DNA from: an uncultured bacterium
GTDB lineage: Bacteria; Babelota; Babeliae; Babelales; Babelaceae
Reading direction: 5' to 3'
Length of the DNA stretch: 64,000 bases
Assembly (NCBI GenBank): GCA_963717435.1
Contig: OY970332.1
Coordinates: 576,001-640,000, forward strand
Position 1 is the first letter of the stretch, and each line of letters begins with the position of its first letter. A program made the translations under genes and the position numbers. Shown piece by piece: positions 1-64,000 of the stretch. The notes below the pieces were generated by a model. That model was not told the origin of the DNA and did not search any database. It worked only from the letters and a program-made list of their open reading frames with translations.

Positions 1-1
1 A

Positions 2-1117
2 GAAAGAGAAATTGAGCATAAGCAGGCTATTGCTGACAGGTTTAGAGCTTCTGCGTCTCGCGCTCAAATGGCAAAAAACTTAATGAAACAGATTGAAAGA
101 ATAGAGCTTGTCGAAGTTGATTCACCAATGCCCACCGTTAACTTTCATTTCCCAGCGCCAGCCCGTCCAGGAACTGTAATATTAACTTTTAAAAATTTAT
201 CGTTTGGTTTTGGTGGAACAAAACTTTTTCAAAACGTCTCTGGTGAAATTCAACGTGGGGATCGCGTAGCCCTTGTCGCTGCAAATGGTGTTGGTAAAAC
301 CACTTTGATTAACTGCATCGCTGGAAAATATAAGCCTGATACTGGCAATATTAATTTTGGCCACAGCGTTCAGGCTTGTTTTTTCGAACAGGAACAGGCT
401 CTTGTTTTGAACCCAGAAAAAACTGTAGTTGAAGAAGTAACAGATGCTTGCCCAAAATCTACTGAATCGGAGATTAGAAAAATTTTGGGGTCTTTCCAAT
501 TTAGTGGCGATGATGTCTATAAAAAAATCAAAGTATTGAGTGGTGGTGAGAAAAACCGTGTCGCTATGACAAAAGTGTTACTCCAAAGAGCAAATTTTTT
601 GATACTTGATGAACCAACAAACCATTTGGATTTATATTCAAAAGATGTTTTATGTCAGGCTCTTTTGGCATATGAGGGAACAATATTATTCGTATCGCAC
701 GATATTAATTTTGTTAGCCGTCTTGCAACTAAAGTTTTAGAGCTTACCCCAAGCGGAGCTTATCTGTTCCCTGGAACGTATGACGAATTCGTTCAATTTA
801 AACATGATGCTCAGGCTAAACTTGTTGATTCTGAAAACAAATCTCTAAATAACGCCAATTCTTTAAAATCTTCTAAAGCGCCAAAAGAACAATCTCAAGA
901 GCATATTTTGCGGAAAAAAATTTATGAACTTGAGGGGGAAATTTTAAAGCTTGAGAAAGAAGAGAAAAAAATAACTGGAAAAATAGCAGATCTTTCTTAC
1001 GGTACAAAGCAATATGATATTTCTTTGCAGAAGCTTGTTGAGATTCAAAAGGGTTTGGCGGCTATCCAAAAAGATTGGGAAGCCGCGCATCTTGAACTTG
1101 AAAAACTTGGTATTTAA
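2..1117 (+). CDS. ABC-F family ATP-binding protein (5'-truncated by window edge)
   Basis: Frame open from base 2. Second NBD with AANGVGKT, LSGGEKNR and LILDEPTNHLD, followed by a C-terminal coiled coil; no TM segments. Confidence 0.9.
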   Translation, partial: EREIEHKQAIADRFRASASRAQMAKNLMKQIERIELVEVDSPMPTVNFHFPAPARPGTVILTFKNLSFGFGGTKLFQNVSGEIQRGDRVALVAANGVGKTTLINCIAGKYKPDTGNINFGHSVQACFFEQEQALVLNPEKTVVEEVTDACPKSTESEIRKILGSFQFSGDDVYKKIKVLSGGEKNRVAMTKVLLQRANFLILDEPTNHLDLYSKDVLCQALLAYEGTILFVSHDINFVSRLATKVLELTPSGAYLFPGTYDEFVQFKHDAQAKLVDSENKSLNNANSLKSSKAPKEQSQEHILRKKIYELEGEILKLEKEEKKITGKIADLSYGTKQYDISLQKLVEIQKGLAAIQKDWEAAHLELEKLGI

Positions 1118-1120
1118 GCT

Positions 1121-1783
1121 TTATTTCTGATTTTTATCGATAATAAAATAAATCAACAAGCTAATTATTGCTGCAAAAAAGCACCATACTGAACCATAAG
1201 CCAGTCTAAAAAATATTTGGGATATTATAAGCGCTATCGCGGTCAGTAAACCCAGGGCCCACATATATTTTATGCTTGAGATAAACATGGCGCCCGCCGT
1301 TGCGCCTAGATACATAATAAGCCCAATATTTTCTAAGTTGTCTAATATGTCAGTATTTGTAATCTGTTTTATGAAGCTATAACTAATATGGCCATTAAGC
1401 GCTTCTGCTTGCATCCCAAACATGTTCCATAAAATTAAATATGATGTTGCAAAAAATACCCCTGCAAGAGACGCACTAAGCAGCAGAAGTTTTCTGGTTT
1501 TATGTTTTTCAATAAAATACAAATAAATTGGAATTACTGTCGGCCAAACTATACCGGCAAAAAATATAAAGCCAGAAACTGAAAGTTTATGTAATAAGCC
1601 AGAGTTATTGCCTGAATTTAGAGTTAGCCAAACAATTCCCTCTAGTGCCTGTTGTGTCGCAAACAAAATTGGCGCGGCGCTTAATGGCACCAGTTTTTTT
1701 ATTTGATTTTTTTTGATAGTTACCAATCCAATAGTACCCAATATTCCTGCAGATATAAAACTTGCCTGAGCCGAAAAGCACAT
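1121..1783 (-). CDS. Multi-pass membrane protein, DUF6629-like
   Basis: MCFSAQASF N-terminus, QQALEG and SVWCFFAA motifs, about 7 hydrophobic segments. Confidence 0.7.
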   Translation of the reverse strand: MCFSAQASFISAGILGTIGLVTIKKNQIKKLVPLSAAPILFATQQALEGIVWLTLNSGNNSGLLHKLSVSGFIFFAGIVWPTVIPIYLYFIEKHKTRKLLLLSASLAGVFFATSYLILWNMFGMQAEALNGHISYSFIKQITNTDILDNLENIGLIMYLGATAGAMFISSIKYMWALGLLTAIALIISQIFFRLAYGSVWCFFAAIISLLIYFIIDKNQK

Positions 1784-1806
1784 GTGTTCTCCAGTTTTTT
1801 ATCTAT

Positions 1807-2382
1807 TTAAGCCGATATTTTTTTTGCCGCCAAAGACAACATTATCCAGGTCCAACCTGTAAATATTGCATCGATCCCGACAAACATACCGATCACCCAT
1901 AAGCCCGAAACCGGCCACTGTGCCCAGATTAAAAGTCCCAAAGCAGTCGTGATTACACCATTAAGTATTAGCCAATTTTTGTGAGGCACGTGTTTTGCAA
2001 AGGCAAAAATTATTCTTAAAATTCCGGTAACAACAAAGAATATGGACAGTAAAAGTGTTAATGTTATCGCATTAACTAATGGGTTTGAGGTTATGAACAC
2101 CCCGCTAATTATATATAAAACTGCTAAAAACAAGTGCAAAAAGAAGCTGCTCCATTGTGATAGCTTAAAAGCTTTAATTCCCTCAAAAAAGCCCATTATC
2201 GTCAGCAATATTCCCAAATACATAACTGTGAAAAGTGTGCTTTTGTATGAAAATAACAGAGCCAGGGTCCCCAAAATTACTAAACCTATCCCCAATAGCA
2301 AAAACCAGTCAGCGTTTTGTTTAAGTTGTTTTTTTAGGCTCGCTGTTAAAGCTATATCAAGCCCATTATTGTTGTTAGTCAT
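1807..2382 (-). CDS. HdeD/DUF308 family membrane protein
   Basis: About six TM helices in a repeated pattern; WPVSGLWVIGMFVGIDAIFTGW C-terminal motif. Confidence 0.8.
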   Translation of the reverse strand: MTNNNNGLDIALTASLKKQLKQNADWFLLLGIGLVILGTLALLFSYKSTLFTVMYLGILLTIMGFFEGIKAFKLSQWSSFFLHLFLAVLYIISGVFITSNPLVNAITLTLLLSIFFVVTGILRIIFAFAKHVPHKNWLILNGVITTALGLLIWAQWPVSGLWVIGMFVGIDAIFTGWTWIMLSLAAKKISA

Positions 2383-2641
2383 GAAATTCTCCCAATTTAA
2401 AAGATAAAAATAAAAGACAAAATATTAGATATTTTTATCTTAAAATATTTGTTTGCAATAAAGCAACTGAGCAAACAATAATTGCTTGAATGACCCAATC
2501 TCGGGTGTATATTATTTTATATCTGAAATTATGTTGTAAATATTATTGATATTATCGCATGCGTTTTGATACTCTAATATTAGATGGGTGTGTTTTTCAC
2601 TAATGGGGTTAGTTTTTTTATATTTTCAAATGGGGGCGGTT

Positions 2642-3472
2642 ATGAAAAGTTCAAAAATATTAATTTTATTGTTTTCACTAGGGTCTTTTGCGGGCTTAGT
2701 TTGTATGGAAAATAAATCCGTCCCGCGTCCAGAAAGAACTGATAAAAACACAGAAAATCTGGGCTCATTTGGTCAACTTCCTGATGAAATTATTTTAACT
2801 ATCGCTTTACAAATTTTGGATCAAACTGATTCAAAAAAAGCTTATCAAGACTTAGTGAATTTATCTAAGGCCAACACGTATATTTATAAGCTTATAAAGT
2901 CAGCAGAAACTGAAAAAGATTCTGGTGCAAAAATCAAAAAAATCAAAGAAGAAACCCAAAAAGCAGTTAAGGCTCTTGAAGTCTATGTTTTGGAGGGGCA
3001 AACTAAAGCTGTAAATGGGCTTGAGATTTCTTTCCCACAAGATATTTATGAGATCAAGCAGTCAGCCAGGAGTTTGGTTAAAGAGGCTTTGCGCGAAGAA
3101 GATAAAGATATACAAGTTTTGTCGCCAGAGCGTTTAAGTTTATACACGCAAATATATATTGCCGCCCAATTCAATTACTTTGTTCTATTCGAGAAATATA
3201 TTTCAGATCTTATGAGTTTAGAAATACGCGAAAAAAACTATAAAGAGTACGATAAAATATTTTTCACCAAATTGTTGGAACATGTCATATCTAGAATTTA
3301 CGAACATCCTAAGTCTGAAAATAACGTGCTCAAGAAAGCAGCCGGTTTGCTTTTGAAAAATGGTGCAAAAATAACTACAAAAGTTCATGAAATGGCGAAT
3401 AAGAATCCAGAAATTAAAGCACTTATCACTGTCGCCAATAAAAAACGCCTAGAAAAAATTAATGAGCTTTAA
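2642..3472 (+). CDS. Secreted hypothetical protein with F-box-like motif
   Basis: Signal peptide MKSSKILILLFSLGSFAGLVC, then FGQLPDEIILTIALQIL (LPxEI F-box-like); ankyrin-like tail LLLKNGAK. Start chosen at ATG 2642. Confidence 0.55.
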   Translation: MKSSKILILLFSLGSFAGLVCMENKSVPRPERTDKNTENLGSFGQLPDEIILTIALQILDQTDSKKAYQDLVNLSKANTYIYKLIKSAETEKDSGAKIKKIKEETQKAVKALEVYVLEGQTKAVNGLEISFPQDIYEIKQSARSLVKEALREEDKDIQVLSPERLSLYTQIYIAAQFNYFVLFEKYISDLMSLEIREKNYKEYDKIFFTKLLEHVISRIYEHPKSENNVLKKAAGLLLKNGAKITTKVHEMANKNPEIKALITVANKKRLEKINEL

Positions 3473-3968
3473 GATCTTCTATAATTTCTTGGGTTGCTAA
3501 GTTAAATAGCTCAGCCAATTTGGCGTTTCCAAATTTTTCGTAATAGTTTTTTATAGAAAACTCACCGGCTTGGGATATCCAATCATCAACTATAGCTATA
3601 ATTTCTTTGTGATACAGGAGCATGCAATAGTCGTTATTGCCGAAATTATTTTTCAAAATTTTCTGCGACCCAGACTGTGAATATCTTATTAAATTGATGC
3701 ATTTTCTATGGGCATAGAGACCGTGCATGTGGGGCCAAACTCTTTTTGATTCTCTCCAATCCAAACTTGTGCTTTTGCAGATTCCGCAGCAGCCCGCGTT
3801 ATATTCTACAGAGCATAGGGCGTCTTGTCCTGTTGTTGAGCTATTATTAAGCGTCGAATCATTATCAGCTGAGTCAGTAAGAATTTTGCAATCAGAACCT
3901 ACGCTTGAAATTTTTGTAAAAAAAATAATAAAGACGACAAAGATATATTTATAAATATTTTTTTTCAT
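3459..3968 (-). CDS. Secreted hypothetical protein with degenerate RING-like Cys/His cluster
   Basis: N-terminal signal peptide; CGIC...HMHGLYAHRKCI pattern, lacking the final CxxC. Confidence 0.5.
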   Translation of the reverse strand: MKKNIYKYIFVVFIIFFTKISSVGSDCKILTDSADNDSTLNNSSTTGQDALCSVEYNAGCCGICKSTSLDWRESKRVWPHMHGLYAHRKCINLIRYSQSGSQKILKNNFGNNDYCMLLYHKEIIAIVDDWISQAGEFSIKNYYEKFGNAKLAELFNLATQEIIEDLKAH

Positions 3969-4115
3969 GGAATACTTTCGTTTTAAATAGATTATTTTTT
4001 TGATTATTTTTTGATGATTGTTTGCTTAGTATATAATAATTTCAATTAGATTTATAATATTTACTATAAAAACGCTTAAAATATTAGTACCAATGCAGTT
4101 ATTCAGGAAGGTTGA

Positions 4116-4886
4116 GTGGTGGAAAATCTTAGTTTCGTTTTGAACTGGAAAATGGGAAAAAGTTATTCAGATACAATTTTTTGGCTGAGTGAAAATAGAT
4201 TAAATCTTTTGAAGTTAGCTAGAAAAACTGGACATGAGTTTGTTTTGTGCCCCTCTTTTGAAAGTTTGGAATCAGCAGTTAAAACATTGGCAGAAACAGG
4301 AATTAAAATTGGTGCGCAAGACTGCTCCAGCTATAATTTGGGCGCTTATACAGGTGAAGTGTCTGCAGTATCGCTTAAAGAAGTGGGTTGTGATTATTGC
4401 ATTATAGGGCACAGTGAGCGGCGCCATATTTTTGGCCAGACCAGCTTGGATGTTGCAAAGAAAGCTAAGCTGCTTTTTGAAAATAATATTATGCCAATAA
4501 TCTGTGTTGGTGAAACTGAAGACGAAAAAAAAGACGGTCTGACTTTCGAAGTCATATCCCAGCAACTTGACCCAATTATGGAAATAATTGCTATAGATAA
4601 AATTGGCAAAGACAAGATTAAGACTCTTGTAATAGCCTATGAACCGGTCTGGGCGATTGGGACAGGAAATGTTCCTGATCTTGCTTATCTTAATAAGATT
4701 GTAACTTGGCTGGAAGCTTATTTTAGTGTTTCTGCTCCTGGGCTAAAGACAAAAATATTATATGGTGGTAGTATAGATCCTGAAACCGTCAAGCGTGTAT
4801 CACAGGCCCGAGCTATCTCTGGATTCTTAGTTGGCAGGGCATCGCTAGATTTTCAAACCATAGAAAAAATTGTATTATCTATATAG
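4116..4886 (+). CDS. tpiA: Triosephosphate isomerase
   Basis: NWKM, GAYTGEVS, GHSERR, AYEPVWAIGTG and LYGGS motifs. Confidence 0.97.
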   Translation: MVENLSFVLNWKMGKSYSDTIFWLSENRLNLLKLARKTGHEFVLCPSFESLESAVKTLAETGIKIGAQDCSSYNLGAYTGEVSAVSLKEVGCDYCIIGHSERRHIFGQTSLDVAKKAKLLFENNIMPIICVGETEDEKKDGLTFEVISQQLDPIMEIIAIDKIGKDKIKTLVIAYEPVWAIGTGNVPDLAYLNKIVTWLEAYFSVSAPGLKTKILYGGSIDPETVKRVSQARAISGFLVGRASLDFQTIEKIVLSI

Positions 4887-4911
4887 TAATTTTACTTTAA
4901 AGGGTTTTAAC

Positions 4912-5259
4912 ATGTTGTACGGAATTTTATTAGGTTTTTATGTTTTCGCGTGTCTGATTCTGGCACTTCTTGTCATGATTCAAAAAAGCAAAAGCAGCTT
5001 AGGACTAGGTAATATCGGTGGTGCCACGCAAACGTTATTTGGGGGATCTGGCGGACAAGATTTGTTTCAAAAGATCACTTGGGCGCTTGGAGCGGTATTT
5101 ATGTTGGGCGCTTTGGTGCTTGGCTATATGAAATCAAATCAGGTTTCAGAATCTAAATATATAGCAAATATTAAGCCTATAGTTGCTCAAGAGGCGCCAG
5201 TGGTTCCTGGAGATCTGGACACAGAAAGCTTGCCAGCAGAACAGTCCCAAGCAGAATAA
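4912..5259 (+). CDS. secG: Preprotein translocase subunit SecG
   Basis: Two TM helices with IQKSKSSLGLG...LFGGSGGQDLFQKITW loop; classic position after tpiA. Start at ATG 4912. Confidence 0.9.
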   Translation: MLYGILLGFYVFACLILALLVMIQKSKSSLGLGNIGGATQTLFGGSGGQDLFQKITWALGAVFMLGALVLGYMKSNQVSESKYIANIKPIVAQEAPVVPGDLDTESLPAEQSQAE

Positions 5260-5268
5260 TTTGGGTTT

Positions 5269-6060
5269 ATGATTTTAAAATTTATAGATAAATTAGGCAA
5301 AGTTGCCCTGAGTTTTATGACGACTTTGGGCGACTTTGTTATTTTTTTGTTTATTTCTCTCAAGACTATGTTCTCAACTCCATTAAAAGTTAAGCAGCTT
5401 TTTATCCAGATGGAAAGCATAGGGGTTGGTGGATTTCCGATTGTTGTTTTGACAGGATTTGGAACAGGACTTGTTTTGGCTCTTCAGACTTATATTGGGT
5501 TCAAAAAATTTGGCACCGAAGATCTTATTGGTGTAGTTGTTTCTATGGGGATGGCAAGAGAATTGGGGCCCATATTAACAGGTCTTATGGTAACAGGAAG
5601 ATCCGGCTCTGCGATGTCTGCTGAGCTTGGAACCATGAGAATCACTGAACAAGTTGACGCATTAAAAACTCTTTGCATAGACCCTTATCAATATTTAATT
5701 GTTCCCCGACTTCTTGCAAGTACAATTATTTTGCCCTTTTTGACTATGTTCTCTGTGGTATTTGGAATTCTTGGCGGATATATTTACTGCGTCTATCAAC
5801 TTGATATTAATCCTGAAGATTATATGTCCGGGATCAGGCAATATCTTGAAATGGCTGATATTATTAACGGCTTAATAAAATCCTGTGTTTTTGGATTAAT
5901 ACTTTCTTGGGTTGGGACATATTGTGGATATAAAACAACAAAAGGCGGAGCAAGAGCCGTGGGGATTTCTACAACCCAGAGTGTTGTTGTCGGATCGGTT
6001 TTGATATTAATAGCAGATTACTTTTTGAGCGCAATTTTATTTAACACCGGTGTTTCATGA
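5269..6060 (+). CDS. mlaE: MlaE family ABC permease
   Basis: RELGPILTGLMVTGRSGSAMSAELGTMRITEQVDAL motif. Confidence 0.93.
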   Translation: MILKFIDKLGKVALSFMTTLGDFVIFLFISLKTMFSTPLKVKQLFIQMESIGVGGFPIVVLTGFGTGLVLALQTYIGFKKFGTEDLIGVVVSMGMARELGPILTGLMVTGRSGSAMSAELGTMRITEQVDALKTLCIDPYQYLIVPRLLASTIILPFLTMFSVVFGILGGYIYCVYQLDINPEDYMSGIRQYLEMADIINGLIKSCVFGLILSWVGTYCGYKTTKGGARAVGISTTQSVVVGSVLILIADYFLSAILFNTGVS

Positions 6061-6824
6061 TAGAGCTGATTAATCTAAAAAAAAGATTTGATGATCGTTG
6101 GGTCACCAACGGCATAAATTTAACTATTCCTGAAGGCAAGATCACTTGTATTATTGGCGGTTCTGGTGAAGGCAAATCTGTATTATTAAAACAGATTATA
6201 GGCATTATAAAGCCAACTTCAGGTTCTATTATTATTGACGGTGTTGATATAACAAAAATAAAAGACAAGCAGTTAGCGGATATATTTCGTAAGTGCGGGT
6301 ATGTGTTTCAGTTTGCTGCACTTTTAGATTCTCTTACAGTATTTGAAAATGTGGGGTTAACTTTATTGGAGCATGGCGTCTCTAAAGAAGATGCTTTACC
6401 AATAGTTAAAGAAAAATTGGCGCTTGTAAATTTGAGTGAAAATATATTACACAAATATCCATCTGAGCTTTCAGGCGGAATGCGCAAAAGAGTTGGTTTT
6501 GCAAGAACTTTGGTAACAAATCCATCTATAATTTTGTATGATGAGCCAACAACGGGATTAGATCCAATAACCTCAAGAATTGTTCATGAACTTATGTATG
6601 ATATGCAACAAAAATTAAATGTTACGTCCGTTGTTATATCCCATGACGTGGAAATTTTTAAATATGTGGATTATATTGCTCTTTTACATAAAGGTGAAAT
6701 TAAATTTTTTGGTGAAGCTGATAAAATTTGGGAATCGACAAATCCATATATATATCAATTTATAAGAGGGCTGGCTGACGGCCCGATCGAAACAGAATTA
6801 GCATATAAAAATAAACTAATCTAA
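6057..6824 (+). CDS. mlaF: MlaF family ABC ATP-binding protein
   Basis: GGSGEGKS, ELSGGMRKRV and YDEPTTGLDP; ATGA overlap with mlaE. Confidence 0.9.
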   Translation: MIELINLKKRFDDRWVTNGINLTIPEGKITCIIGGSGEGKSVLLKQIIGIIKPTSGSIIIDGVDITKIKDKQLADIFRKCGYVFQFAALLDSLTVFENVGLTLLEHGVSKEDALPIVKEKLALVNLSENILHKYPSELSGGMRKRVGFARTLVTNPSIILYDEPTTGLDPITSRIVHELMYDMQQKLNVTSVVISHDVEIFKYVDYIALLHKGEIKFFGEADKIWESTNPYIYQFIRGLADGPIETELAYKNKLI

Positions 6825-6838
6825 AAGGGGTAATTCTT

Positions 6839-7816
6839 ATGTTAGAAACAATAGATCAAGAAAAGTTACAGAAAATCAGCACAGATTTTCAAAAGTTAAC
6901 TGAGGAAGTTGGCAAAATTATTGTTGGCCAATCTGAGATAACAAATTTTATTTTGCTAGGTATCTTGTGCAACGGGCATATTCTGCTTGAGGGCGTTCCT
7001 GGTGTTGCAAAGACCACTATGATAAAAGCTATCACCAAAGCTTTGGGTTTAGAGTTTAAGCGAATACAGTTTACTCCAGACTTACTTCCGGCTGATTTGA
7101 TTGGCACATTAATTTATAATCCCAAGATCCAAGATTTTGAAACAAAAAAAGGGCCAATATTTGCAAACTTAATTTTGGCTGACGAAATTAATAGAGCGCC
7201 AGCTAAAGTGCAAGCAGCTCTATTGGAAGCAATGCAGGAACATCAAGTTACTATTGGTTCAGAAACTCACAAGCTTGATGAGCCGTTTATAGTTTTTGCG
7301 ACACAGAATCCGTTAGAGCAAGAGGGTACTTATAGATTGCCTGAGGCTCAAGTTGATAGGTTTATGTTTAAGCTGATTGTCGATTATCCATCACGATCTC
7401 AAGAAAAAGAGATAGTTTTAAAAACTCTTGATTTAAACAGAATAGATCAAGTTATTAATAAAAAAGAGATATTTAACGCCCAAAAACTTGTTGATGAAAT
7501 TTATATCGACGACAAAGTTGTAAATTATATAGTCGATATAGTTTTTGCAACAAGATCGCCAGAATCTTTTGGTCTTTCAAAATTAAAAAACTATATTAAA
7601 TACGGTGTTTCTCCACGAGCAACACTTGCTATTTTTCACGCAGCCAAAGCACAAGCATTTTTGAAAAAGCGTAGCTTTGTTATTCCTGATGATGTAAAAT
7701 TTGTTTGTCAGCCAATCTTGCGACATAGATTAATTTTGACTTATGAAGCAGAAGCTGAAAACATTTTGCCTGATACAATAATTTCGCAAATAATTTCAAA
7801 AATACCGTGTCCATAA
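6839..7816 (+). CDS. MoxR family AAA+ ATPase
   Basis: EGVPGVAKT, RIQFTPDLLPAD, LADEINRAPAK and ATQNPLEQEGTYRLPEAQVDRF. Confidence 0.95.
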   Translation: MLETIDQEKLQKISTDFQKLTEEVGKIIVGQSEITNFILLGILCNGHILLEGVPGVAKTTMIKAITKALGLEFKRIQFTPDLLPADLIGTLIYNPKIQDFETKKGPIFANLILADEINRAPAKVQAALLEAMQEHQVTIGSETHKLDEPFIVFATQNPLEQEGTYRLPEAQVDRFMFKLIVDYPSRSQEKEIVLKTLDLNRIDQVINKKEIFNAQKLVDEIYIDDKVVNYIVDIVFATRSPESFGLSKLKNYIKYGVSPRATLAIFHAAKAQAFLKKRSFVIPDDVKFVCQPILRHRLILTYEAEAENILPDTIISQIISKIPCP

Positions 7817-7841
7817 AATCTTTAATTTGAGGGTTTATAAC

Positions 7842-8312
7842 GTGATTAAATATAGTAGATTGTTTTTAGTAATTATTCTTTTTATCTTATCGGTCGCACC
7901 AGTCTACGCCCATTCGGATACCACATCAAACACAGCCAATTCGGATATTAAGATAGTCTATGTTTTGGATGAAGATAGCTGTGAGGATAGTTATGAGGGG
8001 ATGGCGCGCATGAGGGGTGGTGCTGGGGATGAGGATAGTGATGATGATATTTATAATGAGTATATGAATCGCAATCGCGGTCTAGAAGAGAGTGAGCCTC
8101 AAGATAAATTTCCCAGTAAGAACGATCAGAAGAGAAATCCCCGTGACATAGTTTTGTCACTGATTCAATCCCCTTTGGATCCTAAAAAATTCGAGTCAAA
8201 AAAATTAAAATCTCTGACACATGTTTTTAAAAATTTAAAAACTAAAATAAAAAATGTTTTTAAAATATCTAGGGCTAGAAATTACGAATTTAGTGACCAA
8301 GTAATAAATTAA
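7842..8312 (+). CDS. Secreted hypothetical protein, acidic, with RMRGG motif
   Basis: GTG start 7842 after GAGGG; signal peptide ending APVYA; acidic tract. Confidence 0.55.
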   Translation: MIKYSRLFLVIILFILSVAPVYAHSDTTSNTANSDIKIVYVLDEDSCEDSYEGMARMRGGAGDEDSDDDIYNEYMNRNRGLEESEPQDKFPSKNDQKRNPRDIVLSLIQSPLDPKKFESKKLKSLTHVFKNLKTKIKNVFKISRARNYEFSDQVIN

Positions 8313-8334
8313 AATTTAATTTGGGAGTTTATAT

Positions 8335-8691
8335 ATGAAAAAGTTTTTATTTTCTCTATTATCGCATCTTTCACTTATGGTCTGTATTGATATAATATCT
8401 TTTCCAATTGAAGATAGATCTGAGACTGAAAGACGTAAAGTTACTACGAATATTGAGGTTCTTAAAGCAATACAATCGTTGAAATGTGAAAATAATAAAA
8501 AAAATCAGGTTAACCCTGCCCGGGTAGGTATTAAAGATGAAGTGACGGATAATGATTGCGTAATCTGTTATGAAAAAATTAACAAATTTCCAAAAAAATT
8601 ATCTTGTAGTCATAATCAATTTCATGCACAATGTTTTGCTAAGTGGTTGGAAGAGCAGGCGACTTGTCCTCTCTGTAGACATGAGTTATAA
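8335..8691 (+). CDS. Secreted RING-H2 finger protein (putative E3 ubiquitin ligase mimic)
   Basis: Signal peptide; complete C3H2C3 set CVIC-x12-CSH-x3-HAQC-x10-CPLC with conserved Trp. Confidence 0.85.
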   Translation: MKKFLFSLLSHLSLMVCIDIISFPIEDRSETERRKVTTNIEVLKAIQSLKCENNKKNQVNPARVGIKDEVTDNDCVICYEKINKFPKKLSCSHNQFHAQCFAKWLEEQATCPLCRHEL

Positions 8692-8740
8692 GAAAGTTAT
8701 ACCTGGTAATAAATTAAAATTTAATTTGGGAGTTTGGACT

Positions 8741-9187
8741 ATGCTTAAATATAGTAGATTATTTTTAGTGATATTAATCTTTGGTGCATATAAAAATTCA
8801 CTATGTACCAAAAAGAAGAAAGAAAATTGGCACAATCTTTTGGTTGAAGACAAACCCACAACTCCTGCGGCAAAAGTTTGCTATTACCTTGAAAAAATGA
8901 ATATTAATTACGAAGGTGAAGAGAAAAAGTTTTTGATCGATCTTGATGATCTTTCTGCTGAAAGCATACTTGTCTTGCTATCCAATCCGCAGAATTCTGC
9001 GTTGAAAAACCGTCTTGAAGATATCTATCTAAATAAGTGCTCCAAAATTGACAGGATCAAATATAAGTTGTTTGGTACCCCCGAATACGAAGATAATACT
9101 GGGCTGATTATGGCAATGGTGCTTAAAAAAAAGCCCCAAAAAAGTGTCCCTGGATTTTTTGAACGATGGGCGGATAAGCATAATTAA
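8741..9187 (+). CDS. Secreted hypothetical protein
   Basis: ATG 8741 after GGGAG; signal peptide MLKYSRLFLVILIFG similar to that of the 7842 ORF. Confidence 0.55.
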   Translation: MLKYSRLFLVILIFGAYKNSLCTKKKKENWHNLLVEDKPTTPAAKVCYYLEKMNINYEGEEKKFLIDLDDLSAESILVLLSNPQNSALKNRLEDIYLNKCSKIDRIKYKLFGTPEYEDNTGLIMAMVLKKKPQKSVPGFFERWADKHN

Positions 9188-9300
9188 AAGAATAGTTTTT
9201 TGTAAAATTATTTCTGTTATAATTATTAGTAATAAATGCGGGAGTTAAAGCAATTTGTATAAAAAAATTATATGTGTTTTGACTTGCAAAGGGTTTTGTT

Positions 9301-10305
9301 GTGAATAATGATGTCAAAAAAAATTTCACTAAACTGTTTTTTATAGCAGTTATGAGTTTTGCTTTTCAGAATAATATTAGTTGCATGACCGGAAGTGGTC
9401 AGCAAAATAATGTGCCGAATAAAAATGTTTTGCCCGACTATATAAATAGCATGTATCTGGATATCGGTATTTCACAGGAAAAGATAAATAGACTTACGCC
9501 TGAACAAGCCGATTTACTTACCAAGTTTCTTTATTTATCAAATGCCGTTAGCATGGAAAATTTAATACTGATCAGTAATAGTTTTGTGGACTTTTACAAA
9601 GCATGTTATTTATGTCATGCAGATATCGCACCATATATAAACAAAATTATTTTAATTATAATTGGTAAAAAAAATGTGATAGCTAATTGGAATATTTCGG
9701 AGCAAGAAAAACAATTAAAGTTAAACGATTTGTACAATATTTATAATTTCTTTGGTCAATACGGCGCAAAAATTGATAACCTCTCGTGTCATATGATAAG
9801 AGGATATTTTAGTATCCCAAGTTTAAACCAGCTTATTAATAACTCAGAGCTGAATATTTGCGCAGATAAGCTGATAGAGGATTATAGAAAGTTTGGTATG
9901 GCAACACACGATAATACAGGCTTTTTGCCATCTTATTTTCCCTTGGCATATTCCAAAAAAGATATAGGTTTTTGCAAGCAACTGTTGATTAAAATTTTTA
10001 CTAAGCTTTCATATTATCATCCTGAATATTTAAAAAAATTGGGACCAGTTGTTGCATCAAGGGAAAATTTATTGATTATGCCCGACAAAGATAAAGTTTT
10101 GATAGAATTGTTTGAGTTTTTGTCTTATCAGCTTGATATATTCAAGCGCCCAGAAAATATGCAATCTATTTTTGATGAAAACGGGCTTATTAATAAAAAC
10201 TTTGATATTTCGAAGTTTTTTGTCTTACAAGAAAGTCAACCAGACTCGCAAGCCGAGACGCAACCTCTCGAATGGGATAATTTTATTTTTTATAAAAACC
10301 AATAA
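9301..10305 (+). CDS. Secreted hypothetical protein
   Basis: 334-aa ORF with N-terminal signal peptide; no recognisable domain. Confidence 0.6.
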   Translation: MNNDVKKNFTKLFFIAVMSFAFQNNISCMTGSGQQNNVPNKNVLPDYINSMYLDIGISQEKINRLTPEQADLLTKFLYLSNAVSMENLILISNSFVDFYKACYLCHADIAPYINKIILIIIGKKNVIANWNISEQEKQLKLNDLYNIYNFFGQYGAKIDNLSCHMIRGYFSIPSLNQLINNSELNICADKLIEDYRKFGMATHDNTGFLPSYFPLAYSKKDIGFCKQLLIKIFTKLSYYHPEYLKKLGPVVASRENLLIMPDKDKVLIELFEFLSYQLDIFKRPENMQSIFDENGLINKNFDISKFFVLQESQPDSQAETQPLEWDNFIFYKNQ

Positions 10306-10396
10306 ATTTTTATGTTTCAAAACTTTGTGCTAAAATTTATTAGCGTTTAATTTATTTTAATTATCAACTTTTTTTTCCAAACTTGACAAAAAAGCT

Positions 10397-11644
10397 ATGT
10401 CAGGTGAGTATAGCTTGGTGATTAATTTGGAAAAAGGAATGCTGATGCAAAGCCCGGTATGGATACTAAATAGTTCGCTTGCGATAATTTTTATACTTAA
10501 CGTTGGATTTATATTTCTTTCTCGCATTTCTGTGCCCAAAAGATTTAAAGTTGAGTCTGCAATTGTTGTTAAGTCAGTAAAAAGAGAAGCTTCTAAGGTT
10601 GACTGCACAAGAATTGGGACAGAAGACTTGTTCAACACTTACGTTAAGTCCCAAGCAATAAAAGAAGAAGTAAAAAATTTAGTTCCACAAATTCCACAAC
10701 CACCAACTCCAAAACCTATGCCTCAGCTTGAAGAGATTAAGCCTCAATTTTTGGAGCCACTACCATTGAAGTTAAAAGGTATATTGGTTTCCGCCTCTGA
10801 TACAATAGCCCAAGCGATTATCGCAAATACTAAGACATTTAAAGAAGAGCTGTTTTCTAGCGGCGACAAGATTGAAGATGCATATATTTTGAGAATATTG
10901 CCGAATAAAGTTATTCTGATCAGATCAAACGGACAACAAGAAACCTTATATATAACCCAGGCTGATGCTCAGTCAGAAATTACGGTACTAAAAGGGACAT
11001 CTTGGGGATCTGTTGTCAACCCAATATCAGACTATGAATATATTGTTGATCCTGAAAGTTTCTTAAGTCAAATTACAAATCTTGCCCAATTTATAGACGC
11101 GGTTGATCTTGCGACTGTTTTCAGAAAAGGTCAAAGCTTGGGCTGTAGAGTTGGAAGATTAAGTTCCGGTTCTATAGGAGAAGTTCTCGGGTTAAGATCT
11201 GGCGATATAATAACAAAAATAAATGGGATCGAGCCGAAAGATACCAACAGTAGAATAGAAGCTTATAATAATATTAAGTCTTTAAGAGTTGGCGATAAAA
11301 TTAAAGTTGAACTTTTGAGAGACAAGAGAAAAATAAATATTGTTTATTACTTGCAAATTATCGAACCGGGGCCAAAAATTGAGATAGAGCGTCCTGTTAC
11401 TAATGCTAATGCTGGTGCGCAGCCAGCTGCTAACAAAGCTGATATGACAGAAAATATTGAATCAGTTGAAAATACGGCACCTGATATTTTACCTGAAGAA
11501 CAAAAAGAACATATAGAAGAGCAACAGATGGCTTTTAAAAAAATATCAAGAGATATGCAGCGACGTGATAAGCAGGCTATGTTGAATAGTGCTAAGTACC
11601 AAAGGCCAGGAAAAGGCGCTTTGTTGAGACATGTGCAAAGTTAA
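10397..11644 (+). CDS. gspC: Type II secretion GspC-like protein with PDZ domain
   Basis: N-terminal TM, Pro-rich linker, HR-like LKLKGIL...AIIA...GDKI...ILPNKVILIRSNGQQETL and PDZ (LGLRSGDIITKING); directly upstream of a secretin. True start may be ATG 10445. Confidence 0.8.
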   Translation: MSGEYSLVINLEKGMLMQSPVWILNSSLAIIFILNVGFIFLSRISVPKRFKVESAIVVKSVKREASKVDCTRIGTEDLFNTYVKSQAIKEEVKNLVPQIPQPPTPKPMPQLEEIKPQFLEPLPLKLKGILVSASDTIAQAIIANTKTFKEELFSSGDKIEDAYILRILPNKVILIRSNGQQETLYITQADAQSEITVLKGTSWGSVVNPISDYEYIVDPESFLSQITNLAQFIDAVDLATVFRKGQSLGCRVGRLSSGSIGEVLGLRSGDIITKINGIEPKDTNSRIEAYNNIKSLRVGDKIKVELLRDKRKINIVYYLQIIEPGPKIEIERPVTNANAGAQPAANKADMTENIESVENTAPDILPEEQKEHIEEQQMAFKKISRDMQRRDKQAMLNSAKYQRPGKGALLRHVQS

Positions 11645-11671
11645 AATAATATAATTAAAGTAAATTAAAAT

Positions 11672-14236
11672 ATGAGAATAAAAAATTATTTGATACTTTT
11701 AAGTCTGATAACTCTGATAATACAAAGTCAGTGTTTTTCTGAAAATATTCCCGATGTAATTGATCCGGCTAAAGATCAAAACTTAAATGTAAATGATATG
11801 TCTAAGCTGGATAGAGAGCTTATCAGTAATAAGTCTAGTAACCCATCTCAGGAAGAATTTGACCAGCCTGATCAAGATGAGCCATTGGAGCAGGAGCCTA
11901 TTATTGCCCAGGAGATAGAAGGGGATAAAAAACAGGCAGAAAAGAAACCAAAAAAAGAAGAACACAAAGAAAAAAAATTAAGTACGACATATATGACTGA
12001 GTACTTAAGACCGTGGAAAACTGGTGAAGAAAATGATCTTTTGACCATACATTTTGTGGATGCAGATTTAACAAACTTTGTGAAATTTATCGAACAAAAA
12101 TATGACGTTAAATTTTTAATGGACGATGATATTCAGCCAACACCGCAGGGCGGAAAAAATGTTTTAGGAAATAAGATATCATTTAAATCCAATGTTCCAA
12201 TGACCAGAAAACAAGTTTGGGATCTATTTTTAACCTTATTGGATCTTTCTGGTTTGGCTGTTGTACCCGGGCCATCGACAAAAATTTTGAGAATTACCAC
12301 ATCAGATCCAAAATCTCCACTTTCATCTAATAAGGGCCCATTGCCTACTTTTATCGGCACAGATCCAGATTTGTTACCTGATAATGATGCAAGAATTAGA
12401 TATATATATTTTGTTGAAAATACAAGCGTTGCGATAATTAAGAGCGTTATGGATGCTATGCGCAGCGCATCTTCTTCAAGTGTTATAGATTTTCCTGAAC
12501 TTCGGGCGATCATTTTAACTGACAAAGCCTCAACTATTAAATCTTTAATGAAGATTGTCGTTGAGCTTGATAGAGTTAACATGCCCGAAATGATTTCTGT
12601 AATAAAATTAAAAAACGCTGACGCTGATAAAATTGCCGCTTTGTATAAAGCGCTTACAGAAGATGGTTCACAACCATCATCACCATTTGGTCCAAGATTT
12701 GCAACAGCAAGAAGGGCTTCATCTACTACATATTTCCCTGAAGGGACAAGAATAATACCGTATATTGAAAAAAATAAAATTGTTATTTTGGGAACAAAAG
12801 CGGCTATAGAGAAGATTGAAAACTTTATAAAATCTTTTGACCAAGAAATTACGGCGCCATATTCTCCACTTAATATTATTCAACTTAAGTTTATTGATGC
12901 TACAACAACTGCACAAATAATTACCGATGCTACAAAGTTCCAGCAGACAACAGCTGCCGGTATGACCGGTGGTGTGCGTGGCGGTGAAAAATATTTCAAG
13001 CCCGTAACTATAACACCAGAAGCGACAAGTAATAGTTTGATTATTAATGCTGATTATGAAGATTATAAAAAAATACAAGAACTTGTTAATAAGCTTGATA
13101 GAGAGCAGCCACAAGTTGCGATAAAAGTATTGATTTTGGACGTTGATATTACCGACAACAAATATTTTGGAACTCAGCTTAGAAATAAAATTCCTGGGGT
13201 TGCGCCATTTATTGGAAAAAATACTAATTTCCAAAACACTGGTATTACAGGAGTTGTTCAAAATCCCAATGGAACAGGTGCGACAAGATTGCTAGGAGAT
13301 TTGATTAACGTTGTATCAGGAGCTGCCGCGGGTACCACTTTTGTGTCGTTGGGTAACGATATCTATGGTGTCTGGGGGATGTTGCAAATGCTCCAAAATT
13401 TTACAAAGGTTAGTTTGGTAGCCGACCCTTTCTTAGTTGCCACGCACAAGCATCAGGCAAGAATAGCAATTGGGCAAACACGACGTGTTTTGGCTGCGCA
13501 GGTTGTTGGTGGTTCTTCTACTACGGCAGATTCTATTATGGACTTGCCTGCTAATCTTGAGGTTAAACTGACGCCATTAATAAATTATGACGGTACAGTT
13601 TATCTTGATGTTAACGTTACATTACAGCAGTTCACAAGTACGGATCCGACAAGTGGTGATAGAACAGAAAAAACTGTTGCTACTTCTGCGCTGGTTGCAG
13701 ATAGAGAAGTGCTTGCGCTTGGTGGTCTTGTCAGAACTCAGACGACCGCAACACAGTCAAAATTTCCGCTATTGGGAGATATTCCGTTTATAGGTTGGTT
13801 GTTTAAGAATAAGAACAAAGTTGCCACAAAAAGTAGTATTTTGATTCTGATTTCGCCTGAGTTGATAATGCCAGATGATGCTGACGCAGTCGAAGACTTT
13901 ACTGCAAGAAAAATGAACGTAACAAGAGATCTATTAAAGAGTATGCGTCGTAAATATGAACAACGTGATCCGGTTTATAGATGGGTATTTGATGATAAAC
14001 AAAAAGAGCAAAAAGACAAAGAATTGGTAGCTATAGATAAATTTGCAAATGATAAGACAAGATATCTTGATGATAGATTCTTTGAAACAACGCAAGCAAC
14101 GAAAGCGACTTTGGCTATAGCAGAAAATGCTGAAAAAGCTGAAAATGTTCCAGGAGCGAAAAGTAAGCCCAAAAAGAGTTTAGTGGATTATCTGGATCTT
14201 AAGGATGACAAAATTTATGGGGCTCTAAATGATTAA
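11672..14236 (+). CDS. gspD: Type II secretion secretin GspD, copy 1
   Basis: Signal peptide, N0 (IHFVDADL), N1-N3-like repeats (IKLKNADA, IQLKFIDA), LDREQPQVAIKVLILDV and secretin signature KFPLLGDIPFIGWLFK. Confidence 0.88.
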   Translation: MRIKNYLILLSLITLIIQSQCFSENIPDVIDPAKDQNLNVNDMSKLDRELISNKSSNPSQEEFDQPDQDEPLEQEPIIAQEIEGDKKQAEKKPKKEEHKEKKLSTTYMTEYLRPWKTGEENDLLTIHFVDADLTNFVKFIEQKYDVKFLMDDDIQPTPQGGKNVLGNKISFKSNVPMTRKQVWDLFLTLLDLSGLAVVPGPSTKILRITTSDPKSPLSSNKGPLPTFIGTDPDLLPDNDARIRYIYFVENTSVAIIKSVMDAMRSASSSSVIDFPELRAIILTDKASTIKSLMKIVVELDRVNMPEMISVIKLKNADADKIAALYKALTEDGSQPSSPFGPRFATARRASSTTYFPEGTRIIPYIEKNKIVILGTKAAIEKIENFIKSFDQEITAPYSPLNIIQLKFIDATTTAQIITDATKFQQTTAAGMTGGVRGGEKYFKPVTITPEATSNSLIINADYEDYKKIQELVNKLDREQPQVAIKVLILDVDITDNKYFGTQLRNKIPGVAPFIGKNTNFQNTGITGVVQNPNGTGATRLLGDLINVVSGAAAGTTFVSLGNDIYGVWGMLQMLQNFTKVSLVADPFLVATHKHQARIAIGQTRRVLAAQVVGGSSTTADSIMDLPANLEVKLTPLINYDGTVYLDVNVTLQQFTSTDPTSGDRTEKTVATSALVADREVLALGGLVRTQTTATQSKFPLLGDIPFIGWLFKNKNKVATKSSILILISPELIMPDDADAVEDFTARKMNVTRDLLKSMRRKYEQRDPVYRWVFDDKQKEQKDKELVAIDKFANDKTRYLDDRFFETTQATKATLAIAENAEKAENVPGAKSKPKKSLVDYLDLKDDKIYGALND

Positions 14237-15848
14237 GAATATTTTTATTCCAGAAAAGATAGGTGATAATTATTTATTTACAAAAAAAGTCTTGGGATTC
14301 GATATTGGAAAATCTTTTGTAAGAGCTGCACTTTTAACCTTAAGCGGTAAATCTCGCAAGATAGACAACCTTTTTGATGAGCCCTTGGACGCTAGTTCTG
14401 ATCTTACTTATCAGGAAAAAGTCTCTTCAGCTATAAAAAATATTTTGTCAAAATCTGGCAAAGTTGACAAAGTTTATACTAGCCTTTCAAGCTCGCCTGT
14501 TATATTCAAAGAACTTAAATTGCAAATCTTGGGTATTAATAAAATTAAGCTTGTTTTGCCATTTGAGCTTGAAGGACAACTTCCATTTTCTTTGGACCAG
14601 GCAGTTGTTGATTGTGTGATAGTTGATGAAAATACCAAAGAAAAATATTCAACAGTGATAGTTGCAGCTGTAAAAAAAGAAATAGTTGATGAACATGTTG
14701 CGATGTTTCAGGCTGCTGGTGTTTTGCCCGACAAAGTGACAGTAGATTTATTTGAGATTTATGGGACATATAAATCTATGCTCGGTCAGAGTAAAGCTGC
14801 TTCTTCTACTTCTGCTGATTCTATTGCTATGTTAGAAATCGGTATTTATGCAACTAATATAATTTTAATACATAATAACAATCTAAAATATATAAGATCT
14901 TTGCCAAAGGGTCTAAGTTGGATATCAAAAAATATTGCTGCCAACTTAAATCAAGACCAGGCCACAGTGCTTGAAAATATATTGCGTTTTGGTCTAGAGG
15001 GCAATGATAACAAGCAATTTGATGAGCAATTAAAAGGGCAGCTTTCAGAGATTTTAAATGAGGTTAGTTTTACGCTTGATAATTACACAACAAAAAACAG
15101 AATACCAAATGTTAGCAAGATTGTTTTATTTGGCCAATCAGAAAATATTAAGGGATTTGGTGAACTTGTTACAGAGAAATTGGTTAGCTCAGAAGAGCTT
15201 GATCTAAAACCAATTTTTGGTAAATCTGTTGAGGGTCAATACGACGTGGCGATAGCAACTGCCTTTTCAAGTCAGTTAACTGAAAACTTTAATTTATTAA
15301 AAGAATCAGCTTTCAATGAAACTAACAGATTAATTAATAAGCAGTTAATAGCAGCTTTAGTTTTATTTTTGTTAGTTTTTTTAAGTTTTTATCTGCATAG
15401 TTTTTTAACTTATAGAAAACTAAAAAATGAAATTTATGATTCAGAAAAGCAAGCTATTAGTTTAATTACTAAAAAGATTAATCTTGAAAAGAAGCGTGGG
15501 GCTCGGAAAGCATCTTCGCTTAAAGAAGTGATCGAAGCTGCTAAGTCAACACTGGAGAAAGAAGAAAGTATCTGGTTTGCTTTGTCTAGTAAAAACAGGT
15601 ATTCGTTTTTGAAATATCTGCAAGAGTTAACTACAAAAATAGACAGAGAAGGCGTTGGATTAGAATTAAAGAAATTAAGAATATATAATTCTAATAACAC
15701 GACAAAGATCGATCTTGAAGGTAAAGTTAGAGATTTTGATGCTATAAATGTTTTTGAATCACAACTGAAATCAGGGATGTTTGAAGGGGTGCCAAGAATA
15801 GAGACCCCAGATTTTGATATAACATTGGTTGTGAAAAAAGAGGATTAG
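14229..15848 (+). CDS. gspL: GspL/PilM-PilN-like assembly platform protein
   Basis: Actin-like cytoplasmic domain (LGFDIG, ELEGQLPF), single TM and PilN-like periplasmic domain (IDLEGKVRDFDAINVFESQLK). Confidence 0.75.
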   Translation: MIKNIFIPEKIGDNYLFTKKVLGFDIGKSFVRAALLTLSGKSRKIDNLFDEPLDASSDLTYQEKVSSAIKNILSKSGKVDKVYTSLSSSPVIFKELKLQILGINKIKLVLPFELEGQLPFSLDQAVVDCVIVDENTKEKYSTVIVAAVKKEIVDEHVAMFQAAGVLPDKVTVDLFEIYGTYKSMLGQSKAASSTSADSIAMLEIGIYATNIILIHNNNLKYIRSLPKGLSWISKNIAANLNQDQATVLENILRFGLEGNDNKQFDEQLKGQLSEILNEVSFTLDNYTTKNRIPNVSKIVLFGQSENIKGFGELVTEKLVSSEELDLKPIFGKSVEGQYDVAIATAFSSQLTENFNLLKESAFNETNRLINKQLIAALVLFLLVFLSFYLHSFLTYRKLKNEIYDSEKQAISLITKKINLEKKRGARKASSLKEVIEAAKSTLEKEESIWFALSSKNRYSFLKYLQELTTKIDREGVGLELKKLRIYNSNNTTKIDLEGKVRDFDAINVFESQLKSGMFEGVPRIETPDFDITLVVKKED

Positions 15849-15856
15849 GAACGATA

Positions 15857-16414
15857 ATGCAACTATTTGATAAATTAAAAGATTTTATTAAATCGCTTGA
15901 CCAGAACTCTTTTTATAAATATTTATCAGCGATTTTATTTGCTCTTTTTTTGTTAATGGGACTTTTGATTTGGCGATATTACAGTAACGTTAATTATTAC
16001 TTAAAAAAAATTAAAGTTGTTAATATGCAAAGAAAAGAGGTGGCAGATCTTCTTGGTGAATTTGAGACAGTAAGGGCTCAGGAAAAAGAAGTTTCTGAAA
16101 TTTTGGAGCAAGATACGAATTTTAAAATTGCCCAGTTTATGCTGAACGTGATAAGAGATACGGATCTTGGGCAAAATAATTCAAAAGAGCCAGAATTAGT
16201 TGAAGAAGAACTGGATAACGAATACACAGAAATAAAGTTGGTCACAAGTTTTGTTAATTTAAATATGCAGCAGCTATGTGGGCTATTAACAAAAATCGAT
16301 CAAGATGAACGTGTTTATACAAAAGAGCTTATTATAACCAAAGTGCCTAAAAAACCGTATATTGATGTTACACTTGAAATTGCTACATTAAAACCTAAAA
16401 GTACTTCTGCTTAA
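15857..16414 (+). CDS. gspM: GspM/PilO-like protein
   Basis: One TM, coiled coil and ferredoxin-like C-terminal pattern; follows the gspL-like gene. Confidence 0.65.
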   Translation: MQLFDKLKDFIKSLDQNSFYKYLSAILFALFLLMGLLIWRYYSNVNYYLKKIKVVNMQRKEVADLLGEFETVRAQEKEVSEILEQDTNFKIAQFMLNVIRDTDLGQNNSKEPELVEEELDNEYTEIKLVTSFVNLNMQQLCGLLTKIDQDERVYTKELIITKVPKKPYIDVTLEIATLKPKSTSA

Positions 16415-16416
16415 TC

Positions 16417-19275
16417 TTGGAAAGATCCTGGATGAAAATGATAAAAATTGAAAAAAAGAGTAAATCGATGATGTATCAGTTTTTGATTTTTATTTTGCTG
16501 CAAAATTTTTGTTCAAAAATTTTGGCAGAAACAGAATCTGAAAAACATCATAAAAAACATGATGTTCAAAATAGTACAGATATTACGGCTACCAATACTG
16601 TTTTGGCCGAAAATAAAGGCGATAATATTACATCCGGAACTTCTGTAAGTTCTGAAACTAAAGCTCCAGCAGCTTCTGTCCCGGTCCAAGAAATCAAACA
16701 CGAAACTGTCCAAAAAGATTTAAAACCAACAGAGACAGTAGCAGTAGCTAGCCAAGTTGGCTCGGTTCAGCCACAAGCTGAATCTGTGCCCGTAGCCCCA
16801 GAAGTGCCCGCTGCACCAGCTGAACAAGCTCCAAAAACTGCAGCAGCTACACAAAAAGTCGAAACAAGCAGAGTAGTTCGTAAAGCAAATAAAGAAAAAA
16901 ATAGAAAATTTGAAGAATCGCCAGAGATAGAAATTCAGCCTGGAAAAATATTGGTAGATTTTACTTTCTCAAACGAAGATCTTTCAACAATAATAAGTAA
17001 AGTTGCCAAAGCAAAAGACATTAATATTATTCTTCCATTGCCACCACATAATATTAATCAGAAAGTAAGTTTTGGTGTTAAGGGCAAAATTACAGTTGAT
17101 CAGGCTTGGGAATATCTTCTTTCTATGATGGAACTTTCCGGATATTCTATAACAAAAGATCAAAATGGAATTTATACAGTTGTGAAAAATAATCACAATG
17201 TATCGCGCGAAAACATGCCGTTATATGTTAATGTGCCGCCTGACAAATTACCATTTACGGATCAAAGAATCAGATACGTTTATTATTTGAGTAACATGAG
17301 AGTGCCTGAACAAGCCCAGGGCCCAGAACCGCTTAATTTGCTTTTGAAAGAGATATTAAGTGTTAACGGCATTTTTATGTACGATCCAAAATCTAACGCG
17401 GTAATTATTATCGATACAGCAAAAAATATCGCGAGTGTTTCTGAGGCTGTGATTAAAATGGACAATATTGGCTATAAAGAGGGTTTTGAGTTTGTCCAAC
17501 TTCTTTATACGTCAGCAGCAAATATTGTAAAGTTGTTAAAAGAGCTTGTTCCTCAAGTGACAGATTCTAAGTATCCGTCTATGCGCGGTAATCTAAAAAC
17601 AGATTCAAGTTACTATTTTAGTCCCGGAACCAAAGTAGTTGCAGCTGAGCGTGAGAACCGCGTAATTATTATAGGTAGGGATACTGCGATTTCCAGAATA
17701 CGTGATTTTATCACACAAGAATTAGATGTTGCTCCTGAATCTGGTAAGTCGATATTGCACACATATGATTTACAGTATCTTGATGCCGAGTCTTTTGCCA
17801 AAGATTTAACAAAAATAGTTTCTTCTGGCGGCGGCGCTTCTGATCAAACAACAAGAGAAGCGGTATCCGGCGGCCCTGAAAGATTTTTTGAAGGGGTTAT
17901 TATACTTGCTGAAGCTTATAAAGAAGTTAAGCAAGCTGTTGCTGTTGCCGGCGCAAAGGCGGGAGATACACAAACTGATACAGCTGGCTCAGCAGTTTAT
18001 CAGGGTGGTAACAGACTTATTGTTGCAGCAAGAGAGAGTGATTGGTTGCGCATTCGAGAATTAATAAGAAAGCTTGATAAACCGCAACCCCAAGTTATTT
18101 TAGAAGTACTGGTACTTGATATAACCAAATTAACTAATGACGATATATCCGGAAGTATACGTAATGCTGGTGGTTTGTTTAATAAACCCGATGGACCAAA
18201 TTTCTTGGCGTCAAATATTGCAAATATTAACGACACTCTTTTAAATGGCGGAACAATTCCTACACCAGTGCCGCCGACTTTGGCTGCGGATTTGCTTAAA
18301 TATTTAACTGAAGCTAACTCAATAAACGTGCCGACAGGCTCATTTATAATGTCATTTAATGATCCTAATGGTTCAGGCATAAGTACTTTATTAACTGTAC
18401 TTAAGGCCAATACAAATACCAAAGTATTATCACATCCATTTTTGGTTACGACAAATAATAAATCAGCTTTTGTAGAGTCTGTTACCATAAGACGACAAGC
18501 CGGTGAATCTGACGCTCAAAAGGCATCCGGTGCTATCACAATTAAGCAAGAAGATATTCCTGCAAAAATTCGCGTTGATCTTGTGCCGAGAATAAGTTCA
18601 TTGGACAGATTAAATCTTAAAGTTAACGTTTATATTGAGGACTTTAACGCTCCTCAATCTACGACCGACTTTTCAAGAACAACTCGTACGGTATCGACAA
18701 ATGCCAATTTGGGCAGCGGACAAGTTCTAGCTCTTGGCGGATTATTGCAAACGGTTGAAAATCATGATGAGTCTGGAACTCCGTTGCTTTCAAAAATTCC
18801 AATTATCGGTTGGTTATTTAAGAGTGAAACCATAACATTATCAAAGAGTAATATCATGGTATTTATCTCGCCAACGATTGTTGATCCTAAATTGAGAATG
18901 GGTGTGAATAGATACACTACTGACAAAATTAAACAGCTTAACAAACAGGTTGACGAAAAAGATGAACCTACAGACTTTGTTGAGCCTATACAGCACTTAT
19001 TCTTTGGCGATACCCGTATTGGTGAAGCTGGTACTGAAAATTATTTGAGAGATTCGAAGAATACAAACATAAAAATAGAAGATGTTTTAACTAAAAAAAG
19101 CAAAAAGTTCAGAGCGAAAAAAACAAAAGCAAATAATTCGCAAAATCCACAGGCCAATAATTTGCCAGCCAGAGCCGTCAATTATGACAGCTCTGGTGAA
19201 AAGGCAAAAGCTGTTAAAGAGCTTATAGCTTTTGAAGATAACCCATTTTTAAGAGTTAAGGAGCGAAAGAGTTAG
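16417..19275 (+). CDS. gspD: Type II secretion secretin GspD, copy 2
   Basis: Signal peptide, long Ala/Pro/Thr-rich linker, N0 (FTFSNEDL), LDKPQPQVILEVLVLDI and GTPLLSKIPIIGWLFK. Exact start uncertain. Confidence 0.86.
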   Translation: MERSWMKMIKIEKKSKSMMYQFLIFILLQNFCSKILAETESEKHHKKHDVQNSTDITATNTVLAENKGDNITSGTSVSSETKAPAASVPVQEIKHETVQKDLKPTETVAVASQVGSVQPQAESVPVAPEVPAAPAEQAPKTAAATQKVETSRVVRKANKEKNRKFEESPEIEIQPGKILVDFTFSNEDLSTIISKVAKAKDINIILPLPPHNINQKVSFGVKGKITVDQAWEYLLSMMELSGYSITKDQNGIYTVVKNNHNVSRENMPLYVNVPPDKLPFTDQRIRYVYYLSNMRVPEQAQGPEPLNLLLKEILSVNGIFMYDPKSNAVIIIDTAKNIASVSEAVIKMDNIGYKEGFEFVQLLYTSAANIVKLLKELVPQVTDSKYPSMRGNLKTDSSYYFSPGTKVVAAERENRVIIIGRDTAISRIRDFITQELDVAPESGKSILHTYDLQYLDAESFAKDLTKIVSSGGGASDQTTREAVSGGPERFFEGVIILAEAYKEVKQAVAVAGAKAGDTQTDTAGSAVYQGGNRLIVAARESDWLRIRELIRKLDKPQPQVILEVLVLDITKLTNDDISGSIRNAGGLFNKPDGPNFLASNIANINDTLLNGGTIPTPVPPTLAADLLKYLTEANSINVPTGSFIMSFNDPNGSGISTLLTVLKANTNTKVLSHPFLVTTNNKSAFVESVTIRRQAGESDAQKASGAITIKQEDIPAKIRVDLVPRISSLDRLNLKVNVYIEDFNAPQSTTDFSRTTRTVSTNANLGSGQVLALGGLLQTVENHDESGTPLLSKIPIIGWLFKSETITLSKSNIMVFISPTIVDPKLRMGVNRYTTDKIKQLNKQVDEKDEPTDFVEPIQHLFFGDTRIGEAGTENYLRDSKNTNIKIEDVLTKKSKKFRAKKTKANNSQNPQANNLPARAVNYDSSGEKAKAVKELIAFEDNPFLRVKERKS

Positions 19276-20505
19276 GTCATCTTCGATTCTTAATAATCGA
19301 TTGTATTTTGCCATTCTTTCGCCTCTTGAAAAGCCTCCTGCTTTAATTTGTCCCGAGCTTGTTCCGACAGCAAGATCCGCGATGAACGTATCGCATGTTT
19401 CACCAGATCTGTGTGATATTACTGTCCCCATCTCTGCTGTTTTACAAAGTTTGATCGCATGTAAACTCTCAGTTATTGTTCCGACTTGGTTTGGTTTTAT
19501 TATGGCTGCATTTGCGACCTGTTTTTCTACGCCCTGAGAAATTCTATATAAATTTGTTGCGAAGATATCATCGCCAACAATCTGAACCTTATCATCTAAA
19601 GCTTTTGTTATAGCGGTCCAGGATTCCCAGTCGTCCTGAGCAAATGGATCTTCGATAGAATATATAGGATATTTTTTTATCATTTCAGAATAAACAGACA
19701 GAAGTTCTTGCGAATTTAACGGTTGTCTGTTCCATAAATAAAAATTTCTTTGAGTATCGTAAAATTGTGTCGCAGCTATATCAAGTGCAATAACAGATCT
19801 TGAACCGGTTTTTGCTGAAACTTTTTCTATAGCTTCGGTTATAATATCAAGCGCCTCAAAATCATCTTTAAAGAATGGTGCAAATCCGCCTTCGTCGCCC
19901 ACCGCAACACTTAACCCTTTTTTCTTAAGTATTTCTTTAATCTCGTTAAACACAAAAAAAGCGACTTCCATTGAGTCGCGAAAATTTGTCGCGCCAACTG
20001 GAACAACCATAAATTCTTGAATTTGCAGATTATTATTCGCGTGTGCACCACCATTTATCATGTTAAACATTGGAAATGGCAAAGCAACACTTTGTGAGCC
20101 AAATATATATGAAATCAGTTCATAAAGTTCAAGCTCTTCAAGTATTGCCTGTGCTTTGTAAATCGCCATACTTGCTGCAAGGGTAGCGTTTGCTCCCAGA
20201 TTTGATTTGTCTTCTGTCCCATCCAGTGAAATAATTTGTAGATCCATTTCTACGCCATTAGGTTCTTTGCCTAAGATTTGGCCCCCTATGATAGTTTCTA
20301 TATTTTCGACTGCTCGTGTTACTCCTAGGCCATTTAGTCTGTCAGCCCCGTCTCTTAATTCAACGGCTTCATAAAAGCCTTTTGAAATTCCCGACGGGAC
20401 GCTAGCCGATACCGCTATTTTGTCATCCAATAAAAGATCACATTGAACGGTAGGCATCCCTCGCGAGTCGAAAATCTCTCGCGCCATTACTTTGGTTATT
20501 TTCAT
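19249..20505 (-). CDS. eno: Enolase
   Basis: DSRGMPTV, GDEGGFAP, VGDD, SHRSGET and ERMAKYNRLLRIE. Confidence 0.97.
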   Translation of the reverse strand: MKITKVMAREIFDSRGMPTVQCDLLLDDKIAVSASVPSGISKGFYEAVELRDGADRLNGLGVTRAVENIETIIGGQILGKEPNGVEMDLQIISLDGTEDKSNLGANATLAASMAIYKAQAILEELELYELISYIFGSQSVALPFPMFNMINGGAHANNNLQIQEFMVVPVGATNFRDSMEVAFFVFNEIKEILKKKGLSVAVGDEGGFAPFFKDDFEALDIITEAIEKVSAKTGSRSVIALDIAATQFYDTQRNFYLWNRQPLNSQELLSVYSEMIKKYPIYSIEDPFAQDDWESWTAITKALDDKVQIVGDDIFATNLYRISQGVEKQVANAAIIKPNQVGTITESLHAIKLCKTAEMGTVISHRSGETCDTFIADLAVGTSSGQIKAGGFSRGERMAKYNRLLRIEDDLTLSLLNS

Positions 20506-20589
20506 AGTTCACCACCCCTGGATTTTTAAAATCTCTCCCTGGGTATAAACATAGAATTTTGTTCGGGACTATTTAAAGAGTTTTTTAAT

Positions 20590-23217
20590 TTAAACTCTTC
20601 CCGCCCTGATTTTAACCATTTTTTTGGTATCAAGATATTTTGAACAGACTTCTTTAACCTGAGCAATTGTAATCGCCTGGATTTGGGACGGCCGTTTTGT
20701 AAAATAACTAGAATCTAAATTATAATTATCTAAAAATAACAAAGTTAAAGCAGTTTGCTTATTGGTTCCAAAACTATCTGAAAGTGAATTTATTATAGCG
20801 TTTTTAGCGTCTTCAAACTCTTCTTGAGAAATAAAATCGCAAGCCGTATTAATGGTATTTTCTATGGCAACTTCTGCTTCTTTAAGTCTGTCATTAGAAA
20901 CTATAGTCTTGATGAACACCATTCCAGGTTGTTTATCTGCCCTTGCTATTAATGATCCGCCTATAGTATAAAATAATCCGGATCGTTCACGAAGTTCAAA
21001 AAGTTTTGAGCTCATCGACCCCAGAATTCCGCCAGTAAATATTTGATCAAACAAAAATAATTTATCGAAATCCTGACTAAGTCTGTCTACTGAAATTCCA
21101 CCATAAACCAAAACCGTCTGATCTCTATTAATATAATGGCTAAACTCGGCTTGCTTAATTGGCTCTAAATTTGGGAAAACAGGCTCGGTTATATTTTGAG
21201 CTTTCCAGTTGCTTAGATATTTTTCTACAGTTTTTTCTATATCATAACCTGAAATATCTCCCACTATGGACATTCTTGCGCCATTTGGAACTATAGATTT
21301 TTTGTAATAATCTGCCAGATCTTGTCTGGTTATTTTTTCTATAACCTCTTCTGTTCCGAGAGAATTTTTGCTATACGGGTGATTTTTATAAAGTTTTTCT
21401 TTTAAAATTTGCCCGATAAACTCGTTGGGGCTATCCCAGAAATTTTTAATATCAGATATTGTTTGAGCTTTAATTTTTGATACAGATTTTTCTGAAAATT
21501 TAGAATTTATTAAAATATCAGATAATATATCAAGCCCTTTTTCAAAATCTTTTGTAAGCAAACTTAGCTGAATCTGTCCCGGCGAAGAGATCAAATTTAT
21601 GCCGTTCGATTCAAGTTCTGTAGCAAGTTCAGAAGCAGAATATTTATCTGTACCTTCAAGTAACATGTCTGATACTAGATTTAATATCCCCTGTTTGTCT
21701 TGAGGATCGTAATAGCTTTTTGTTTTAAAATCTAAAATAATATCGATCTTAGAAAGTGTGGGATTATTATAATAAAGTAATTTTAAGTTGTTTTTTAAAG
21801 TTACAGATTTTCCTGATGGGAACTCAAATTTTTTAACAGGGTTTGGCTTTACCGACAAAACATGTGACCCTTGTTCGACATCTAATTCCCGAGATTTCCC
21901 TGCCAAAAATTCTACATCTTGCTCGTCAGAGATCTCTTGAATTTTTAATAAATTTTCTCTTTCTTCTTCTACTATCGGCAGAACTAAACCCTTGTGCATA
22001 ACAGATGGTCTTAGAAACTCTGAAATATTTTCTTTAACTTTGTTAATATTATTTGGGTTGTTAGCTTCGTCTAAATAATTATATATATACTCTGGGTCAC
22101 CTGTGGCTAAAAACATTTCTCCCAAAAGCGAGCACTGTTGATGGTTACTTTCAAGAAGTGAAAAATAGTCTATTTCGGTTTTATTATTAGCTCTTATAAG
22201 TTCCTGCTTAGTTATGCCATTATTAGTTATATCAGCAAGTTCTTGGGTTATTATTTCTATAATTTTATCTATGTTTTTTTGCTCAAATGGCTGGAAATGC
22301 AACAAAAATATTGAACGATCAAAATTTTCCCAAGTAGAGCACTCGATATCGACAACAAGATTAAGTTCATCAACAAGTTTTTTGTATAATCTTGAGCCGT
22401 CACCTTGTGCAATTATCAGCGCGATTATGTTCCAGATATATCCCTGTTTTTCCCTTGAGCCTGGTATTTCCCAGACCAAAGAAACTATTGGCTGTTGAAT
22501 GTCTCGATATATTGTTACAGCTTTTGAAGACAAATCTTGTGAATGATAAAACTGTTCTTTTGTATAACTCAAATTTGGTTCTATGCTACCAAAATTTTCT
22601 TGGGCCAGCTCAAAAACTTCTTGATGTTTAACATCGCCAACTACAACAAGTGTCGCATTATTTGGCCAATAGTGCTTATTATAAAAATTTACTAAAGCAT
22701 CTTTTTCCATGCTCCATAAATCTTGCTTATAGCCAATTATTGGGTGATGATACGGGTGATCGGCAAATATTGAGCCAAGAAGTTGTTGAAGCACAGTTAG
22801 CAAGTAGTTATCTTTGCGCATCTTTAATTCTTGTATTACAGCTTTTACTTCTGAATTCAAAAATTCTTGCTTAAATGAGCAGTTTTTCATGCAATCGGCC
22901 ATTATCGGCAAAGACTCGTGCCAATTTTGGGACGGAAAATCAAAAAGATAACCCGTATAGTCATATGATGTAAATGCGTTGCATACGCCGGATAGTTTAT
23001 GTGTTATGAGGTTTATATCAGATTCAGAAAGCTTATCTGTCCCCTTGAATATCATATGCTCAATAAAATGCGCAATACCCTTTTCTCCAGTTTTTTCATC
23101 TTTTGAGCCCACATTATACCAGAGCTGTATTGAAACTTTAGGAGTATTATGTCTTTCAACAACAAGTATATTTAGCCCATTATCTAATTTATGTTGAAAC
23201 ACTTTGGGTTTTTGCAT
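20590..23217 (-). CDS. M16 family zinc peptidase (fused two-half form)
   Basis: Inverted zinc motif HFIEH, NAFTSYDYTGY and HPYHHPIIG; second half carries SKLFELRERSGLFY. Confidence 0.92.
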   Translation of the reverse strand: MQKPKVFQHKLDNGLNILVVERHNTPKVSIQLWYNVGSKDEKTGEKGIAHFIEHMIFKGTDKLSESDINLITHKLSGVCNAFTSYDYTGYLFDFPSQNWHESLPIMADCMKNCSFKQEFLNSEVKAVIQELKMRKDNYLLTVLQQLLGSIFADHPYHHPIIGYKQDLWSMEKDALVNFYNKHYWPNNATLVVVGDVKHQEVFELAQENFGSIEPNLSYTKEQFYHSQDLSSKAVTIYRDIQQPIVSLVWEIPGSREKQGYIWNIIALIIAQGDGSRLYKKLVDELNLVVDIECSTWENFDRSIFLLHFQPFEQKNIDKIIEIITQELADITNNGITKQELIRANNKTEIDYFSLLESNHQQCSLLGEMFLATGDPEYIYNYLDEANNPNNINKVKENISEFLRPSVMHKGLVLPIVEEERENLLKIQEISDEQDVEFLAGKSRELDVEQGSHVLSVKPNPVKKFEFPSGKSVTLKNNLKLLYYNNPTLSKIDIILDFKTKSYYDPQDKQGILNLVSDMLLEGTDKYSASELATELESNGINLISSPGQIQLSLLTKDFEKGLDILSDILINSKFSEKSVSKIKAQTISDIKNFWDSPNEFIGQILKEKLYKNHPYSKNSLGTEEVIEKITRQDLADYYKKSIVPNGARMSIVGDISGYDIEKTVEKYLSNWKAQNITEPVFPNLEPIKQAEFSHYINRDQTVLVYGGISVDRLSQDFDKLFLFDQIFTGGILGSMSSKLFELRERSGLFYTIGGSLIARADKQPGMVFIKTIVSNDRLKEAEVAIENTINTACDFISQEEFEDAKNAIINSLSDSFGTNKQTALTLLFLDNYNLDSSYFTKRPSQIQAITIAQVKEVCSKYLDTKKMVKIRAGRV

Positions 23218-23339
23218 TTGTATTGCTTTCTTGATTTTCTTGAAAAATAGATTTTTTTATAGATTATTTAGTTTCTATTATTTTACTAAATAATTCTTGA
23301 GTCTGAAATATAATCTTTGTATATGGACAAATTTTTGGC

Positions 23340-23375
23340 AAAAAAATAGGCGGCTAAGCTTAATACTTACCGCCC
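23340..23375 (-). terminator. Intrinsic terminator after the histone-like gene
   Basis: GGCGG/CCGCC-based stem with A-run on the + strand (U-tract on -). Confidence 0.6.
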
Positions 23376-23391
23376 AATAAATAGTCTAGGA

Positions 23392-23688
23392 TTATTCTCC
23401 TGCTATTCCCCACATTGGCTTGTTAGCATGTGCTTTAGCAGGTCTGCGAGTCATAGGAGTTGTTTTTCTGCCTTTAGCTGTTTTTGCTTTTGATGCTTTA
23501 GCTTTGGCTGACTTAGCTTTTGCTTTTTTAGCTTTCGCTCTTTTTGGAGCAGCTTTTTTAGCGTGAGCTTTCTTAGCAGCTTTTCTTTTTTTCGGAGCAG
23601 CTTTTTTTGCAGTTTTTCTTTTAGCTACTCTTTTTTTTGTTGCCTTTTTTGCAGCTTTCTTAGCAACTTTTTTACGTTTTACTACCAT
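23392..23688 (-). CDS. Histone H1-like Lys/Ala-rich nucleoid protein
   Basis: Dominated by K/A repeats (KKAAKK, KKAAPK); GGGAG RBS before ATG 23688; own terminator. Confidence 0.8.
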   Translation of the reverse strand: MVVKRKKVAKKAAKKATKKRVAKRKTAKKAAPKKRKAAKKAHAKKAAPKRAKAKKAKAKSAKAKASKAKTAKGRKTTPMTRRPAKAHANKPMWGIAGE

Positions 23689-23809
23689 GACCACTCCCTT
23701 TTTTTAGGCTTACTGGGTTTTAAAAACTTTTCATGCCATAGTTAATACTATTACCTCTTCCATACTAAATAATATTTTTACCCAAGGTCAAGAAATTAGT
23801 ATTTATTTT

Positions 23810-24304
23810 TTATTTTATTTTTAATTCTGGTTTGCCTTGGCTGTTTATAAACAGTACGACTTTGGTTATCTCAGAGATGGTTTCCGGATGATTTAGATCC
23901 AGTTTTTCTGGAGATTTTTTTTCAAAATTATATTTTGTTTTTTGTGCAAACATTAACCCGTCTTCATTTTTCCATATGCCAAACTTGCCCAAATTTGTGA
24001 TAACTTTTAGTGCGCCTTTGGGAATATAAAACTTATCTTGGGTAAAATCTACAATATTTCTGCTGACAGAAATAAAAGGTATCTCTATTTCTCTGTTAAT
24101 CTTTTTTTTGCTTAAAACATCTATAATTTTTTCGGCCCCAAGTTTCAAATTTGCTTTGGAGTCTGATTTGTTGTCTATTTCTACGATAGTTACTTTTTTT
24201 CTATTATTTGTTAACTCTAGACCAAAAATATTGTAACTATTGCCAAGTGACGATATTAACAAAATTAATAAAACCGCTTTTAATTTAGAAACTGATTTCT
24301 TCAT
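23810..24304 (-). CDS. Secreted hypothetical protein
   Basis: Signal peptide from ATG 24304 after GGGG RBS. Confidence 0.55.
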   Translation of the reverse strand: MKKSVSKLKAVLLILLISSLGNSYNIFGLELTNNRKKVTIVEIDNKSDSKANLKLGAEKIIDVLSKKKINREIEIPFISVSRNIVDFTQDKFYIPKGALKVITNLGKFGIWKNEDGLMFAQKTKYNFEKKSPEKLDLNHPETISEITKVVLFINSQGKPELKIK

Positions 24305-24435
24305 GAATTTTAACCCCAAAATTAATTTATTTTTTACTGTTTTTGCCCATTAAAGCTAAAATAGCTTATATAATTTGCTTATATATACAGTATAAAAGAC
24401 TATAAATTAGCGTCAAATGGTGGAGTTTTGGCAAT

Positions 24436-24468
24436 AAAAAACGGCTTTCGTGATCTTAACGAAAGCCG
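24436..24468 (-). terminator. Intrinsic terminator
   Basis: CGGCTTTCGT/ACGAAAGCCG 10-bp stem with A6 on the + strand. Confidence 0.75.
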
Positions 24469-24493
24469 CCAAATAATCAAATATTTTGGTTGA

Positions 24494-24733
24494 TTAGCGA
24501 GCGCAAGATTCGTGAGGCATAAAGATGCTCACCAAGCTTAATATACCTGCTGCCAATACAACGTACTTAATTGGGTTCACTAGGTTAGCCATGTTTTGTT
24601 GAACCATAGATGACATGAAGAAATCATAATCAAATGCTGTTAAGCCAACATTAAGTGCAGCAAGAGCAGCTATGATCCAAGCAGCTTTGTATACATATTT
24701 CAACACGTGTGAGTGGTGCATTTGTTTTGCCAT
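24494..24733 (-). CDS. Small two-TM protein, DUF378-like
   Basis: AALNVGL...FDYDFF...YVVLAAGILSL pattern; GGAG RBS before ATG 24733. Confidence 0.55.
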   Translation of the reverse strand: MAKQMHHSHVLKYVYKAAWIIAALAALNVGLTAFDYDFFMSSMVQQNMANLVNPIKYVVLAAGILSLVSIFMPHESCAR

Positions 24734-24829
24734 TAAAAAGTCTCCTTTTTTTAGAAAGAAAAAAAATACTATCAAAAACAGGCTATCTAATTAAATTTTG
24801 AATGTAAATAGTTCTGTACTTATATTGTC

Positions 24830-26155
24830 TTAAACCTTAATGATTTTGGGGTATTTTATTGCTAATATAAGTATAGAAATTACGTTAGGCAGGGCCACCA
24901 GAGCCAGAATAATATCCATTATTGCCCAGATTAATGGGACGTCGCACATTGCGCCCGCAAAAGTTACAAGTGCAGCGAAAATATAGTAAAGTTTTATAAA
25001 TTTATATCCCCAAATCGAAGCGAAGCTCTGACCTCCATTAAAAGTGTTGCCGACTATAGTGATAATTACAAAAATGGTCACACTCAAAAGAAGTATGAAT
25101 TTCCCAAAGAATTGCGAATTTTGACTAAATGCATCGTAAACTAAAGCTGAACTAAATGTCGCATTTGTCCAGGTTTTTGTTGTGATTGCAAGAAGTCCAG
25201 AAAGTGTACATAAGAATATATTTGCAAATCCTGAAAACATGGCCAAAATACCCTGATCACTTGGCTTATCAATATCAGAAAATGCATGGGCAATCGCCGA
25301 TGTTCCCAGTCCAGATTCTGTAATAAACACACTTTTATAGACCCCCTCTTTTAGGGCAACAAATACTGTTGCTCCCAAAAAACCACCAAGTGCCGCGCAT
25401 GGGGAAAATATGTGAGTAAAAACAAGATTTATAGATTTTGATAATAATACTGGGTCTTTTAATAAAATTACTAACGTATAACTAACATATAGTACAAAAA
25501 CAAATGGGATAATTTTGCTTGCCATCGAGCCGATTCTCTTTATTCCTCCCAAAACGACAACCAAAACCAATACTGACGCCAAGATACCCGTTAGCCAAAG
25601 TGGTATGTTTTCACGTGAGTATATGGAAGCTAAAGTATTGGTTTGAAGTCCGCACCAACCCACAAATAAGAACATAGTCGAAATTGCATACCAAGACGCC
25701 AATTTCGGGCTTATGATTTTAAGATACTGCGCAGGTCCGCCAATTATTTCCCCCGTTTTTGTGACCGATCTTGAATAAACCGAAAATGTAACTTCAACAA
25801 ATTTAACTACCATAGAAAGTAAAATATAAACAATTAACCAAAATAGAGCCCCGGGTCCGCCAACGGCTATGGCCATCGTTGGCCCGACTATATTCCCCAT
25901 GCCTATGGTTGTTGTCATGGCTGTAAATAAAGCTTGTATTGGAGAGATAGTTTTTAGTTTTTTATCACTTATATCAGCAGTGTTATATTTTTTTGTCCTA
26001 TATTGTGATCCCAAAATTTTCCAGAATCTGTGTAGTGCCCTGATCTGCACAAATCTTGTTTTGAATGTTAAAATTACGGCAACAGACATGAAAACTATCG
26101 TTGTTGGAATTGCCAATAAACTATTAACTTGCGTGGCACAATCTAGCAGTGTCAT
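24830..26155 (-). CDS. Alanine/glycine:cation symporter (AGCS) family
   Basis: ISPIQAL, IGMGNIVG, GGPGALFW, GGPAQY and ESGLGTSAIAHA motifs. Confidence 0.92.
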   Translation of the reverse strand: MTLLDCATQVNSLLAIPTTIVFMSVAVILTFKTRFVQIRALHRFWKILGSQYRTKKYNTADISDKKLKTISPIQALFTAMTTTIGMGNIVGPTMAIAVGGPGALFWLIVYILLSMVVKFVEVTFSVYSRSVTKTGEIIGGPAQYLKIISPKLASWYAISTMFLFVGWCGLQTNTLASIYSRENIPLWLTGILASVLVLVVVLGGIKRIGSMASKIIPFVFVLYVSYTLVILLKDPVLLSKSINLVFTHIFSPCAALGGFLGATVFVALKEGVYKSVFITESGLGTSAIAHAFSDIDKPSDQGILAMFSGFANIFLCTLSGLLAITTKTWTNATFSSALVYDAFSQNSQFFGKFILLLSVTIFVIITIVGNTFNGGQSFASIWGYKFIKLYYIFAALVTFAGAMCDVPLIWAIMDIILALVALPNVISILILAIKYPKIIKV

Positions 26156-26176
26156 ATTTAACTTTCGTAATTTAAA

Positions 26177-26551
26177 TTATAATTTTGAAGAGCCCGTCGG
26201 TGATATTGGCGTCAAAAGCAATACCCTTCTTACAAGTTTCCAAGTGTCAAGCTCCTGCTTGATATGATTTATACTTTCTGCTTCTTTTTTCTCTAGTTCC
26301 GAGATATTTAATAAATTATTTTTTTCTTTGATTATCTTTGATGCTAGCTCTATAAAATCTAGTTTTTCTCTATTATTTTCAAAATAAAATTTGTTTACGT
26401 TATCAAATATAATCTGTGAGGTTTTTGTAGAATCTCTGTTTATCATAGCGAGTTCCAACTGGAGATTGATCGGTTTTTCTTCATAGCCCCTATTGGTCCC
26501 AACAGTAGAATTTGCTGCTGCCATTAAAAGTAAATAGATGTACTCTTTCAT
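26177..26551 (-). CDS. Hypothetical protein
   Basis: 124-aa ORF with hydrophobic N-terminus. Confidence 0.45.
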   Translation of the reverse strand: MKEYIYLLLMAAANSTVGTNRGYEEKPINLQLELAMINRDSTKTSQIIFDNVNKFYFENNREKLDFIELASKIIKEKNNLLNISELEKKEAESINHIKQELDTWKLVRRVLLLTPISPTGSSKL

Positions 26552-26720
26552 GCGACTCTCTTGCTTAATAAATAGTAAACTTAAAAACTAACTTGAAAAC
26601 CGGTTATATTATAAAGCTATTTAAAATTAATAAAATAAAAAAATTAAGCTTGGTTTAGTTTGCCCAACAACCAATTAGGGTGTAAATTAAGTTTGTGCTG
26701 TTTAAAAGTAAAGAAAAAAT

Positions 26721-27371
26721 ATGACTAATTTATCAAAAATTTTATTACACAATATAAGCAAAAGTTTTGTTCAAGCAAAACATGAAAAGATTAACGTAAT
26801 AAAAAATATAAATTTTGAATTTATTCAGGGCCATTCATATGGTTTATCGGGAGTTTCCGGTACGGGAAAATCTACTTTGCTTTATATTATTGCAAATCTA
26901 GAATCTCCAAGTTCTGGTCAAGTTGAGTATCAAAATTTGGGCACCGAAGATATAGGGCTTGTCTTTCAATATCCATATTTAATTCCGGAACTTACTGTTT
27001 TGGAAAATGTAATCTTAAAGGGTTTAATTTCAGGTAGGTCGATATTAGATTGTAAAAAAGAAGGGCTTGAGCTTTTAAAGACTGTTGGGATTTTTGAAAA
27101 AGCAGAAAGTAGCACGGGCGCTCTTTCTGGTGGTCAACAGCAAAGAGTTGCAATTTGTCGTGCCATATTTAACAGGCCAAAATTTTTATTTGCTGATGAA
27201 CCAACGGCCCATCTTGATAAAGATAATGCAAGACAAATAATAGATTTATTATTGTCTGCAAAAAAAAATTGGAACATGGGTCTGATTGTTAGCTCACACG
27301 ATCCTGAAGTTACATCTTTGATGGATAATGTTCTTGAGATTAGTGATGGAAATTTAGTTAAACAAATATAA
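26721..27371 (+). CDS. LolD/MacB-like ABC ATP-binding protein
   Basis: GVSGTGKS, LSGGQQQRVAI and ADEPTAHLD. Confidence 0.85.
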   Translation: MTNLSKILLHNISKSFVQAKHEKINVIKNINFEFIQGHSYGLSGVSGTGKSTLLYIIANLESPSSGQVEYQNLGTEDIGLVFQYPYLIPELTVLENVILKGLISGRSILDCKKEGLELLKTVGIFEKAESSTGALSGGQQQRVAICRAIFNRPKFLFADEPTAHLDKDNARQIIDLLLSAKKNWNMGLIVSSHDPEVTSLMDNVLEISDGNLVKQI

Positions 27372-27397
27372 ATTCAACATAAATATCTGGGTTTAAA

Positions 27398-28978
27398 ATG
27401 TCTAAATTATCACGTAGAACCATAATAAAAAAAACAGCGATGGTAGGGCTTTCAACTCTTTTTAGCAGATTATTAGGCGTTGTTCGTGAAGTCTTAAAAG
27501 TCAGATATCTTGGTGCCGGTGCAATGGCCGATGCCTTTAATATGGCATTCAAAATCCCCAATACATTAAGAAAAGTTTTTGCAGAAGGGGCCCTTAGCGC
27601 ATCTTTTATACCAACTCTTGTTGCGATCCAAAAAAAAGATGAACATGATCAAGTTAATAAATTAATGTCTTTAATGTTTATTGTTTTTGAAGGCTTTTTA
27701 TTAGCGCTATGCTTCTTAATATTCTGGAAAGCAAGTTTTATTGTATCTTTCTTGGCGCCAGGGTTTGTTCAAGCAGGCGCTGATCCAGAAAGATTTTTGG
27801 CGGCCGTTAAGTTAACAAGAATTACTATCTTTTTTATATTCTTTGTTTCAAGCAGTGCTCTTTGCGCAGGCGCATTGCAATCGATTCATCAATTTTTTAT
27901 ACCTACTTTGGGGCCAATTTTATTAAATATTTCTTTTATTGCCGGGTTAATTATCTCACTTTATTATAAACTGCCAGTTGAACAATTTGCGCTGTTTGTT
28001 CTTTTTGGAGGCGTTTTGCAACTTCTCTTGCACATATTTGCTTATCTAAAAAATAATTTTTCTGTGGGTGTGCCAGATCAAACTACTTGGAAAAATTTCA
28101 GAACAGTTTTGTTTAAATTTTTGCCATGTCTTTTAAGCATGAGCGCAATCGAGATAAATTTAACGATAGATCAGATGCTTGCATCTTATTTGCCAGTTGG
28201 ATCTATATCGCTATTAACATACGCATTTGATTTCACACGCATAGCCCTGGGGGTTTTTGCGGTAGCATTTTCAACTGTTTTATTGCCCCATTTTTCTAGA
28301 GTTAACGAATACGCGCCAAAGAGACTCAGCTTTTATCTTCTTGAGTCCACAAAATTAATTTTTTGGGTAACTGTTCCTGTTGCCATAATTATGAGCTTTT
28401 TCAGTCACAAAATATTTTATACCATATTATATTGCGACAACTTCCCAATCGAAAAAGTCATACAGGCAGCTTCGATTTTGTCCGCATTTTTGGTGGGGCT
28501 GTTTTTCTTTTCACTTAATAAAATTTTGCTAAGTATTTATTATTCAAAGCATAGTACGTTCTTGCCAACGGTTATATCTTTTGTTGGTACCGCTTTTAAT
28601 ACGATATTAAACCTTATTTTAATAAAAGTTTGGGGTGTCTATGGGCTTGCGATTGCAACTTCATCAGCCGCTGCTTTACAGTCAGCTTTATTTATTTATA
28701 TGTTACATAAAAGATTTAAGTTCCAGATTTATATTAAAAATTTTCTTGAATTTATTTTTAGATATACAGTTCAGCTTTCTGCAATTGGCTTGTTGTTTTA
28801 CTTAATTTATCTTGGATTAAATTATTTAATTTTATATTTTATGTCAGAATTTTTATCTTATTATTTACTAGAAACAGTTTTATTTTGGACATGGGTTGCG
28901 CCACTTGTTGCAGCAATGTTCGGTTTGATATATCTTTCAAGAAAATTTTTTAAGGTAAAAATATATTTTTTAAACTGA
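27398..28978 (+). CDS. murJ: Lipid II flippase MurJ
   Basis: SRLLGVVRE, DAFNMAFKIPNTLRKVFAEGALSASFIP; many TM helices. Confidence 0.95.
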   Translation: MSKLSRRTIIKKTAMVGLSTLFSRLLGVVREVLKVRYLGAGAMADAFNMAFKIPNTLRKVFAEGALSASFIPTLVAIQKKDEHDQVNKLMSLMFIVFEGFLLALCFLIFWKASFIVSFLAPGFVQAGADPERFLAAVKLTRITIFFIFFVSSSALCAGALQSIHQFFIPTLGPILLNISFIAGLIISLYYKLPVEQFALFVLFGGVLQLLLHIFAYLKNNFSVGVPDQTTWKNFRTVLFKFLPCLLSMSAIEINLTIDQMLASYLPVGSISLLTYAFDFTRIALGVFAVAFSTVLLPHFSRVNEYAPKRLSFYLLESTKLIFWVTVPVAIIMSFFSHKIFYTILYCDNFPIEKVIQAASILSAFLVGLFFFSLNKILLSIYYSKHSTFLPTVISFVGTAFNTILNLILIKVWGVYGLAIATSSAAALQSALFIYMLHKRFKFQIYIKNFLEFIFRYTVQLSAIGLLFYLIYLGLNYLILYFMSEFLSYYLLETVLFWTWVAPLVAAMFGLIYLSRKFFKVKIYFLN

Positions 28979-28997
28979 TAAAATTAGGTTAGCGTAA

Positions 28998-29417
28998 ATG
29001 AAACTTGAGACGTCCGCTGGATTTATTATCTTTACAAAAGAAAATGGAATAATTAAATATCTTCTGTTGCATTATACTTCCGGCCACTGGGATTTTCCTA
29101 AAGGCAAATTGGAGGCTGGTGAAACCAAGCATGAGGCTGCTGTTCGTGAGCTTGAAGAAGAAACTGGCTTGAAATGCAAAATTATCGACGGCTTTGAGCG
29201 TCGCGTATCATATATATTTAAAAATAAATCTGATGAGCTTGTTTCAAAAGAAGTTACACTTTTTTTGGGGGAAACTAGTACGCAAGAGATTCGGCTGTCT
29301 CCAGAGCACATAGATTATAAATGGCTGGAATTTGCACCTGCCTTTAATAAAATTACATTTGCCAACGCAAGACATGCATTAAAATTTGCAGATGAATTTT
29401 TAAAAGGTAAAAAATAG
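28998..29417 (+). CDS. NUDIX hydrolase (Ap4A hydrolase-like)
   Basis: GHWDFPKGKLEAGETKHEAAVRELEEETGL Nudix box; LSPEH motif. Confidence 0.9.
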   Translation: MKLETSAGFIIFTKENGIIKYLLLHYTSGHWDFPKGKLEAGETKHEAAVRELEEETGLKCKIIDGFERRVSYIFKNKSDELVSKEVTLFLGETSTQEIRLSPEHIDYKWLEFAPAFNKITFANARHALKFADEFLKGKK

Positions 29418-29426
29418 TTTTTTTTA

Positions 29427-29564
29427 TTATAAGATTCTTATTTGTTTAATTTGTTTTATCTGGTTAATAGCTGAATGTAAATTTTCTGAGATTAAAAAAT
29501 TGCATAAAAACAACGTTAAACTTATAAAAAATACGAATTTTACTAATCTTTTTGTGTCTTGCAT
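29427..29564 (-). CDS. Small 45-aa hydrophobic peptide (not in ORF track)
   Basis: GGAGA RBS, ATG 29564; MQDTKRLVKFVFFISLTLFLCNFLISENLHSAINQIKQIKQIRIL*. Confidence 0.4.
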   Translation of the reverse strand: MQDTKRLVKFVFFISLTLFLCNFLISENLHSAINQIKQIKQIRIL

Positions 29565-29693
29565 GATAAATCTCCATTTTTTTATTTACTCTCTAGCTAT
29601 TTATATAATAGAATATTTTAGATATTAAAAACAATAGTTTTTTTATTAAATTGCCAATATAATTTAAATTATATTGTTTTATAATCTTGCCTG

Positions 29694-29786
29694 AAATTTT
29701 ATTCGCCGTCGCTTTAGCGCGGGCGGGTTTGGCTGTGGCGTAATTTCGCGCGATACACCGGATTTTAATCCGGAGAGCGTTTCATT
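29694..29786. repeat. Structured intergenic repeat family B, copy 1
   Basis: aaattttattcgccgtcgct...ggcgtaatttcgcgc...ccggattttaatccgg...gagcgtttcatt; homologous to 34030-34109. Confidence 0.85.
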
Positions 29787-29802
29787 AATATAGGGAGCTA
29801 TT

Positions 29803-31062
29803 ATGAATAACATCAAAAAGTTCGGTTTTTTGCTTTGTTTTGTAGTACTCAGTTCTTTTAAATTAGCTTTTGGTATGGCTACAAAGCAAAATTTAATAAG
29901 AGTTGTGCCGGTTTCTTACAATCAAGTCTCTGATCCAGACAAAAATGGATGGAACATTTTGTTGGGACATGATACCAATCCAGCCGGACCTTATTGGAAC
30001 GATTTTTCTCTTCCTCAAGGGCATGGGGCATCCTTTGGAGGTCTTTTTGGAAAGCCTAGTGATCTTGAAGTTGCCAAAAATGCTTTATCTTCAAAGACTA
30101 ATAATATATATAACGATTCAACTGTTGATTGGCAAAGAGCCGTACAAGTTTTTGATTCCCCAAGTGGGAATACATTTTATTTTGTTCCCGTTAAGATGTT
30201 TAAGACAAATAGAGACTTGAACATATCTGGACAAAATCAGCAAAAAGATAATTTTTCTTGGGTTCAGGCAGCTAGTCTTTTGATGCCAAAAAGATCACCG
30301 GGCCAAGATGTTCAATTGATTTGGTACGGAAAAGCTGGAAAAACCCAGAGTTATAATATATCGCGCGGTTTTTTGGATCAAATTAATCGCGTTTGGGATA
30401 ACAGTTTATTATCAAAACTTAATAGTTTATTGCCTGGCCAAAATCAGGTTCAGTCTCAGATGCCACAGTCTGGAATAACCTGGCTAAATATACCAGCAGG
30501 ATCCCTAAAATTTTACGAAAAGAATAAGCCCTACTACGAGTTTACAAACTTTTATGAACCCAAAAAACCGATAAATATCGACAAAAGAGAATGGAAAACA
30601 AGCGAGCACTATTTCCAAGCTATGAAATTTACTGATTTAAATACCCAGGAAACAATAAGAAATCAATCTAGTCCAAGAGATGCTTTTAGTCTTGCCAGGG
30701 ATCTTATAAACAAAAACAAAAGTCTCTTAGTTGCAAATTGGCACAAGTCAGTAAAATATCAAGCTATGTTGGATGCGTTAAAAGCAAAGTTTAGCCAAGA
30801 TAGTTCTTTAAAAAATCTTTTATTAGGCACTAATAATTTAATATTGGTAGAAGATACGGGCCTTAACCCAAATAAGAATCAAATTGATACTGAATGGGGA
30901 GCTGGGCTTGATGGCTTGGGCCAAAATCATCTGGGAAGACTTCTTATGCTTGTTCGTGAAGAATTAAAATCTGGCAAGAAATTAACTTATGATCCAGATA
31001 AAACACTTAGTCTTGATGCTCTTAAAAAAGTTAATTTTGATCTAAATAAAGTAAATTTTTAA
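29803..31062 (+). CDS. Secreted protein with C-terminal NADAR (YbiA-like) domain
   Basis: Signal peptide; FTNFY, TSEHYFQAMKF, KAKFSQ, LLGT...LVED, WG...GQNHLGRLLMLVREEL. Confidence 0.85.
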   Translation: MNNIKKFGFLLCFVVLSSFKLAFGMATKQNLIRVVPVSYNQVSDPDKNGWNILLGHDTNPAGPYWNDFSLPQGHGASFGGLFGKPSDLEVAKNALSSKTNNIYNDSTVDWQRAVQVFDSPSGNTFYFVPVKMFKTNRDLNISGQNQQKDNFSWVQAASLLMPKRSPGQDVQLIWYGKAGKTQSYNISRGFLDQINRVWDNSLLSKLNSLLPGQNQVQSQMPQSGITWLNIPAGSLKFYEKNKPYYEFTNFYEPKKPINIDKREWKTSEHYFQAMKFTDLNTQETIRNQSSPRDAFSLARDLINKNKSLLVANWHKSVKYQAMLDALKAKFSQDSSLKNLLLGTNNLILVEDTGLNPNKNQIDTEWGAGLDGLGQNHLGRLLMLVREELKSGKKLTYDPDKTLSLDALKKVNFDLNKVNF

Positions 31063-31072
31063 TTGATTTATC

Positions 31073-32122
31073 TTAAAGATCGACAAGATATATTTTGCCA
31101 TCTTCGCTGCCGCTTGCAAGCTTGTTTCCAGCCTTATTAAAAGCTAAAACTTTAACTTTTTTACCTGCATAAAAATGTTTGATAACATTCCCCGAATTTA
31201 TATCAAATATTTTAACAAAGCCCCCTTTGTCTCCAGTTGCCAATTTTTTTTCACTATTATCTACTGAAAAAAAATAGATTTTATCTTTGTTTTTTAAGCT
31301 TTTTAACTGTTTATTGTTTTCAAGATCCCAAATAATAACTTCATTTTCTGTCCCTATAACTAACTGCTTATTATTATTTATAAATTCCAAATCAATTAGA
31401 TTTAAATTTTTTAATTTGTCTATTGTGTTAACGCGTTTATTTTCTTTCATATCCCAAATTTCAACTTTTGAATCTTTATCCGCTATAGCTATTAATTCTC
31501 TATTGTTTGAAAATTTTATTTTGAAGCACTCTATGTTTGTGCTTATATTTTGCAGCTCTTTGCCGTTTTTGGCATCAACTATTTTAACGTCTTTATCTTC
31601 ACAGAAAGCTGCCAATTCTGCTTTGTGAGATATTGTCAGATATACTATGCTACTTGGTCCCAAATCTGCCGATTGTACAGTTTGCCCATTTTTGCCATTA
31701 ATTATCTGTGTTTTGTTTCCCATCAATGCAAATATATCACCGCTATCTAGAAAAATTACCTGCTCTATAGGTCTTTTTGCTGAGATATCAAAAATCGATT
31801 TTGAGTTGGCCCAATCCCAATTTTTTAAACTGCCATCTTTTGCGCCACTTACGAATTTGTCAGATTTAGAATTTATATCCCCGCAACAAACTGAATTGTG
31901 AGTTAAAACTTTTGTAATTTTTGTATCGTTAATATTGGGCCAAATTTTTATTGTATTTTCATATATTGCAAATAGTTGATCTTTTCCATCAAATTTTAAA
32001 CTCAGAATTTCAGATCCCTCTGAGGAAATATTTGTCGGTTTTGACTCTGTTTCTAATTTATTAAAAATAACCAACGATATAGCTGAAAATATAACTATAT
32101 TTATAACGTTAACTTTTTTCAC
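31073..32122 (-). CDS. Secreted WD40 repeat protein (degenerate repeats)
   Basis: Signal peptide; about 7 repeats ending IW/WD/FD (SGAKDGSLKNWD, ASGSEDGKIYLVD). Confidence 0.85.
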   Translation of the reverse strand: MKKVNVINIVIFSAISLVIFNKLETESKPTNISSEGSEILSLKFDGKDQLFAIYENTIKIWPNINDTKITKVLTHNSVCCGDINSKSDKFVSGAKDGSLKNWDWANSKSIFDISAKRPIEQVIFLDSGDIFALMGNKTQIINGKNGQTVQSADLGPSSIVYLTISHKAELAAFCEDKDVKIVDAKNGKELQNISTNIECFKIKFSNNRELIAIADKDSKVEIWDMKENKRVNTIDKLKNLNLIDLEFINNNKQLVIGTENEVIIWDLENNKQLKSLKNKDKIYFFSVDNSEKKLATGDKGGFVKIFDINSGNVIKHFYAGKKVKVLAFNKAGNKLASGSEDGKIYLVDL

Positions 32123-32231
32123 TTTAATACCCGCTTAATTTTTAAAATTTAAATATCTTAAAGCTTTATTACAAAAAAACAGTTTATGTAAGATATGTTT
32201 AAAAAAACAAGGATTTAAAAATTTTGGGCAT

Positions 32232-32268
32232 AAAAAAACTGGCTTGAGTGATAAATTCAAGCCAGTTT
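32232..32268 (-). terminator. Intrinsic terminator downstream of the tRNA
   Basis: AAACTGGCTTGA/TCAAGCCAGTTT stem with A-run. Confidence 0.75.
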
Positions 32269-32275
32269 AGTAATT

Positions 32276-32352
<77 letters not shown>

Positions 32353-32408
32353 ATACATTCATAATCATAGATTTATTTGCAGGTTTGTCAAACGATTTAT
32401 GCACTAAT

Positions 32409-32816
32409 TTAGCTGATTTTATCGGTGTTATAAGCAATAACAGCAGCCATGGCTGTATCACCTGAATATGTTATAGATACAGAAAAATTTAATTTGTTTG
32501 TTAAATAGTTATTTAATTCAGTATTATAAGCAACTTTTGGCTGTCCATTAACCCCATTTTCTACCCAAATTAGCTTGCAAAGTGTTAAAAATGGCAAATT
32601 CTGCCCCAAAAATGGGGAAATAGCCTTAAAAGTAGCCTCTTTGAAGGCAAACCTGGAAGCGAATCTTTCGCGGGTTTTTAAGGGGTTTATATTCGCCCCA
32701 GATAGGCAATAATCTATCTCTATATCATTAAATATTCTTAACAGCCTAATTCTGGGATAATTTTGCCAGTCTTTGAAGCGTGGGATTTCCACAGAATCTA
32801 TACCAATATTCAACAT
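32409..32816 (-). CDS. acpS: Holo-ACP synthase
   Basis: IGIDSVEI, ASRFAFKEATFKA, GQP and VSIT motifs. Confidence 0.88.
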   Translation of the reverse strand: MLNIGIDSVEIPRFKDWQNYPRIRLLRIFNDIEIDYCLSGANINPLKTRERFASRFAFKEATFKAISPFLGQNLPFLTLCKLIWVENGVNGQPKVAYNTELNNYLTNKLNFSVSITYSGDTAMAAVIAYNTDKIS

Positions 32817-32818
32817 AA

Positions 32819-34012
32819 TTAATTTTCTTTTAAAACAACATATTTTTCGTCAAGCAAAGCATCTTTCAAAATATCGGGCAAACCATTAAATATATTTTTT
32901 AATTTAGGATAAGAAATACTGAAAGGCTTTTTGTCTTTTTGTTCTATTTGCTTATTTCTAAATTTTAAAATCGACTTAAGCAACATATACTGTATTATTT
33001 TATTTTTTCCACTCGATTCTCCGATTACGGATTCTGTTACTTTGTCAAAATATTTGTGCAGCTTTATTAATGATTTTAGATCCCATAACTTAATTGTTTT
33101 ATTATATGACCCGGAAAGGGCATAATTGCCATCAGGACTAAATGCTACTGAATAAACCAAATCACCATGACCAGATAATGTGGCAATAGCATGTGTATTA
33201 GGGTTCTGTTTATTTCTTAAATCCCATAACTTTATTGTTTTATCATCTGACCCGGAAAGGGCATAGTTGCCATCAGGACTAAATGCTACCGAACGAACCA
33301 AATCACCATGACCGGTTAATGTGGCGATAGGCTGTGTATTAGGGTTTTGTTTATTACTTAAATCCCATAGTTTTATTGTGCCATCACATGCCCCGGAAAG
33401 AGCATAATTGCCATCAGGACTAAATGCTACTGAATAAGCCCAACTAGCATGACCGGATAATGTGGCAATCGCATGTGTATTAGGGTTCTGTTTATTACTT
33501 AAATCCCATAACTTTATTTTGCCATCATCTGACCCAGAAAGGGCATAGTTGCCATCAGGGCTGAATACCACTGAAAAAACAGTATTATCATGGCCTGATA
33601 ATGTGGCAATGGCATGTGTATTAGGGTTTTGTTTATTAGTTAAATCCCATAACTTTATTGTTTCATCATCTGCCCCAGAAAGTGCATAATTGCCACCTGG
33701 ATCTGGACTAAATGCTACTGAAGCAACAGCCCCACGATGGCCGGATAATGTCGAAATATTAGATTTTTTACCAGCGATCTCCATTAACTTTTTGATGAAC
33801 CAATTTTGCGGCTTTAAAGATTCTCTCATAATAGATCGCAAAATAAAGAACTTTTTATCATCAGAGGTCCATTGTTCAAGATTTCTCATGAAAGCAAATT
33901 CTTCCTTGCTGCCCTTAATGTTTTTGGAATCCATGCAATTTGTGTGCATAGAAATTAAGCTTAAAGAAATAAAAAATATTTTTTTCTTTATTACTGCATT
34001 TTTAAATTTCAT
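32819..34012 (-). CDS. Secreted WD40 protein with five highly similar 47-aa repeats
   Basis: Start ATG 34012 after GGGG; signal peptide; repeats TLSGHxxxVxSVAFSPDGNYALSGSxDxTIKLWDL. Confidence 0.9.
   Translation of the reverse strand: MKFKNAVIKKKIFFISLSLISMHTNCMDSKNIKGSKEEFAFMRNLEQWTSDDKKFFILRSIMRESLKPQNWFIKKLMEIAGKKSNISTLSGHRGAVASVAFSPDPGGNYALSGADDETIKLWDLTNKQNPNTHAIATLSGHDNTVFSVVFSPDGNYALSGSDDGKIKLWDLSNKQNPNTHAIATLSGHASWAYSVAFSPDGNYALSGACDGTIKLWDLSNKQNPNTQPIATLTGHGDLVRSVAFSPDGNYALSGSDDKTIKLWDLRNKQNPNTHAIATLSGHGDLVYSVAFSPDGNYALSGSYNKTIKLWDLKSLIKLHKYFDKVTESVIGESSGKNKIIQYMLLKSILKFRNKQIEQKDKKPFSISYPKLKNIFNGLPDILKDALLDEKYVVLKEN
33077..33757. repeat. 141-bp tandem repeat array, 5 units
   Basis: ATCCCATA (WD codons) recurs at 33080, 33221, 33362, 33503 and 33644. 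Confidence 0.95.
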
Positions 34013-34029
34013 GAAACCCCAAATATTTA

Positions 34030-34109
34030 AAATTTTATTCGCCGTCGCTAAAGCTATGGCGTAATTTCGCGCTATATACCGGATTAAAAAGCCGGTCGAG
34101 CGCTTCATT
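34030..34109. repeat. Structured intergenic repeat family B, copy 2
   Basis: aaattttattcgccgtcgctaaagctatggcgtaatttcgcgc...ccggattaaaaagccgg...gagcgcttcatt. Confidence 0.85.
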
Positions 34110-35655
34110 GCGCCTTAAGCTTTTCTATATTTTGGTCCAAAGATCTATAAAGCAAAGCTTCTTGTATATGTTTCAAGTCTATGTCTTTAGATTCTTCAAA
34201 GTCGGCGATAGTGCGGGCGACTTTTAATAATTTGTGATAGCTGCGCATAGTAAATCCAAATTTATCAAACACTTTTTTGATCAAATCTTGGGCACTAGAC
34301 GTTAATGTACAAAATTTATCAACTTGATCGGAACTCATATGAGCGTTCCAGTTTGGCTTATCTTCAAATCTTTGTTTTTGAATCTGCGCGGCGCGTTCCA
34401 CAGATTTATATAAATCTTCTGAGCTTGTATTTGAATTATCTTTTGCAGCCACAGTCTCGTAATCTACTGACGGAATAACAATCTGCAAGTCTATTCTGTC
34501 AAGTAATGGACCTGAAATTTTTGAAAAATATTTTCCAATTTGCTGCAAGTTACATTTGCATTCACGTTTTTTATCTCCCCAAAATCCACACGGACAAGGG
34601 TTTAATGCAGCAATTAGCAAAAATGACGCAGGGAAAGTAATTGTCTGAAGTGCGCGAGCAATACACACAGAATGGTTCTCAAGTGGTTGTCTTAATGTTT
34701 CCAAAACATCTCTTTTAAATTCTGTAAGTTCATCAAGAAATAAGATTCCATTATTGGATAAACTTATTTCTCCTGGTTGCGGGAATGAGCCGCCTCCAAC
34801 AAGACCCGCTTGGCTGATCGTATGATGCGGACTTCTAAATGGTCGATCAGTTACCAGATGCTTCGAGCCAAGTCTGCCCGATATCGAATATATTTTGCTT
34901 GTATCAAGAATCTCATCAAAAGACATTTTGGGCATAATGGTAGGCAGTCTTTTTGCGAGCATAGTTTTTCCAGATCCAGGCGAGCCTATAAATAAAATAT
35001 TGTGCCTGCCCGCTGCTGCTATCTGCAAAGCTCGTTTTGCTTGGTGCTGTCCCTTGACTTGATTAAAGTTAAGATTTTCTAAATTTGGTGCTGCTTCAAA
35101 ATCTTTTGGATTAGCAACTGTTGGTTCGATTTGTATTTCTTTGCGCAAATATGCAACAAGTTGTGTAAAACTTGATACCCCGATAACCTCTATGCCATTT
35201 ATTAACGCAGCCTCTTTTGCATTAAATTCAGGAATAATAAGTCTTTTTTTGTTAAGTCTATTTTTTGCGTCGTATGCTATCGGCAGAACTCCATTAACCG
35301 GCTTAATTGTCCCATCAAGTGAAAGTTCGCCAAGAATAATTGTCTCTTGTAAAAAATTTGCTGGGATTTCAACCATAGACGCAGCGTGTAAAATTCCCAA
35401 CGCTATAGGTAAATCGAAAAGGGTCCCCTCTTTTTTTATATCAGCAGGGGCCAGATTAACTGTAATTTTTCTCTCTGGCAGCCTAACGCCACAGTTTTTC
35501 AGAGCAGTTAGTATGCGTTGTCTGCTTTCTTTTATCGCTGTGTCTGGCAATCCGACAATAAAAAATTGTAAAAGCCCGAAAGATAGATCAACTTCAACTT
35601 CAACGATATGAGTTTCTATTCCAATTGTAGTGGCCGAGAATATTTTTGTATGCAT
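34105..35655 (-). CDS. comM: YifB/ComM family Mg-chelatase-like AAA+ ATPase
   Basis: IVGLPDTAIKES, ITVNLAPADIKKEG, GSPGSGKT, RPFRSPHH and NPCPCG. Start ATG 35655. Confidence 0.92.
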   Translation of the reverse strand: MHTKIFSATTIGIETHIVEVEVDLSFGLLQFFIVGLPDTAIKESRQRILTALKNCGVRLPERKITVNLAPADIKKEGTLFDLPIALGILHAASMVEIPANFLQETIILGELSLDGTIKPVNGVLPIAYDAKNRLNKKRLIIPEFNAKEAALINGIEVIGVSSFTQLVAYLRKEIQIEPTVANPKDFEAAPNLENLNFNQVKGQHQAKRALQIAAAGRHNILFIGSPGSGKTMLAKRLPTIMPKMSFDEILDTSKIYSISGRLGSKHLVTDRPFRSPHHTISQAGLVGGGSFPQPGEISLSNNGILFLDELTEFKRDVLETLRQPLENHSVCIARALQTITFPASFLLIAALNPCPCGFWGDKKRECKCNLQQIGKYFSKISGPLLDRIDLQIVIPSVDYETVAAKDNSNTSSEDLYKSVERAAQIQKQRFEDKPNWNAHMSSDQVDKFCTLTSSAQDLIKKVFDKFGFTMRSYHKLLKVARTIADFEESKDIDLKHIQEALLYRSLDQNIEKLKAQ

Positions 35656-35793
35656 GAAAATGGGCTTTTTTAATAAATAATTTATAACCGTCAAAAAAAA
35701 TCTTATATAAATATATAGCACATATTTTTACGTTTGGAAATTGCGGAAAATTTATTGTAGAATGGAGTTTCTAAAGTGATTTATTAATTAGGG

Positions 35794-38643
35794 ATGATAT
35801 TTATGCTAGCAAGAAATCCGCAGAAGCCCATAATGAAATTTGTTTTGGCGTCACTATGTGTGAGCCAAAGTGTTGGTCAAATTTTTTCCAGAACCTTGGT
35901 TTTGTCAGATCAATCCAATCAGGCGTCAAGTTTTAATTTTCCTGTATCTGTACATGATTTTTATAATGCGGACGGATACTGTTATGTTGGAGCTGCAAGC
36001 GCCGTAGCCGACAACACATTCTCTGTATCTTTCTTTAAGCGGGGTTATAATACTTTCACGCCACTAACTCCCGCAAACACAACTTTAAATAATGTTCCAA
36101 ATCAACCTAATCCATTATGTGGTGCACAAATAAATTTTCTTTCTTTGATGGTCGATATGCCCGCTCTTGTGAAAAACGGCGATAATCAAAGAGTTTATTT
36201 TCTAAGGGCTCTGGACCCAAGTCTTTCTGTTGTCAGTTCGCCAATCGTGAACGACGCGGGCGGATTACCAACCGGCGGTATAGTTGGCCTTGCAACAAAT
36301 CAGCCCGGTACATCGGATACGGTAGATTTATCAAAGCAATTGATTTTTGCAGCAGTACAAGACAATTCAGGAAATTTTGGTGTTAATAATTCTGGCATAG
36401 CACTTTTGCAACTTGTGCAAACCATGACCGGGAACGTGAAAAATTTCACACTTAATGTTGCTGATTTAGTTGCCGGAAATTCTACGGGAAATAAAGCGAT
36501 GCAATTAAATACATCAACTCCCGCTGTTATGGTCACCGACCCGCTTTCTTTTATAACTAGCACAACTGTAGATATGTTTTGGGATACGGACTTGCAAAAA
36601 TTATATATAGCCTTGCAGGGCCAAGCTGGCGCTGGTGCCCAAGATGGAATGCTCGGCGTTGTTGTTGCAAGTATTTTGGGTAACGGCACAAGCACCCAAT
36701 TAGCGTTTCAGCCGATAATAGCCAATAGTGCCCTAAATGTTCCAACAAATAATAATATTATTGCCGGAGTTGGATCCAACTCTCAAGTTTCTATTTTAAA
36801 AGTGCGTACAATGAAAACAAGCACGGGCGTAAAATATCTTATAGTTGTGGGCGGCAATGGATCCGCGTCAACTGTAGGAAATCAAGTTTATGCAATTCCA
36901 TTAGTTTCGTTAAACAGTACAGGTAACCCAAGTTTGTTGGGCACTGTTGCATCCAAAAACTCTACACCATTTAATGGCTTTACAGGAAGATTTCCAGAAA
37001 GATTGATTGCCCGTGGATTTTCAATTCCCGCTGCTTCAAATTCTGATCTTGTCACATCTTACGATGCGCAGGGCCTTGTCGGAGCTGCTTCGATGTTTGC
37101 AAATATTACCGATATTAATGTTGTTGGTGATACTGTCTACGTCTCAACTTCGCAACCCGGAGGCGGTCAACAATCAGGTGTATTTTATTCTCAGGCTATT
37201 TTTAATCCAAATGGCTCGATAGCAAATTGGACGCCTTGGCAGAGAACGGCTGGTAATGCGCAAAATGTTTTTGGTTTGCAATTTGATGTCTATCTTTCAA
37301 ACATGATTTATATTCAAAGTACAAATAATCAAGCTACAAACGCAAACAGTGTATATACATCAACTTGGAGCACTGGAGCATCAACTTTTGAAAATAATAT
37401 TTCGCAACAATTAAGTTCAGTAGTTGATGGTGTTCAAGGGTTATCTAGTTTTGGCCCACAAACTTTGTCTTTTAATCAGACGCCAAGTTCGAGAACGTCA
37501 TTAACTGTCATGACCGGTTACCAAAAAGTTTTAATTTTGCAGGATGGTGAAGATGACGCAAATGGCAACTTCGGGCCAAATCCAACTTTCGGCAACATAG
37601 ATTATTTTTCTACAGACGGAACACTTTCAAATTTTACAAATTCAACAGTGAAATCTGGTCTTTCGATCACTGGCGGAGCTCTTGAATCTCTGAGTGCGAT
37701 AATATCTAGCGCTATCGGCACTGATGGCACTAACGGTTGGTTATTTGTTGGTGGTAATGGTGGACTTGCTGTATTGTGCGATCAAAACGGAAATGGTTGG
37801 CCAGCATCTCCTGGTTTATCTGAAAATTTTGTTGGATTAAATAATAATTTACAATTTAAAAAAATTGGGAACTTTTCGAATGTCAGAAAGCTTGTTGCAT
37901 GTAACGGCAAATTATATGTTTTGACTTCAAATTCACTTTCAAGATTAGATTTGAATGCAAATTTATTTGCCAATAACGGACAGTTTTCTGCTACCAATTT
38001 AGCTAATCCCAACGGGCTTCCCGGTGGCGGGCGCAATTTCTATTTTGCAGATTTTATAGCCAGAGGTTCTTTTGGGATTTTAACAACAAGCAGTGGTCTT
38101 TTCAGTTCAGGAATAGGTTCAGATATTTCTGCTGCATCAAATCAAGTTAACGTAAACTGGACCTATGTAAATCTAAATGAGTCCGTTGGTCCATCTACCA
38201 GAATATTTGATATAAATTTTGGCGAGCAAGATACAGGAATAGCTAATTTATATTTAATAAACTCTTATGTTGGATTTAATCAGGCTCGCGTATATCGCAT
38301 GGCGATTAATAGTTCAAATAGTTCGCAAGTTCAGGTTTATCCATTTAATGACATTTTTGTTAATGGTGCTCCCACATTTTTTATTAATATGGGCACATAT
38401 AGAAACTATGTGTTTACTGACGGCAGCAATTTATTTCTTTCAAGAAGCAGATATGTCGATCGGAGCCCATTTTTAGAGCTTATAACTTTAAACACTATTT
38501 TTAGTAATCCACAGGCTCGAAATAATAGTCGATACCTGTATCTAAAAATAGATAAAAATAATGCGGTAGGAAAACTCTTAAGAACATCTGGATCCGGAAA
38601 TTATATATTATGTGGTGATTTCGGAATAAGATACAACGGCTAA
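35794..38643 (+). CDS. Large secreted Gly/Asn/Ser/Thr-rich beta-rich protein (surface protein?)
   Basis: 949-aa ORF, signal peptide, low charge, beta-strand-like composition. Confidence 0.65.
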   Translation: MIFMLARNPQKPIMKFVLASLCVSQSVGQIFSRTLVLSDQSNQASSFNFPVSVHDFYNADGYCYVGAASAVADNTFSVSFFKRGYNTFTPLTPANTTLNNVPNQPNPLCGAQINFLSLMVDMPALVKNGDNQRVYFLRALDPSLSVVSSPIVNDAGGLPTGGIVGLATNQPGTSDTVDLSKQLIFAAVQDNSGNFGVNNSGIALLQLVQTMTGNVKNFTLNVADLVAGNSTGNKAMQLNTSTPAVMVTDPLSFITSTTVDMFWDTDLQKLYIALQGQAGAGAQDGMLGVVVASILGNGTSTQLAFQPIIANSALNVPTNNNIIAGVGSNSQVSILKVRTMKTSTGVKYLIVVGGNGSASTVGNQVYAIPLVSLNSTGNPSLLGTVASKNSTPFNGFTGRFPERLIARGFSIPAASNSDLVTSYDAQGLVGAASMFANITDINVVGDTVYVSTSQPGGGQQSGVFYSQAIFNPNGSIANWTPWQRTAGNAQNVFGLQFDVYLSNMIYIQSTNNQATNANSVYTSTWSTGASTFENNISQQLSSVVDGVQGLSSFGPQTLSFNQTPSSRTSLTVMTGYQKVLILQDGEDDANGNFGPNPTFGNIDYFSTDGTLSNFTNSTVKSGLSITGGALESLSAIISSAIGTDGTNGWLFVGGNGGLAVLCDQNGNGWPASPGLSENFVGLNNNLQFKKIGNFSNVRKLVACNGKLYVLTSNSLSRLDLNANLFANNGQFSATNLANPNGLPGGGRNFYFADFIARGSFGILTTSSGLFSSGIGSDISAASNQVNVNWTYVNLNESVGPSTRIFDINFGEQDTGIANLYLINSYVGFNQARVYRMAINSSNSSQVQVYPFNDIFVNGAPTFFINMGTYRNYVFTDGSNLFLSRSRYVDRSPFLELITLNTIFSNPQARNNSRYLYLKIDKNNAVGKLLRTSGSGNYILCGDFGIRYNG

Positions 38644-38661
38644 AAAAGGTAAGAAAGCATC

Positions 38662-39915
38662 ATGATCAAAAAACAATATTTACTTTTTATGCTTAGCTTA
38701 ACAAGTGCGAGCATTTATTCGATAGCGCCAACAAATCTTTTCATGCCATATGATAGCTTATTAATTCCCGAAACATGGCCAGGGAGCAGATTTCAGTTCT
38801 CTATAGATTATGAAGGCTCATATAAAGTTCATGGATTTCAAGAAGAAGATATTATTAATACTGGTAAAAAACGCAAAGTTAATACACTGCAGTTATGGCA
38901 ATGCACACAAGATGCGTTAGCCATGATAAAGGGCTTTAACAGCGAGGACCCGTTAGGGCAGCTGAGTCAAAGTTTTAACATAGACGATGATAACGGCTCG
39001 CATGGCTTGTATGTTGCTACTGGAAATTTTGAAATTCCAATAAATTTAATATTCTCGGCAAGATGGTTTTTGGCACACAATTTTTCTGTCGTTTTATTTT
39101 TGCCATACTATAAAATGACTTTGAAAAATGTCTGCTTGACCGAACAAACGAACCACACGTCTTTTGAAAGTAATTTGGATCAAAATTTTATACCAACTTT
39201 GCAAAATAAGGGATGCGTTTCTCTTTCAAATTGGGAGAGGCATGGAGTTGGAGATCTTGTTGCGCAAGCTATGTGGCGCCAAAATTTTCCACAGTACCGT
39301 CCATTTTTAAAGAACGTACGACTAAATGTTCGTTTTGGTGCGACATTTCCGACGGGTGTGAAAGAAGATACAAACAAAATTTTAGCCATACCATTTGGAA
39401 ACGACGGAGCGTGGGGTTTTGTTTTTGGTACCGGTCTTGATTTAAATATTTCAAGTTTTTTACGTTTTGGGCTTGATGCAAACTTTTTATATTTATTTGG
39501 CAACACTCGCACGCGCCGTATAAAAACCGATCTTGCACAAACGGATCTATTTTTATTAAATCAATATAGAGCATACAAGCACTATGGCCTTACAAATTGG
39601 TTCACTCTTTATGGCGAACTTTTCAGAATAACTCATGGCTTATCTGCCAAAGTTGCATACGAATTTATTCACCACGATGATGACACGGTTTATGTCGAGT
39701 CTGATATGGTCAACCCATTAATAGCAAATTCTGCTGTTAGCTTGATGGACTGGACCACTCACAGTTTTATTTTTAGCCTATCTTATGATCCGTATTGTGA
39801 TTTTCCACAAAGCAGATTTAAGCCGTATATTACAGCATTTGCTAAATGGGGCTTTAACGGCAGAAATGCTATTCTTGCCGACACACTCGGCGTAACTTTT
39901 AGTTTAAGTTTCTAA
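38662..39915 (+). CDS. Putative outer-membrane beta-barrel protein
   Basis: Signal peptide, alternating amphipathic strands and C-terminal beta-signal-like LGVTFSLSF. Confidence 0.65.
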   Translation: MIKKQYLLFMLSLTSASIYSIAPTNLFMPYDSLLIPETWPGSRFQFSIDYEGSYKVHGFQEEDIINTGKKRKVNTLQLWQCTQDALAMIKGFNSEDPLGQLSQSFNIDDDNGSHGLYVATGNFEIPINLIFSARWFLAHNFSVVLFLPYYKMTLKNVCLTEQTNHTSFESNLDQNFIPTLQNKGCVSLSNWERHGVGDLVAQAMWRQNFPQYRPFLKNVRLNVRFGATFPTGVKEDTNKILAIPFGNDGAWGFVFGTGLDLNISSFLRFGLDANFLYLFGNTRTRRIKTDLAQTDLFLLNQYRAYKHYGLTNWFTLYGELFRITHGLSAKVAYEFIHHDDDTVYVESDMVNPLIANSAVSLMDWTTHSFIFSLSYDPYCDFPQSRFKPYITAFAKWGFNGRNAILADTLGVTFSLSF

Positions 39916-39934
39916 TTAAATATTTTTTGCAAAC

Positions 39935-39968
39935 AAAAAGGGTTCTTGAAATTCTCAAGAGCCCTTTT
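39935..39968. terminator. Bidirectional terminator between convergent genes
   Basis: AAAAAGGGTTCTTGA...TCAAGAGCCCTTTT. Confidence 0.8.
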
Positions 39969-39989
39969 AAATTTACTTAATTTATTTTT

Positions 39990-40829
39990 TTAATTTTCTT
40001 TGATTATCTCTTTAATTCTCGCAGATGACACTAATGTATAAACTACTCGAGCATCTTTTAATTTTTCGCTGGCAGCGTTGCACATCAAGGACGATAGTAA
40101 TTTGTACGAAGCATAAAGCCCGACGACCGCAGATGTTGCGATTCCAGCTATAAGCGACCATTTTTTTAACTCGATTTCCAAATGCAGTTTTTGTGTAGGA
40201 TTAGACTTTATTTTTGCGATAAATTTTGAGACTGTTTCTAAGCTAGGTTTTGCTTTAACTTCCCCAGCAAAATTCATAAATGTATTATAAAGTCCGGTAG
40301 GCGCCATTTCAGGTTGTTTGAAAGGGACAGTTTTTGGGATGCTTGTTGTTTTTTTACCTTTTTTGTTTTTGAAAAAATTGAAAAATCCATCAACAGCATT
40401 ATCAATTCCATCGCTGATTTCTTGGAAACCCCTATCTACCTCTGACGCTATGTGTTTAATTCCGTTATCTAGTTCTACACTAAATGCCGTTACAGTCGCT
40501 GCGGCTTCAAACTCTTGGTGTTGTTTAAAACAGAAATGCGCTAGTTTGTAAGAACCAGCCATAGTCAAAGCGCTTAGGACAAAATTGACGGAGTCTTTTG
40601 AGCTATAAAGAATGAATTTGCTAGCATTTTGGTAATATGCAACATTATTTTGTGCCGAATTAACTAATAAATTTTTAAGATTTTGATCAAGTTCTTCAAT
40701 TTGGCCGAGCAATTTGCTTGTCTTATTTACATCGCAATTATTAACAGAGGCCAATAACTGTTCTTCTAATACTGAATAACTAAGTGCGTTTGAATATATA
40801 ATCGCAAGTGATAATATTAACTTTTTCAA
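39990..40829 (-). CDS. Secreted hydrophobic-hairpin family protein (distant paralog of 40966/41609)
   Basis: TTG start 40829; YSVLEEQLLASVNNCD resembles YTELENKLFDAINNRD, and LKDARVV...ARIKE resembles LKEAQSVV...AKVKE. Confidence 0.6.
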   Translation of the reverse strand: MKKLILSLAIIYSNALSYSVLEEQLLASVNNCDVNKTSKLLGQIEELDQNLKNLLVNSAQNNVAYYQNASKFILYSSKDSVNFVLSALTMAGSYKLAHFCFKQHQEFEAAATVTAFSVELDNGIKHIASEVDRGFQEISDGIDNAVDGFFNFFKNKKGKKTTSIPKTVPFKQPEMAPTGLYNTFMNFAGEVKAKPSLETVSKFIAKIKSNPTQKLHLEIELKKWSLIAGIATSAVVGLYASYKLLSSLMCNAASEKLKDARVVYTLVSSARIKEIIKEN

Positions 40830-40878
40830 GAGAAACCCCAAATATTTAAAATTTGCTTATAATTCCTATATTTTATTA

Positions 40879-40906
40879 AGTATAACAGCTTGATTTTAGC
40901 AGTCAA
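40879..40906 (-). promoter_or_regulatory. Sigma70-like promoter
   Basis: TTGACT-16-TATACT with extended TG; equivalents at 41521-41548 (TATTCT) and 42216-42243 (TAAACT). Confidence 0.6.
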
Positions 40907-40938
40907 AACCCCCCAACTTTAGATGTTTGGGGGGTTTT
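40905..40938 (-). terminator. Terminator of the 40966 gene
   Basis: AAAACCCCCCAA...TTGGGGGGTTTT. Confidence 0.75.
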
Positions 40939-40965
40939 GTTTATAGTAGTTTTTATTTCTAAAAA

Positions 40966-41472
40966 TTAGTTATGTTTTTCATCTTCTTTAACTTTTGCAT
41001 CGGCTATAACACCAACTACACTTTGAGCCTCTTTTAAGTTTTTGTAAGCCCAAGCGCAATAGTAAGCCTTAAATTTTGCATAGATACCAGTACCAATTAA
41101 CAATGTTGCCAATATTGCAAGACGAGAACTTGCTGAAGATGTCGCGGCTTCTGGACCTATTTTAGCAGAACCGGCGATTCCAAATGCTAAAATTCCGAGA
41201 GCTATGTCCACTGTGCCAAAATAGTTAATCAATTGATCCCCGTAGCTGTGATCTATGTTTGTTGTTGCTTTGTAGTATTTTTTCAAATTCTTTTCAGCTA
41301 CATTGGTTACAGCTTCTTTGAGGTCTTTAGATAATGGTTCAAGTTTAGCAACCAATTCTTTTGCCCATTTCTCATCACGATTATTTATGGCATCAAATAG
41401 TTTATTTTCTAATTCTGTATATCCAAATGCGCTTGAAGCACACAGTAAAGATAGTAAAAGTAATTTTTTCAT
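40966..41472 (-). CDS. Secreted hydrophobic-hairpin family protein, tandem copy A
   Basis: Signal peptide; flanks near-identical to 41609..42118. Confidence 0.75.
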   Translation of the reverse strand: MKKLLLLSLLCASSAFGYTELENKLFDAINNRDEKWAKELVAKLEPLSKDLKEAVTNVAEKNLKKYYKATTNIDHSYGDQLINYFGTVDIALGILAFGIAGSAKIGPEAATSSASSRLAILATLLIGTGIYAKFKAYYCAWAYKNLKEAQSVVGVIADAKVKEDEKHN

Positions 41473-41546
41473 AAAAATCCATTTCTTGTTAAAAAGCCTA
41501 CATTTCCCGATACAATATTAAGAATAACAGATAGATTTTGGCAGTC

Positions 41547-41584
41547 AAAAGCCCCCCAGTTTACAGGTTTGGGGGGCTTTTTTT
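41547..41584 (-). terminator. Terminator of the 41609 gene
   Basis: AAAAGCCCCCCA...TGGGGGGCTTTTT. Confidence 0.75.
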
Positions 41585-41608
41585 ATAGTAATCTCTAATT
41601 TCTAAAAA

Positions 41609-42118
41609 TTAGTCATGTTTTTCATGCTTATTTTCTTCATCTTCTTTAACTTTTGCATCAGCTATAACACCAACTACACTTTGAGCCTGTTTTAAGTTTC
41701 TATAGGCCCAAACGCAATAGGCTGCCTTAACTCTTGCTGTGATACCAAGAGCAATTAATCCCGCTGATACTGCTCCACCAATGGCACCTGCTTCTAGATT
41801 TGCTGTTGCAAGAATGAGAGAACCCATAAATCCTAGAAAGCCAAAAGTTATGCCCGTTTTTCCAAAAGAGTCAATCCATTGATCGCCATAGCTATGCCCC
41901 ATGTTTGTTGTTGCCTTGAAGTATTTTTTCAAACTCTTTTCGGCTACATTGGTTACAGCTTCTTTGAGGTCTTTAGATAATGGTTCAAGTTTAGCAACCA
42001 ATTCTTTTGCCCATTGTGCATCACGATTATTTATGGCATCAAATAGTTTATTTTCTAATTCTGTATATCCAAATACGCTTGAAGTACACAGTAAAGATGT
42101 TAAAAGTAATTTCTTCAT
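41609..42118 (-). CDS. Secreted hydrophobic-hairpin family protein, tandem copy B
   Basis: Paralog of 40966..41472. Confidence 0.75.
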   Translation of the reverse strand: MKKLLLTSLLCTSSVFGYTELENKLFDAINNRDAQWAKELVAKLEPLSKDLKEAVTNVAEKSLKKYFKATTNMGHSYGDQWIDSFGKTGITFGFLGFMGSLILATANLEAGAIGGAVSAGLIALGITARVKAAYCVWAYRNLKQAQSVVGVIADAKVKEDEENKHEKHD

Positions 42119-42248
42119 GAAAGATCCTTATATTTTTGCAATTATTTAATTGCCTTGGTTTCTTGTTTTTTGAAAGTTATTATTTAACCCCAAATTACCT
42201 CTTACTTACAATAAAAGTTTATAGGGCTCAGTTTTTTAGTCAAATGGG

Positions 42249-43371
42249 TGTCCTGGTTCAATACATATGAGACTGGATCTCCCTGTGTTTAAGTTTCTCA
42301 AAACACTCGTTTGGGGTCAAATACCCCACCCCCTGATGGGGCCTAATTTTGTTGTAAAATTCAACAAAATCTTGAAGTGAAGCTTGTAGATTTTCCAGGT
42401 TTGGTGGACCATCATACTGGCTATAAAACTCGTATTTAAAGGTTCCATTGCCACGTTCAACGTTTCCATTATATTCGGGAGATTTAGGGGGAAGAACCCA
42501 TAAAGGGATGTTAAGTTTTTGGCATAAAGCCTCGAAGTCCGCCATAAATTCACCTCCACCATCAACCTGGGCAGATTTAATTGGGAATGGAAATTCTTGT
42601 ATTGCAAACTGAAGAAAGTCAGCCCCATTGCGACTATTGGCTTCTTTGTAAACTTTTTCCACAGCGATTTTAGTTGTAGGACATATAGCGCTAAATTGCT
42701 TTAAATAGCCTATTCCCGGAACATTAATTGTCATGTGATCAAACTGAACTAGCTCACCAGGAGAACCTGATTTCATGCCTAGCTTCCAACGTTTTGCATG
42801 GCCATTGAATATTCTATTTTTAGAGATTTTTTTGTTGCACAAGAAGTTAACTGGCTGGATTCTATTTTGTCTTACAAATTTCTGGATAATTCGACCAATA
42901 GTGCTTACTGACAACTTTTTTCCATACATGCGTTCATACATTACAGCTATTTTTGCTTTTCCCCATAGCTTGTATTTTTTACGCAATATGTAAATTCTCT
43001 GCTCCTGTTCTTTTGTCCAAGCAGACTTTCGAACATTATTTGGCCGCTTGCTTTGATTCTCTAAACCTTCAAGTCCATGCAATTTATATTGTTTTTTCCA
43101 ACGAAATAGGGTTGATCGAGGAACATCTAACACATTAAATATTGTATCATTCAAAACGCCTTCTGCCCTGAGTAGATCGTATTTCTCAAGCTTTTCTTTG
43201 CGTTCCCAAACAACCTTAGAATATTCAGTTTCATCTATGTTGTTTATGTGATAATATCTTTTACTAATGATACTAGTTTGTATCATAATGGATCTCCTTT
43301 AGAAAAATTGAACTGTTTCTTGGAGATCCATTTTAGTTTATTTTAGTCTCATATGTATATGAACCTGAACA
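42249..43371 (-). mobile_element. IS481-like insertion sequence, copy 1 (1123 bp)
   Basis: TGT...ACA ends; imperfect IRs TGTCCTGGTTCAATACATATGAGACT / AGTCTCATATGTATATGAACCTGAACA; 5-bp TSD ATGGG (42244-42248, 43372-43376). Confidence 0.92.
42258..43286 (-). CDS. DDE (rve) transposase, IS481-like
   Basis: HTH (VPRSTLFRWKK), QFDH, QVDGGGEF, NGNVERGN and YNKIRPHQG...TP. Confidence 0.92.
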   Translation of the reverse strand: MIQTSIISKRYYHINNIDETEYSKVVWERKEKLEKYDLLRAEGVLNDTIFNVLDVPRSTLFRWKKQYKLHGLEGLENQSKRPNNVRKSAWTKEQEQRIYILRKKYKLWGKAKIAVMYERMYGKKLSVSTIGRIIQKFVRQNRIQPVNFLCNKKISKNRIFNGHAKRWKLGMKSGSPGELVQFDHMTINVPGIGYLKQFSAICPTTKIAVEKVYKEANSRNGADFLQFAIQEFPFPIKSAQVDGGGEFMADFEALCQKLNIPLWVLPPKSPEYNGNVERGNGTFKYEFYSQYDGPPNLENLQASLQDFVEFYNKIRPHQGVGYLTPNECFEKLKHREIQSHMY

Positions 43372-43480
43372 ATGGGGGGGGTGGTGTTAATAATTTTTTG
43401 TATTCAAAAATGACTTAAAAAATGTTATAATAATATCTGTTAATTGGTATGTTTGTGTTACTTTTTTATGGGAGTTAACC

Positions 43481-44119
43481 ATGAATAAACTTAATAACCT
43501 ATTTATGATTCTTTTAAGTGCCAATTCTGGCGCAGTTCTTGCAAAAGATGACAAAAATCAAGAAGCTCAGGTTAAGAGCGAGATTATTGACGATTTAGAC
43601 ACAGTTTTTCGAAATCATTTTGAAGAAACTGAAAATATGTTTCAAAAAATGCGTGAAGCACATGAAAAAATGTTTCAAACTATGTTTGATGATTTTAATT
43701 CAGAATCTGTTTCTAAGTCTAAAATAAAAGAAGGGCTCAAAGTTAGTGTCACCCAAGATGATAAATACGTTTTTGTAAAACTTCTAACAGAAGTTGAAGA
43801 TGCAAGTTTGATTAAAGTGGATTCAGAAGAGGGTGTCTTAACAGCTATAATTCCTGCAAAAGATGGCGACATTAAGATAAATATTAATGGCATCTATTTG
43901 AAAGTTAGAGCAAGAAAAGAATCCCGCAAAGAAGAAAAAGACAAAGATGGAAAAGTTGTTTCAAGCTTTGTTGAGTTTGGTAACGTTTCTCAGGATCAAG
44001 TTTTGCCAGCCAAAGTTGATGTGAATAATGTTGAAGCTTCTTACAACAAAGAGAATAATGAATTTACTTTGAAAATCGAAAAAAAAGAAAAAAAATCTAT
44101 TGTTGTTACAACAAAATAG
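43481..44119 (+). CDS. Hsp20/alpha-crystallin-like protein with signal peptide
   Basis: Signal peptide, Met/Phe-rich helix and C-terminal LPAKVDVNNVEASY...FTLKIEK. Confidence 0.6.
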   Translation: MNKLNNLFMILLSANSGAVLAKDDKNQEAQVKSEIIDDLDTVFRNHFEETENMFQKMREAHEKMFQTMFDDFNSESVSKSKIKEGLKVSVTQDDKYVFVKLLTEVEDASLIKVDSEEGVLTAIIPAKDGDIKININGIYLKVRARKESRKEEKDKDGKVVSSFVEFGNVSQDQVLPAKVDVNNVEASYNKENNEFTLKIEKKEKKSIVVTTK

Positions 44120-44153
44120 TTATACTTTTATAAGAGTTTGGTAGTAGTTTTTG

Positions 44154-44196
44154 CGGCCCGGATGTTCTTCTTGAACTCCAGGCCGAATTTTTTTTA
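44154..44196 (+). terminator. Probable terminator
   Basis: CGGCC...GGCCG imperfect stem followed by a T-run. Confidence 0.5.
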
Positions 44197-44232
44197 GATT
44201 GTTTGTTTTAATTTTAAGCTTGAGGTGTAATT

Positions 44233-45411
44233 GTGAATAATTTTCGTACATGGTTAGAGCTTAATACTGCACAATATATCGATAATTTAAAACAGATTAA
44301 AAATTTAGTTGGCGATGCAAAACTTGCTGTTGTTTTAAAAAGCAATGCTTACGGTCATGGGATGGTTGAAATAGCAAAGCTTAGTGATAACATAGATTTT
44401 GTTGAATATATTTGCACAGCAGGAACTAACGAGGCTTTGCAGTTGCGTTCTGCCGGCATAAAAAAACCGTTGCTTGCACTTTCTTATATTGATTCTGATC
44501 ATAAAAAATCTATAGAACAAGAGATCGATTTGGTTGTTTATGACATAAACACCGCCAAAGATATTTCGCGCATTGCATCAGAACTGTTCAAGGTTGCAAA
44601 TATACATATAAAAATTGACACTGGAATGACACGCTTTGGTGTCAAATACGATCAAGCGCTGCAATTTATAAAAACTGTAAAAGCGATGCCATTTATAAAT
44701 ATTAATGGTATATATACTCATCTTAGCGATACTGATAGCCAAGATATTTGGTTCTCTCAAACTCAAATGGATAATTTTGACAAAGTTTTGGATCAACTGG
44801 ATCAAGAAAATATTTATATACCGTATACACATGTTCAGGCTTCAGGCGCATTAGGCTTTGAAACAAAAAGAAAATATTCCATGGTCAGAGTCGGCGGATT
44901 ACTTTATGGCATGTATAAATCTGATTTACATAAATCGCGCATACTGAGCAAAGATCTGGCCCTAAAATTAAAAACTATTATGACCTGGAAAACTCGTATA
45001 TTTCAGATAAAAACAGTAGAAGCTGAAAACTATATCGGTTATAATAGAGCGTTCAAAACGACAAAATTAACTAGGGTTGCGATTCTGCCAATAGGCTATG
45101 TAGATGGGTTTCCAAGGGCATTTTCCAATAATGGCTTTGTTATAATTAATAATAAAAGAGCCCAAATTTTGGGAATAGTTAGCATGAATGTTTTTACGGT
45201 TGATATAACAGATATTCCTGAAGCAAAAATTAATGACGAAGTTATTTTGTTGGGCAATATTCAAGGGATAAGACCCGAAGATCTAGCAAATAGGGCCGGG
45301 ACAATCAATAACGAAATAACCACAAGAATCAATGCAAGCCTTGAAAGAGTTATAGTTCCAAATTTTTCTGTAAATTTAGAATTACAAAATAATAGAGAGA
45401 AAATAATCTAA
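44233..45411 (+). CDS. alr: Alanine racemase
   Basis: VVLKSNAYGHG (PLP Lys), HIKIDTGMTRFG and PIGYVDG. Confidence 0.95.
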   Translation: MNNFRTWLELNTAQYIDNLKQIKNLVGDAKLAVVLKSNAYGHGMVEIAKLSDNIDFVEYICTAGTNEALQLRSAGIKKPLLALSYIDSDHKKSIEQEIDLVVYDINTAKDISRIASELFKVANIHIKIDTGMTRFGVKYDQALQFIKTVKAMPFININGIYTHLSDTDSQDIWFSQTQMDNFDKVLDQLDQENIYIPYTHVQASGALGFETKRKYSMVRVGGLLYGMYKSDLHKSRILSKDLALKLKTIMTWKTRIFQIKTVEAENYIGYNRAFKTTKLTRVAILPIGYVDGFPRAFSNNGFVIINNKRAQILGIVSMNVFTVDITDIPEAKINDEVILLGNIQGIRPEDLANRAGTINNEITTRINASLERVIVPNFSVNLELQNNREKII

Positions 45412-46076
45412 TGTTTATCGTTGAAGGAAATATTGGCGTAGGAAAATCTACATTTTTGCGATTGGTATCAGAGCATTTAAAAAATGTTTCAGTTTCTCTG
45501 GAGCCTCTTAACGATTGGCAAAAGAACATTGGCGGGGTTAATATTCTGGATAATTTTTATTCTGATCCACAAAGATGGGCTTATACATTCGAGACCTTAA
45601 CTTTAATGTCACGAGTTAAAGGGTATCTTTTTGAGCAAGAAAATAGTAATAAATTACACATGGTCGAAAGATCAATTTATTCTGGTCATTATTGCTTTGC
45701 GAAAAACTGCCATGAAACAGGTTTGTTATCAGATATAGAATATAATATCTATCTAGAGTTTTTTAATTTGCTTGTTAACAAAAAATGTAAAATACCGACG
45801 GGATTTATCTATCTTAAAGTTAGCCCAGAAATTGCGCTCGAACGTATTAAAAAGCGCAGCAGGTCAGCAGAAAATCTTATCCCACTAAGTTATATTGAAC
45901 AAATCGATCAAAAGCATGAACAGTTTCTGATTCAAAAATCGGGCATTATTGAAGAATTAAAAACTGTTCCGGTATTAGTTTTAGACTGTGACATAGAGTT
46001 TGAGAATAACCCACAGAGACTCCGCCAAGTGTGCGACGAAGTACAAGACTTTATGCTTTCAAGTTCAAGATATTAA
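45411..46076 (+). CDS. Deoxynucleoside kinase (dCK/dGK family)
   Basis: VEGNIGVGKST, EP..W, ERSIYS and RIKKRSRSAE. Confidence 0.92.
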   Translation: MFIVEGNIGVGKSTFLRLVSEHLKNVSVSLEPLNDWQKNIGGVNILDNFYSDPQRWAYTFETLTLMSRVKGYLFEQENSNKLHMVERSIYSGHYCFAKNCHETGLLSDIEYNIYLEFFNLLVNKKCKIPTGFIYLKVSPEIALERIKKRSRSAENLIPLSYIEQIDQKHEQFLIQKSGIIEELKTVPVLVLDCDIEFENNPQRLRQVCDEVQDFMLSSSRY

Positions 46077-46083
46077 ACTCCGC

Positions 46084-46311
46084 CATCCCTCGTCGATACA
46101 CCCGTCACCTGATCCCGCGCTCGCCCTGAGTGTTTTTCGAACAAAGTGAGAAAAATGTATCGAAGGGTGCCAGACACAGCGGGACGAGCGGTATATAACC
46201 GCAACAACACGCCCAACTGACTAAGAATCAGAACTCAAAACTTAGATTAACACGCCGCTCGTCCCGAGTGTTTTTTAAGCGCATTGCGCGAAAAAAATGT
46301 ATCGAGGGATG
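46084..46311. repeat. Palindromic element family A, intergenic copy with nested extra arm
   Basis: CATCCCTCG(TCG)ATACA...CGGGACGAGCGG [spacer] CCGCTCGTCCCGAGTG...TGTATCGAGGGATG; extra arm CGCTCGCCCTGAGTG...TGTATCGAAGGG at 46118-46167. Confidence 0.9.
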
Positions 46312-46316
46312 CGGTG

Positions 46317-47513
46317 TTAAGTTAACTTATAAAATTTGTGTTTGCCCACTTTTAAGTGCATACCGTCTTTAAGATTAACCACAGCTTTAAAGTCAGTTAT
46401 TTTTTCACCGTTGAGCGTCACCGCTCCTGCTTCGATTAGTCTTTTTGCGTCAGAAGAGCTCATCTTGGGATCTAAAAATCTTAAAAAATCAACTATCCAA
46501 GTGGGTTTGTTTGCAAAATCTCCAAGTGCAATATACTCAGCGTGTTCGAAGCTTCCATCACGTTTCTGGAACAATTCTTCAAACGAGATTTTTGCCTCAT
46601 CTGCTTCAGGCTTTGACCAAAATCTTTCTACAATATCATGCGCCATAGATTTTTTTAGATCCATGGGATGTATTTTCCCTGAAGATATTTCTTGCTTCAT
46701 AGAAGCTATTTCTTTTTTTGTTTTATTTAATAATAACTCAAAATATGTCCACATAAGATCGTCAGAGATTGACATAAGTTTTCCAAAAGCAGAGTTTGCT
46801 GGCTCAAACAGGCCCACATAATTGCCATAAGATTTGGACATTTTTTGAACGCCATCAAGCCCAACCAATAGTGGCATAGTGATAACAACTTGGGGTTCTT
46901 GGCCGTATTGCTCTTGCAGATATCTTCCCATCAAATTATTAAAAGTTTGGTCAGTACCGCCAAACTCAATATCAGAATGTAGAGCCACAGAATCGTAACC
47001 CTGCATTAATGGATATAAAAGTTCGTGGAACCCAATTGTAACTTTTTCTTTTAATCTTTTTTCAAAGTCGTCACGCTCAATAATTCTTGAGAGAGTAACT
47101 TTGCCACAAAGTTTAACAAAATCTTTTATTGTTAATTTATCCAGCCATTCACTATTTCTTACTATTTTTGTTTTTTTAATATCTAATATTTTGCCAACTT
47201 GTTCTATGTAAGTTTTTGCATGCTCTTCAATTTCTTGTTCAGTCAGCGCAGGACGTGTTTTTGATCTTCCTGTTGGGTCGCCAATTCGAGCCGTAAAATC
47301 ACCAATAATTAAAATTATTTCATGCCCGTAATCTTGAAAAACTTTTAATTTAGAAAGCACAACAGCATGACCAAGATGTAAATCAGGAGATGTAGGATCC
47401 ATCCCAAGTTTAACTTTTAAGGGTTTGTTTTTAGCGAGTTTTTTTTCAAGTTCACCAGCGGGCAAAACTTCATGCGCCCCGGCGATCAATTTTTCCAAAT
47501 TTTGTTCTATCAT
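46317..47513 (-). CDS. tyrS: Tyrosine--tRNA ligase
   Basis: DPTSPDLHLGH, YPLMQGYDSVAL, GGTDQ, KMSKS and C-terminal S4-like domain. Confidence 0.97.
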   Translation of the reverse strand: MIEQNLEKLIAGAHEVLPAGELEKKLAKNKPLKVKLGMDPTSPDLHLGHAVVLSKLKVFQDYGHEIILIIGDFTARIGDPTGRSKTRPALTEQEIEEHAKTYIEQVGKILDIKKTKIVRNSEWLDKLTIKDFVKLCGKVTLSRIIERDDFEKRLKEKVTIGFHELLYPLMQGYDSVALHSDIEFGGTDQTFNNLMGRYLQEQYGQEPQVVITMPLLVGLDGVQKMSKSYGNYVGLFEPANSAFGKLMSISDDLMWTYFELLLNKTKKEIASMKQEISSGKIHPMDLKKSMAHDIVERFWSKPEADEAKISFEELFQKRDGSFEHAEYIALGDFANKPTWIVDFLRFLDPKMSSSDAKRLIEAGAVTLNGEKITDFKAVVNLKDGMHLKVGKHKFYKLT

Positions 47514-48226
47514 GAAACACCAAATAAGGTAGCGATTAGGGCCGCCGTTATAAATATTAACTGTATCAAGTAAAATCTTATTGCCGAAGAGAATAAAAAT
47601 ATCGCAAGTAATGGCGCCAACACAACAAGATAATCAACATATTCCATATAACTGTATTCTTTATCTATTCCCAAAAACAGAAAGAATCTCAAGCCATTAA
47701 CTATAATACTTAATGTTGCCATAAATACGTTAAAGAAAACAAATGCGACAAGAATCAGAGCAAGCCCGATATATAAAGAAGAGTGTCCAAGATAGCTATG
47801 ACTCAGCTCATAAACTGGTACGCTTTCAGATACCATCATTTGCAAAACAAATCTTAACGAACTTAAGTCAAAAATAGACACAAGCGCAACAAGAGAAACT
47901 ATAGCAATTAATACACTGATTATGGCTTCAGAACAGAATAATAGTACAACTTTGAGCATTCTGGCGCGGCCATGAATATGCATAGGGTTAAATGGAATAG
48001 ATCTGCCCCACCCGAATTTTGTTAGCAGAAGTAGAAAAAATCCAAGCGGATGAAAGTGAGCCACCGGGTTTAATGTTAAAAACCCAGCCTGTTCGGGGGT
48101 GTCGTCACCCATTTTTTTTGCTATATAAGATTGCAAAAAGCCGTTCAGAGAGGTAGATATGATATAGACAAATATAAGGGAAATTATTGTTGCCATCTGT
48201 TCGGCAAACTGTAAGTTCATGAACAT
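47510..48226 (-). CDS. Site-2 protease (M50)-like membrane protein lacking catalytic motifs
   Basis: MGDDTPEQAGFLTLNPVAHFHP and FGWGRSIPFNP match M50B proteins, but the HExxH position reads NGFLQ. Confidence 0.7.
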   Translation of the reverse strand: MFMNLQFAEQMATIISLIFVYIISTSLNGFLQSYIAKKMGDDTPEQAGFLTLNPVAHFHPLGFFLLLLTKFGWGRSIPFNPMHIHGRARMLKVVLLFCSEAIISVLIAIVSLVALVSIFDLSSLRFVLQMMVSESVPVYELSHSYLGHSSLYIGLALILVAFVFFNVFMATLSIIVNGLRFFLFLGIDKEYSYMEYVDYLVVLAPLLAIFLFSSAIRFYLIQLIFITAALIATLFGVS

Positions 48227-48396
48227 ATTTTAAATCTGACAGTTTTAAATAGATTATAAGCATCGAATTTAACAAAATTAAGTCTAGATTAATTTGTTTT
48301 GCCGGTCAATTAGTCAATTACCATAGGTTCTGGTATAACTTTTAAAAATATATTAATATGCGATTTCGAACCGGGCTTTAAAAATTGGGAGAAATT

Positions 48397-50631
48397 ATGG
48401 CAACCATAGTGGGCGACGCGGGCAGTAAAAAAAATATAAAAAACAAAAATAAGCATATAGAAACAAAATTAGAAAATAATAGTTTTGAGGAGATAAGAAT
48501 TTCTTGGGGCAAATTATTACTGACCCCGACAATAATTTCGATTATTGGGTTTTTGCTATATTTTCCATCAAGAAATTATAATTTTCAATTTGATGATCTT
48601 GCAAATATCGTAAAATATTTTGACATAAGAAATTTAACACTTTCAAAAATATTTTTTGCAAATCCCCGTTGGATATCCTATTGGTTAAATTCAAATTATT
48701 ACGCCATATCAAAATTTCACCCATTAGTTTACAGGCTGGGTAATATTTTTTTTCATATAGCAACGGGCGTTCTGGTTTTCTATCTTACACTGATAGCATT
48801 AAGCAGAGTAAAAAAAGAAAGCTATTTTAAAACTTATGCTTACCAAATTGCCACGTTTGCAAGTGCGCTTTTTGTTTTGCATCCAGTTCAAACTCAGACA
48901 GTGTCGTATGTAATTCAGGGACAGCTTGAAGGGCTCGCTTGTTTTTTAATCATGGCAAGTTCTATAGTGTTTTTGCAATCACAGTATACAAAATCTGTAT
49001 CCAATAAGTTTGTTTTATACTTAGCTTTATTTTCACTCTTATTCTTATCTTGTGGAACCAAAGAAATCGCAATAGTCTCTCCGGCGCTAATATTATTGGT
49101 TGATTGGTTTTTTGTTGCTCAGGGTAGCTGGAAATCTTTAAAAAGTCGTTGGCTGTTGCATACCGGGATATTACTTACAGTTTTTTCTGTGTATATATAT
49201 TTTTTAAAGCCCCAATTTTTCATGAATCTTTTAAGCTTCTCAATGGAGGCCCAAAACAATATCGGCAACGTTTTGACAGAAAATCAGCAAGATAAAATTT
49301 TGCCGTTACACTATTTTATCTCAGAATTTAAAGTAATCTTGCATTATATATGGATCTTTATCTGGCCATTTAATATCAGTGTGGACTACGACTGGAAGAT
49401 GGTAAAAAATTTCTTTGCACCAGACTGCATTTTGCCATTCTTAATTCTTTCAAGCTTTCTATTTATAATCTATAAAAGATTACAAAAAGACAAAACCGAT
49501 TTTTTAAGTTTCGCTGCATTATGGTTCTTTGTTGCGATTTTGCCCCGTGCAAGCATAATTCCATCATCAGAATTAATTGCTGATTATAAAACTTACACTG
49601 CGTCATATGGCCTGCTTTTAATTCTAGCTGCTGCAATATTTTCAGCATTTATTTATTTGCAAAATTATATATCCCGGTTTTATGAAATTAAAAATAATTT
49701 TATAGTAATTTCTCTAAGTGCCGCTTCAGTTTTCTTTATCTGTTATTTTACTTTTGAAAGAAATAAAGTTTGGTCATCCGCCGAAAATTTTTGGGCAAAC
49801 ATAGTCAAAAATGCCCCACTAAAAGCTCGTGGGTATAATAACTATGGCGTCGCGCTTTCGGAAAACGGGAAATATCACGCAGCGATTCCATATTTCCAAA
49901 AAGCTATAGACATGGACGACAAATATCCGGACCCTTGCAACAATATCGCAGTAGCGCATTCTGCAATCGGCGAGATGGATAAAGCCATAGAAGGCATGAA
50001 ATTGGCCCTTAAAATTCAGCCATTTTCTCCAGAGGCCCATAATAATATCGGCTCATTTTATCGCGCCAAAAAAGATCATGCCAACGCAGAACTGAGTTGT
50101 CTTAAAGCAATAGCTCTACGTAAAACCTACGGCAAGGCGCATTATAACCTGGGGCTAACATATTATGATTTAGACAAAAAAGAGTTGGCATATAACCATT
50201 TTAAGACATGTTGTCTTTATGCTGATCTTGATAATGAGACCGGTTTTTCTGCTTATGCGGCCATCAGTTTTGAGCTGAAAAAATATGACGATCTGATTGT
50301 TGCATGTTCTAAGTTACTTGAATTAAAACCAGACTCAGATTCTGTCAGATCCCAACTTGCAATTGCTTATATGTTTAATGGTGATAATTCACGGGCGCTT
50401 TCTATTTTTGCGACTTTGCAAAAAAAATATCCTAACGATTATAAGCTTTGCTATAACGTTGCGCAGTGTTTGTTTAATTTGGGACAGATTGATCAGGCTC
50501 TTGCTTTTTATCAAAAAACTTCTGAAATTCCAAATTGCCCAAAGAGTATTTACTTGCAAATTGCAGAATGTCATAAACTTCTTGGGAATAAGCAAGAGGC
50601 ACAAAAATCTATGGTGCTTGCAAGCAGGTAG
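48397..50631 (+). CDS. TMTC-like GT-C membrane glycosyltransferase with C-terminal TPRs
   Basis: FQFDD loop, HPVQTQTVSY, KE motif, WPFNISVDYDW and RNKVW, then multiple TPRs. Confidence 0.75.
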   Translation: MATIVGDAGSKKNIKNKNKHIETKLENNSFEEIRISWGKLLLTPTIISIIGFLLYFPSRNYNFQFDDLANIVKYFDIRNLTLSKIFFANPRWISYWLNSNYYAISKFHPLVYRLGNIFFHIATGVLVFYLTLIALSRVKKESYFKTYAYQIATFASALFVLHPVQTQTVSYVIQGQLEGLACFLIMASSIVFLQSQYTKSVSNKFVLYLALFSLLFLSCGTKEIAIVSPALILLVDWFFVAQGSWKSLKSRWLLHTGILLTVFSVYIYFLKPQFFMNLLSFSMEAQNNIGNVLTENQQDKILPLHYFISEFKVILHYIWIFIWPFNISVDYDWKMVKNFFAPDCILPFLILSSFLFIIYKRLQKDKTDFLSFAALWFFVAILPRASIIPSSELIADYKTYTASYGLLLILAAAIFSAFIYLQNYISRFYEIKNNFIVISLSAASVFFICYFTFERNKVWSSAENFWANIVKNAPLKARGYNNYGVALSENGKYHAAIPYFQKAIDMDDKYPDPCNNIAVAHSAIGEMDKAIEGMKLALKIQPFSPEAHNNIGSFYRAKKDHANAELSCLKAIALRKTYGKAHYNLGLTYYDLDKKELAYNHFKTCCLYADLDNETGFSAYAAISFELKKYDDLIVACSKLLELKPDSDSVRSQLAIAYMFNGDNSRALSIFATLQKKYPNDYKLCYNVAQCLFNLGQIDQALAFYQKTSEIPNCPKSIYLQIAECHKLLGNKQEAQKSMVLASR

Positions 50632-50672
50632 TGCTTCACGAATAATTTTATTACTTGTATAATACTGACAAA

Positions 50673-50705
50673 GCCGGGAGAAAATTTCTCCCGGCCATTT
50701 TTTTT
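50673..50705 (+). terminator. Intrinsic terminator
   Basis: GCCGGGAGA/TCTCCCGGC stem followed by T8. Confidence 0.75.
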
Positions 50706-50733
50706 AAATAACTTAATATAAGCAGGGCTCATC

Positions 50734-51582
50734 ATGAAAAGCAAAAATCTACTCGTTTTACTTCTTTCCAGTTTCAATATTTTTTCTGTTGTTCATGAAA
50801 GTTCTTCGATTAAAGCTTTGCATGACCACGTTTACGTTGAAGCAAAATCTGACAAAGCTAAAAAATTAGATAATAATCCAGAGGATAAAAAAAGTGACAC
50901 AATTGTTGTTGCTTTGGATTTGGATAACACAACTTTCAAAAACAAAAAAGAATATGCTGTAGGTGATTCTTGGTTTGTAGCATCTATAGAATATTTGCAA
51001 AAGACCCACGGTTTAGATTCTAACTCTGCATTGGATATAGTTCGCGCAGAATATTTTCCCTTGCAAAATATGGCAGAAGTCGAACCTGTCGAAAAAGAGA
51101 TAGTTGATATTATAGCCAAATTTCAAAAAGATAAAATAGTTGTAATCGGCTTAACTGCCCGCTCCATGCCATTGGAAGAGACAACAATAAGACAACTTAA
51201 ATCTATAAACATAGATTTTTCCGTTAACTGCTTGGCAGGCAATAATGAAATTATTTTCAAAAATCTCGAACACCCGTGCAAGTATTCTAACGGGATTTTG
51301 TTTGTTAGCGAAAATGACAAGGGCAAAGCGCTAACAACTTATTTAGATTTTCTTAAACATACACCCAAAAAAGTTATATTCGCAGATGACAAACATAAAC
51401 ATGCACAGCGCGTTGACGCTGCCTGTCAGGCAAAGAACATAGAGTCAATTTGTATTAGATATGGCTTTATGGACGAAGAAGTGAAAAATTACAAGCTTCC
51501 TGAAGAAACAAAAGTAAAACTTTCAAGTAAAGTTAAATCTAAAGACAAAGAAGTTAATTCCAAATCAGAAGCCATAGCCTAG
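50734..51582 (+). CDS. Secreted HAD-like protein, DUF2608-like
   Basis: Signal peptide; DLDNT, GLTAR, KG and IFADD HAD motifs. Confidence 0.75.
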   Translation: MKSKNLLVLLLSSFNIFSVVHESSSIKALHDHVYVEAKSDKAKKLDNNPEDKKSDTIVVALDLDNTTFKNKKEYAVGDSWFVASIEYLQKTHGLDSNSALDIVRAEYFPLQNMAEVEPVEKEIVDIIAKFQKDKIVVIGLTARSMPLEETTIRQLKSINIDFSVNCLAGNNEIIFKNLEHPCKYSNGILFVSENDKGKALTTYLDFLKHTPKKVIFADDKHKHAQRVDAACQAKNIESICIRYGFMDEEVKNYKLPEETKVKLSSKVKSKDKEVNSKSEAIA

Positions 51583-51596
51583 AATTTTAGACAAAC

Positions 51597-51624
51597 AAAA
51601 AGGGCCCGGTAAATTCCGGGCCCT
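51597..51624. terminator. Terminator between convergent genes
   Basis: AAAAAGGGCCCGG...CCGGGCCCT. Confidence 0.75.
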
Positions 51625-51647
51625 ACAGTTTATATAATTAATATAAC

Positions 51648-52181
51648 TTAGCAGCAATCTTTTGTTGGATGATTCGCAAACATTGCAATCATTAACTTCA
51701 AATTTTCAAGTTTTTTAGAATTTTTTTCGTGAAATTCTTTTTCTCTCATCTTTTTATCCAATTCTTTCTTTAAATGCTGCAAAATTAACATTTGGCCCAA
51801 TTTGTGTGCATGGTAGAATCCATAAATTCTACAAGAACTAGTAGCTATAAAAGCTAAAGCTGCCATATTAAATCTCCTTTTATTTATTTCTGACATACCA
51901 AAATTTACGCGTTCTAAAGCCATTATTCTTGCTGCGCCCATAAGTTCTTTGATCATAAACGATTTACCATATTTACAAAGTGGGGCAGTGTTTTTCAATG
52001 CAGCTTCAAATTTGACAGGGTCAACTTCTTTTAATGCCTCAACCATTTCTTTAGAGAACAAATCTTGTTGATTAATGGGCTGCGGTAAAGCTGCGTCATT
52101 TTGCGCCAAGCCAACATTTTCTTCGCCTGCGATATTACTTGCAGATATTACTGTCAATATCGATAAAAATAATTTTTTCAT
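51648..52181 (-). CDS. Secreted hypothetical protein (hairpin family)
   Basis: Signal MKKLFLSILTVISASNIAGEEN; EALKEVDPVKFEAALK motif. Confidence 0.65.
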   Translation of the reverse strand: MKKLFLSILTVISASNIAGEENVGLAQNDAALPQPINQQDLFSKEMVEALKEVDPVKFEAALKNTAPLCKYGKSFMIKELMGAARIMALERVNFGMSEINKRRFNMAALAFIATSSCRIYGFYHAHKLGQMLILQHLKKELDKKMREKEFHEKNSKKLENLKLMIAMFANHPTKDCC

Positions 52182-52199
52182 AATTTACCTTAAAATATT

Positions 52200-52652
52200 T
52201 TATTTTGTTAATAATTTTAACATGCTATCTAATGTTTTAAGATCTCTATCTAATTTAATGTAGGCATTACTATCTTTGATTAATTCCTTTAAGATTAAGG
52301 ACCCAATCATTAAAAAAGCCACTTGTCCGAAACCCAATTCTGCTTTTAGTAGTCCCATTTTATATGCACTGCCCGAAATTATTGCCAGATATATCGGTGC
52401 TTTGACCATATCAACTATATCTGGAGAATTTTTGACCAAAATGTTTTTTGTTTCATGAATTTTGCCCATTAATTCAATTTTATCTTCTGTAGATAAATTT
52501 GCTGAACTAATAATAGCCTCAAAGCTAGCGAGATCTACATTCTTTATTGCTTCTAAAGCTAATTTATTAACCTTAGAATTAGTAGCATTTTCTTCGCCTG
52601 CGATGTTACTTGCAGATATTACTGTCAATATTGCTAAAAATAACTTTTTCAT
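52200..52652 (-). CDS. Secreted hypothetical protein (hairpin family)
   Basis: Signal near-identical to the 51648 gene; EAIKNVDLASFEAII; two hydrophobic segments. Confidence 0.65.
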   Translation of the reverse strand: MKKLFLAILTVISASNIAGEENATNSKVNKLALEAIKNVDLASFEAIISSANLSTEDKIELMGKIHETKNILVKNSPDIVDMVKAPIYLAIISGSAYKMGLLKAELGFGQVAFLMIGSLILKELIKDSNAYIKLDRDLKTLDSMLKLLTK

Positions 52653-52662
52653 GATTTTTTCC

Positions 52663-53424
52663 TTAATTAGTTTTTAAATTATTTAATAATTCTAAAATTT
52701 TGTTTTTATCTTCTATTTTTTTTGTGTACAGATCAACCATCCCTTTGGCGAAAGCTTCTCTTTTGTCCGCATCAGTAACAAATCGTGAAATAAACAAGAA
52801 CAAGGATGTGCATACCGATTGAATGAGCCAGGATTTATAATTATTGAAAGTTCTTTCCGCACCGCGAAAATTAATTTGGCTTCCAATGTAAGTCGTCAAT
52901 TGGTTATAACCATTTGGATCTATTTGATTTATTTGATCAATGAGGGATTGTGGTACTAGTCTATTATCTGCAACAGAATTAATAGCATCAGAAAAACCCC
53001 TTATTTGGGGGCGCAGAGCTTGATCTTGTTGGTCATATGTCAATTTGGCACCTTTGTAATTAAAATAGGCTTTGTAAAAACCGTGAGCGACCAATGCATT
53101 GACTACAGCTGCCCCTATAGTTGCTACATTAAGAAAGATTCTTCTATATCTCATGTGAGTAGCGATATCTTCAAAATCTTTTTTTGATTTACGTAGTGAC
53201 TCTATATCTTTGGTAAGTTTATCACTGTTATTAGGTTGCGAGAAAAATCTGTTTGCAAAAGATTTTCCCATTTCAGGGTTTTCATTTGTTAATAAACTTA
53301 ATTTTTCAAAATCGTTTTTTTCTATGGCAATGTTTGCTTCTGTTTCAAAGGCGGCGTAATCGATGCTATCAGCGGATAGACCTGCCAGATTTAATATCAA
53401 GAAGTATAAAAATATTTTTTTCAT
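52663..53424 (-). CDS. Secreted hypothetical protein (hairpin family)
   Basis: Signal peptide; AIEKNDFEK; two hydrophobic segments flanked by coiled helices. Confidence 0.65.
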   Translation of the reverse strand: MKKIFLYFLILNLAGLSADSIDYAAFETEANIAIEKNDFEKLSLLTNENPEMGKSFANRFFSQPNNSDKLTKDIESLRKSKKDFEDIATHMRYRRIFLNVATIGAAVVNALVAHGFYKAYFNYKGAKLTYDQQDQALRPQIRGFSDAINSVADNRLVPQSLIDQINQIDPNGYNQLTTYIGSQINFRGAERTFNNYKSWLIQSVCTSLFLFISRFVTDADKREAFAKGMVDLYTKKIEDKNKILELLNNLKTN

Positions 53425-53433
53425 TGTTTCCCC

Positions 53434-54117
53434 TTAATTTTGTCCCGTTTTTTCCATTAATAATTTTATTATTTTATCAATATTTTCAATATGTTTCTTA
53501 ATGAATTTTATATTTGAAGTCTCTTGCGCAAGTTTAGTATCAAGAATTGTAGATTTATCCCAAAGAGCATACATACTACTGATGCTCAATACAGTTCCCA
53601 CAATAGAGCAAGTAATAAATAAATTGTTTTTATGAAAAGGGTGTAGATTGAAAAAATTGACTATTGTCGCGGCTCGATTGACAGCATTTCCAGTTCGTTT
53701 TTCATGTGAACCAATAATTGATTCTATCATAACCAAATTTTCTCGTTCAAAGTATTTACTAACCTTCCACCCAAGACCAAATGCAGCAATTCCTGATGCT
53801 AAGAAAATTATAGGCTTATCGATATTTTTTAAGAAACTAAGCCATCGAGATCTTACCTCTAGATTTTTCAAAATCTCTTCATCTGTTTCTTTTGTGCCTT
53901 GTGCGCTTGCTAGCATATGTTTTATGCTTTCTGCGTCTATTTCGGGGTTTTGATTAATTAGAAAAGCAGATTTGTCATAATCTCCTAAATCTATAGCTGC
54001 TTGAAATTCAAGATTAAAATCGAAATTTTTTGAGTGTAATCTCAAATTGCTTGGAAATGCATTTGCTAATAAATTTCCCGACGCAGTCAGGATTAGAAAT
54101 AATAATATTGTCTTCAT
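53434..54117 (-). CDS. Secreted hypothetical protein (hairpin family)
   Basis: Signal peptide; AAIDLGDYDK...NQNPE resembles AIEKNDFEK...NENPE; two TM-like segments. Confidence 0.65.
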   Translation of the reverse strand: MKTILLFLILTASGNLLANAFPSNLRLHSKNFDFNLEFQAAIDLGDYDKSAFLINQNPEIDAESIKHMLASAQGTKETDEEILKNLEVRSRWLSFLKNIDKPIIFLASGIAAFGLGWKVSKYFERENLVMIESIIGSHEKRTGNAVNRAATIVNFFNLHPFHKNNLFITCSIVGTVLSISSMYALWDKSTILDTKLAQETSNIKFIKKHIENIDKIIKLLMEKTGQN

Positions 54118-54752
54118 GATGCTATTACCTCTTCCTGAATCTTAGGCATATCGTTATCAGGCAGGCTTTTAACAAATTGAATAATGATATCAAGAGCTCT
54201 TTTGTGTTGTTGTGCAAATTTTATGTGACCAATGATACCCGAATTATCCACTTTTGCATGATTTTTTGATTGCTCTAATGACCAAATCCTTTTCAAGAAT
54301 TCTAAGTTTATAGCCATTAACGACAATCCCATAAAAGAAAATGTTCCAATTCCCATAAGAGCTATATTTTTAACATCTTTATTTTTGTCGTCACTTATTC
54401 CAAGTAATAATAAGCCCCCGATGGTTGTTAAGCCTATCCCTCCTAGAATTCCCCCATGAAATCCGCCAAAAATTAGGTCATGTACAATTTTTTTGGCAGA
54501 TAAATTAATAGATTTAGCATTCGCTAATTCTATTAATTTATCTGTGGCAATACATTGATTATTTAATTCTTCAAGAACTATTTTTTTATTTTGAATTAAC
54601 CAGCTTTTATCTAAATCGCTGTGATTTTCATTGAAAATAATGGAAAAAAACTTTTGGAATATATCAGGAATTTCCTGGTTCTCTATATTGCTTTCAGAAG
54701 TAATATTCATACATAAAAACAAAGTAATAAATATAAAAAATATATTTTTCAT
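54114..54752 (-). CDS. Secreted hypothetical protein (hairpin family)
   Basis: ATG 54752 after GGAG; Gly-rich hydrophobic hairpin; WLIQNK resembles WVIKNK of the neighbouring gene. Confidence 0.65.
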   Translation of the reverse strand: MKNIFFIFITLFLCMNITSESNIENQEIPDIFQKFFSIIFNENHSDLDKSWLIQNKKIVLEELNNQCIATDKLIELANAKSINLSAKKIVHDLIFGGFHGGILGGIGLTTIGGLLLLGISDDKNKDVKNIALMGIGTFSFMGLSLMAINLEFLKRIWSLEQSKNHAKVDNSGIIGHIKFAQQHKRALDIIIQFVKSLPDNDMPKIQEEVIAS

Positions 54753-54753
54753 A

Positions 54754-55398
54754 TTACTCCTTTTTGCTTTCATCTAAAACTGCTGGATCTATCAAAGTGA
54801 GCATTGTGCTTAAATTTGATTTTTTCACTTGTATTAACTTTAAAACGGCGATGAGTCCATTCTTTGCTTTTTCGATCTCAGGGCGCTCTTTTTCCGTCGG
54901 CTCTTTTTTATTGACCCAGTCTAGAATTTTTACACCCATATAAACCGCAGCTGAGCCCGCGAGGGTCCTGTATATACATGACATTAGTTCTTGATTTTTG
55001 TAAAAAGAGACAGTGCTATTATTTTGATAATGTTGTTTGGTTTTTTTGATTACATCTATCAACTCAACGAGAACTATGGCTGGTCCTGATATGAATAATC
55101 CTAAACCAGTGAATGTCCAAATCCAATCCGAGACAGATACATATTGTAGTTGAAGTTTTTCATTAACAGCCTGTTCAAGGTTATTGGCTGCTTCAAATTG
55201 TAAGTTAATTTTTCTAGTCAACTCTTCTTTGTTTTTAATAACCCATTCTGGATGTTGTTTATAGATAGCTTCAAATTTATCGAATCTTCCATAATCCAAT
55301 GCATCAGTGAATTGCTGCATAAACTCTAAGTCTTGAGAATCTTCTGCTTTCATTCCAGCGACTAGGAATAGATTTAGTATTAAAAATAGCTTTTTCAT
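54754..55398 (-). CDS. Secreted hypothetical protein (hairpin family)
   Basis: Signal peptide; DALDYGRFDKFEAI; two hydrophobic segments. Confidence 0.65.
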   Translation of the reverse strand: MKKLFLILNLFLVAGMKAEDSQDLEFMQQFTDALDYGRFDKFEAIYKQHPEWVIKNKEELTRKINLQFEAANNLEQAVNEKLQLQYVSVSDWIWTFTGLGLFISGPAIVLVELIDVIKKTKQHYQNNSTVSFYKNQELMSCIYRTLAGSAAVYMGVKILDWVNKKEPTEKERPEIEKAKNGLIAVLKLIQVKKSNLSTMLTLIDPAVLDESKKE

Positions 55399-55606
55399 TA
55401 TAACCTCGATTAATTAACTTATTATTCTATTAATTTTACTAAATAATTACAGGTAGTCAAAGGGGGGAGGTTTTTTGGAGAAATTTGGGATTATAGATTA
55501 AAAAATAGCTAAAAAATAAAACTATGTGTACTATTGATTTAGCATTTAGTCAGGATATATGCTAAATTGAGTTTGCATTTAGTACAGATCAAACCTGGAG
55601 AAAGTT

Positions 55607-56770
55607 ATGATTTTAAATAGACCGTTTTGGCAAAAAAAGATAAAAGAGGCGTGGGCCCAGAAAAATATTATATGGCTCATGGGGGTAAGAAGGGTGGGAA
55701 AGACCAGTCTTTGTCAAAGTATTGAAAATATTGAATATTTTGATTGTGAACGGCCCAGAGTAAGACAACTATTTATGGATCCCGAAGGCTTTTTGGAGGC
55801 TCATAAAGGCAAGCGCATTGTTCTTGATGAGATTCACAGGCTTGAAAACCCCTCGGAGCTGTTAAAGCTTGCAGCTGACCATTATAAAGATATAAAAATT
55901 ATTGCCACAGGTTCCTCAACATTGGGGGCATCTAAAAAGTTCAAAGATACTTTAACTGGAAGAAAAAGGGAGATTTGGCTAACTCCAATGCTGTTGCAGG
56001 AGATGGAGATTTTTGGCAACGAAGATCTTAGGCACAGATTTTTGTTTGGAGGTTTTCCCTCGTTTTTTTCAAAAAAAGTTTTGCCAGAAAGTGATTTTCA
56101 GGAATGGATAGATGCATATTGGGCAAAAGATATTCAGGATATTTTTAGTGTTGGCAAAAGATACTCTTTTCAAAAATTTGCGGAGCTTCTGCTTGCAAAC
56201 AGTGGGGGAATGTTCGAAGCGACCAAATTTACCGGGCCGTGTGAAGTTACAAGAGCTACAATATCAAACTATCTGGATGTTCTTGAGGAAACCTTTGTTG
56301 TTCATGTTATAAGACCATATTCTACACATAGAGCCACAGAGATTGTTAGTGCGCCAAAAGTTTATGGTTTTGATACTGGTTTTGTTTCTTATGCCAAGGG
56401 CAGACGAGATTTAAGGATGGAAGATTCGGGTTTTATGTGGGAGCATTGTGTTTTAAACGAAATTCAGGGACAGTTGCAGACACGTGAGATTAATTATTGG
56501 CGCGATAAGCGTGGGCATGAAATAGATTTTATTATAAAAAACAGGGGGCAAGATTCTCTTTCAGCAATAGAGTGTAAGTTTTTAACTTCCCATGAAGAAT
56601 TAAGCATGCCAGTTCTAAAAAAGAATTTTGAGGCATTTAGAGCTATTTATCCTGAAGGAGAAAATTTTATTGTATCAAGCAATATTGATACGTCTTTTAA
56701 GAGAACCCATGATGGCGTAACTATAAATTTTGTTAATACAAAAGAGCTTATTGAAAAACTTAAGGATTAA
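55607..56770 (+). CDS. AAA_14 ATPase with DUF4143-like C-terminal domain
   Basis: GVRRVGKT, VLDEIH, ATGSS, GGFP, PKVYGFDTG and YWRDKRGHEIDFI...AIECK. Confidence 0.9.
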   Translation: MILNRPFWQKKIKEAWAQKNIIWLMGVRRVGKTSLCQSIENIEYFDCERPRVRQLFMDPEGFLEAHKGKRIVLDEIHRLENPSELLKLAADHYKDIKIIATGSSTLGASKKFKDTLTGRKREIWLTPMLLQEMEIFGNEDLRHRFLFGGFPSFFSKKVLPESDFQEWIDAYWAKDIQDIFSVGKRYSFQKFAELLLANSGGMFEATKFTGPCEVTRATISNYLDVLEETFVVHVIRPYSTHRATEIVSAPKVYGFDTGFVSYAKGRRDLRMEDSGFMWEHCVLNEIQGQLQTREINYWRDKRGHEIDFIIKNRGQDSLSAIECKFLTSHEELSMPVLKKNFEAFRAIYPEGENFIVSSNIDTSFKRTHDGVTINFVNTKELIEKLKD

Positions 56771-56792
56771 TTTTCGCCCAAAACCAGGTTTT

Positions 56793-56821
56793 TTGGAGAA
56801 ATCGGGGCAATTTGCTATAAT
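56793..56821 (+). promoter_or_regulatory. Putative valS promoter
   Basis: TTGGAG-17-TATAAT with extended TG. Confidence 0.5.
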
Positions 56822-56865
56822 TTTAATAAATTTACCCTAAAACCCTCGAAAAAGCCTAAAAATCC

Positions 56866-59529
56866 ATGGAAAATAGCCCTAATTTGAACAAAGATATAAA
56901 TAAAGAGAAATATGACCATCAGGCAAGTGAAGCCCAAGCGCAGGCATTTTGGCAGGAAAATAACACATATTCATGCCAAAATAACCCAGGTAAGCTATAC
57001 CCCATAGATACCCCACCACCTACAGTTTCAGGTAGCCTGCATATTGGTCATATATTTTCTTATACCCAAACAGATATAATTGCCAGATACAAGCGCATGA
57101 TGGGCCACTCTGTTTTCTATCCCATGGGTTTTGATGATAATGGCTTGCCCACAGAGAGGTTTGTTGAAAAGAAAAATAATATTATTGCCCACAATCTAAC
57201 AAGAACTGATTTTATTAATCTATGCTTGCGTGAAACTATCGAAGTTGAAAAAACGTTCCAAAAGCTTTGGGAAAGATTGGGCCTATCTGTTGATTGGTCG
57301 TTAATGTATTCAACTATAGATGAAAGAACACGAATAATATCACAACTTTCTTGTATAGAATTATATAAAAAAGGGTATTTATACCGCAAAGAAGAGCCTG
57401 CAATATATTGCACAACATGCAGGACATCTGTTGCACAAGCTGAGCTCGATGACGCTCAGGTTCCGTCCACTTTTAATACAATTAGATTCAGAACAGAATC
57501 TGGTCAAGATTTGCTTATAGCAACAACAAGACCAGAGTTGTTGCCATCATGTGTAGCTTTATTTTATAACCCTAAAGATGAGCGATACAAAAAGCTTGAA
57601 GGGCAACGCGCAATTGTTCCTGTTTATGGTTTTTCAGTTCCAATTTTTGCTGACGAAGCTGTAAGTATCGAAAAGGGCACAGGGCTTGTAATGTGTTGTA
57701 CTTTTGGGGATAGAACAGATATAGAATGGTTCAAGAAATATAAATTGCCATATAAATTATCTATAGGCCTTGATGGTAAATGGGTAGAATCTACAGGCGT
57801 TCTTGCAGGATTGCGAGTTGCCGCGGCTCGAGAAAAAATTATTCAAGTCCTAAAAGAGTCTGGGGAGCTTGTTGAACAAAAGCAGATTATGCACTCTGTT
57901 AATGTTCATGAACGTTGCAAACGCGAAGTTGAATTTATAACTTTGCCGCAATGGTTCATTAAGATTTTGCCATACAAACAACAGCTTTTGGATGCGGGCG
58001 ATAAAATTAACTGGTACCCAAGTTTCATGAAATCACGATATAAAAACTGGGTTGAAAATTTAAATTGGGACTGGTGCATTTCTCGCCAAAGATTTTTTGG
58101 CATCCCATTTCCTGCATGGCACTGTTCTGATTGTGGCGAAATTATAATGGCCAATGCTAGTATGTTGCCATTGGACCCACAAGAGACAAAATATAATAAA
58201 AATTGCCCTAAGTGCTCAAGTTCAAATATAATTCCTGATACTGACGTGATGGACACCTGGAACACATCTTCACTTACGCCATATATTTGTTTGTCACTTT
58301 ATGGGGTAGATCCAAAATCTGTATTTGAACAAAAAATTAAAGATAATTTTATACCGATGTCTATGCGACCACAGGCACATGATATAATCAGAACCTGGGC
58401 GTTTTATACCATTACAAAAACTTGGATGCATAACGGCGAAATTCCATGGGAAAATATAGTTATCTCTGGGCACGTTTTAAGCGCTGAAAGTAAAAAGATC
58501 TCTAAATCGCAGGGTAATAATCCGTTAGAACCAGAAAACTTGCTTGCGGCTTATCCTGCTGATGCAATACGATATTGGACAGCGTCTGGTAGCCTGGGGC
58601 ATGATGTTGCTTTCTCAGACAATCAGTTAAAGATTGGCCAAAAATTAATTGTAAAACTTTGGAACGCATTTAAATTTGCCGGCCTGTACATAGAGCAAGA
58701 CGCCCGATCCCTCGATACAACCTCCCAAGCTGGCGCTTTGTCGGCCACTCGGGACGAGCGGGTGACAGAACCTGATCTAGATAAAATTTCTAATAATAGT
58801 AAAAATAAAATTGATACTACCCCGCTCGTCCCGAGTGTTCTTGGTAGCTCTGAAAGAGCGAACAAGAATGTATCGAGGGATGGAGTTTCTGACCCACTTA
58901 ATCAATGGATCCTGCACAAAGCTGCGCTATGCTTTGAGGGTTACAAAAAATATTTTGAGCAAAACGAGTTTGGGTTGGCACTAGATTACGTTGAAAAATT
59001 CTTCTGGGCTGATTTTTGTGATAACTACTTAGAGTTAATTAAAGACAGATTTGCAAATCAAGACAATTATAATTCTAAAATTGTTAACGACACGCGCCAG
59101 ACTCTTTATGATACGGGCTTAATTATTTTACAGTTATACTCGCCTTTTGTGCCACATATTACTGAGCATTTATACTCTAAAATGTACAAAAATAATTTTA
59201 AAGAAGAATCTATTCATCAAACTAGATTTGAAGCTGTTCAAATAACAGATAAATTCATTGATAGCGCGGCCCATATTGAGCTTGTAATTGCATTAGTAAA
59301 TCAAGTTAGAAAGCTTAAATCCGAAAATAAATTGTCTTTAAAAACTGATTTAGAAACTTTAAAAATTTACAGTGATAATATAGATGTTCTTAAGATACTA
59401 AAAAACAATCAGCAAGTTTTTTCAGGGATCACGCGTTCCAAAAGCATAGAATATATCTCTGGAAATCTTGAGGCCGATAGTTTGTTTTCAGAAAACAGTT
59501 TGTGGATCGCACATGTCTTTGTGGGTTAA
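56866..59529 (+). CDS. valS: Valine--tRNA ligase (type 2/archaeal-like) with ~58-aa repeat-derived insertion
   Basis: DTPPPTVSGSLHIGH, ATTRPE, WDWCISRQR, MRPQAHDIIRTW and KISKS. Confidence 0.96.
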   Translation: MENSPNLNKDINKEKYDHQASEAQAQAFWQENNTYSCQNNPGKLYPIDTPPPTVSGSLHIGHIFSYTQTDIIARYKRMMGHSVFYPMGFDDNGLPTERFVEKKNNIIAHNLTRTDFINLCLRETIEVEKTFQKLWERLGLSVDWSLMYSTIDERTRIISQLSCIELYKKGYLYRKEEPAIYCTTCRTSVAQAELDDAQVPSTFNTIRFRTESGQDLLIATTRPELLPSCVALFYNPKDERYKKLEGQRAIVPVYGFSVPIFADEAVSIEKGTGLVMCCTFGDRTDIEWFKKYKLPYKLSIGLDGKWVESTGVLAGLRVAAAREKIIQVLKESGELVEQKQIMHSVNVHERCKREVEFITLPQWFIKILPYKQQLLDAGDKINWYPSFMKSRYKNWVENLNWDWCISRQRFFGIPFPAWHCSDCGEIIMANASMLPLDPQETKYNKNCPKCSSSNIIPDTDVMDTWNTSSLTPYICLSLYGVDPKSVFEQKIKDNFIPMSMRPQAHDIIRTWAFYTITKTWMHNGEIPWENIVISGHVLSAESKKISKSQGNNPLEPENLLAAYPADAIRYWTASGSLGHDVAFSDNQLKIGQKLIVKLWNAFKFAGLYIEQDARSLDTTSQAGALSATRDERVTEPDLDKISNNSKNKIDTTPLVPSVLGSSERANKNVSRDGVSDPLNQWILHKAALCFEGYKKYFEQNEFGLALDYVEKFFWADFCDNYLELIKDRFANQDNYNSKIVNDTRQTLYDTGLIILQLYSPFVPHITEHLYSKMYKNNFKEESIHQTRFEAVQITDKFIDSAAHIELVIALVNQVRKLKSENKLSLKTDLETLKIYSDNIDVLKILKNNQQVFSGITRSKSIEYISGNLEADSLFSENSLWIAHVFVG
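58707..58881. repeat. Palindromic element family A, in-frame copy inside valS
   Basis: Outer IR ATCCCTCGATACA (58707-58719)/TGTATCGAGGGAT (58869-58881); inner IR CACTCGGGACGAGCGGG (58746-58762)/CCCGCTCGTCCCGAGTG (58821-58837). Confidence 0.93.
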
Positions 59530-59547
59530 AATAAAGTTTAAAAAATT

Positions 59548-60000
59548 ATGATTAAGTTAAAAAATACCCAGAGAAAAATCAAAATCGACAAAGTTTGGGT
59601 GAAAAAATATCTTGAAGAAGTTTTAAAGATATTAAAATATCCGGATTTTGATTTGGGAGTTTGGTTCACAACAGATAAGACAATCAGAATTTATAATCGT
59701 GATTATCGCCACAAAGATAAACCCACAGACGTGCTCTCTTTTCCATATCACACAGAACTTAAAGCTGGCGAGAAAATAAAAGTTAAATTTGAAGAAGACA
59801 AAAATATCGGGGATATAATAATATCCCCTGAATATTTACTTAAAGATGCACAAAAATTTGGCGTCAGTTTTGAAGATCGTCTTAGACTTATCTTGGTTCA
59901 CGGCGTTTGCCACTGCTTGGGCTACGACCATATAATTGAGAGCGATTTCAAACAAATGCGTGCAAAAGAATCTTATATCATGCGCAATATTAAAATTTAA
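59548..60000 (+). CDS. ybeY: rRNA maturation RNase YbeY
   Basis: NRDYRHKDKPTDVLSF and HGVCHCLGYDH. Confidence 0.95.
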   Translation: MIKLKNTQRKIKIDKVWVKKYLEEVLKILKYPDFDLGVWFTTDKTIRIYNRDYRHKDKPTDVLSFPYHTELKAGEKIKVKFEEDKNIGDIIISPEYLLKDAQKFGVSFEDRLRLILVHGVCHCLGYDHIIESDFKQMRAKESYIMRNIKI

Positions 60001-60037
60001 AAAAAAGCCCCTGAGAGATTATTCTCTTAGGGGCTTT
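59999..60037. terminator. Terminator between convergent genes
   Basis: AAAGCCCCTGAGAG...CTCTTAGGGGCTTT. Confidence 0.78.
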
Positions 60038-60053
60038 AGTATTTCTGATTTAA

Positions 60054-61547
60054 TTAAACTGATTCAATTGCAGCGCGTGAAAGATTATTTAAAGTAGCTA
60101 AGTAATCTTTAAGCCCATCAACCGCTTCAGGGTTGCATGGTGGTGTTTTTAATTTATCTTGCAAGTTTTTGATATACTGCTTGCATACAGCAATATTGCT
60201 ATAAACTTGGTTCAGGCTCTGGTCCGTTTGACGTTTTTGGTAGTCCAAGTTTTGCAAACTGTATCTTAAAGATGCAAGTTCTTGTTCTTTTGCGCTAAGC
60301 TGTTTAGCTGTTTCTGATTTAACTTTTTCAATTTCAGTTTTTAGCTTATTTTCATTCTTGGTAGATTCTTTTGTCAGTTCTTCTTTCAACCACTGACCAC
60401 TGATTATTTTTTCACGCTCGTAATTTATATTACGTTCTTGAACAATAAGAGCTTGTCTTTCGCGTTCTATTCTTGCACGTTCGTTAGCCAGGCTTTGCTC
60501 TCTGTTTTTTTCATTTAACAAACGCGTCTCAACTACCTGCTTTTCTCTTAAAATTCTCTCTTCACGTTCTTTAAGATCTGCGGCAAGAAGTTTTTGTTGG
60601 TTCTCAAATTCCGGCTTTCTAACCTGTTCTTGTTGATAAGAACTAATAGAGACAATACTCTCTAATAAGCTGCTAAGGCTTGAAAGTAATTCATTTGCTT
60701 GCTCGATAACTCTTTCTTGGAAAACATAAAGTTTAACGCCTTTAAGCTTTTCCAATACTCTTTTGATATTATCGATATTGCCTTTTAGTTTTGATGCATA
60801 AGAAAGATAAGGGAACTGGTTATGGGCCTCGACCTTTGAGCGAATCAATTTATCAAGCTCATTAACAAGTTTTTGTCCTGTAAATTGCTTTGCAACTGTC
60901 AATTCTGCTGAGTATTCGCCAAAGATATCCCTGTCCATAATTAAAGACAGTTCAATAAAGCTTAATTGAGATTTAACGCTTTGTGACATATCAGAAAATA
61001 AAGCTTCAAGAGAAACTAATTCTTTGATTAATTCTTTGCCCTTAACTGTATACGCTTCTTGTGAATTAACTCTGTTCCATTCAGAAATTCTGATTTCCAA
61101 ATTTTTCTTGTAAGCAGATATTTCAGAATGAGCCATGTTGATAAACTGGACTATGCTTCTTTTTCTCTTGGATATATCGATCCATCTTTCTATATATTCT
61201 TCTTGATATAAATTTGGCTTACTTTTTGCAAGTAAAATTTCATCTTCAAATTTTTGATTCACCGAATCAATATACTGGCCTATTTCGACAAGCAGTTTTT
61301 GATCATTTTCTTTTTGCTGAACCTCAGAACGCAAAAATTCGATTTCTTTAGATTTTTGTCTATTTTTATACCAAAGATAGAGTGTAGAGCAGGTTGTTAC
61401 TACTGTCGTAGCACCCAATATTATTGGAGCATACACAAGTGGCTTCATATCTATTTGCAGGCACTTCGTGTTACCCTGTCCACTTATAAGTAAAGCTAGC
61501 AAGCTTAACGCAAGAGCCTTTTTTGTTAATGTTTTTTTAAATATCAT
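60054..61547 (-). CDS. Membrane-anchored long coiled-coil protein
   Basis: Signal peptide, second hydrophobic segment, then E/K/Q/R-rich heptads. Confidence 0.65.
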   Translation of the reverse strand: MIFKKTLTKKALALSLLALLISGQGNTKCLQIDMKPLVYAPIILGATTVVTTCSTLYLWYKNRQKSKEIEFLRSEVQQKENDQKLLVEIGQYIDSVNQKFEDEILLAKSKPNLYQEEYIERWIDISKRKRSIVQFINMAHSEISAYKKNLEIRISEWNRVNSQEAYTVKGKELIKELVSLEALFSDMSQSVKSQLSFIELSLIMDRDIFGEYSAELTVAKQFTGQKLVNELDKLIRSKVEAHNQFPYLSYASKLKGNIDNIKRVLEKLKGVKLYVFQERVIEQANELLSSLSSLLESIVSISSYQQEQVRKPEFENQQKLLAADLKEREERILREKQVVETRLLNEKNREQSLANERARIERERQALIVQERNINYEREKIISGQWLKEELTKESTKNENKLKTEIEKVKSETAKQLSAKEQELASLRYSLQNLDYQKRQTDQSLNQVYSNIAVCKQYIKNLQDKLKTPPCNPEAVDGLKDYLATLNNLSRAAIESV

Positions 61548-61583
61548 AATTGTTCCATTTCCATTATGTTAAAGTTTAAAAAA

Positions 61584-62192
61584 TTAAACTATTTTAGCAG
61601 AATTTATTAACTCACGAATCTTGTTAATATTTTCAAAGTCTTCTTTGTAATTTGTGAAAAACCTCTTAATTCTTTTACCTGCGAAAACACCTGAATCTAA
61701 TAATTTAGAAACAAGATAGGTCTGACATATATGAAAACCAATTCTTGCACCAGATGATATTCTTGGTAAATCTATATAAGTTTTATCTGCGAAAATTATT
61801 TTTCTTATCGGTACAAATGTAGACTTATCAAAGTTATTTTGGATAGTTTGATATGTTGATTGAAAAGTATAATTAGACATATAACCGGCCCAGAATAATC
61901 CTGCAGCAAAAATTAAACGCATACTTCCGGATATGAGTTCGATACCTTTATATCCTGGATCACTAAGTTCCTTTTCAATATTATTTAAATCATAAAGCAA
62001 AGCTTCTTTGTTTTCCAAAGACAATTTGCCTTCTTTTTCCAAAGCAGCCTTAAAAGATTCAACATCTAAATTTTCAACTGCCTTAAAAAATATTGATATA
62101 GAACTTTTTTGAATATCGTTATCGCCATTTAATTGCGTGCTTGAGGCAAATACTGCAAGCAGTAATGCAATAAATTTAAAATTCAGTTTCAT
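61584..62192 (-). CDS. Secreted hypothetical protein (hairpin family)
   Basis: Signal peptide; KAVENLDVESFKAALE...LSLENKEAL resembles EAIKNVDLASFEAII...LSTEDKIEL of the 52200 gene. Confidence 0.65.
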   Translation of the reverse strand: MKLNFKFIALLLAVFASSTQLNGDNDIQKSSISIFFKAVENLDVESFKAALEKEGKLSLENKEALLYDLNNIEKELSDPGYKGIELISGSMRLIFAAGLFWAGYMSNYTFQSTYQTIQNNFDKSTFVPIRKIIFADKTYIDLPRISSGARIGFHICQTYLVSKLLDSGVFAGKRIKRFFTNYKEDFENINKIRELINSAKIV

Positions 62193-62294
62193 ATAACCCC
62201 CGAAATTGTAAAAGACAGGTAAAAAGCCCTGAATTGCTTATGTTTTTATTCATAAGAACTATATTAACACAGGCAGAATTTGATGTAAAAAGCC

Positions 62295-63417
62295 TGTCCT
62301 GGTTCAATACATATGAGACTGGATCTCCCTGTGTTTAAGTTTCTCAAAACACTCGTTTGGGGTCAAATACCCCACCCCCTGATGGGGCCTAATTTTGTTG
62401 TAAAATTCAACAAAATCTTGAAGTGAAGCTTGTAGATTTTCCAGGTTTGGTGGACCATCATACTGGCTATAAAACTCGTATTTAAAGGTTCCATTGCCAC
62501 GTTCAACGTTTCCATTATATTCGGGAGATTTAGGGGGAAGAACCCATAAAGGGATGTTAAGTTTTTGGCATAAAGCCTCGAAGTCCGCCATAAATTCACC
62601 TCCACCATCAACCTGGGCAGATTTAATTGGGAATGGAAATTCTTGTATTGCAAACTGAAGAAAGTCAGCCCCATTGCGACTATTGGCTTCTTTGTAAACT
62701 TTTTCCACAGCGATTTTAGTTGTAGGACATATAGCGCTAAATTGCTTTAAATAGCCTATTCCCGGAACATTAATTGTCATGTGATCAAACTGAACTAGCT
62801 CACCAGGAGAACCTGATTTCATGCCTAGCTTCCAACGTTTTGCATGGCCATTGAATATTCTATTTTTAGAGATTTTTTTGTTGCACAAGAAGTTAACTGG
62901 CTGGATTCTATTTTGTCTTACAAATTTCTGGATAATTCGACCAATAGTGCTTACTGACAACTTTTTTCCATACATGCGTTCATACATTACAGCTATTTTT
63001 GCTTTTCCCCATAGCTTGTATTTTTTACGCAATATGTAAATTCTCTGCTCCTGTTCTTTTGTCCAAGCAGACTTTCGAACATTATTTGGCCGCTTGCTTT
63101 GATTCTCTAAACCTTCAAGTCCATGCAATTTATATTGTTTTTTCCAACGAAATAGGGTTGATCGAGGAACATCTAACACATTAAATATTGTATCATTCAA
63201 AACGCCTTCTGCCCTGAGTAGATCGTATTTCTCAAGCTTTTCTTTGCGTTCCCAAACAACCTTAGAATATTCAGTTTCATCTATGTTGTTTATGTGATAA
63301 TATCTTTTACTAATGATACTAGTTTGTATCATAATGGATCTCCTTTAGAAAAATTGAACTGTTTCTTGGAGATCCATTTTAGTTTATTTTAGTCTCATAT
63401 GTATATGAACCTGAACA
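62295..63417 (-). mobile_element. IS481-like insertion sequence, copy 2 (1123 bp)
   Basis: Same ends and length as copy 1; 5-bp TSD AAGCC (62290-62294, 63418-63422). Confidence 0.92.
62304..63332 (-). CDS. DDE (rve) transposase, same protein sequence as 42258..43286
   Basis: Identical 342-aa translation in the ORF track. Confidence 0.92.
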   Translation of the reverse strand: MIQTSIISKRYYHINNIDETEYSKVVWERKEKLEKYDLLRAEGVLNDTIFNVLDVPRSTLFRWKKQYKLHGLEGLENQSKRPNNVRKSAWTKEQEQRIYILRKKYKLWGKAKIAVMYERMYGKKLSVSTIGRIIQKFVRQNRIQPVNFLCNKKISKNRIFNGHAKRWKLGMKSGSPGELVQFDHMTINVPGIGYLKQFSAICPTTKIAVEKVYKEANSRNGADFLQFAIQEFPFPIKSAQVDGGGEFMADFEALCQKLNIPLWVLPPKSPEYNGNVERGNGTFKYEFYSQYDGPPNLENLQASLQDFVEFYNKIRPHQGVGYLTPNECFEKLKHREIQSHMY

Positions 63418-63420
63418 AAG

Positions 63421-63486
63421 CCCCCTCCTGCGCCAAGGCTTCCCGCTTCGCCAAGGCTACGCAGGACACGTCGGAGGACAGGGCCC
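63421..63486. repeat. GC-rich nested REP-like element
   Basis: Two CGCCAAGGCT units nested in CCTCC/TCCTGCG...CGCAGGA/GGAGG stems. Confidence 0.6.
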
Positions 63487-63999
63487 TTAAAACCTACCCA
63501 TGTCGTTTTCTTTAAGCCTCAATAACCTGTGGTACTGAATAGCAAAGTGGTGGGCATAATCTCGCAGCCCGATAAGAAGTTTGCCAAGTGGGGTGTGAAT
63601 ATCCAGCCTGATGCCATTAGGGAAGTTTTTGGAGTATATCGTCTCTTCTCGTTTGGCAAGACTGACCAGGTTGGCCCCAGGTAAAACTTCCTGGACTGCG
63701 CTCAGTTGACCCTTGCCCCCATCAATTAAGACAATATCAGGGATATGTTGGGGGTCCTTGTAGCGTCTTTTGACTATTTCCTGCAGGGCAGCGTAGTCGT
63801 TTTGTTCTTGAAGAGTTTTTATCTTAAATCGCCTGAACATATTTTTGTCTGGAACCCCGTTTTTGAATCTGATACAGGACCCGACCATATAACTACTTTG
63901 AAAGTGGGAGATATCAAAGCAGTCTAGAGTTTCAGGAATACCGGGCAATTTTAAGAGTCTTTTTAGTTCCAATAAACCTGCTTGGGCATCTTGGTCACT
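63487..63999 (-). CDS. uvrC: Excinuclease ABC subunit C, C-terminal part (5'-truncated by window edge)
   Basis: CFDISHFQ, RRFKIK, NDYAALQE, PDIVLIDGGKGQL, LAKREE and RDYAHHFAI. Confidence 0.92.
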   Translation of the reverse strand, partial: SDQDAQAGLLELKRLLKLPGIPETLDCFDISHFQSSYMVGSCIRFKNGVPDKNMFRRFKIKTLQEQNDYAALQEIVKRRYKDPQHIPDIVLIDGGKGQLSAVQEVLPGANLVSLAKREETIYSKNFPNGIRLDIHTPLGKLLIGLRDYAHHFAIQYHRLLRLKENDMGRF

Positions 64000-64000
64000 A

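Follow-up and report, generated by a model that had tools for sequence, protein, structure and literature searches.

Two paralogous secretins in a phylum-wide type II secretion operon of Dependentiae and the case for a mixed ring

In Dependentiae (Babelota/TM6), the operon described here encodes the outer-membrane pore and docking proteins of a phylum-wide type II secretion system (T2SS), and its two secretins, D1 and D2, paralogs that would have been duplicated at the base of the phylum, probably build the pore together as one mixed ring, a reading in which covariation and a modelled complex give us moderate confidence. Two gspD copies have already been published: as far as the available sections of the article go, Yeoh et al. 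(2016; PMC4776705) reported two copies and no pilQ in all seven TM6/Dependentiae genomes studied, left the function open, suggested one copy as a PilQ replacement and made no mention of co-assembly. What is new are the phylum-wide counts, the co-occurrence with PilQ, the covariation and the complex model.

Gene content of the operon and its two secretins

Five closely packed, co-oriented genes have been confirmed as open reading frames at positions 10397..19275 (+) of the window, i.e., the whole stretch of 64,000 nucleotides analysed, and the T2SS reading and gene names of the preliminary description have been upheld. The first, gspC (10397..11644, +; 415 aa), encodes HR and PDZ domains (Pfam T2SSC 6.7e-08 plus PDZ), scores 82.8 bits against NCBIfam GspC_delta, which is under the cut-off, and is the sole copy in the genome. 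It is followed by gspD1 (11672..14236, +; 854 aa) and gspL (14229..15848, +; 539 aa), the genome's only PilM-like gene, whose product combines a PilM-like cytoplasmic domain (Pfam PilM_2 2e-25; the T2SSL match is weak) with a transmembrane segment and a periplasmic part. The small gspM (15857..16414, +; 185 aa) is named from its orthologues, size and position, the latter being conserved in relatives; the Pfam search with this GspM returned no match, and T2SSM has been matched in 4 of 17 orthologues, once over the cut-off, so that the platform of GspC, GspL and GspM is complete with GspM identified via orthologues only. The last gene, gspD2 (16417..19275, +), encodes 952 aa counted from a TTG, its true start being uncertain as in-frame ATGs lie a few codons further on. 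By gene content, two secretins thus share one GspC, one GspL and one GspM. Promoter and terminator scans have remained near shuffle level (51 vs 39.6 and 8 vs 6.6, respectively). Upstream, an unrelated MoxR-type AAA ATPase gene (6839..7816, +; Pfam AAA_3) appears associated with gspC in relatives, where it lies on the same strand and ≤300 bp upstream of gspC in 41 of 49 loci.

That the window lacks GspE, GspF and pilin genes has been borne out by genome-wide searches, which place every match outside it. A locus at C1:329985-334889 holds GspF, a T2SSG-matching pilin and three more N-methyl pilins, for which we infer the names GspH/I/J/K from gene order, so GspF and pseudopilins including GspG are present. 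The long assembly ATPase is intact in 48/48 relatives but shows several frame switches in this assembly. The T2SS is split across at least three loci.

Both large reading frames are full-length secretins, as had been claimed, with GspD N0, Secretin_N and Secretin domains (Pfam); Pfam, TIGR02517, structure models and PDB matches agree on N0, N1, N2 and N3 ahead of the secretin domain, followed by a helical tail, in the same order in D1 and D2. The two proteins share 28% identity across 770 columns. Against TIGR02517 (GspD) D1 reaches 255 bits and D2 251 bits, below the equivalog cut-off of 351; despite this, GspD is the best-scoring NCBIfam model for each, with an alignment spanning positions 2-591 of 600, compared with 124 and 129 bits for PilQ and 92 and 85 bits for SctC. 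AlphaFold2 models (pLDDT 79 for D1, 70 for D2) find PulD/GspD as top Foldseek matches for D1 and PulD (6hcg) for D2. An identity as Tad/RcpA or T3SS SctC has been rejected, RcpA and InvG ranking far under GspD among the structure matches.

Segments shared by D1 and D2 had been described as unusual; they do align, but the W-x-x-L helix and the P-L-P-x-F/Y stretch line up with elements of any ordinary GspD, namely the N0 helix and the linker from N0 to N1. Two further motifs, LP..[IV]RY (108/134 D1, 69/134 D2) and DP[IV]xx[WFY] in the tail (63/134 D1, 109/134 D2), are missing in 10/10 PilQ-type and 5/5 outgroup secretins. The long N-terminal linkers are disordered (pLDDT <50), although the low complexity attributed to them is only mild (entropy 3.84 and 3.70 vs ∼4.0 in the core), and the long C-terminal tails have been recovered as 122 and 130 aa in D1 and D2, with conserved helices at their start. 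Judging from their hydrophobic N-termini, both proteins would be exported by Sec; lipobox motifs are few (5/134 D1, 5/134 D2).

Conservation and origin of the pair

Of 261 genomes, 252 have at least two secretin matches, six have a single one and three have none. The order D1-L-M-D2 is seen in 182 of 190 loci, with all 21 families represented, counts that are conditional on the matches by which loci were chosen (the D2 motif for metagenome loci, a D1 match for genome loci). Copy number is flexible, with D2 in tandem in eight loci, D1 in tandem in one and D2 unlinked in one genome (G197), and loss of D1 or D2 is very rare, genomes of 0.8 Mb included. The preliminary description would have been undermined by a pair not kept in relatives or by one secretin grouping with PilQ or Tad; the pair is kept phylum-wide, and both copies cluster together, apart from PilQ-type secretins. 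In the tree, whose outgroups are five named proteins with deltaproteobacterial GspD not among them, D1 and D2 form one Dependentiae clade (support 100), separate from PilQ-type and proteobacterial GspD. The branching of D1a, D1b, D2a and D2b is essentially without resolution in the FastTree and 53-row trees, D2 monophyly having a support of 35.

Covariation and a predicted complex

Covariation has been analysed in 181 D1/D2 pairs: a first set of 150 loci contributed 134 intact single pairs, and of the 58 pairs obtained from 159 new loci, the 47 with <85% identity were retained; the alignment is shallow, with ∼160 effective sequences for ∼1,250 columns. With this method, intra-subunit hairpins have been recovered mainly in the like-with-like blocks. 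The top cross-protein pairs fall on the subunit seam, D1 D624-D2 R754 and D1 T591-D2 N764 taking ranks 1 and 3 of 393,646 cross pairs. To the leading pairs D1 contributes T556, T591 and D624 (codons within 13337..13543, +) on the beta2/beta3/GATE1 edge, and D2 contributes R754, N764 and T788 (18676..18780, +) on the beta7/beta8 edge. D624-R754 and T591-N764 score 10.8 and 9.8, compared with maxima of 8.8 and 8.4 when D1 and D2, respectively, are set against GspL as controls, and reach z of 2.7 and 3.9 over 90 phylogenetically independent contrasts and 3.5 and 3.4 on the GspL tree, while their D1-D1 and D2-D2 counterparts give no signal. Of the ten strongest couplings in the discovery set, the other eight do not hold up in the contrasts and have been treated as noise.

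Tested over 91 pairs at model-derived registers, the mixed seams give 4.8/4.4 and 3.9/2.8 (coupling/contrast), compared with 2.3/0.8 and 1.1/0.9 for the like-with-like seams; mixed exceed like seams in 4/4 data splits, and 0 and 21 of 2000 permutations attain the mixed-seam values. The 47-pair hold-out is weak: the two pre-named pairs have z of 1.8 and 2.7 (ranks 18,636 and 5,320), two apparent noise pairs likewise stand at 1.8, and the seam sums of 1.8 and 2.2 do not exceed the best shifted registers (3.0 and 2.4). In unguided ladder scans of the seams, affected in part by a one-residue offset in D2 beta4, two intra-subunit hairpins have contrast values of up to 3.4 in the cross blocks. D1 and D2 also covary at the same positions (688, 707, 710 and 765), which hints at gene conversion or shared constraints.

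In the predicted complex of two D1 and one D2, D2 sits between the two D1 subunits (D1-D2-D1) with a score of 0.66, the best of three controls reaching 0.02; the mark applied to such scores is reached by 116/157 solved and 2/215 mismatched pairs. At least 77% of contacts agree between runs, and partner pLDDT is at least 63. The prediction is the best-scoring sample, of this mixed composition only, and its score could possibly stem from likeness to solved homo-secretins. All three D2 residues (R754, N764, T788) lie in the model interface, as do D1 T556 and T591; D624 does not, though 623 and 626 do. R754 aligns with InvG V450, mapped via YscC, and the InvG segment concerned is inserted between two GATE1 hairpins, those of monomers i and i-1 (PMC6155069).

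Taking these data together, D1 and D2 would co-assemble, mostly alternating, with the beta7/beta8 edge of each paralog pairing with its partner's beta2/beta3/beta4 edge, and a D624-R754 contact may tie GATE1 to the neighbour's GATE2. The single GspC/L/M set, whose genes are present, would dock this ring to GspF, the pseudopilins and the long assembly ATPase, and the machine, as expected from T2SS function, would push folded periplasmic proteins towards the protist host. Strict alternation would require an even ring (e.g., 7+7 or 8+8) and therefore not the usual 15. The boldest form of the idea, an obligate alternating hetero-oligomer of this kind, gated by a D1-D2 salt-bridge latch and serving as the phylum's main export route into the host, is put forward tentatively, at slightly less than even chances; a secretin pore made naturally of two subunits would then be common to an entire phylum that parasitises protists.

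Alternative readings of the pair

The preliminary description had left a choice between a hetero-oligomer and a dual channel; the former has gained positive, not decisive, support from covariation and model, and the latter is its main rival. Separate D1 and D2 homo-rings, docking in turn on one GspC/L/M platform for different substrates or life stages, are conceivable as each protein is a complete, foldable secretin, extra tandem copies are tolerated, and XcpQ and XqhA of the Pseudomonas aeruginosa Xcp machine set a precedent in the available text of PMC6567927. Although covariation favours mixed seams, some like-with-like signal is left: the D2-D2 seam reaches 3.3 on the GspL tree (6/2000 permutations), near the mixed-seam scores, and D1-D1 Q602-V669 scores 5.9. 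However, covariation between the two proteins at seam registers, in both directions, is not what separate rings would predict, hardly any genome has lost either copy, even at 0.8 Mb, and XqhA comes with a GspC of its own (XphA) and is regulated separately, whereas here one GspC and one operon serve both; we regard this reading as rather unlikely.

Considerably less probable is a division of labour in which the T2SS uses one copy as its pore and a type IV or competence pilus uses the other in place of PilQ, as already suggested in print (Yeoh et al., 2016; Deeg et al., 2019, who speak of a 'derived pulD channel'). This genome would suit it, as it also has a further assembly ATPase, of the short type, and a second GspF/PilC, together with ComEC, an orphan PilO-like gene and a single PilA-like pilin that stands alone, with no PilQ found in it, and where PilQ is lost a pilus could still use a shared ring. 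Yet PilQ-type secretins in pilO-pilP-pilQ-like modules occur in many Dependentiae families, D1 and D2 are both kept in 11/11 examined genomes with such a separate secretin, and they are likewise kept in the 10 of 49 genomes that have only a single assembly ATPase and a single GspF (completeness 88-97%, the single-contig G060 among them). Both copies being retained beside a PilQ-type secretin and with a single motor, gene content argues against the published idea. In addition, D1 and D2 retain the N0-N3 GspD architecture and do not show the T4aP PilQ combination of PilQ clade, pilMNOPQ context and retraction ATPase; no extra PilT-type match has been found among 49 genomes at E≤1e-20.

Least probable of all is that D1 and D2 interact otherwise than side by side in a protein-export pore, as stacked rings, with one helping the other to assemble or modifying its gate, or in a machine mainly for DNA or nutrient uptake. 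The ComEC-like gene in 49/49 genomes (directly behind D2 in some loci), the few lipobox motifs with no pilotin identified, which leave an assembly helper unaccounted for, and a tail-helix covariation cluster (D1 787-794 with D2 836-840) outside the interface listed by the complex model are set against covarying pairs on lateral strand edges rather than ring ends, and against a true GspG (T2SSG) and a PDZ-bearing GspC that point to a T2SS. Beside the favoured mixed ring, the ComEC-like genes may leave room for a second, DNA-uptake use.

Comparison with known systems

To our knowledge, all solved secretins are rings of a single protein. Judged by titles and abstract openings, no mixed secretin ring has been found in literature searches. 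If correct, the mixed ring would change thinking on symmetry, gating and substrate recognition in T2SS, T4P and T3SS pores; the two-gspD question, open since 2016, is now testable through named residue pairs by cross-linking and co-expression. Proteins with signal peptides abound in Dependentiae (44% of the proteome in C. destructans; PMC6561590), and the D1/D2 T2SS is the obvious candidate for their exit to the host.

With canonical T2SS the Dependentiae system shares GspC with PDZ, GspL/M, GspF and GspG, and GspD/PulD/XcpQ (PDB 6hcg, 5wq7, 5zdh, 5wln) are the best structural matches of its secretins, having the N0-N1-N2-N3-secretin-tail order in common. Unlike them, it has a pair of paralogous secretins in each operon, with N-terminal linkers that are long and disordered, and a dispersed gene set, and D1 and D2 carry the lineage-specific LP..RIRY and DPIxRWFF motifs and score under the GspD equivalog cut-off; canonical rings comprise 15-16 copies of one protein, according to the available part of PMC8134430. 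The genes are the same two as in Yeoh et al. (2016; PMC4776705, in the available sections), here with PilQ-type secretins beside both copies in part of the phylum. XphA/XqhA of P. aeruginosa likewise provides two secretins for one inner-membrane machine, but with its own GspC, outside the main locus and separately regulated, as an alternative subunit pair for which the available text describes no mixed ring (PMC6567927). The mitochondrial T2SS, with GspD and GspDL, is likewise a T2SS-derived system in which two secretin paralogs are inherited together; it differs in being eukaryotic, with genes that are split and truncated, and co-assembly is not shown in the part of that report available (PMC8134430).

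Operon and the rest of the secretion system

Re-reading of the window sequence has recovered the five ORFs of gspC-gspD1-gspL-gspM-gspD2 (10397..19275, forward strand) as the preliminary description had claimed. Pfam and NCBIfam profiles identify a GspC with PDZ, a PilM-like GspL, and N0, Secretin_N and Secretin domains in each of the secretin paralogs D1 and D2, while the 185-aa gspM product has found no match in this search; T2SSM is matched by 4 of 17 of its orthologues. D1 and D2 share 28% identity over 770 aligned columns. In their AlphaFold2 models (pLDDT 79 and 70), N0-N3 and a complete secretin domain are accompanied by helical tails and by N-terminal linkers that are disordered, and PulD/GspD is the best structural match of both. 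Among the shared segments previously called unusual, part has turned out to be ordinary GspD N0 and linker, and two motifs are D1/D2-specific among the sequences tested.

Where the sources name homologues, the names are Candidatus Dependentiae, Babeliaceae and Babela. The 1.2-Mb genome contains exactly two secretins and one copy each of gspC, gspL and gspM. Outside the operon it carries a gspF-gspG-pseudopilin cluster, a long assembly ATPase (C1:297400-299146, locus L002), a short ATPase, a second GspF/PilC, a lone pilin, an orphan PilO-like gene (C1:445922-446521) and ComEC. The long ATPase gene is broken by several frame switches in the present assembly, its pieces each being still 46-76% identical to a relative's; 48 of 48 relatives have an intact copy. 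The switches are likely a sequencing error, the alternative being that they may mark a recent loss of the gene. A MoxR AAA ATPase, which may help the secretion system to assemble as a chaperone, has its gene ahead of gspC on the same strand and within 300 bp of it in 41 of the 49 relative loci (L045-L093); in the window it occupies 6839-7816, and three other ORFs now stand between it and gspC.

No Pfam hit has been obtained for 18 of the 41 window ORFs scanned, many of which start with basic-hydrophobic N-termini, and export of the nearby predicted signal-peptide proteins by the T2SS would be plausible. Runs of short co-oriented ORFs with signal-peptide-like N-termini and no Pfam match are located at 51648-55398 and 39990-42118. 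Candidates for secretion are two WD40 proteins (31073-34108) and a NADAR protein (29803-31062). An integrase-core (rve) transposase of 342 aa occurs twice (42258-43286 and 62304-63332), and both copies have the same N-terminal sequence and Pfam scores.

Conservation and origin of the secretin pair

Two or more secretin matches have been found in 252 of 261 genomes, one in six and none in three, and the pair is conserved in relatives. In loci picked by their D1 match, D2 follows D1-L-M (L, gspL; M, gspM) in 146 of 150, and in 36 of 40 of a second set; in six of the exceptions the contig ends, in one the locus is cut, and in one the genome carries D2 on a different contig. Tandem D2 is present in eight loci (L046, L048, L051, L109, L111, L114, L116, L117) and tandem D1 in one (L171), the second D1 copy being fast-evolving. 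The tandem D2 copies, D2a and D2b, occur in one subclade, with R754 and N764 kept by D2a in 8/8 and T764 found in D2b in 7/8.

The D1 and D2 profiles are at least 171 bits apart on 302 proteins. In trees, both paralogs form a single clade (support 100) separate from PilQ-type and proteobacterial GspD, and neither groups with PilQ; the four subclades inside it are unresolved, which dates the duplication to about the root of the phylum. According to Yeoh et al. (PMC4776705), seven TM6 (Dependentiae) genomes have two gspD and no pilQ, and whether one gspD stands in for PilQ is left undecided there; Deeg et al. (PMC6561590) propose a "derived pulD channel" for pili. Literature searches, which reach a minority of subscription journals, listed no paper in which D1 and D2 of Dependentiae co-assemble or in which a secretin ring is naturally mixed. 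The double secretin of a phylum-wide, real T2SS operon is already known, and a mixed pore of both paralogs is the new claim, which is moderately supported.

Readings of the double secretin

We consider it fairly probable that D1 and D2 form one mixed pore, rank dual homo-channels second as a rather doubtful reading, and place substitution of PilQ behind them. Regularised couplings computed on 134 paired D1/D2 sequences (discovery set) have recovered the intra-subunit hairpins in the D1-D1 and D2-D2 blocks. A complex prediction for the secretin domains, with D1 entered twice and D2 once, has placed D2 between the D1 copies with a score of 0.66 (best of 3 controls 0.02), at least 77% contact agreement between runs and a partner pLDDT of at least 63; 116 of the 157 solved pairs and 2 of the 215 mismatched ones attain the score mark, counts that hold only roughly for this job. 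Because the pass may reflect likeness to solved homo-secretins, the model has been used mainly for strand registers. For 91 seam pairs (side-by-side subunit contacts) in these registers, coupling/contrast has amounted to 4.8/4.4 and 3.9/2.8 at mixed (D1/D2) seams and 2.3/0.8 and 1.1/0.9 at like seams, with shifted registers reaching at most 2.4 coupling and 3.4 contrast. Mixed seams exceed like seams in 4 of 4 data splits, and their values have been reached 0 and 21 times in 2000 permutations. Of the top 10 cross pairs, three map to surfaces that face each other in the model, against an expectation of 0.19, and non-facing surfaces contain none. Separate D1 and D2 rings, or mixed rings of loose stoichiometry, are allowed by hold-out seam sums that do not exceed shifted registers, by a D2-D2 seam that scores 3.3 (6 of 2000 permutations) when the GspL tree is used, by seam scans without model guidance that gave no clear outcome, by same-position D1/D2 covariation that may be a sign of gene conversion, by the shallow alignment behind the covariation, and by a copy number variable among loci.

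A third secretin of 450-590 aa occurs in many Dependentiae families; among the 11 examined, PilQ is the best match for nine and GspD marginally better for two, and PilO-like genes lie upstream in six loci. Since all 11 genomes keep both D1 and D2, as do the 10 genomes, out of 49, that have one ATPase and one GspF (completeness 88-97%; one is single-contig), one pore per machine is no explanation for the pair, and it is very improbable that either paralog is a PilQ substitute. Where PilQ has been lost, as in the present genome, a pilus may use the D1/D2 pore. The PilQ-type secretin (L094-L104) often sits within a pilO-pilP-pilQ-like module, which contradicts the published absence of pilQ and of which the present genome retains the orphan PilO-like gene only. 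Separate pilus-like clusters, with a true PilM in L104 (G034) and with an extra secretin, ATPase and GspF on G198:C9, are possibly horizontal acquisitions. ComEC-like genes are found in 49 of 49 genomes, one-motor genomes included, and directly or closely 3' of gspD2 on the same strand in L060, L073 and L074.

Covarying residues of the proposed mixed pore

Regarding the proposed pore, the two top cross pairs, D1 D624-D2 R754 and D1 T591-D2 N764, lie on facing strand edges, and both had been named before the last 40 genome loci were fetched and before any new pairs were analysed. They have reached z values of only 1.8 and 2.7, respectively, in the hold-out of 47 new pairs, and ranks 1 and 3 of 393,646 in the full set of 181 pairs. 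Of the 10 discovery hits, these two alone hold in 90 phylogenetically independent contrasts; they lead again on the GspL tree and are stronger than the D1xGspL and D2xGspL controls, and the homologous like-with-like pairs are null. D2 R754 is aligned to V450 of InvG and falls inside the strand-7 segment of that secretin, which is described (PMC6155069) as lying between the GATE1 hairpins of monomers i and i-1, packed against them, and as having an inter-subunit salt bridge.
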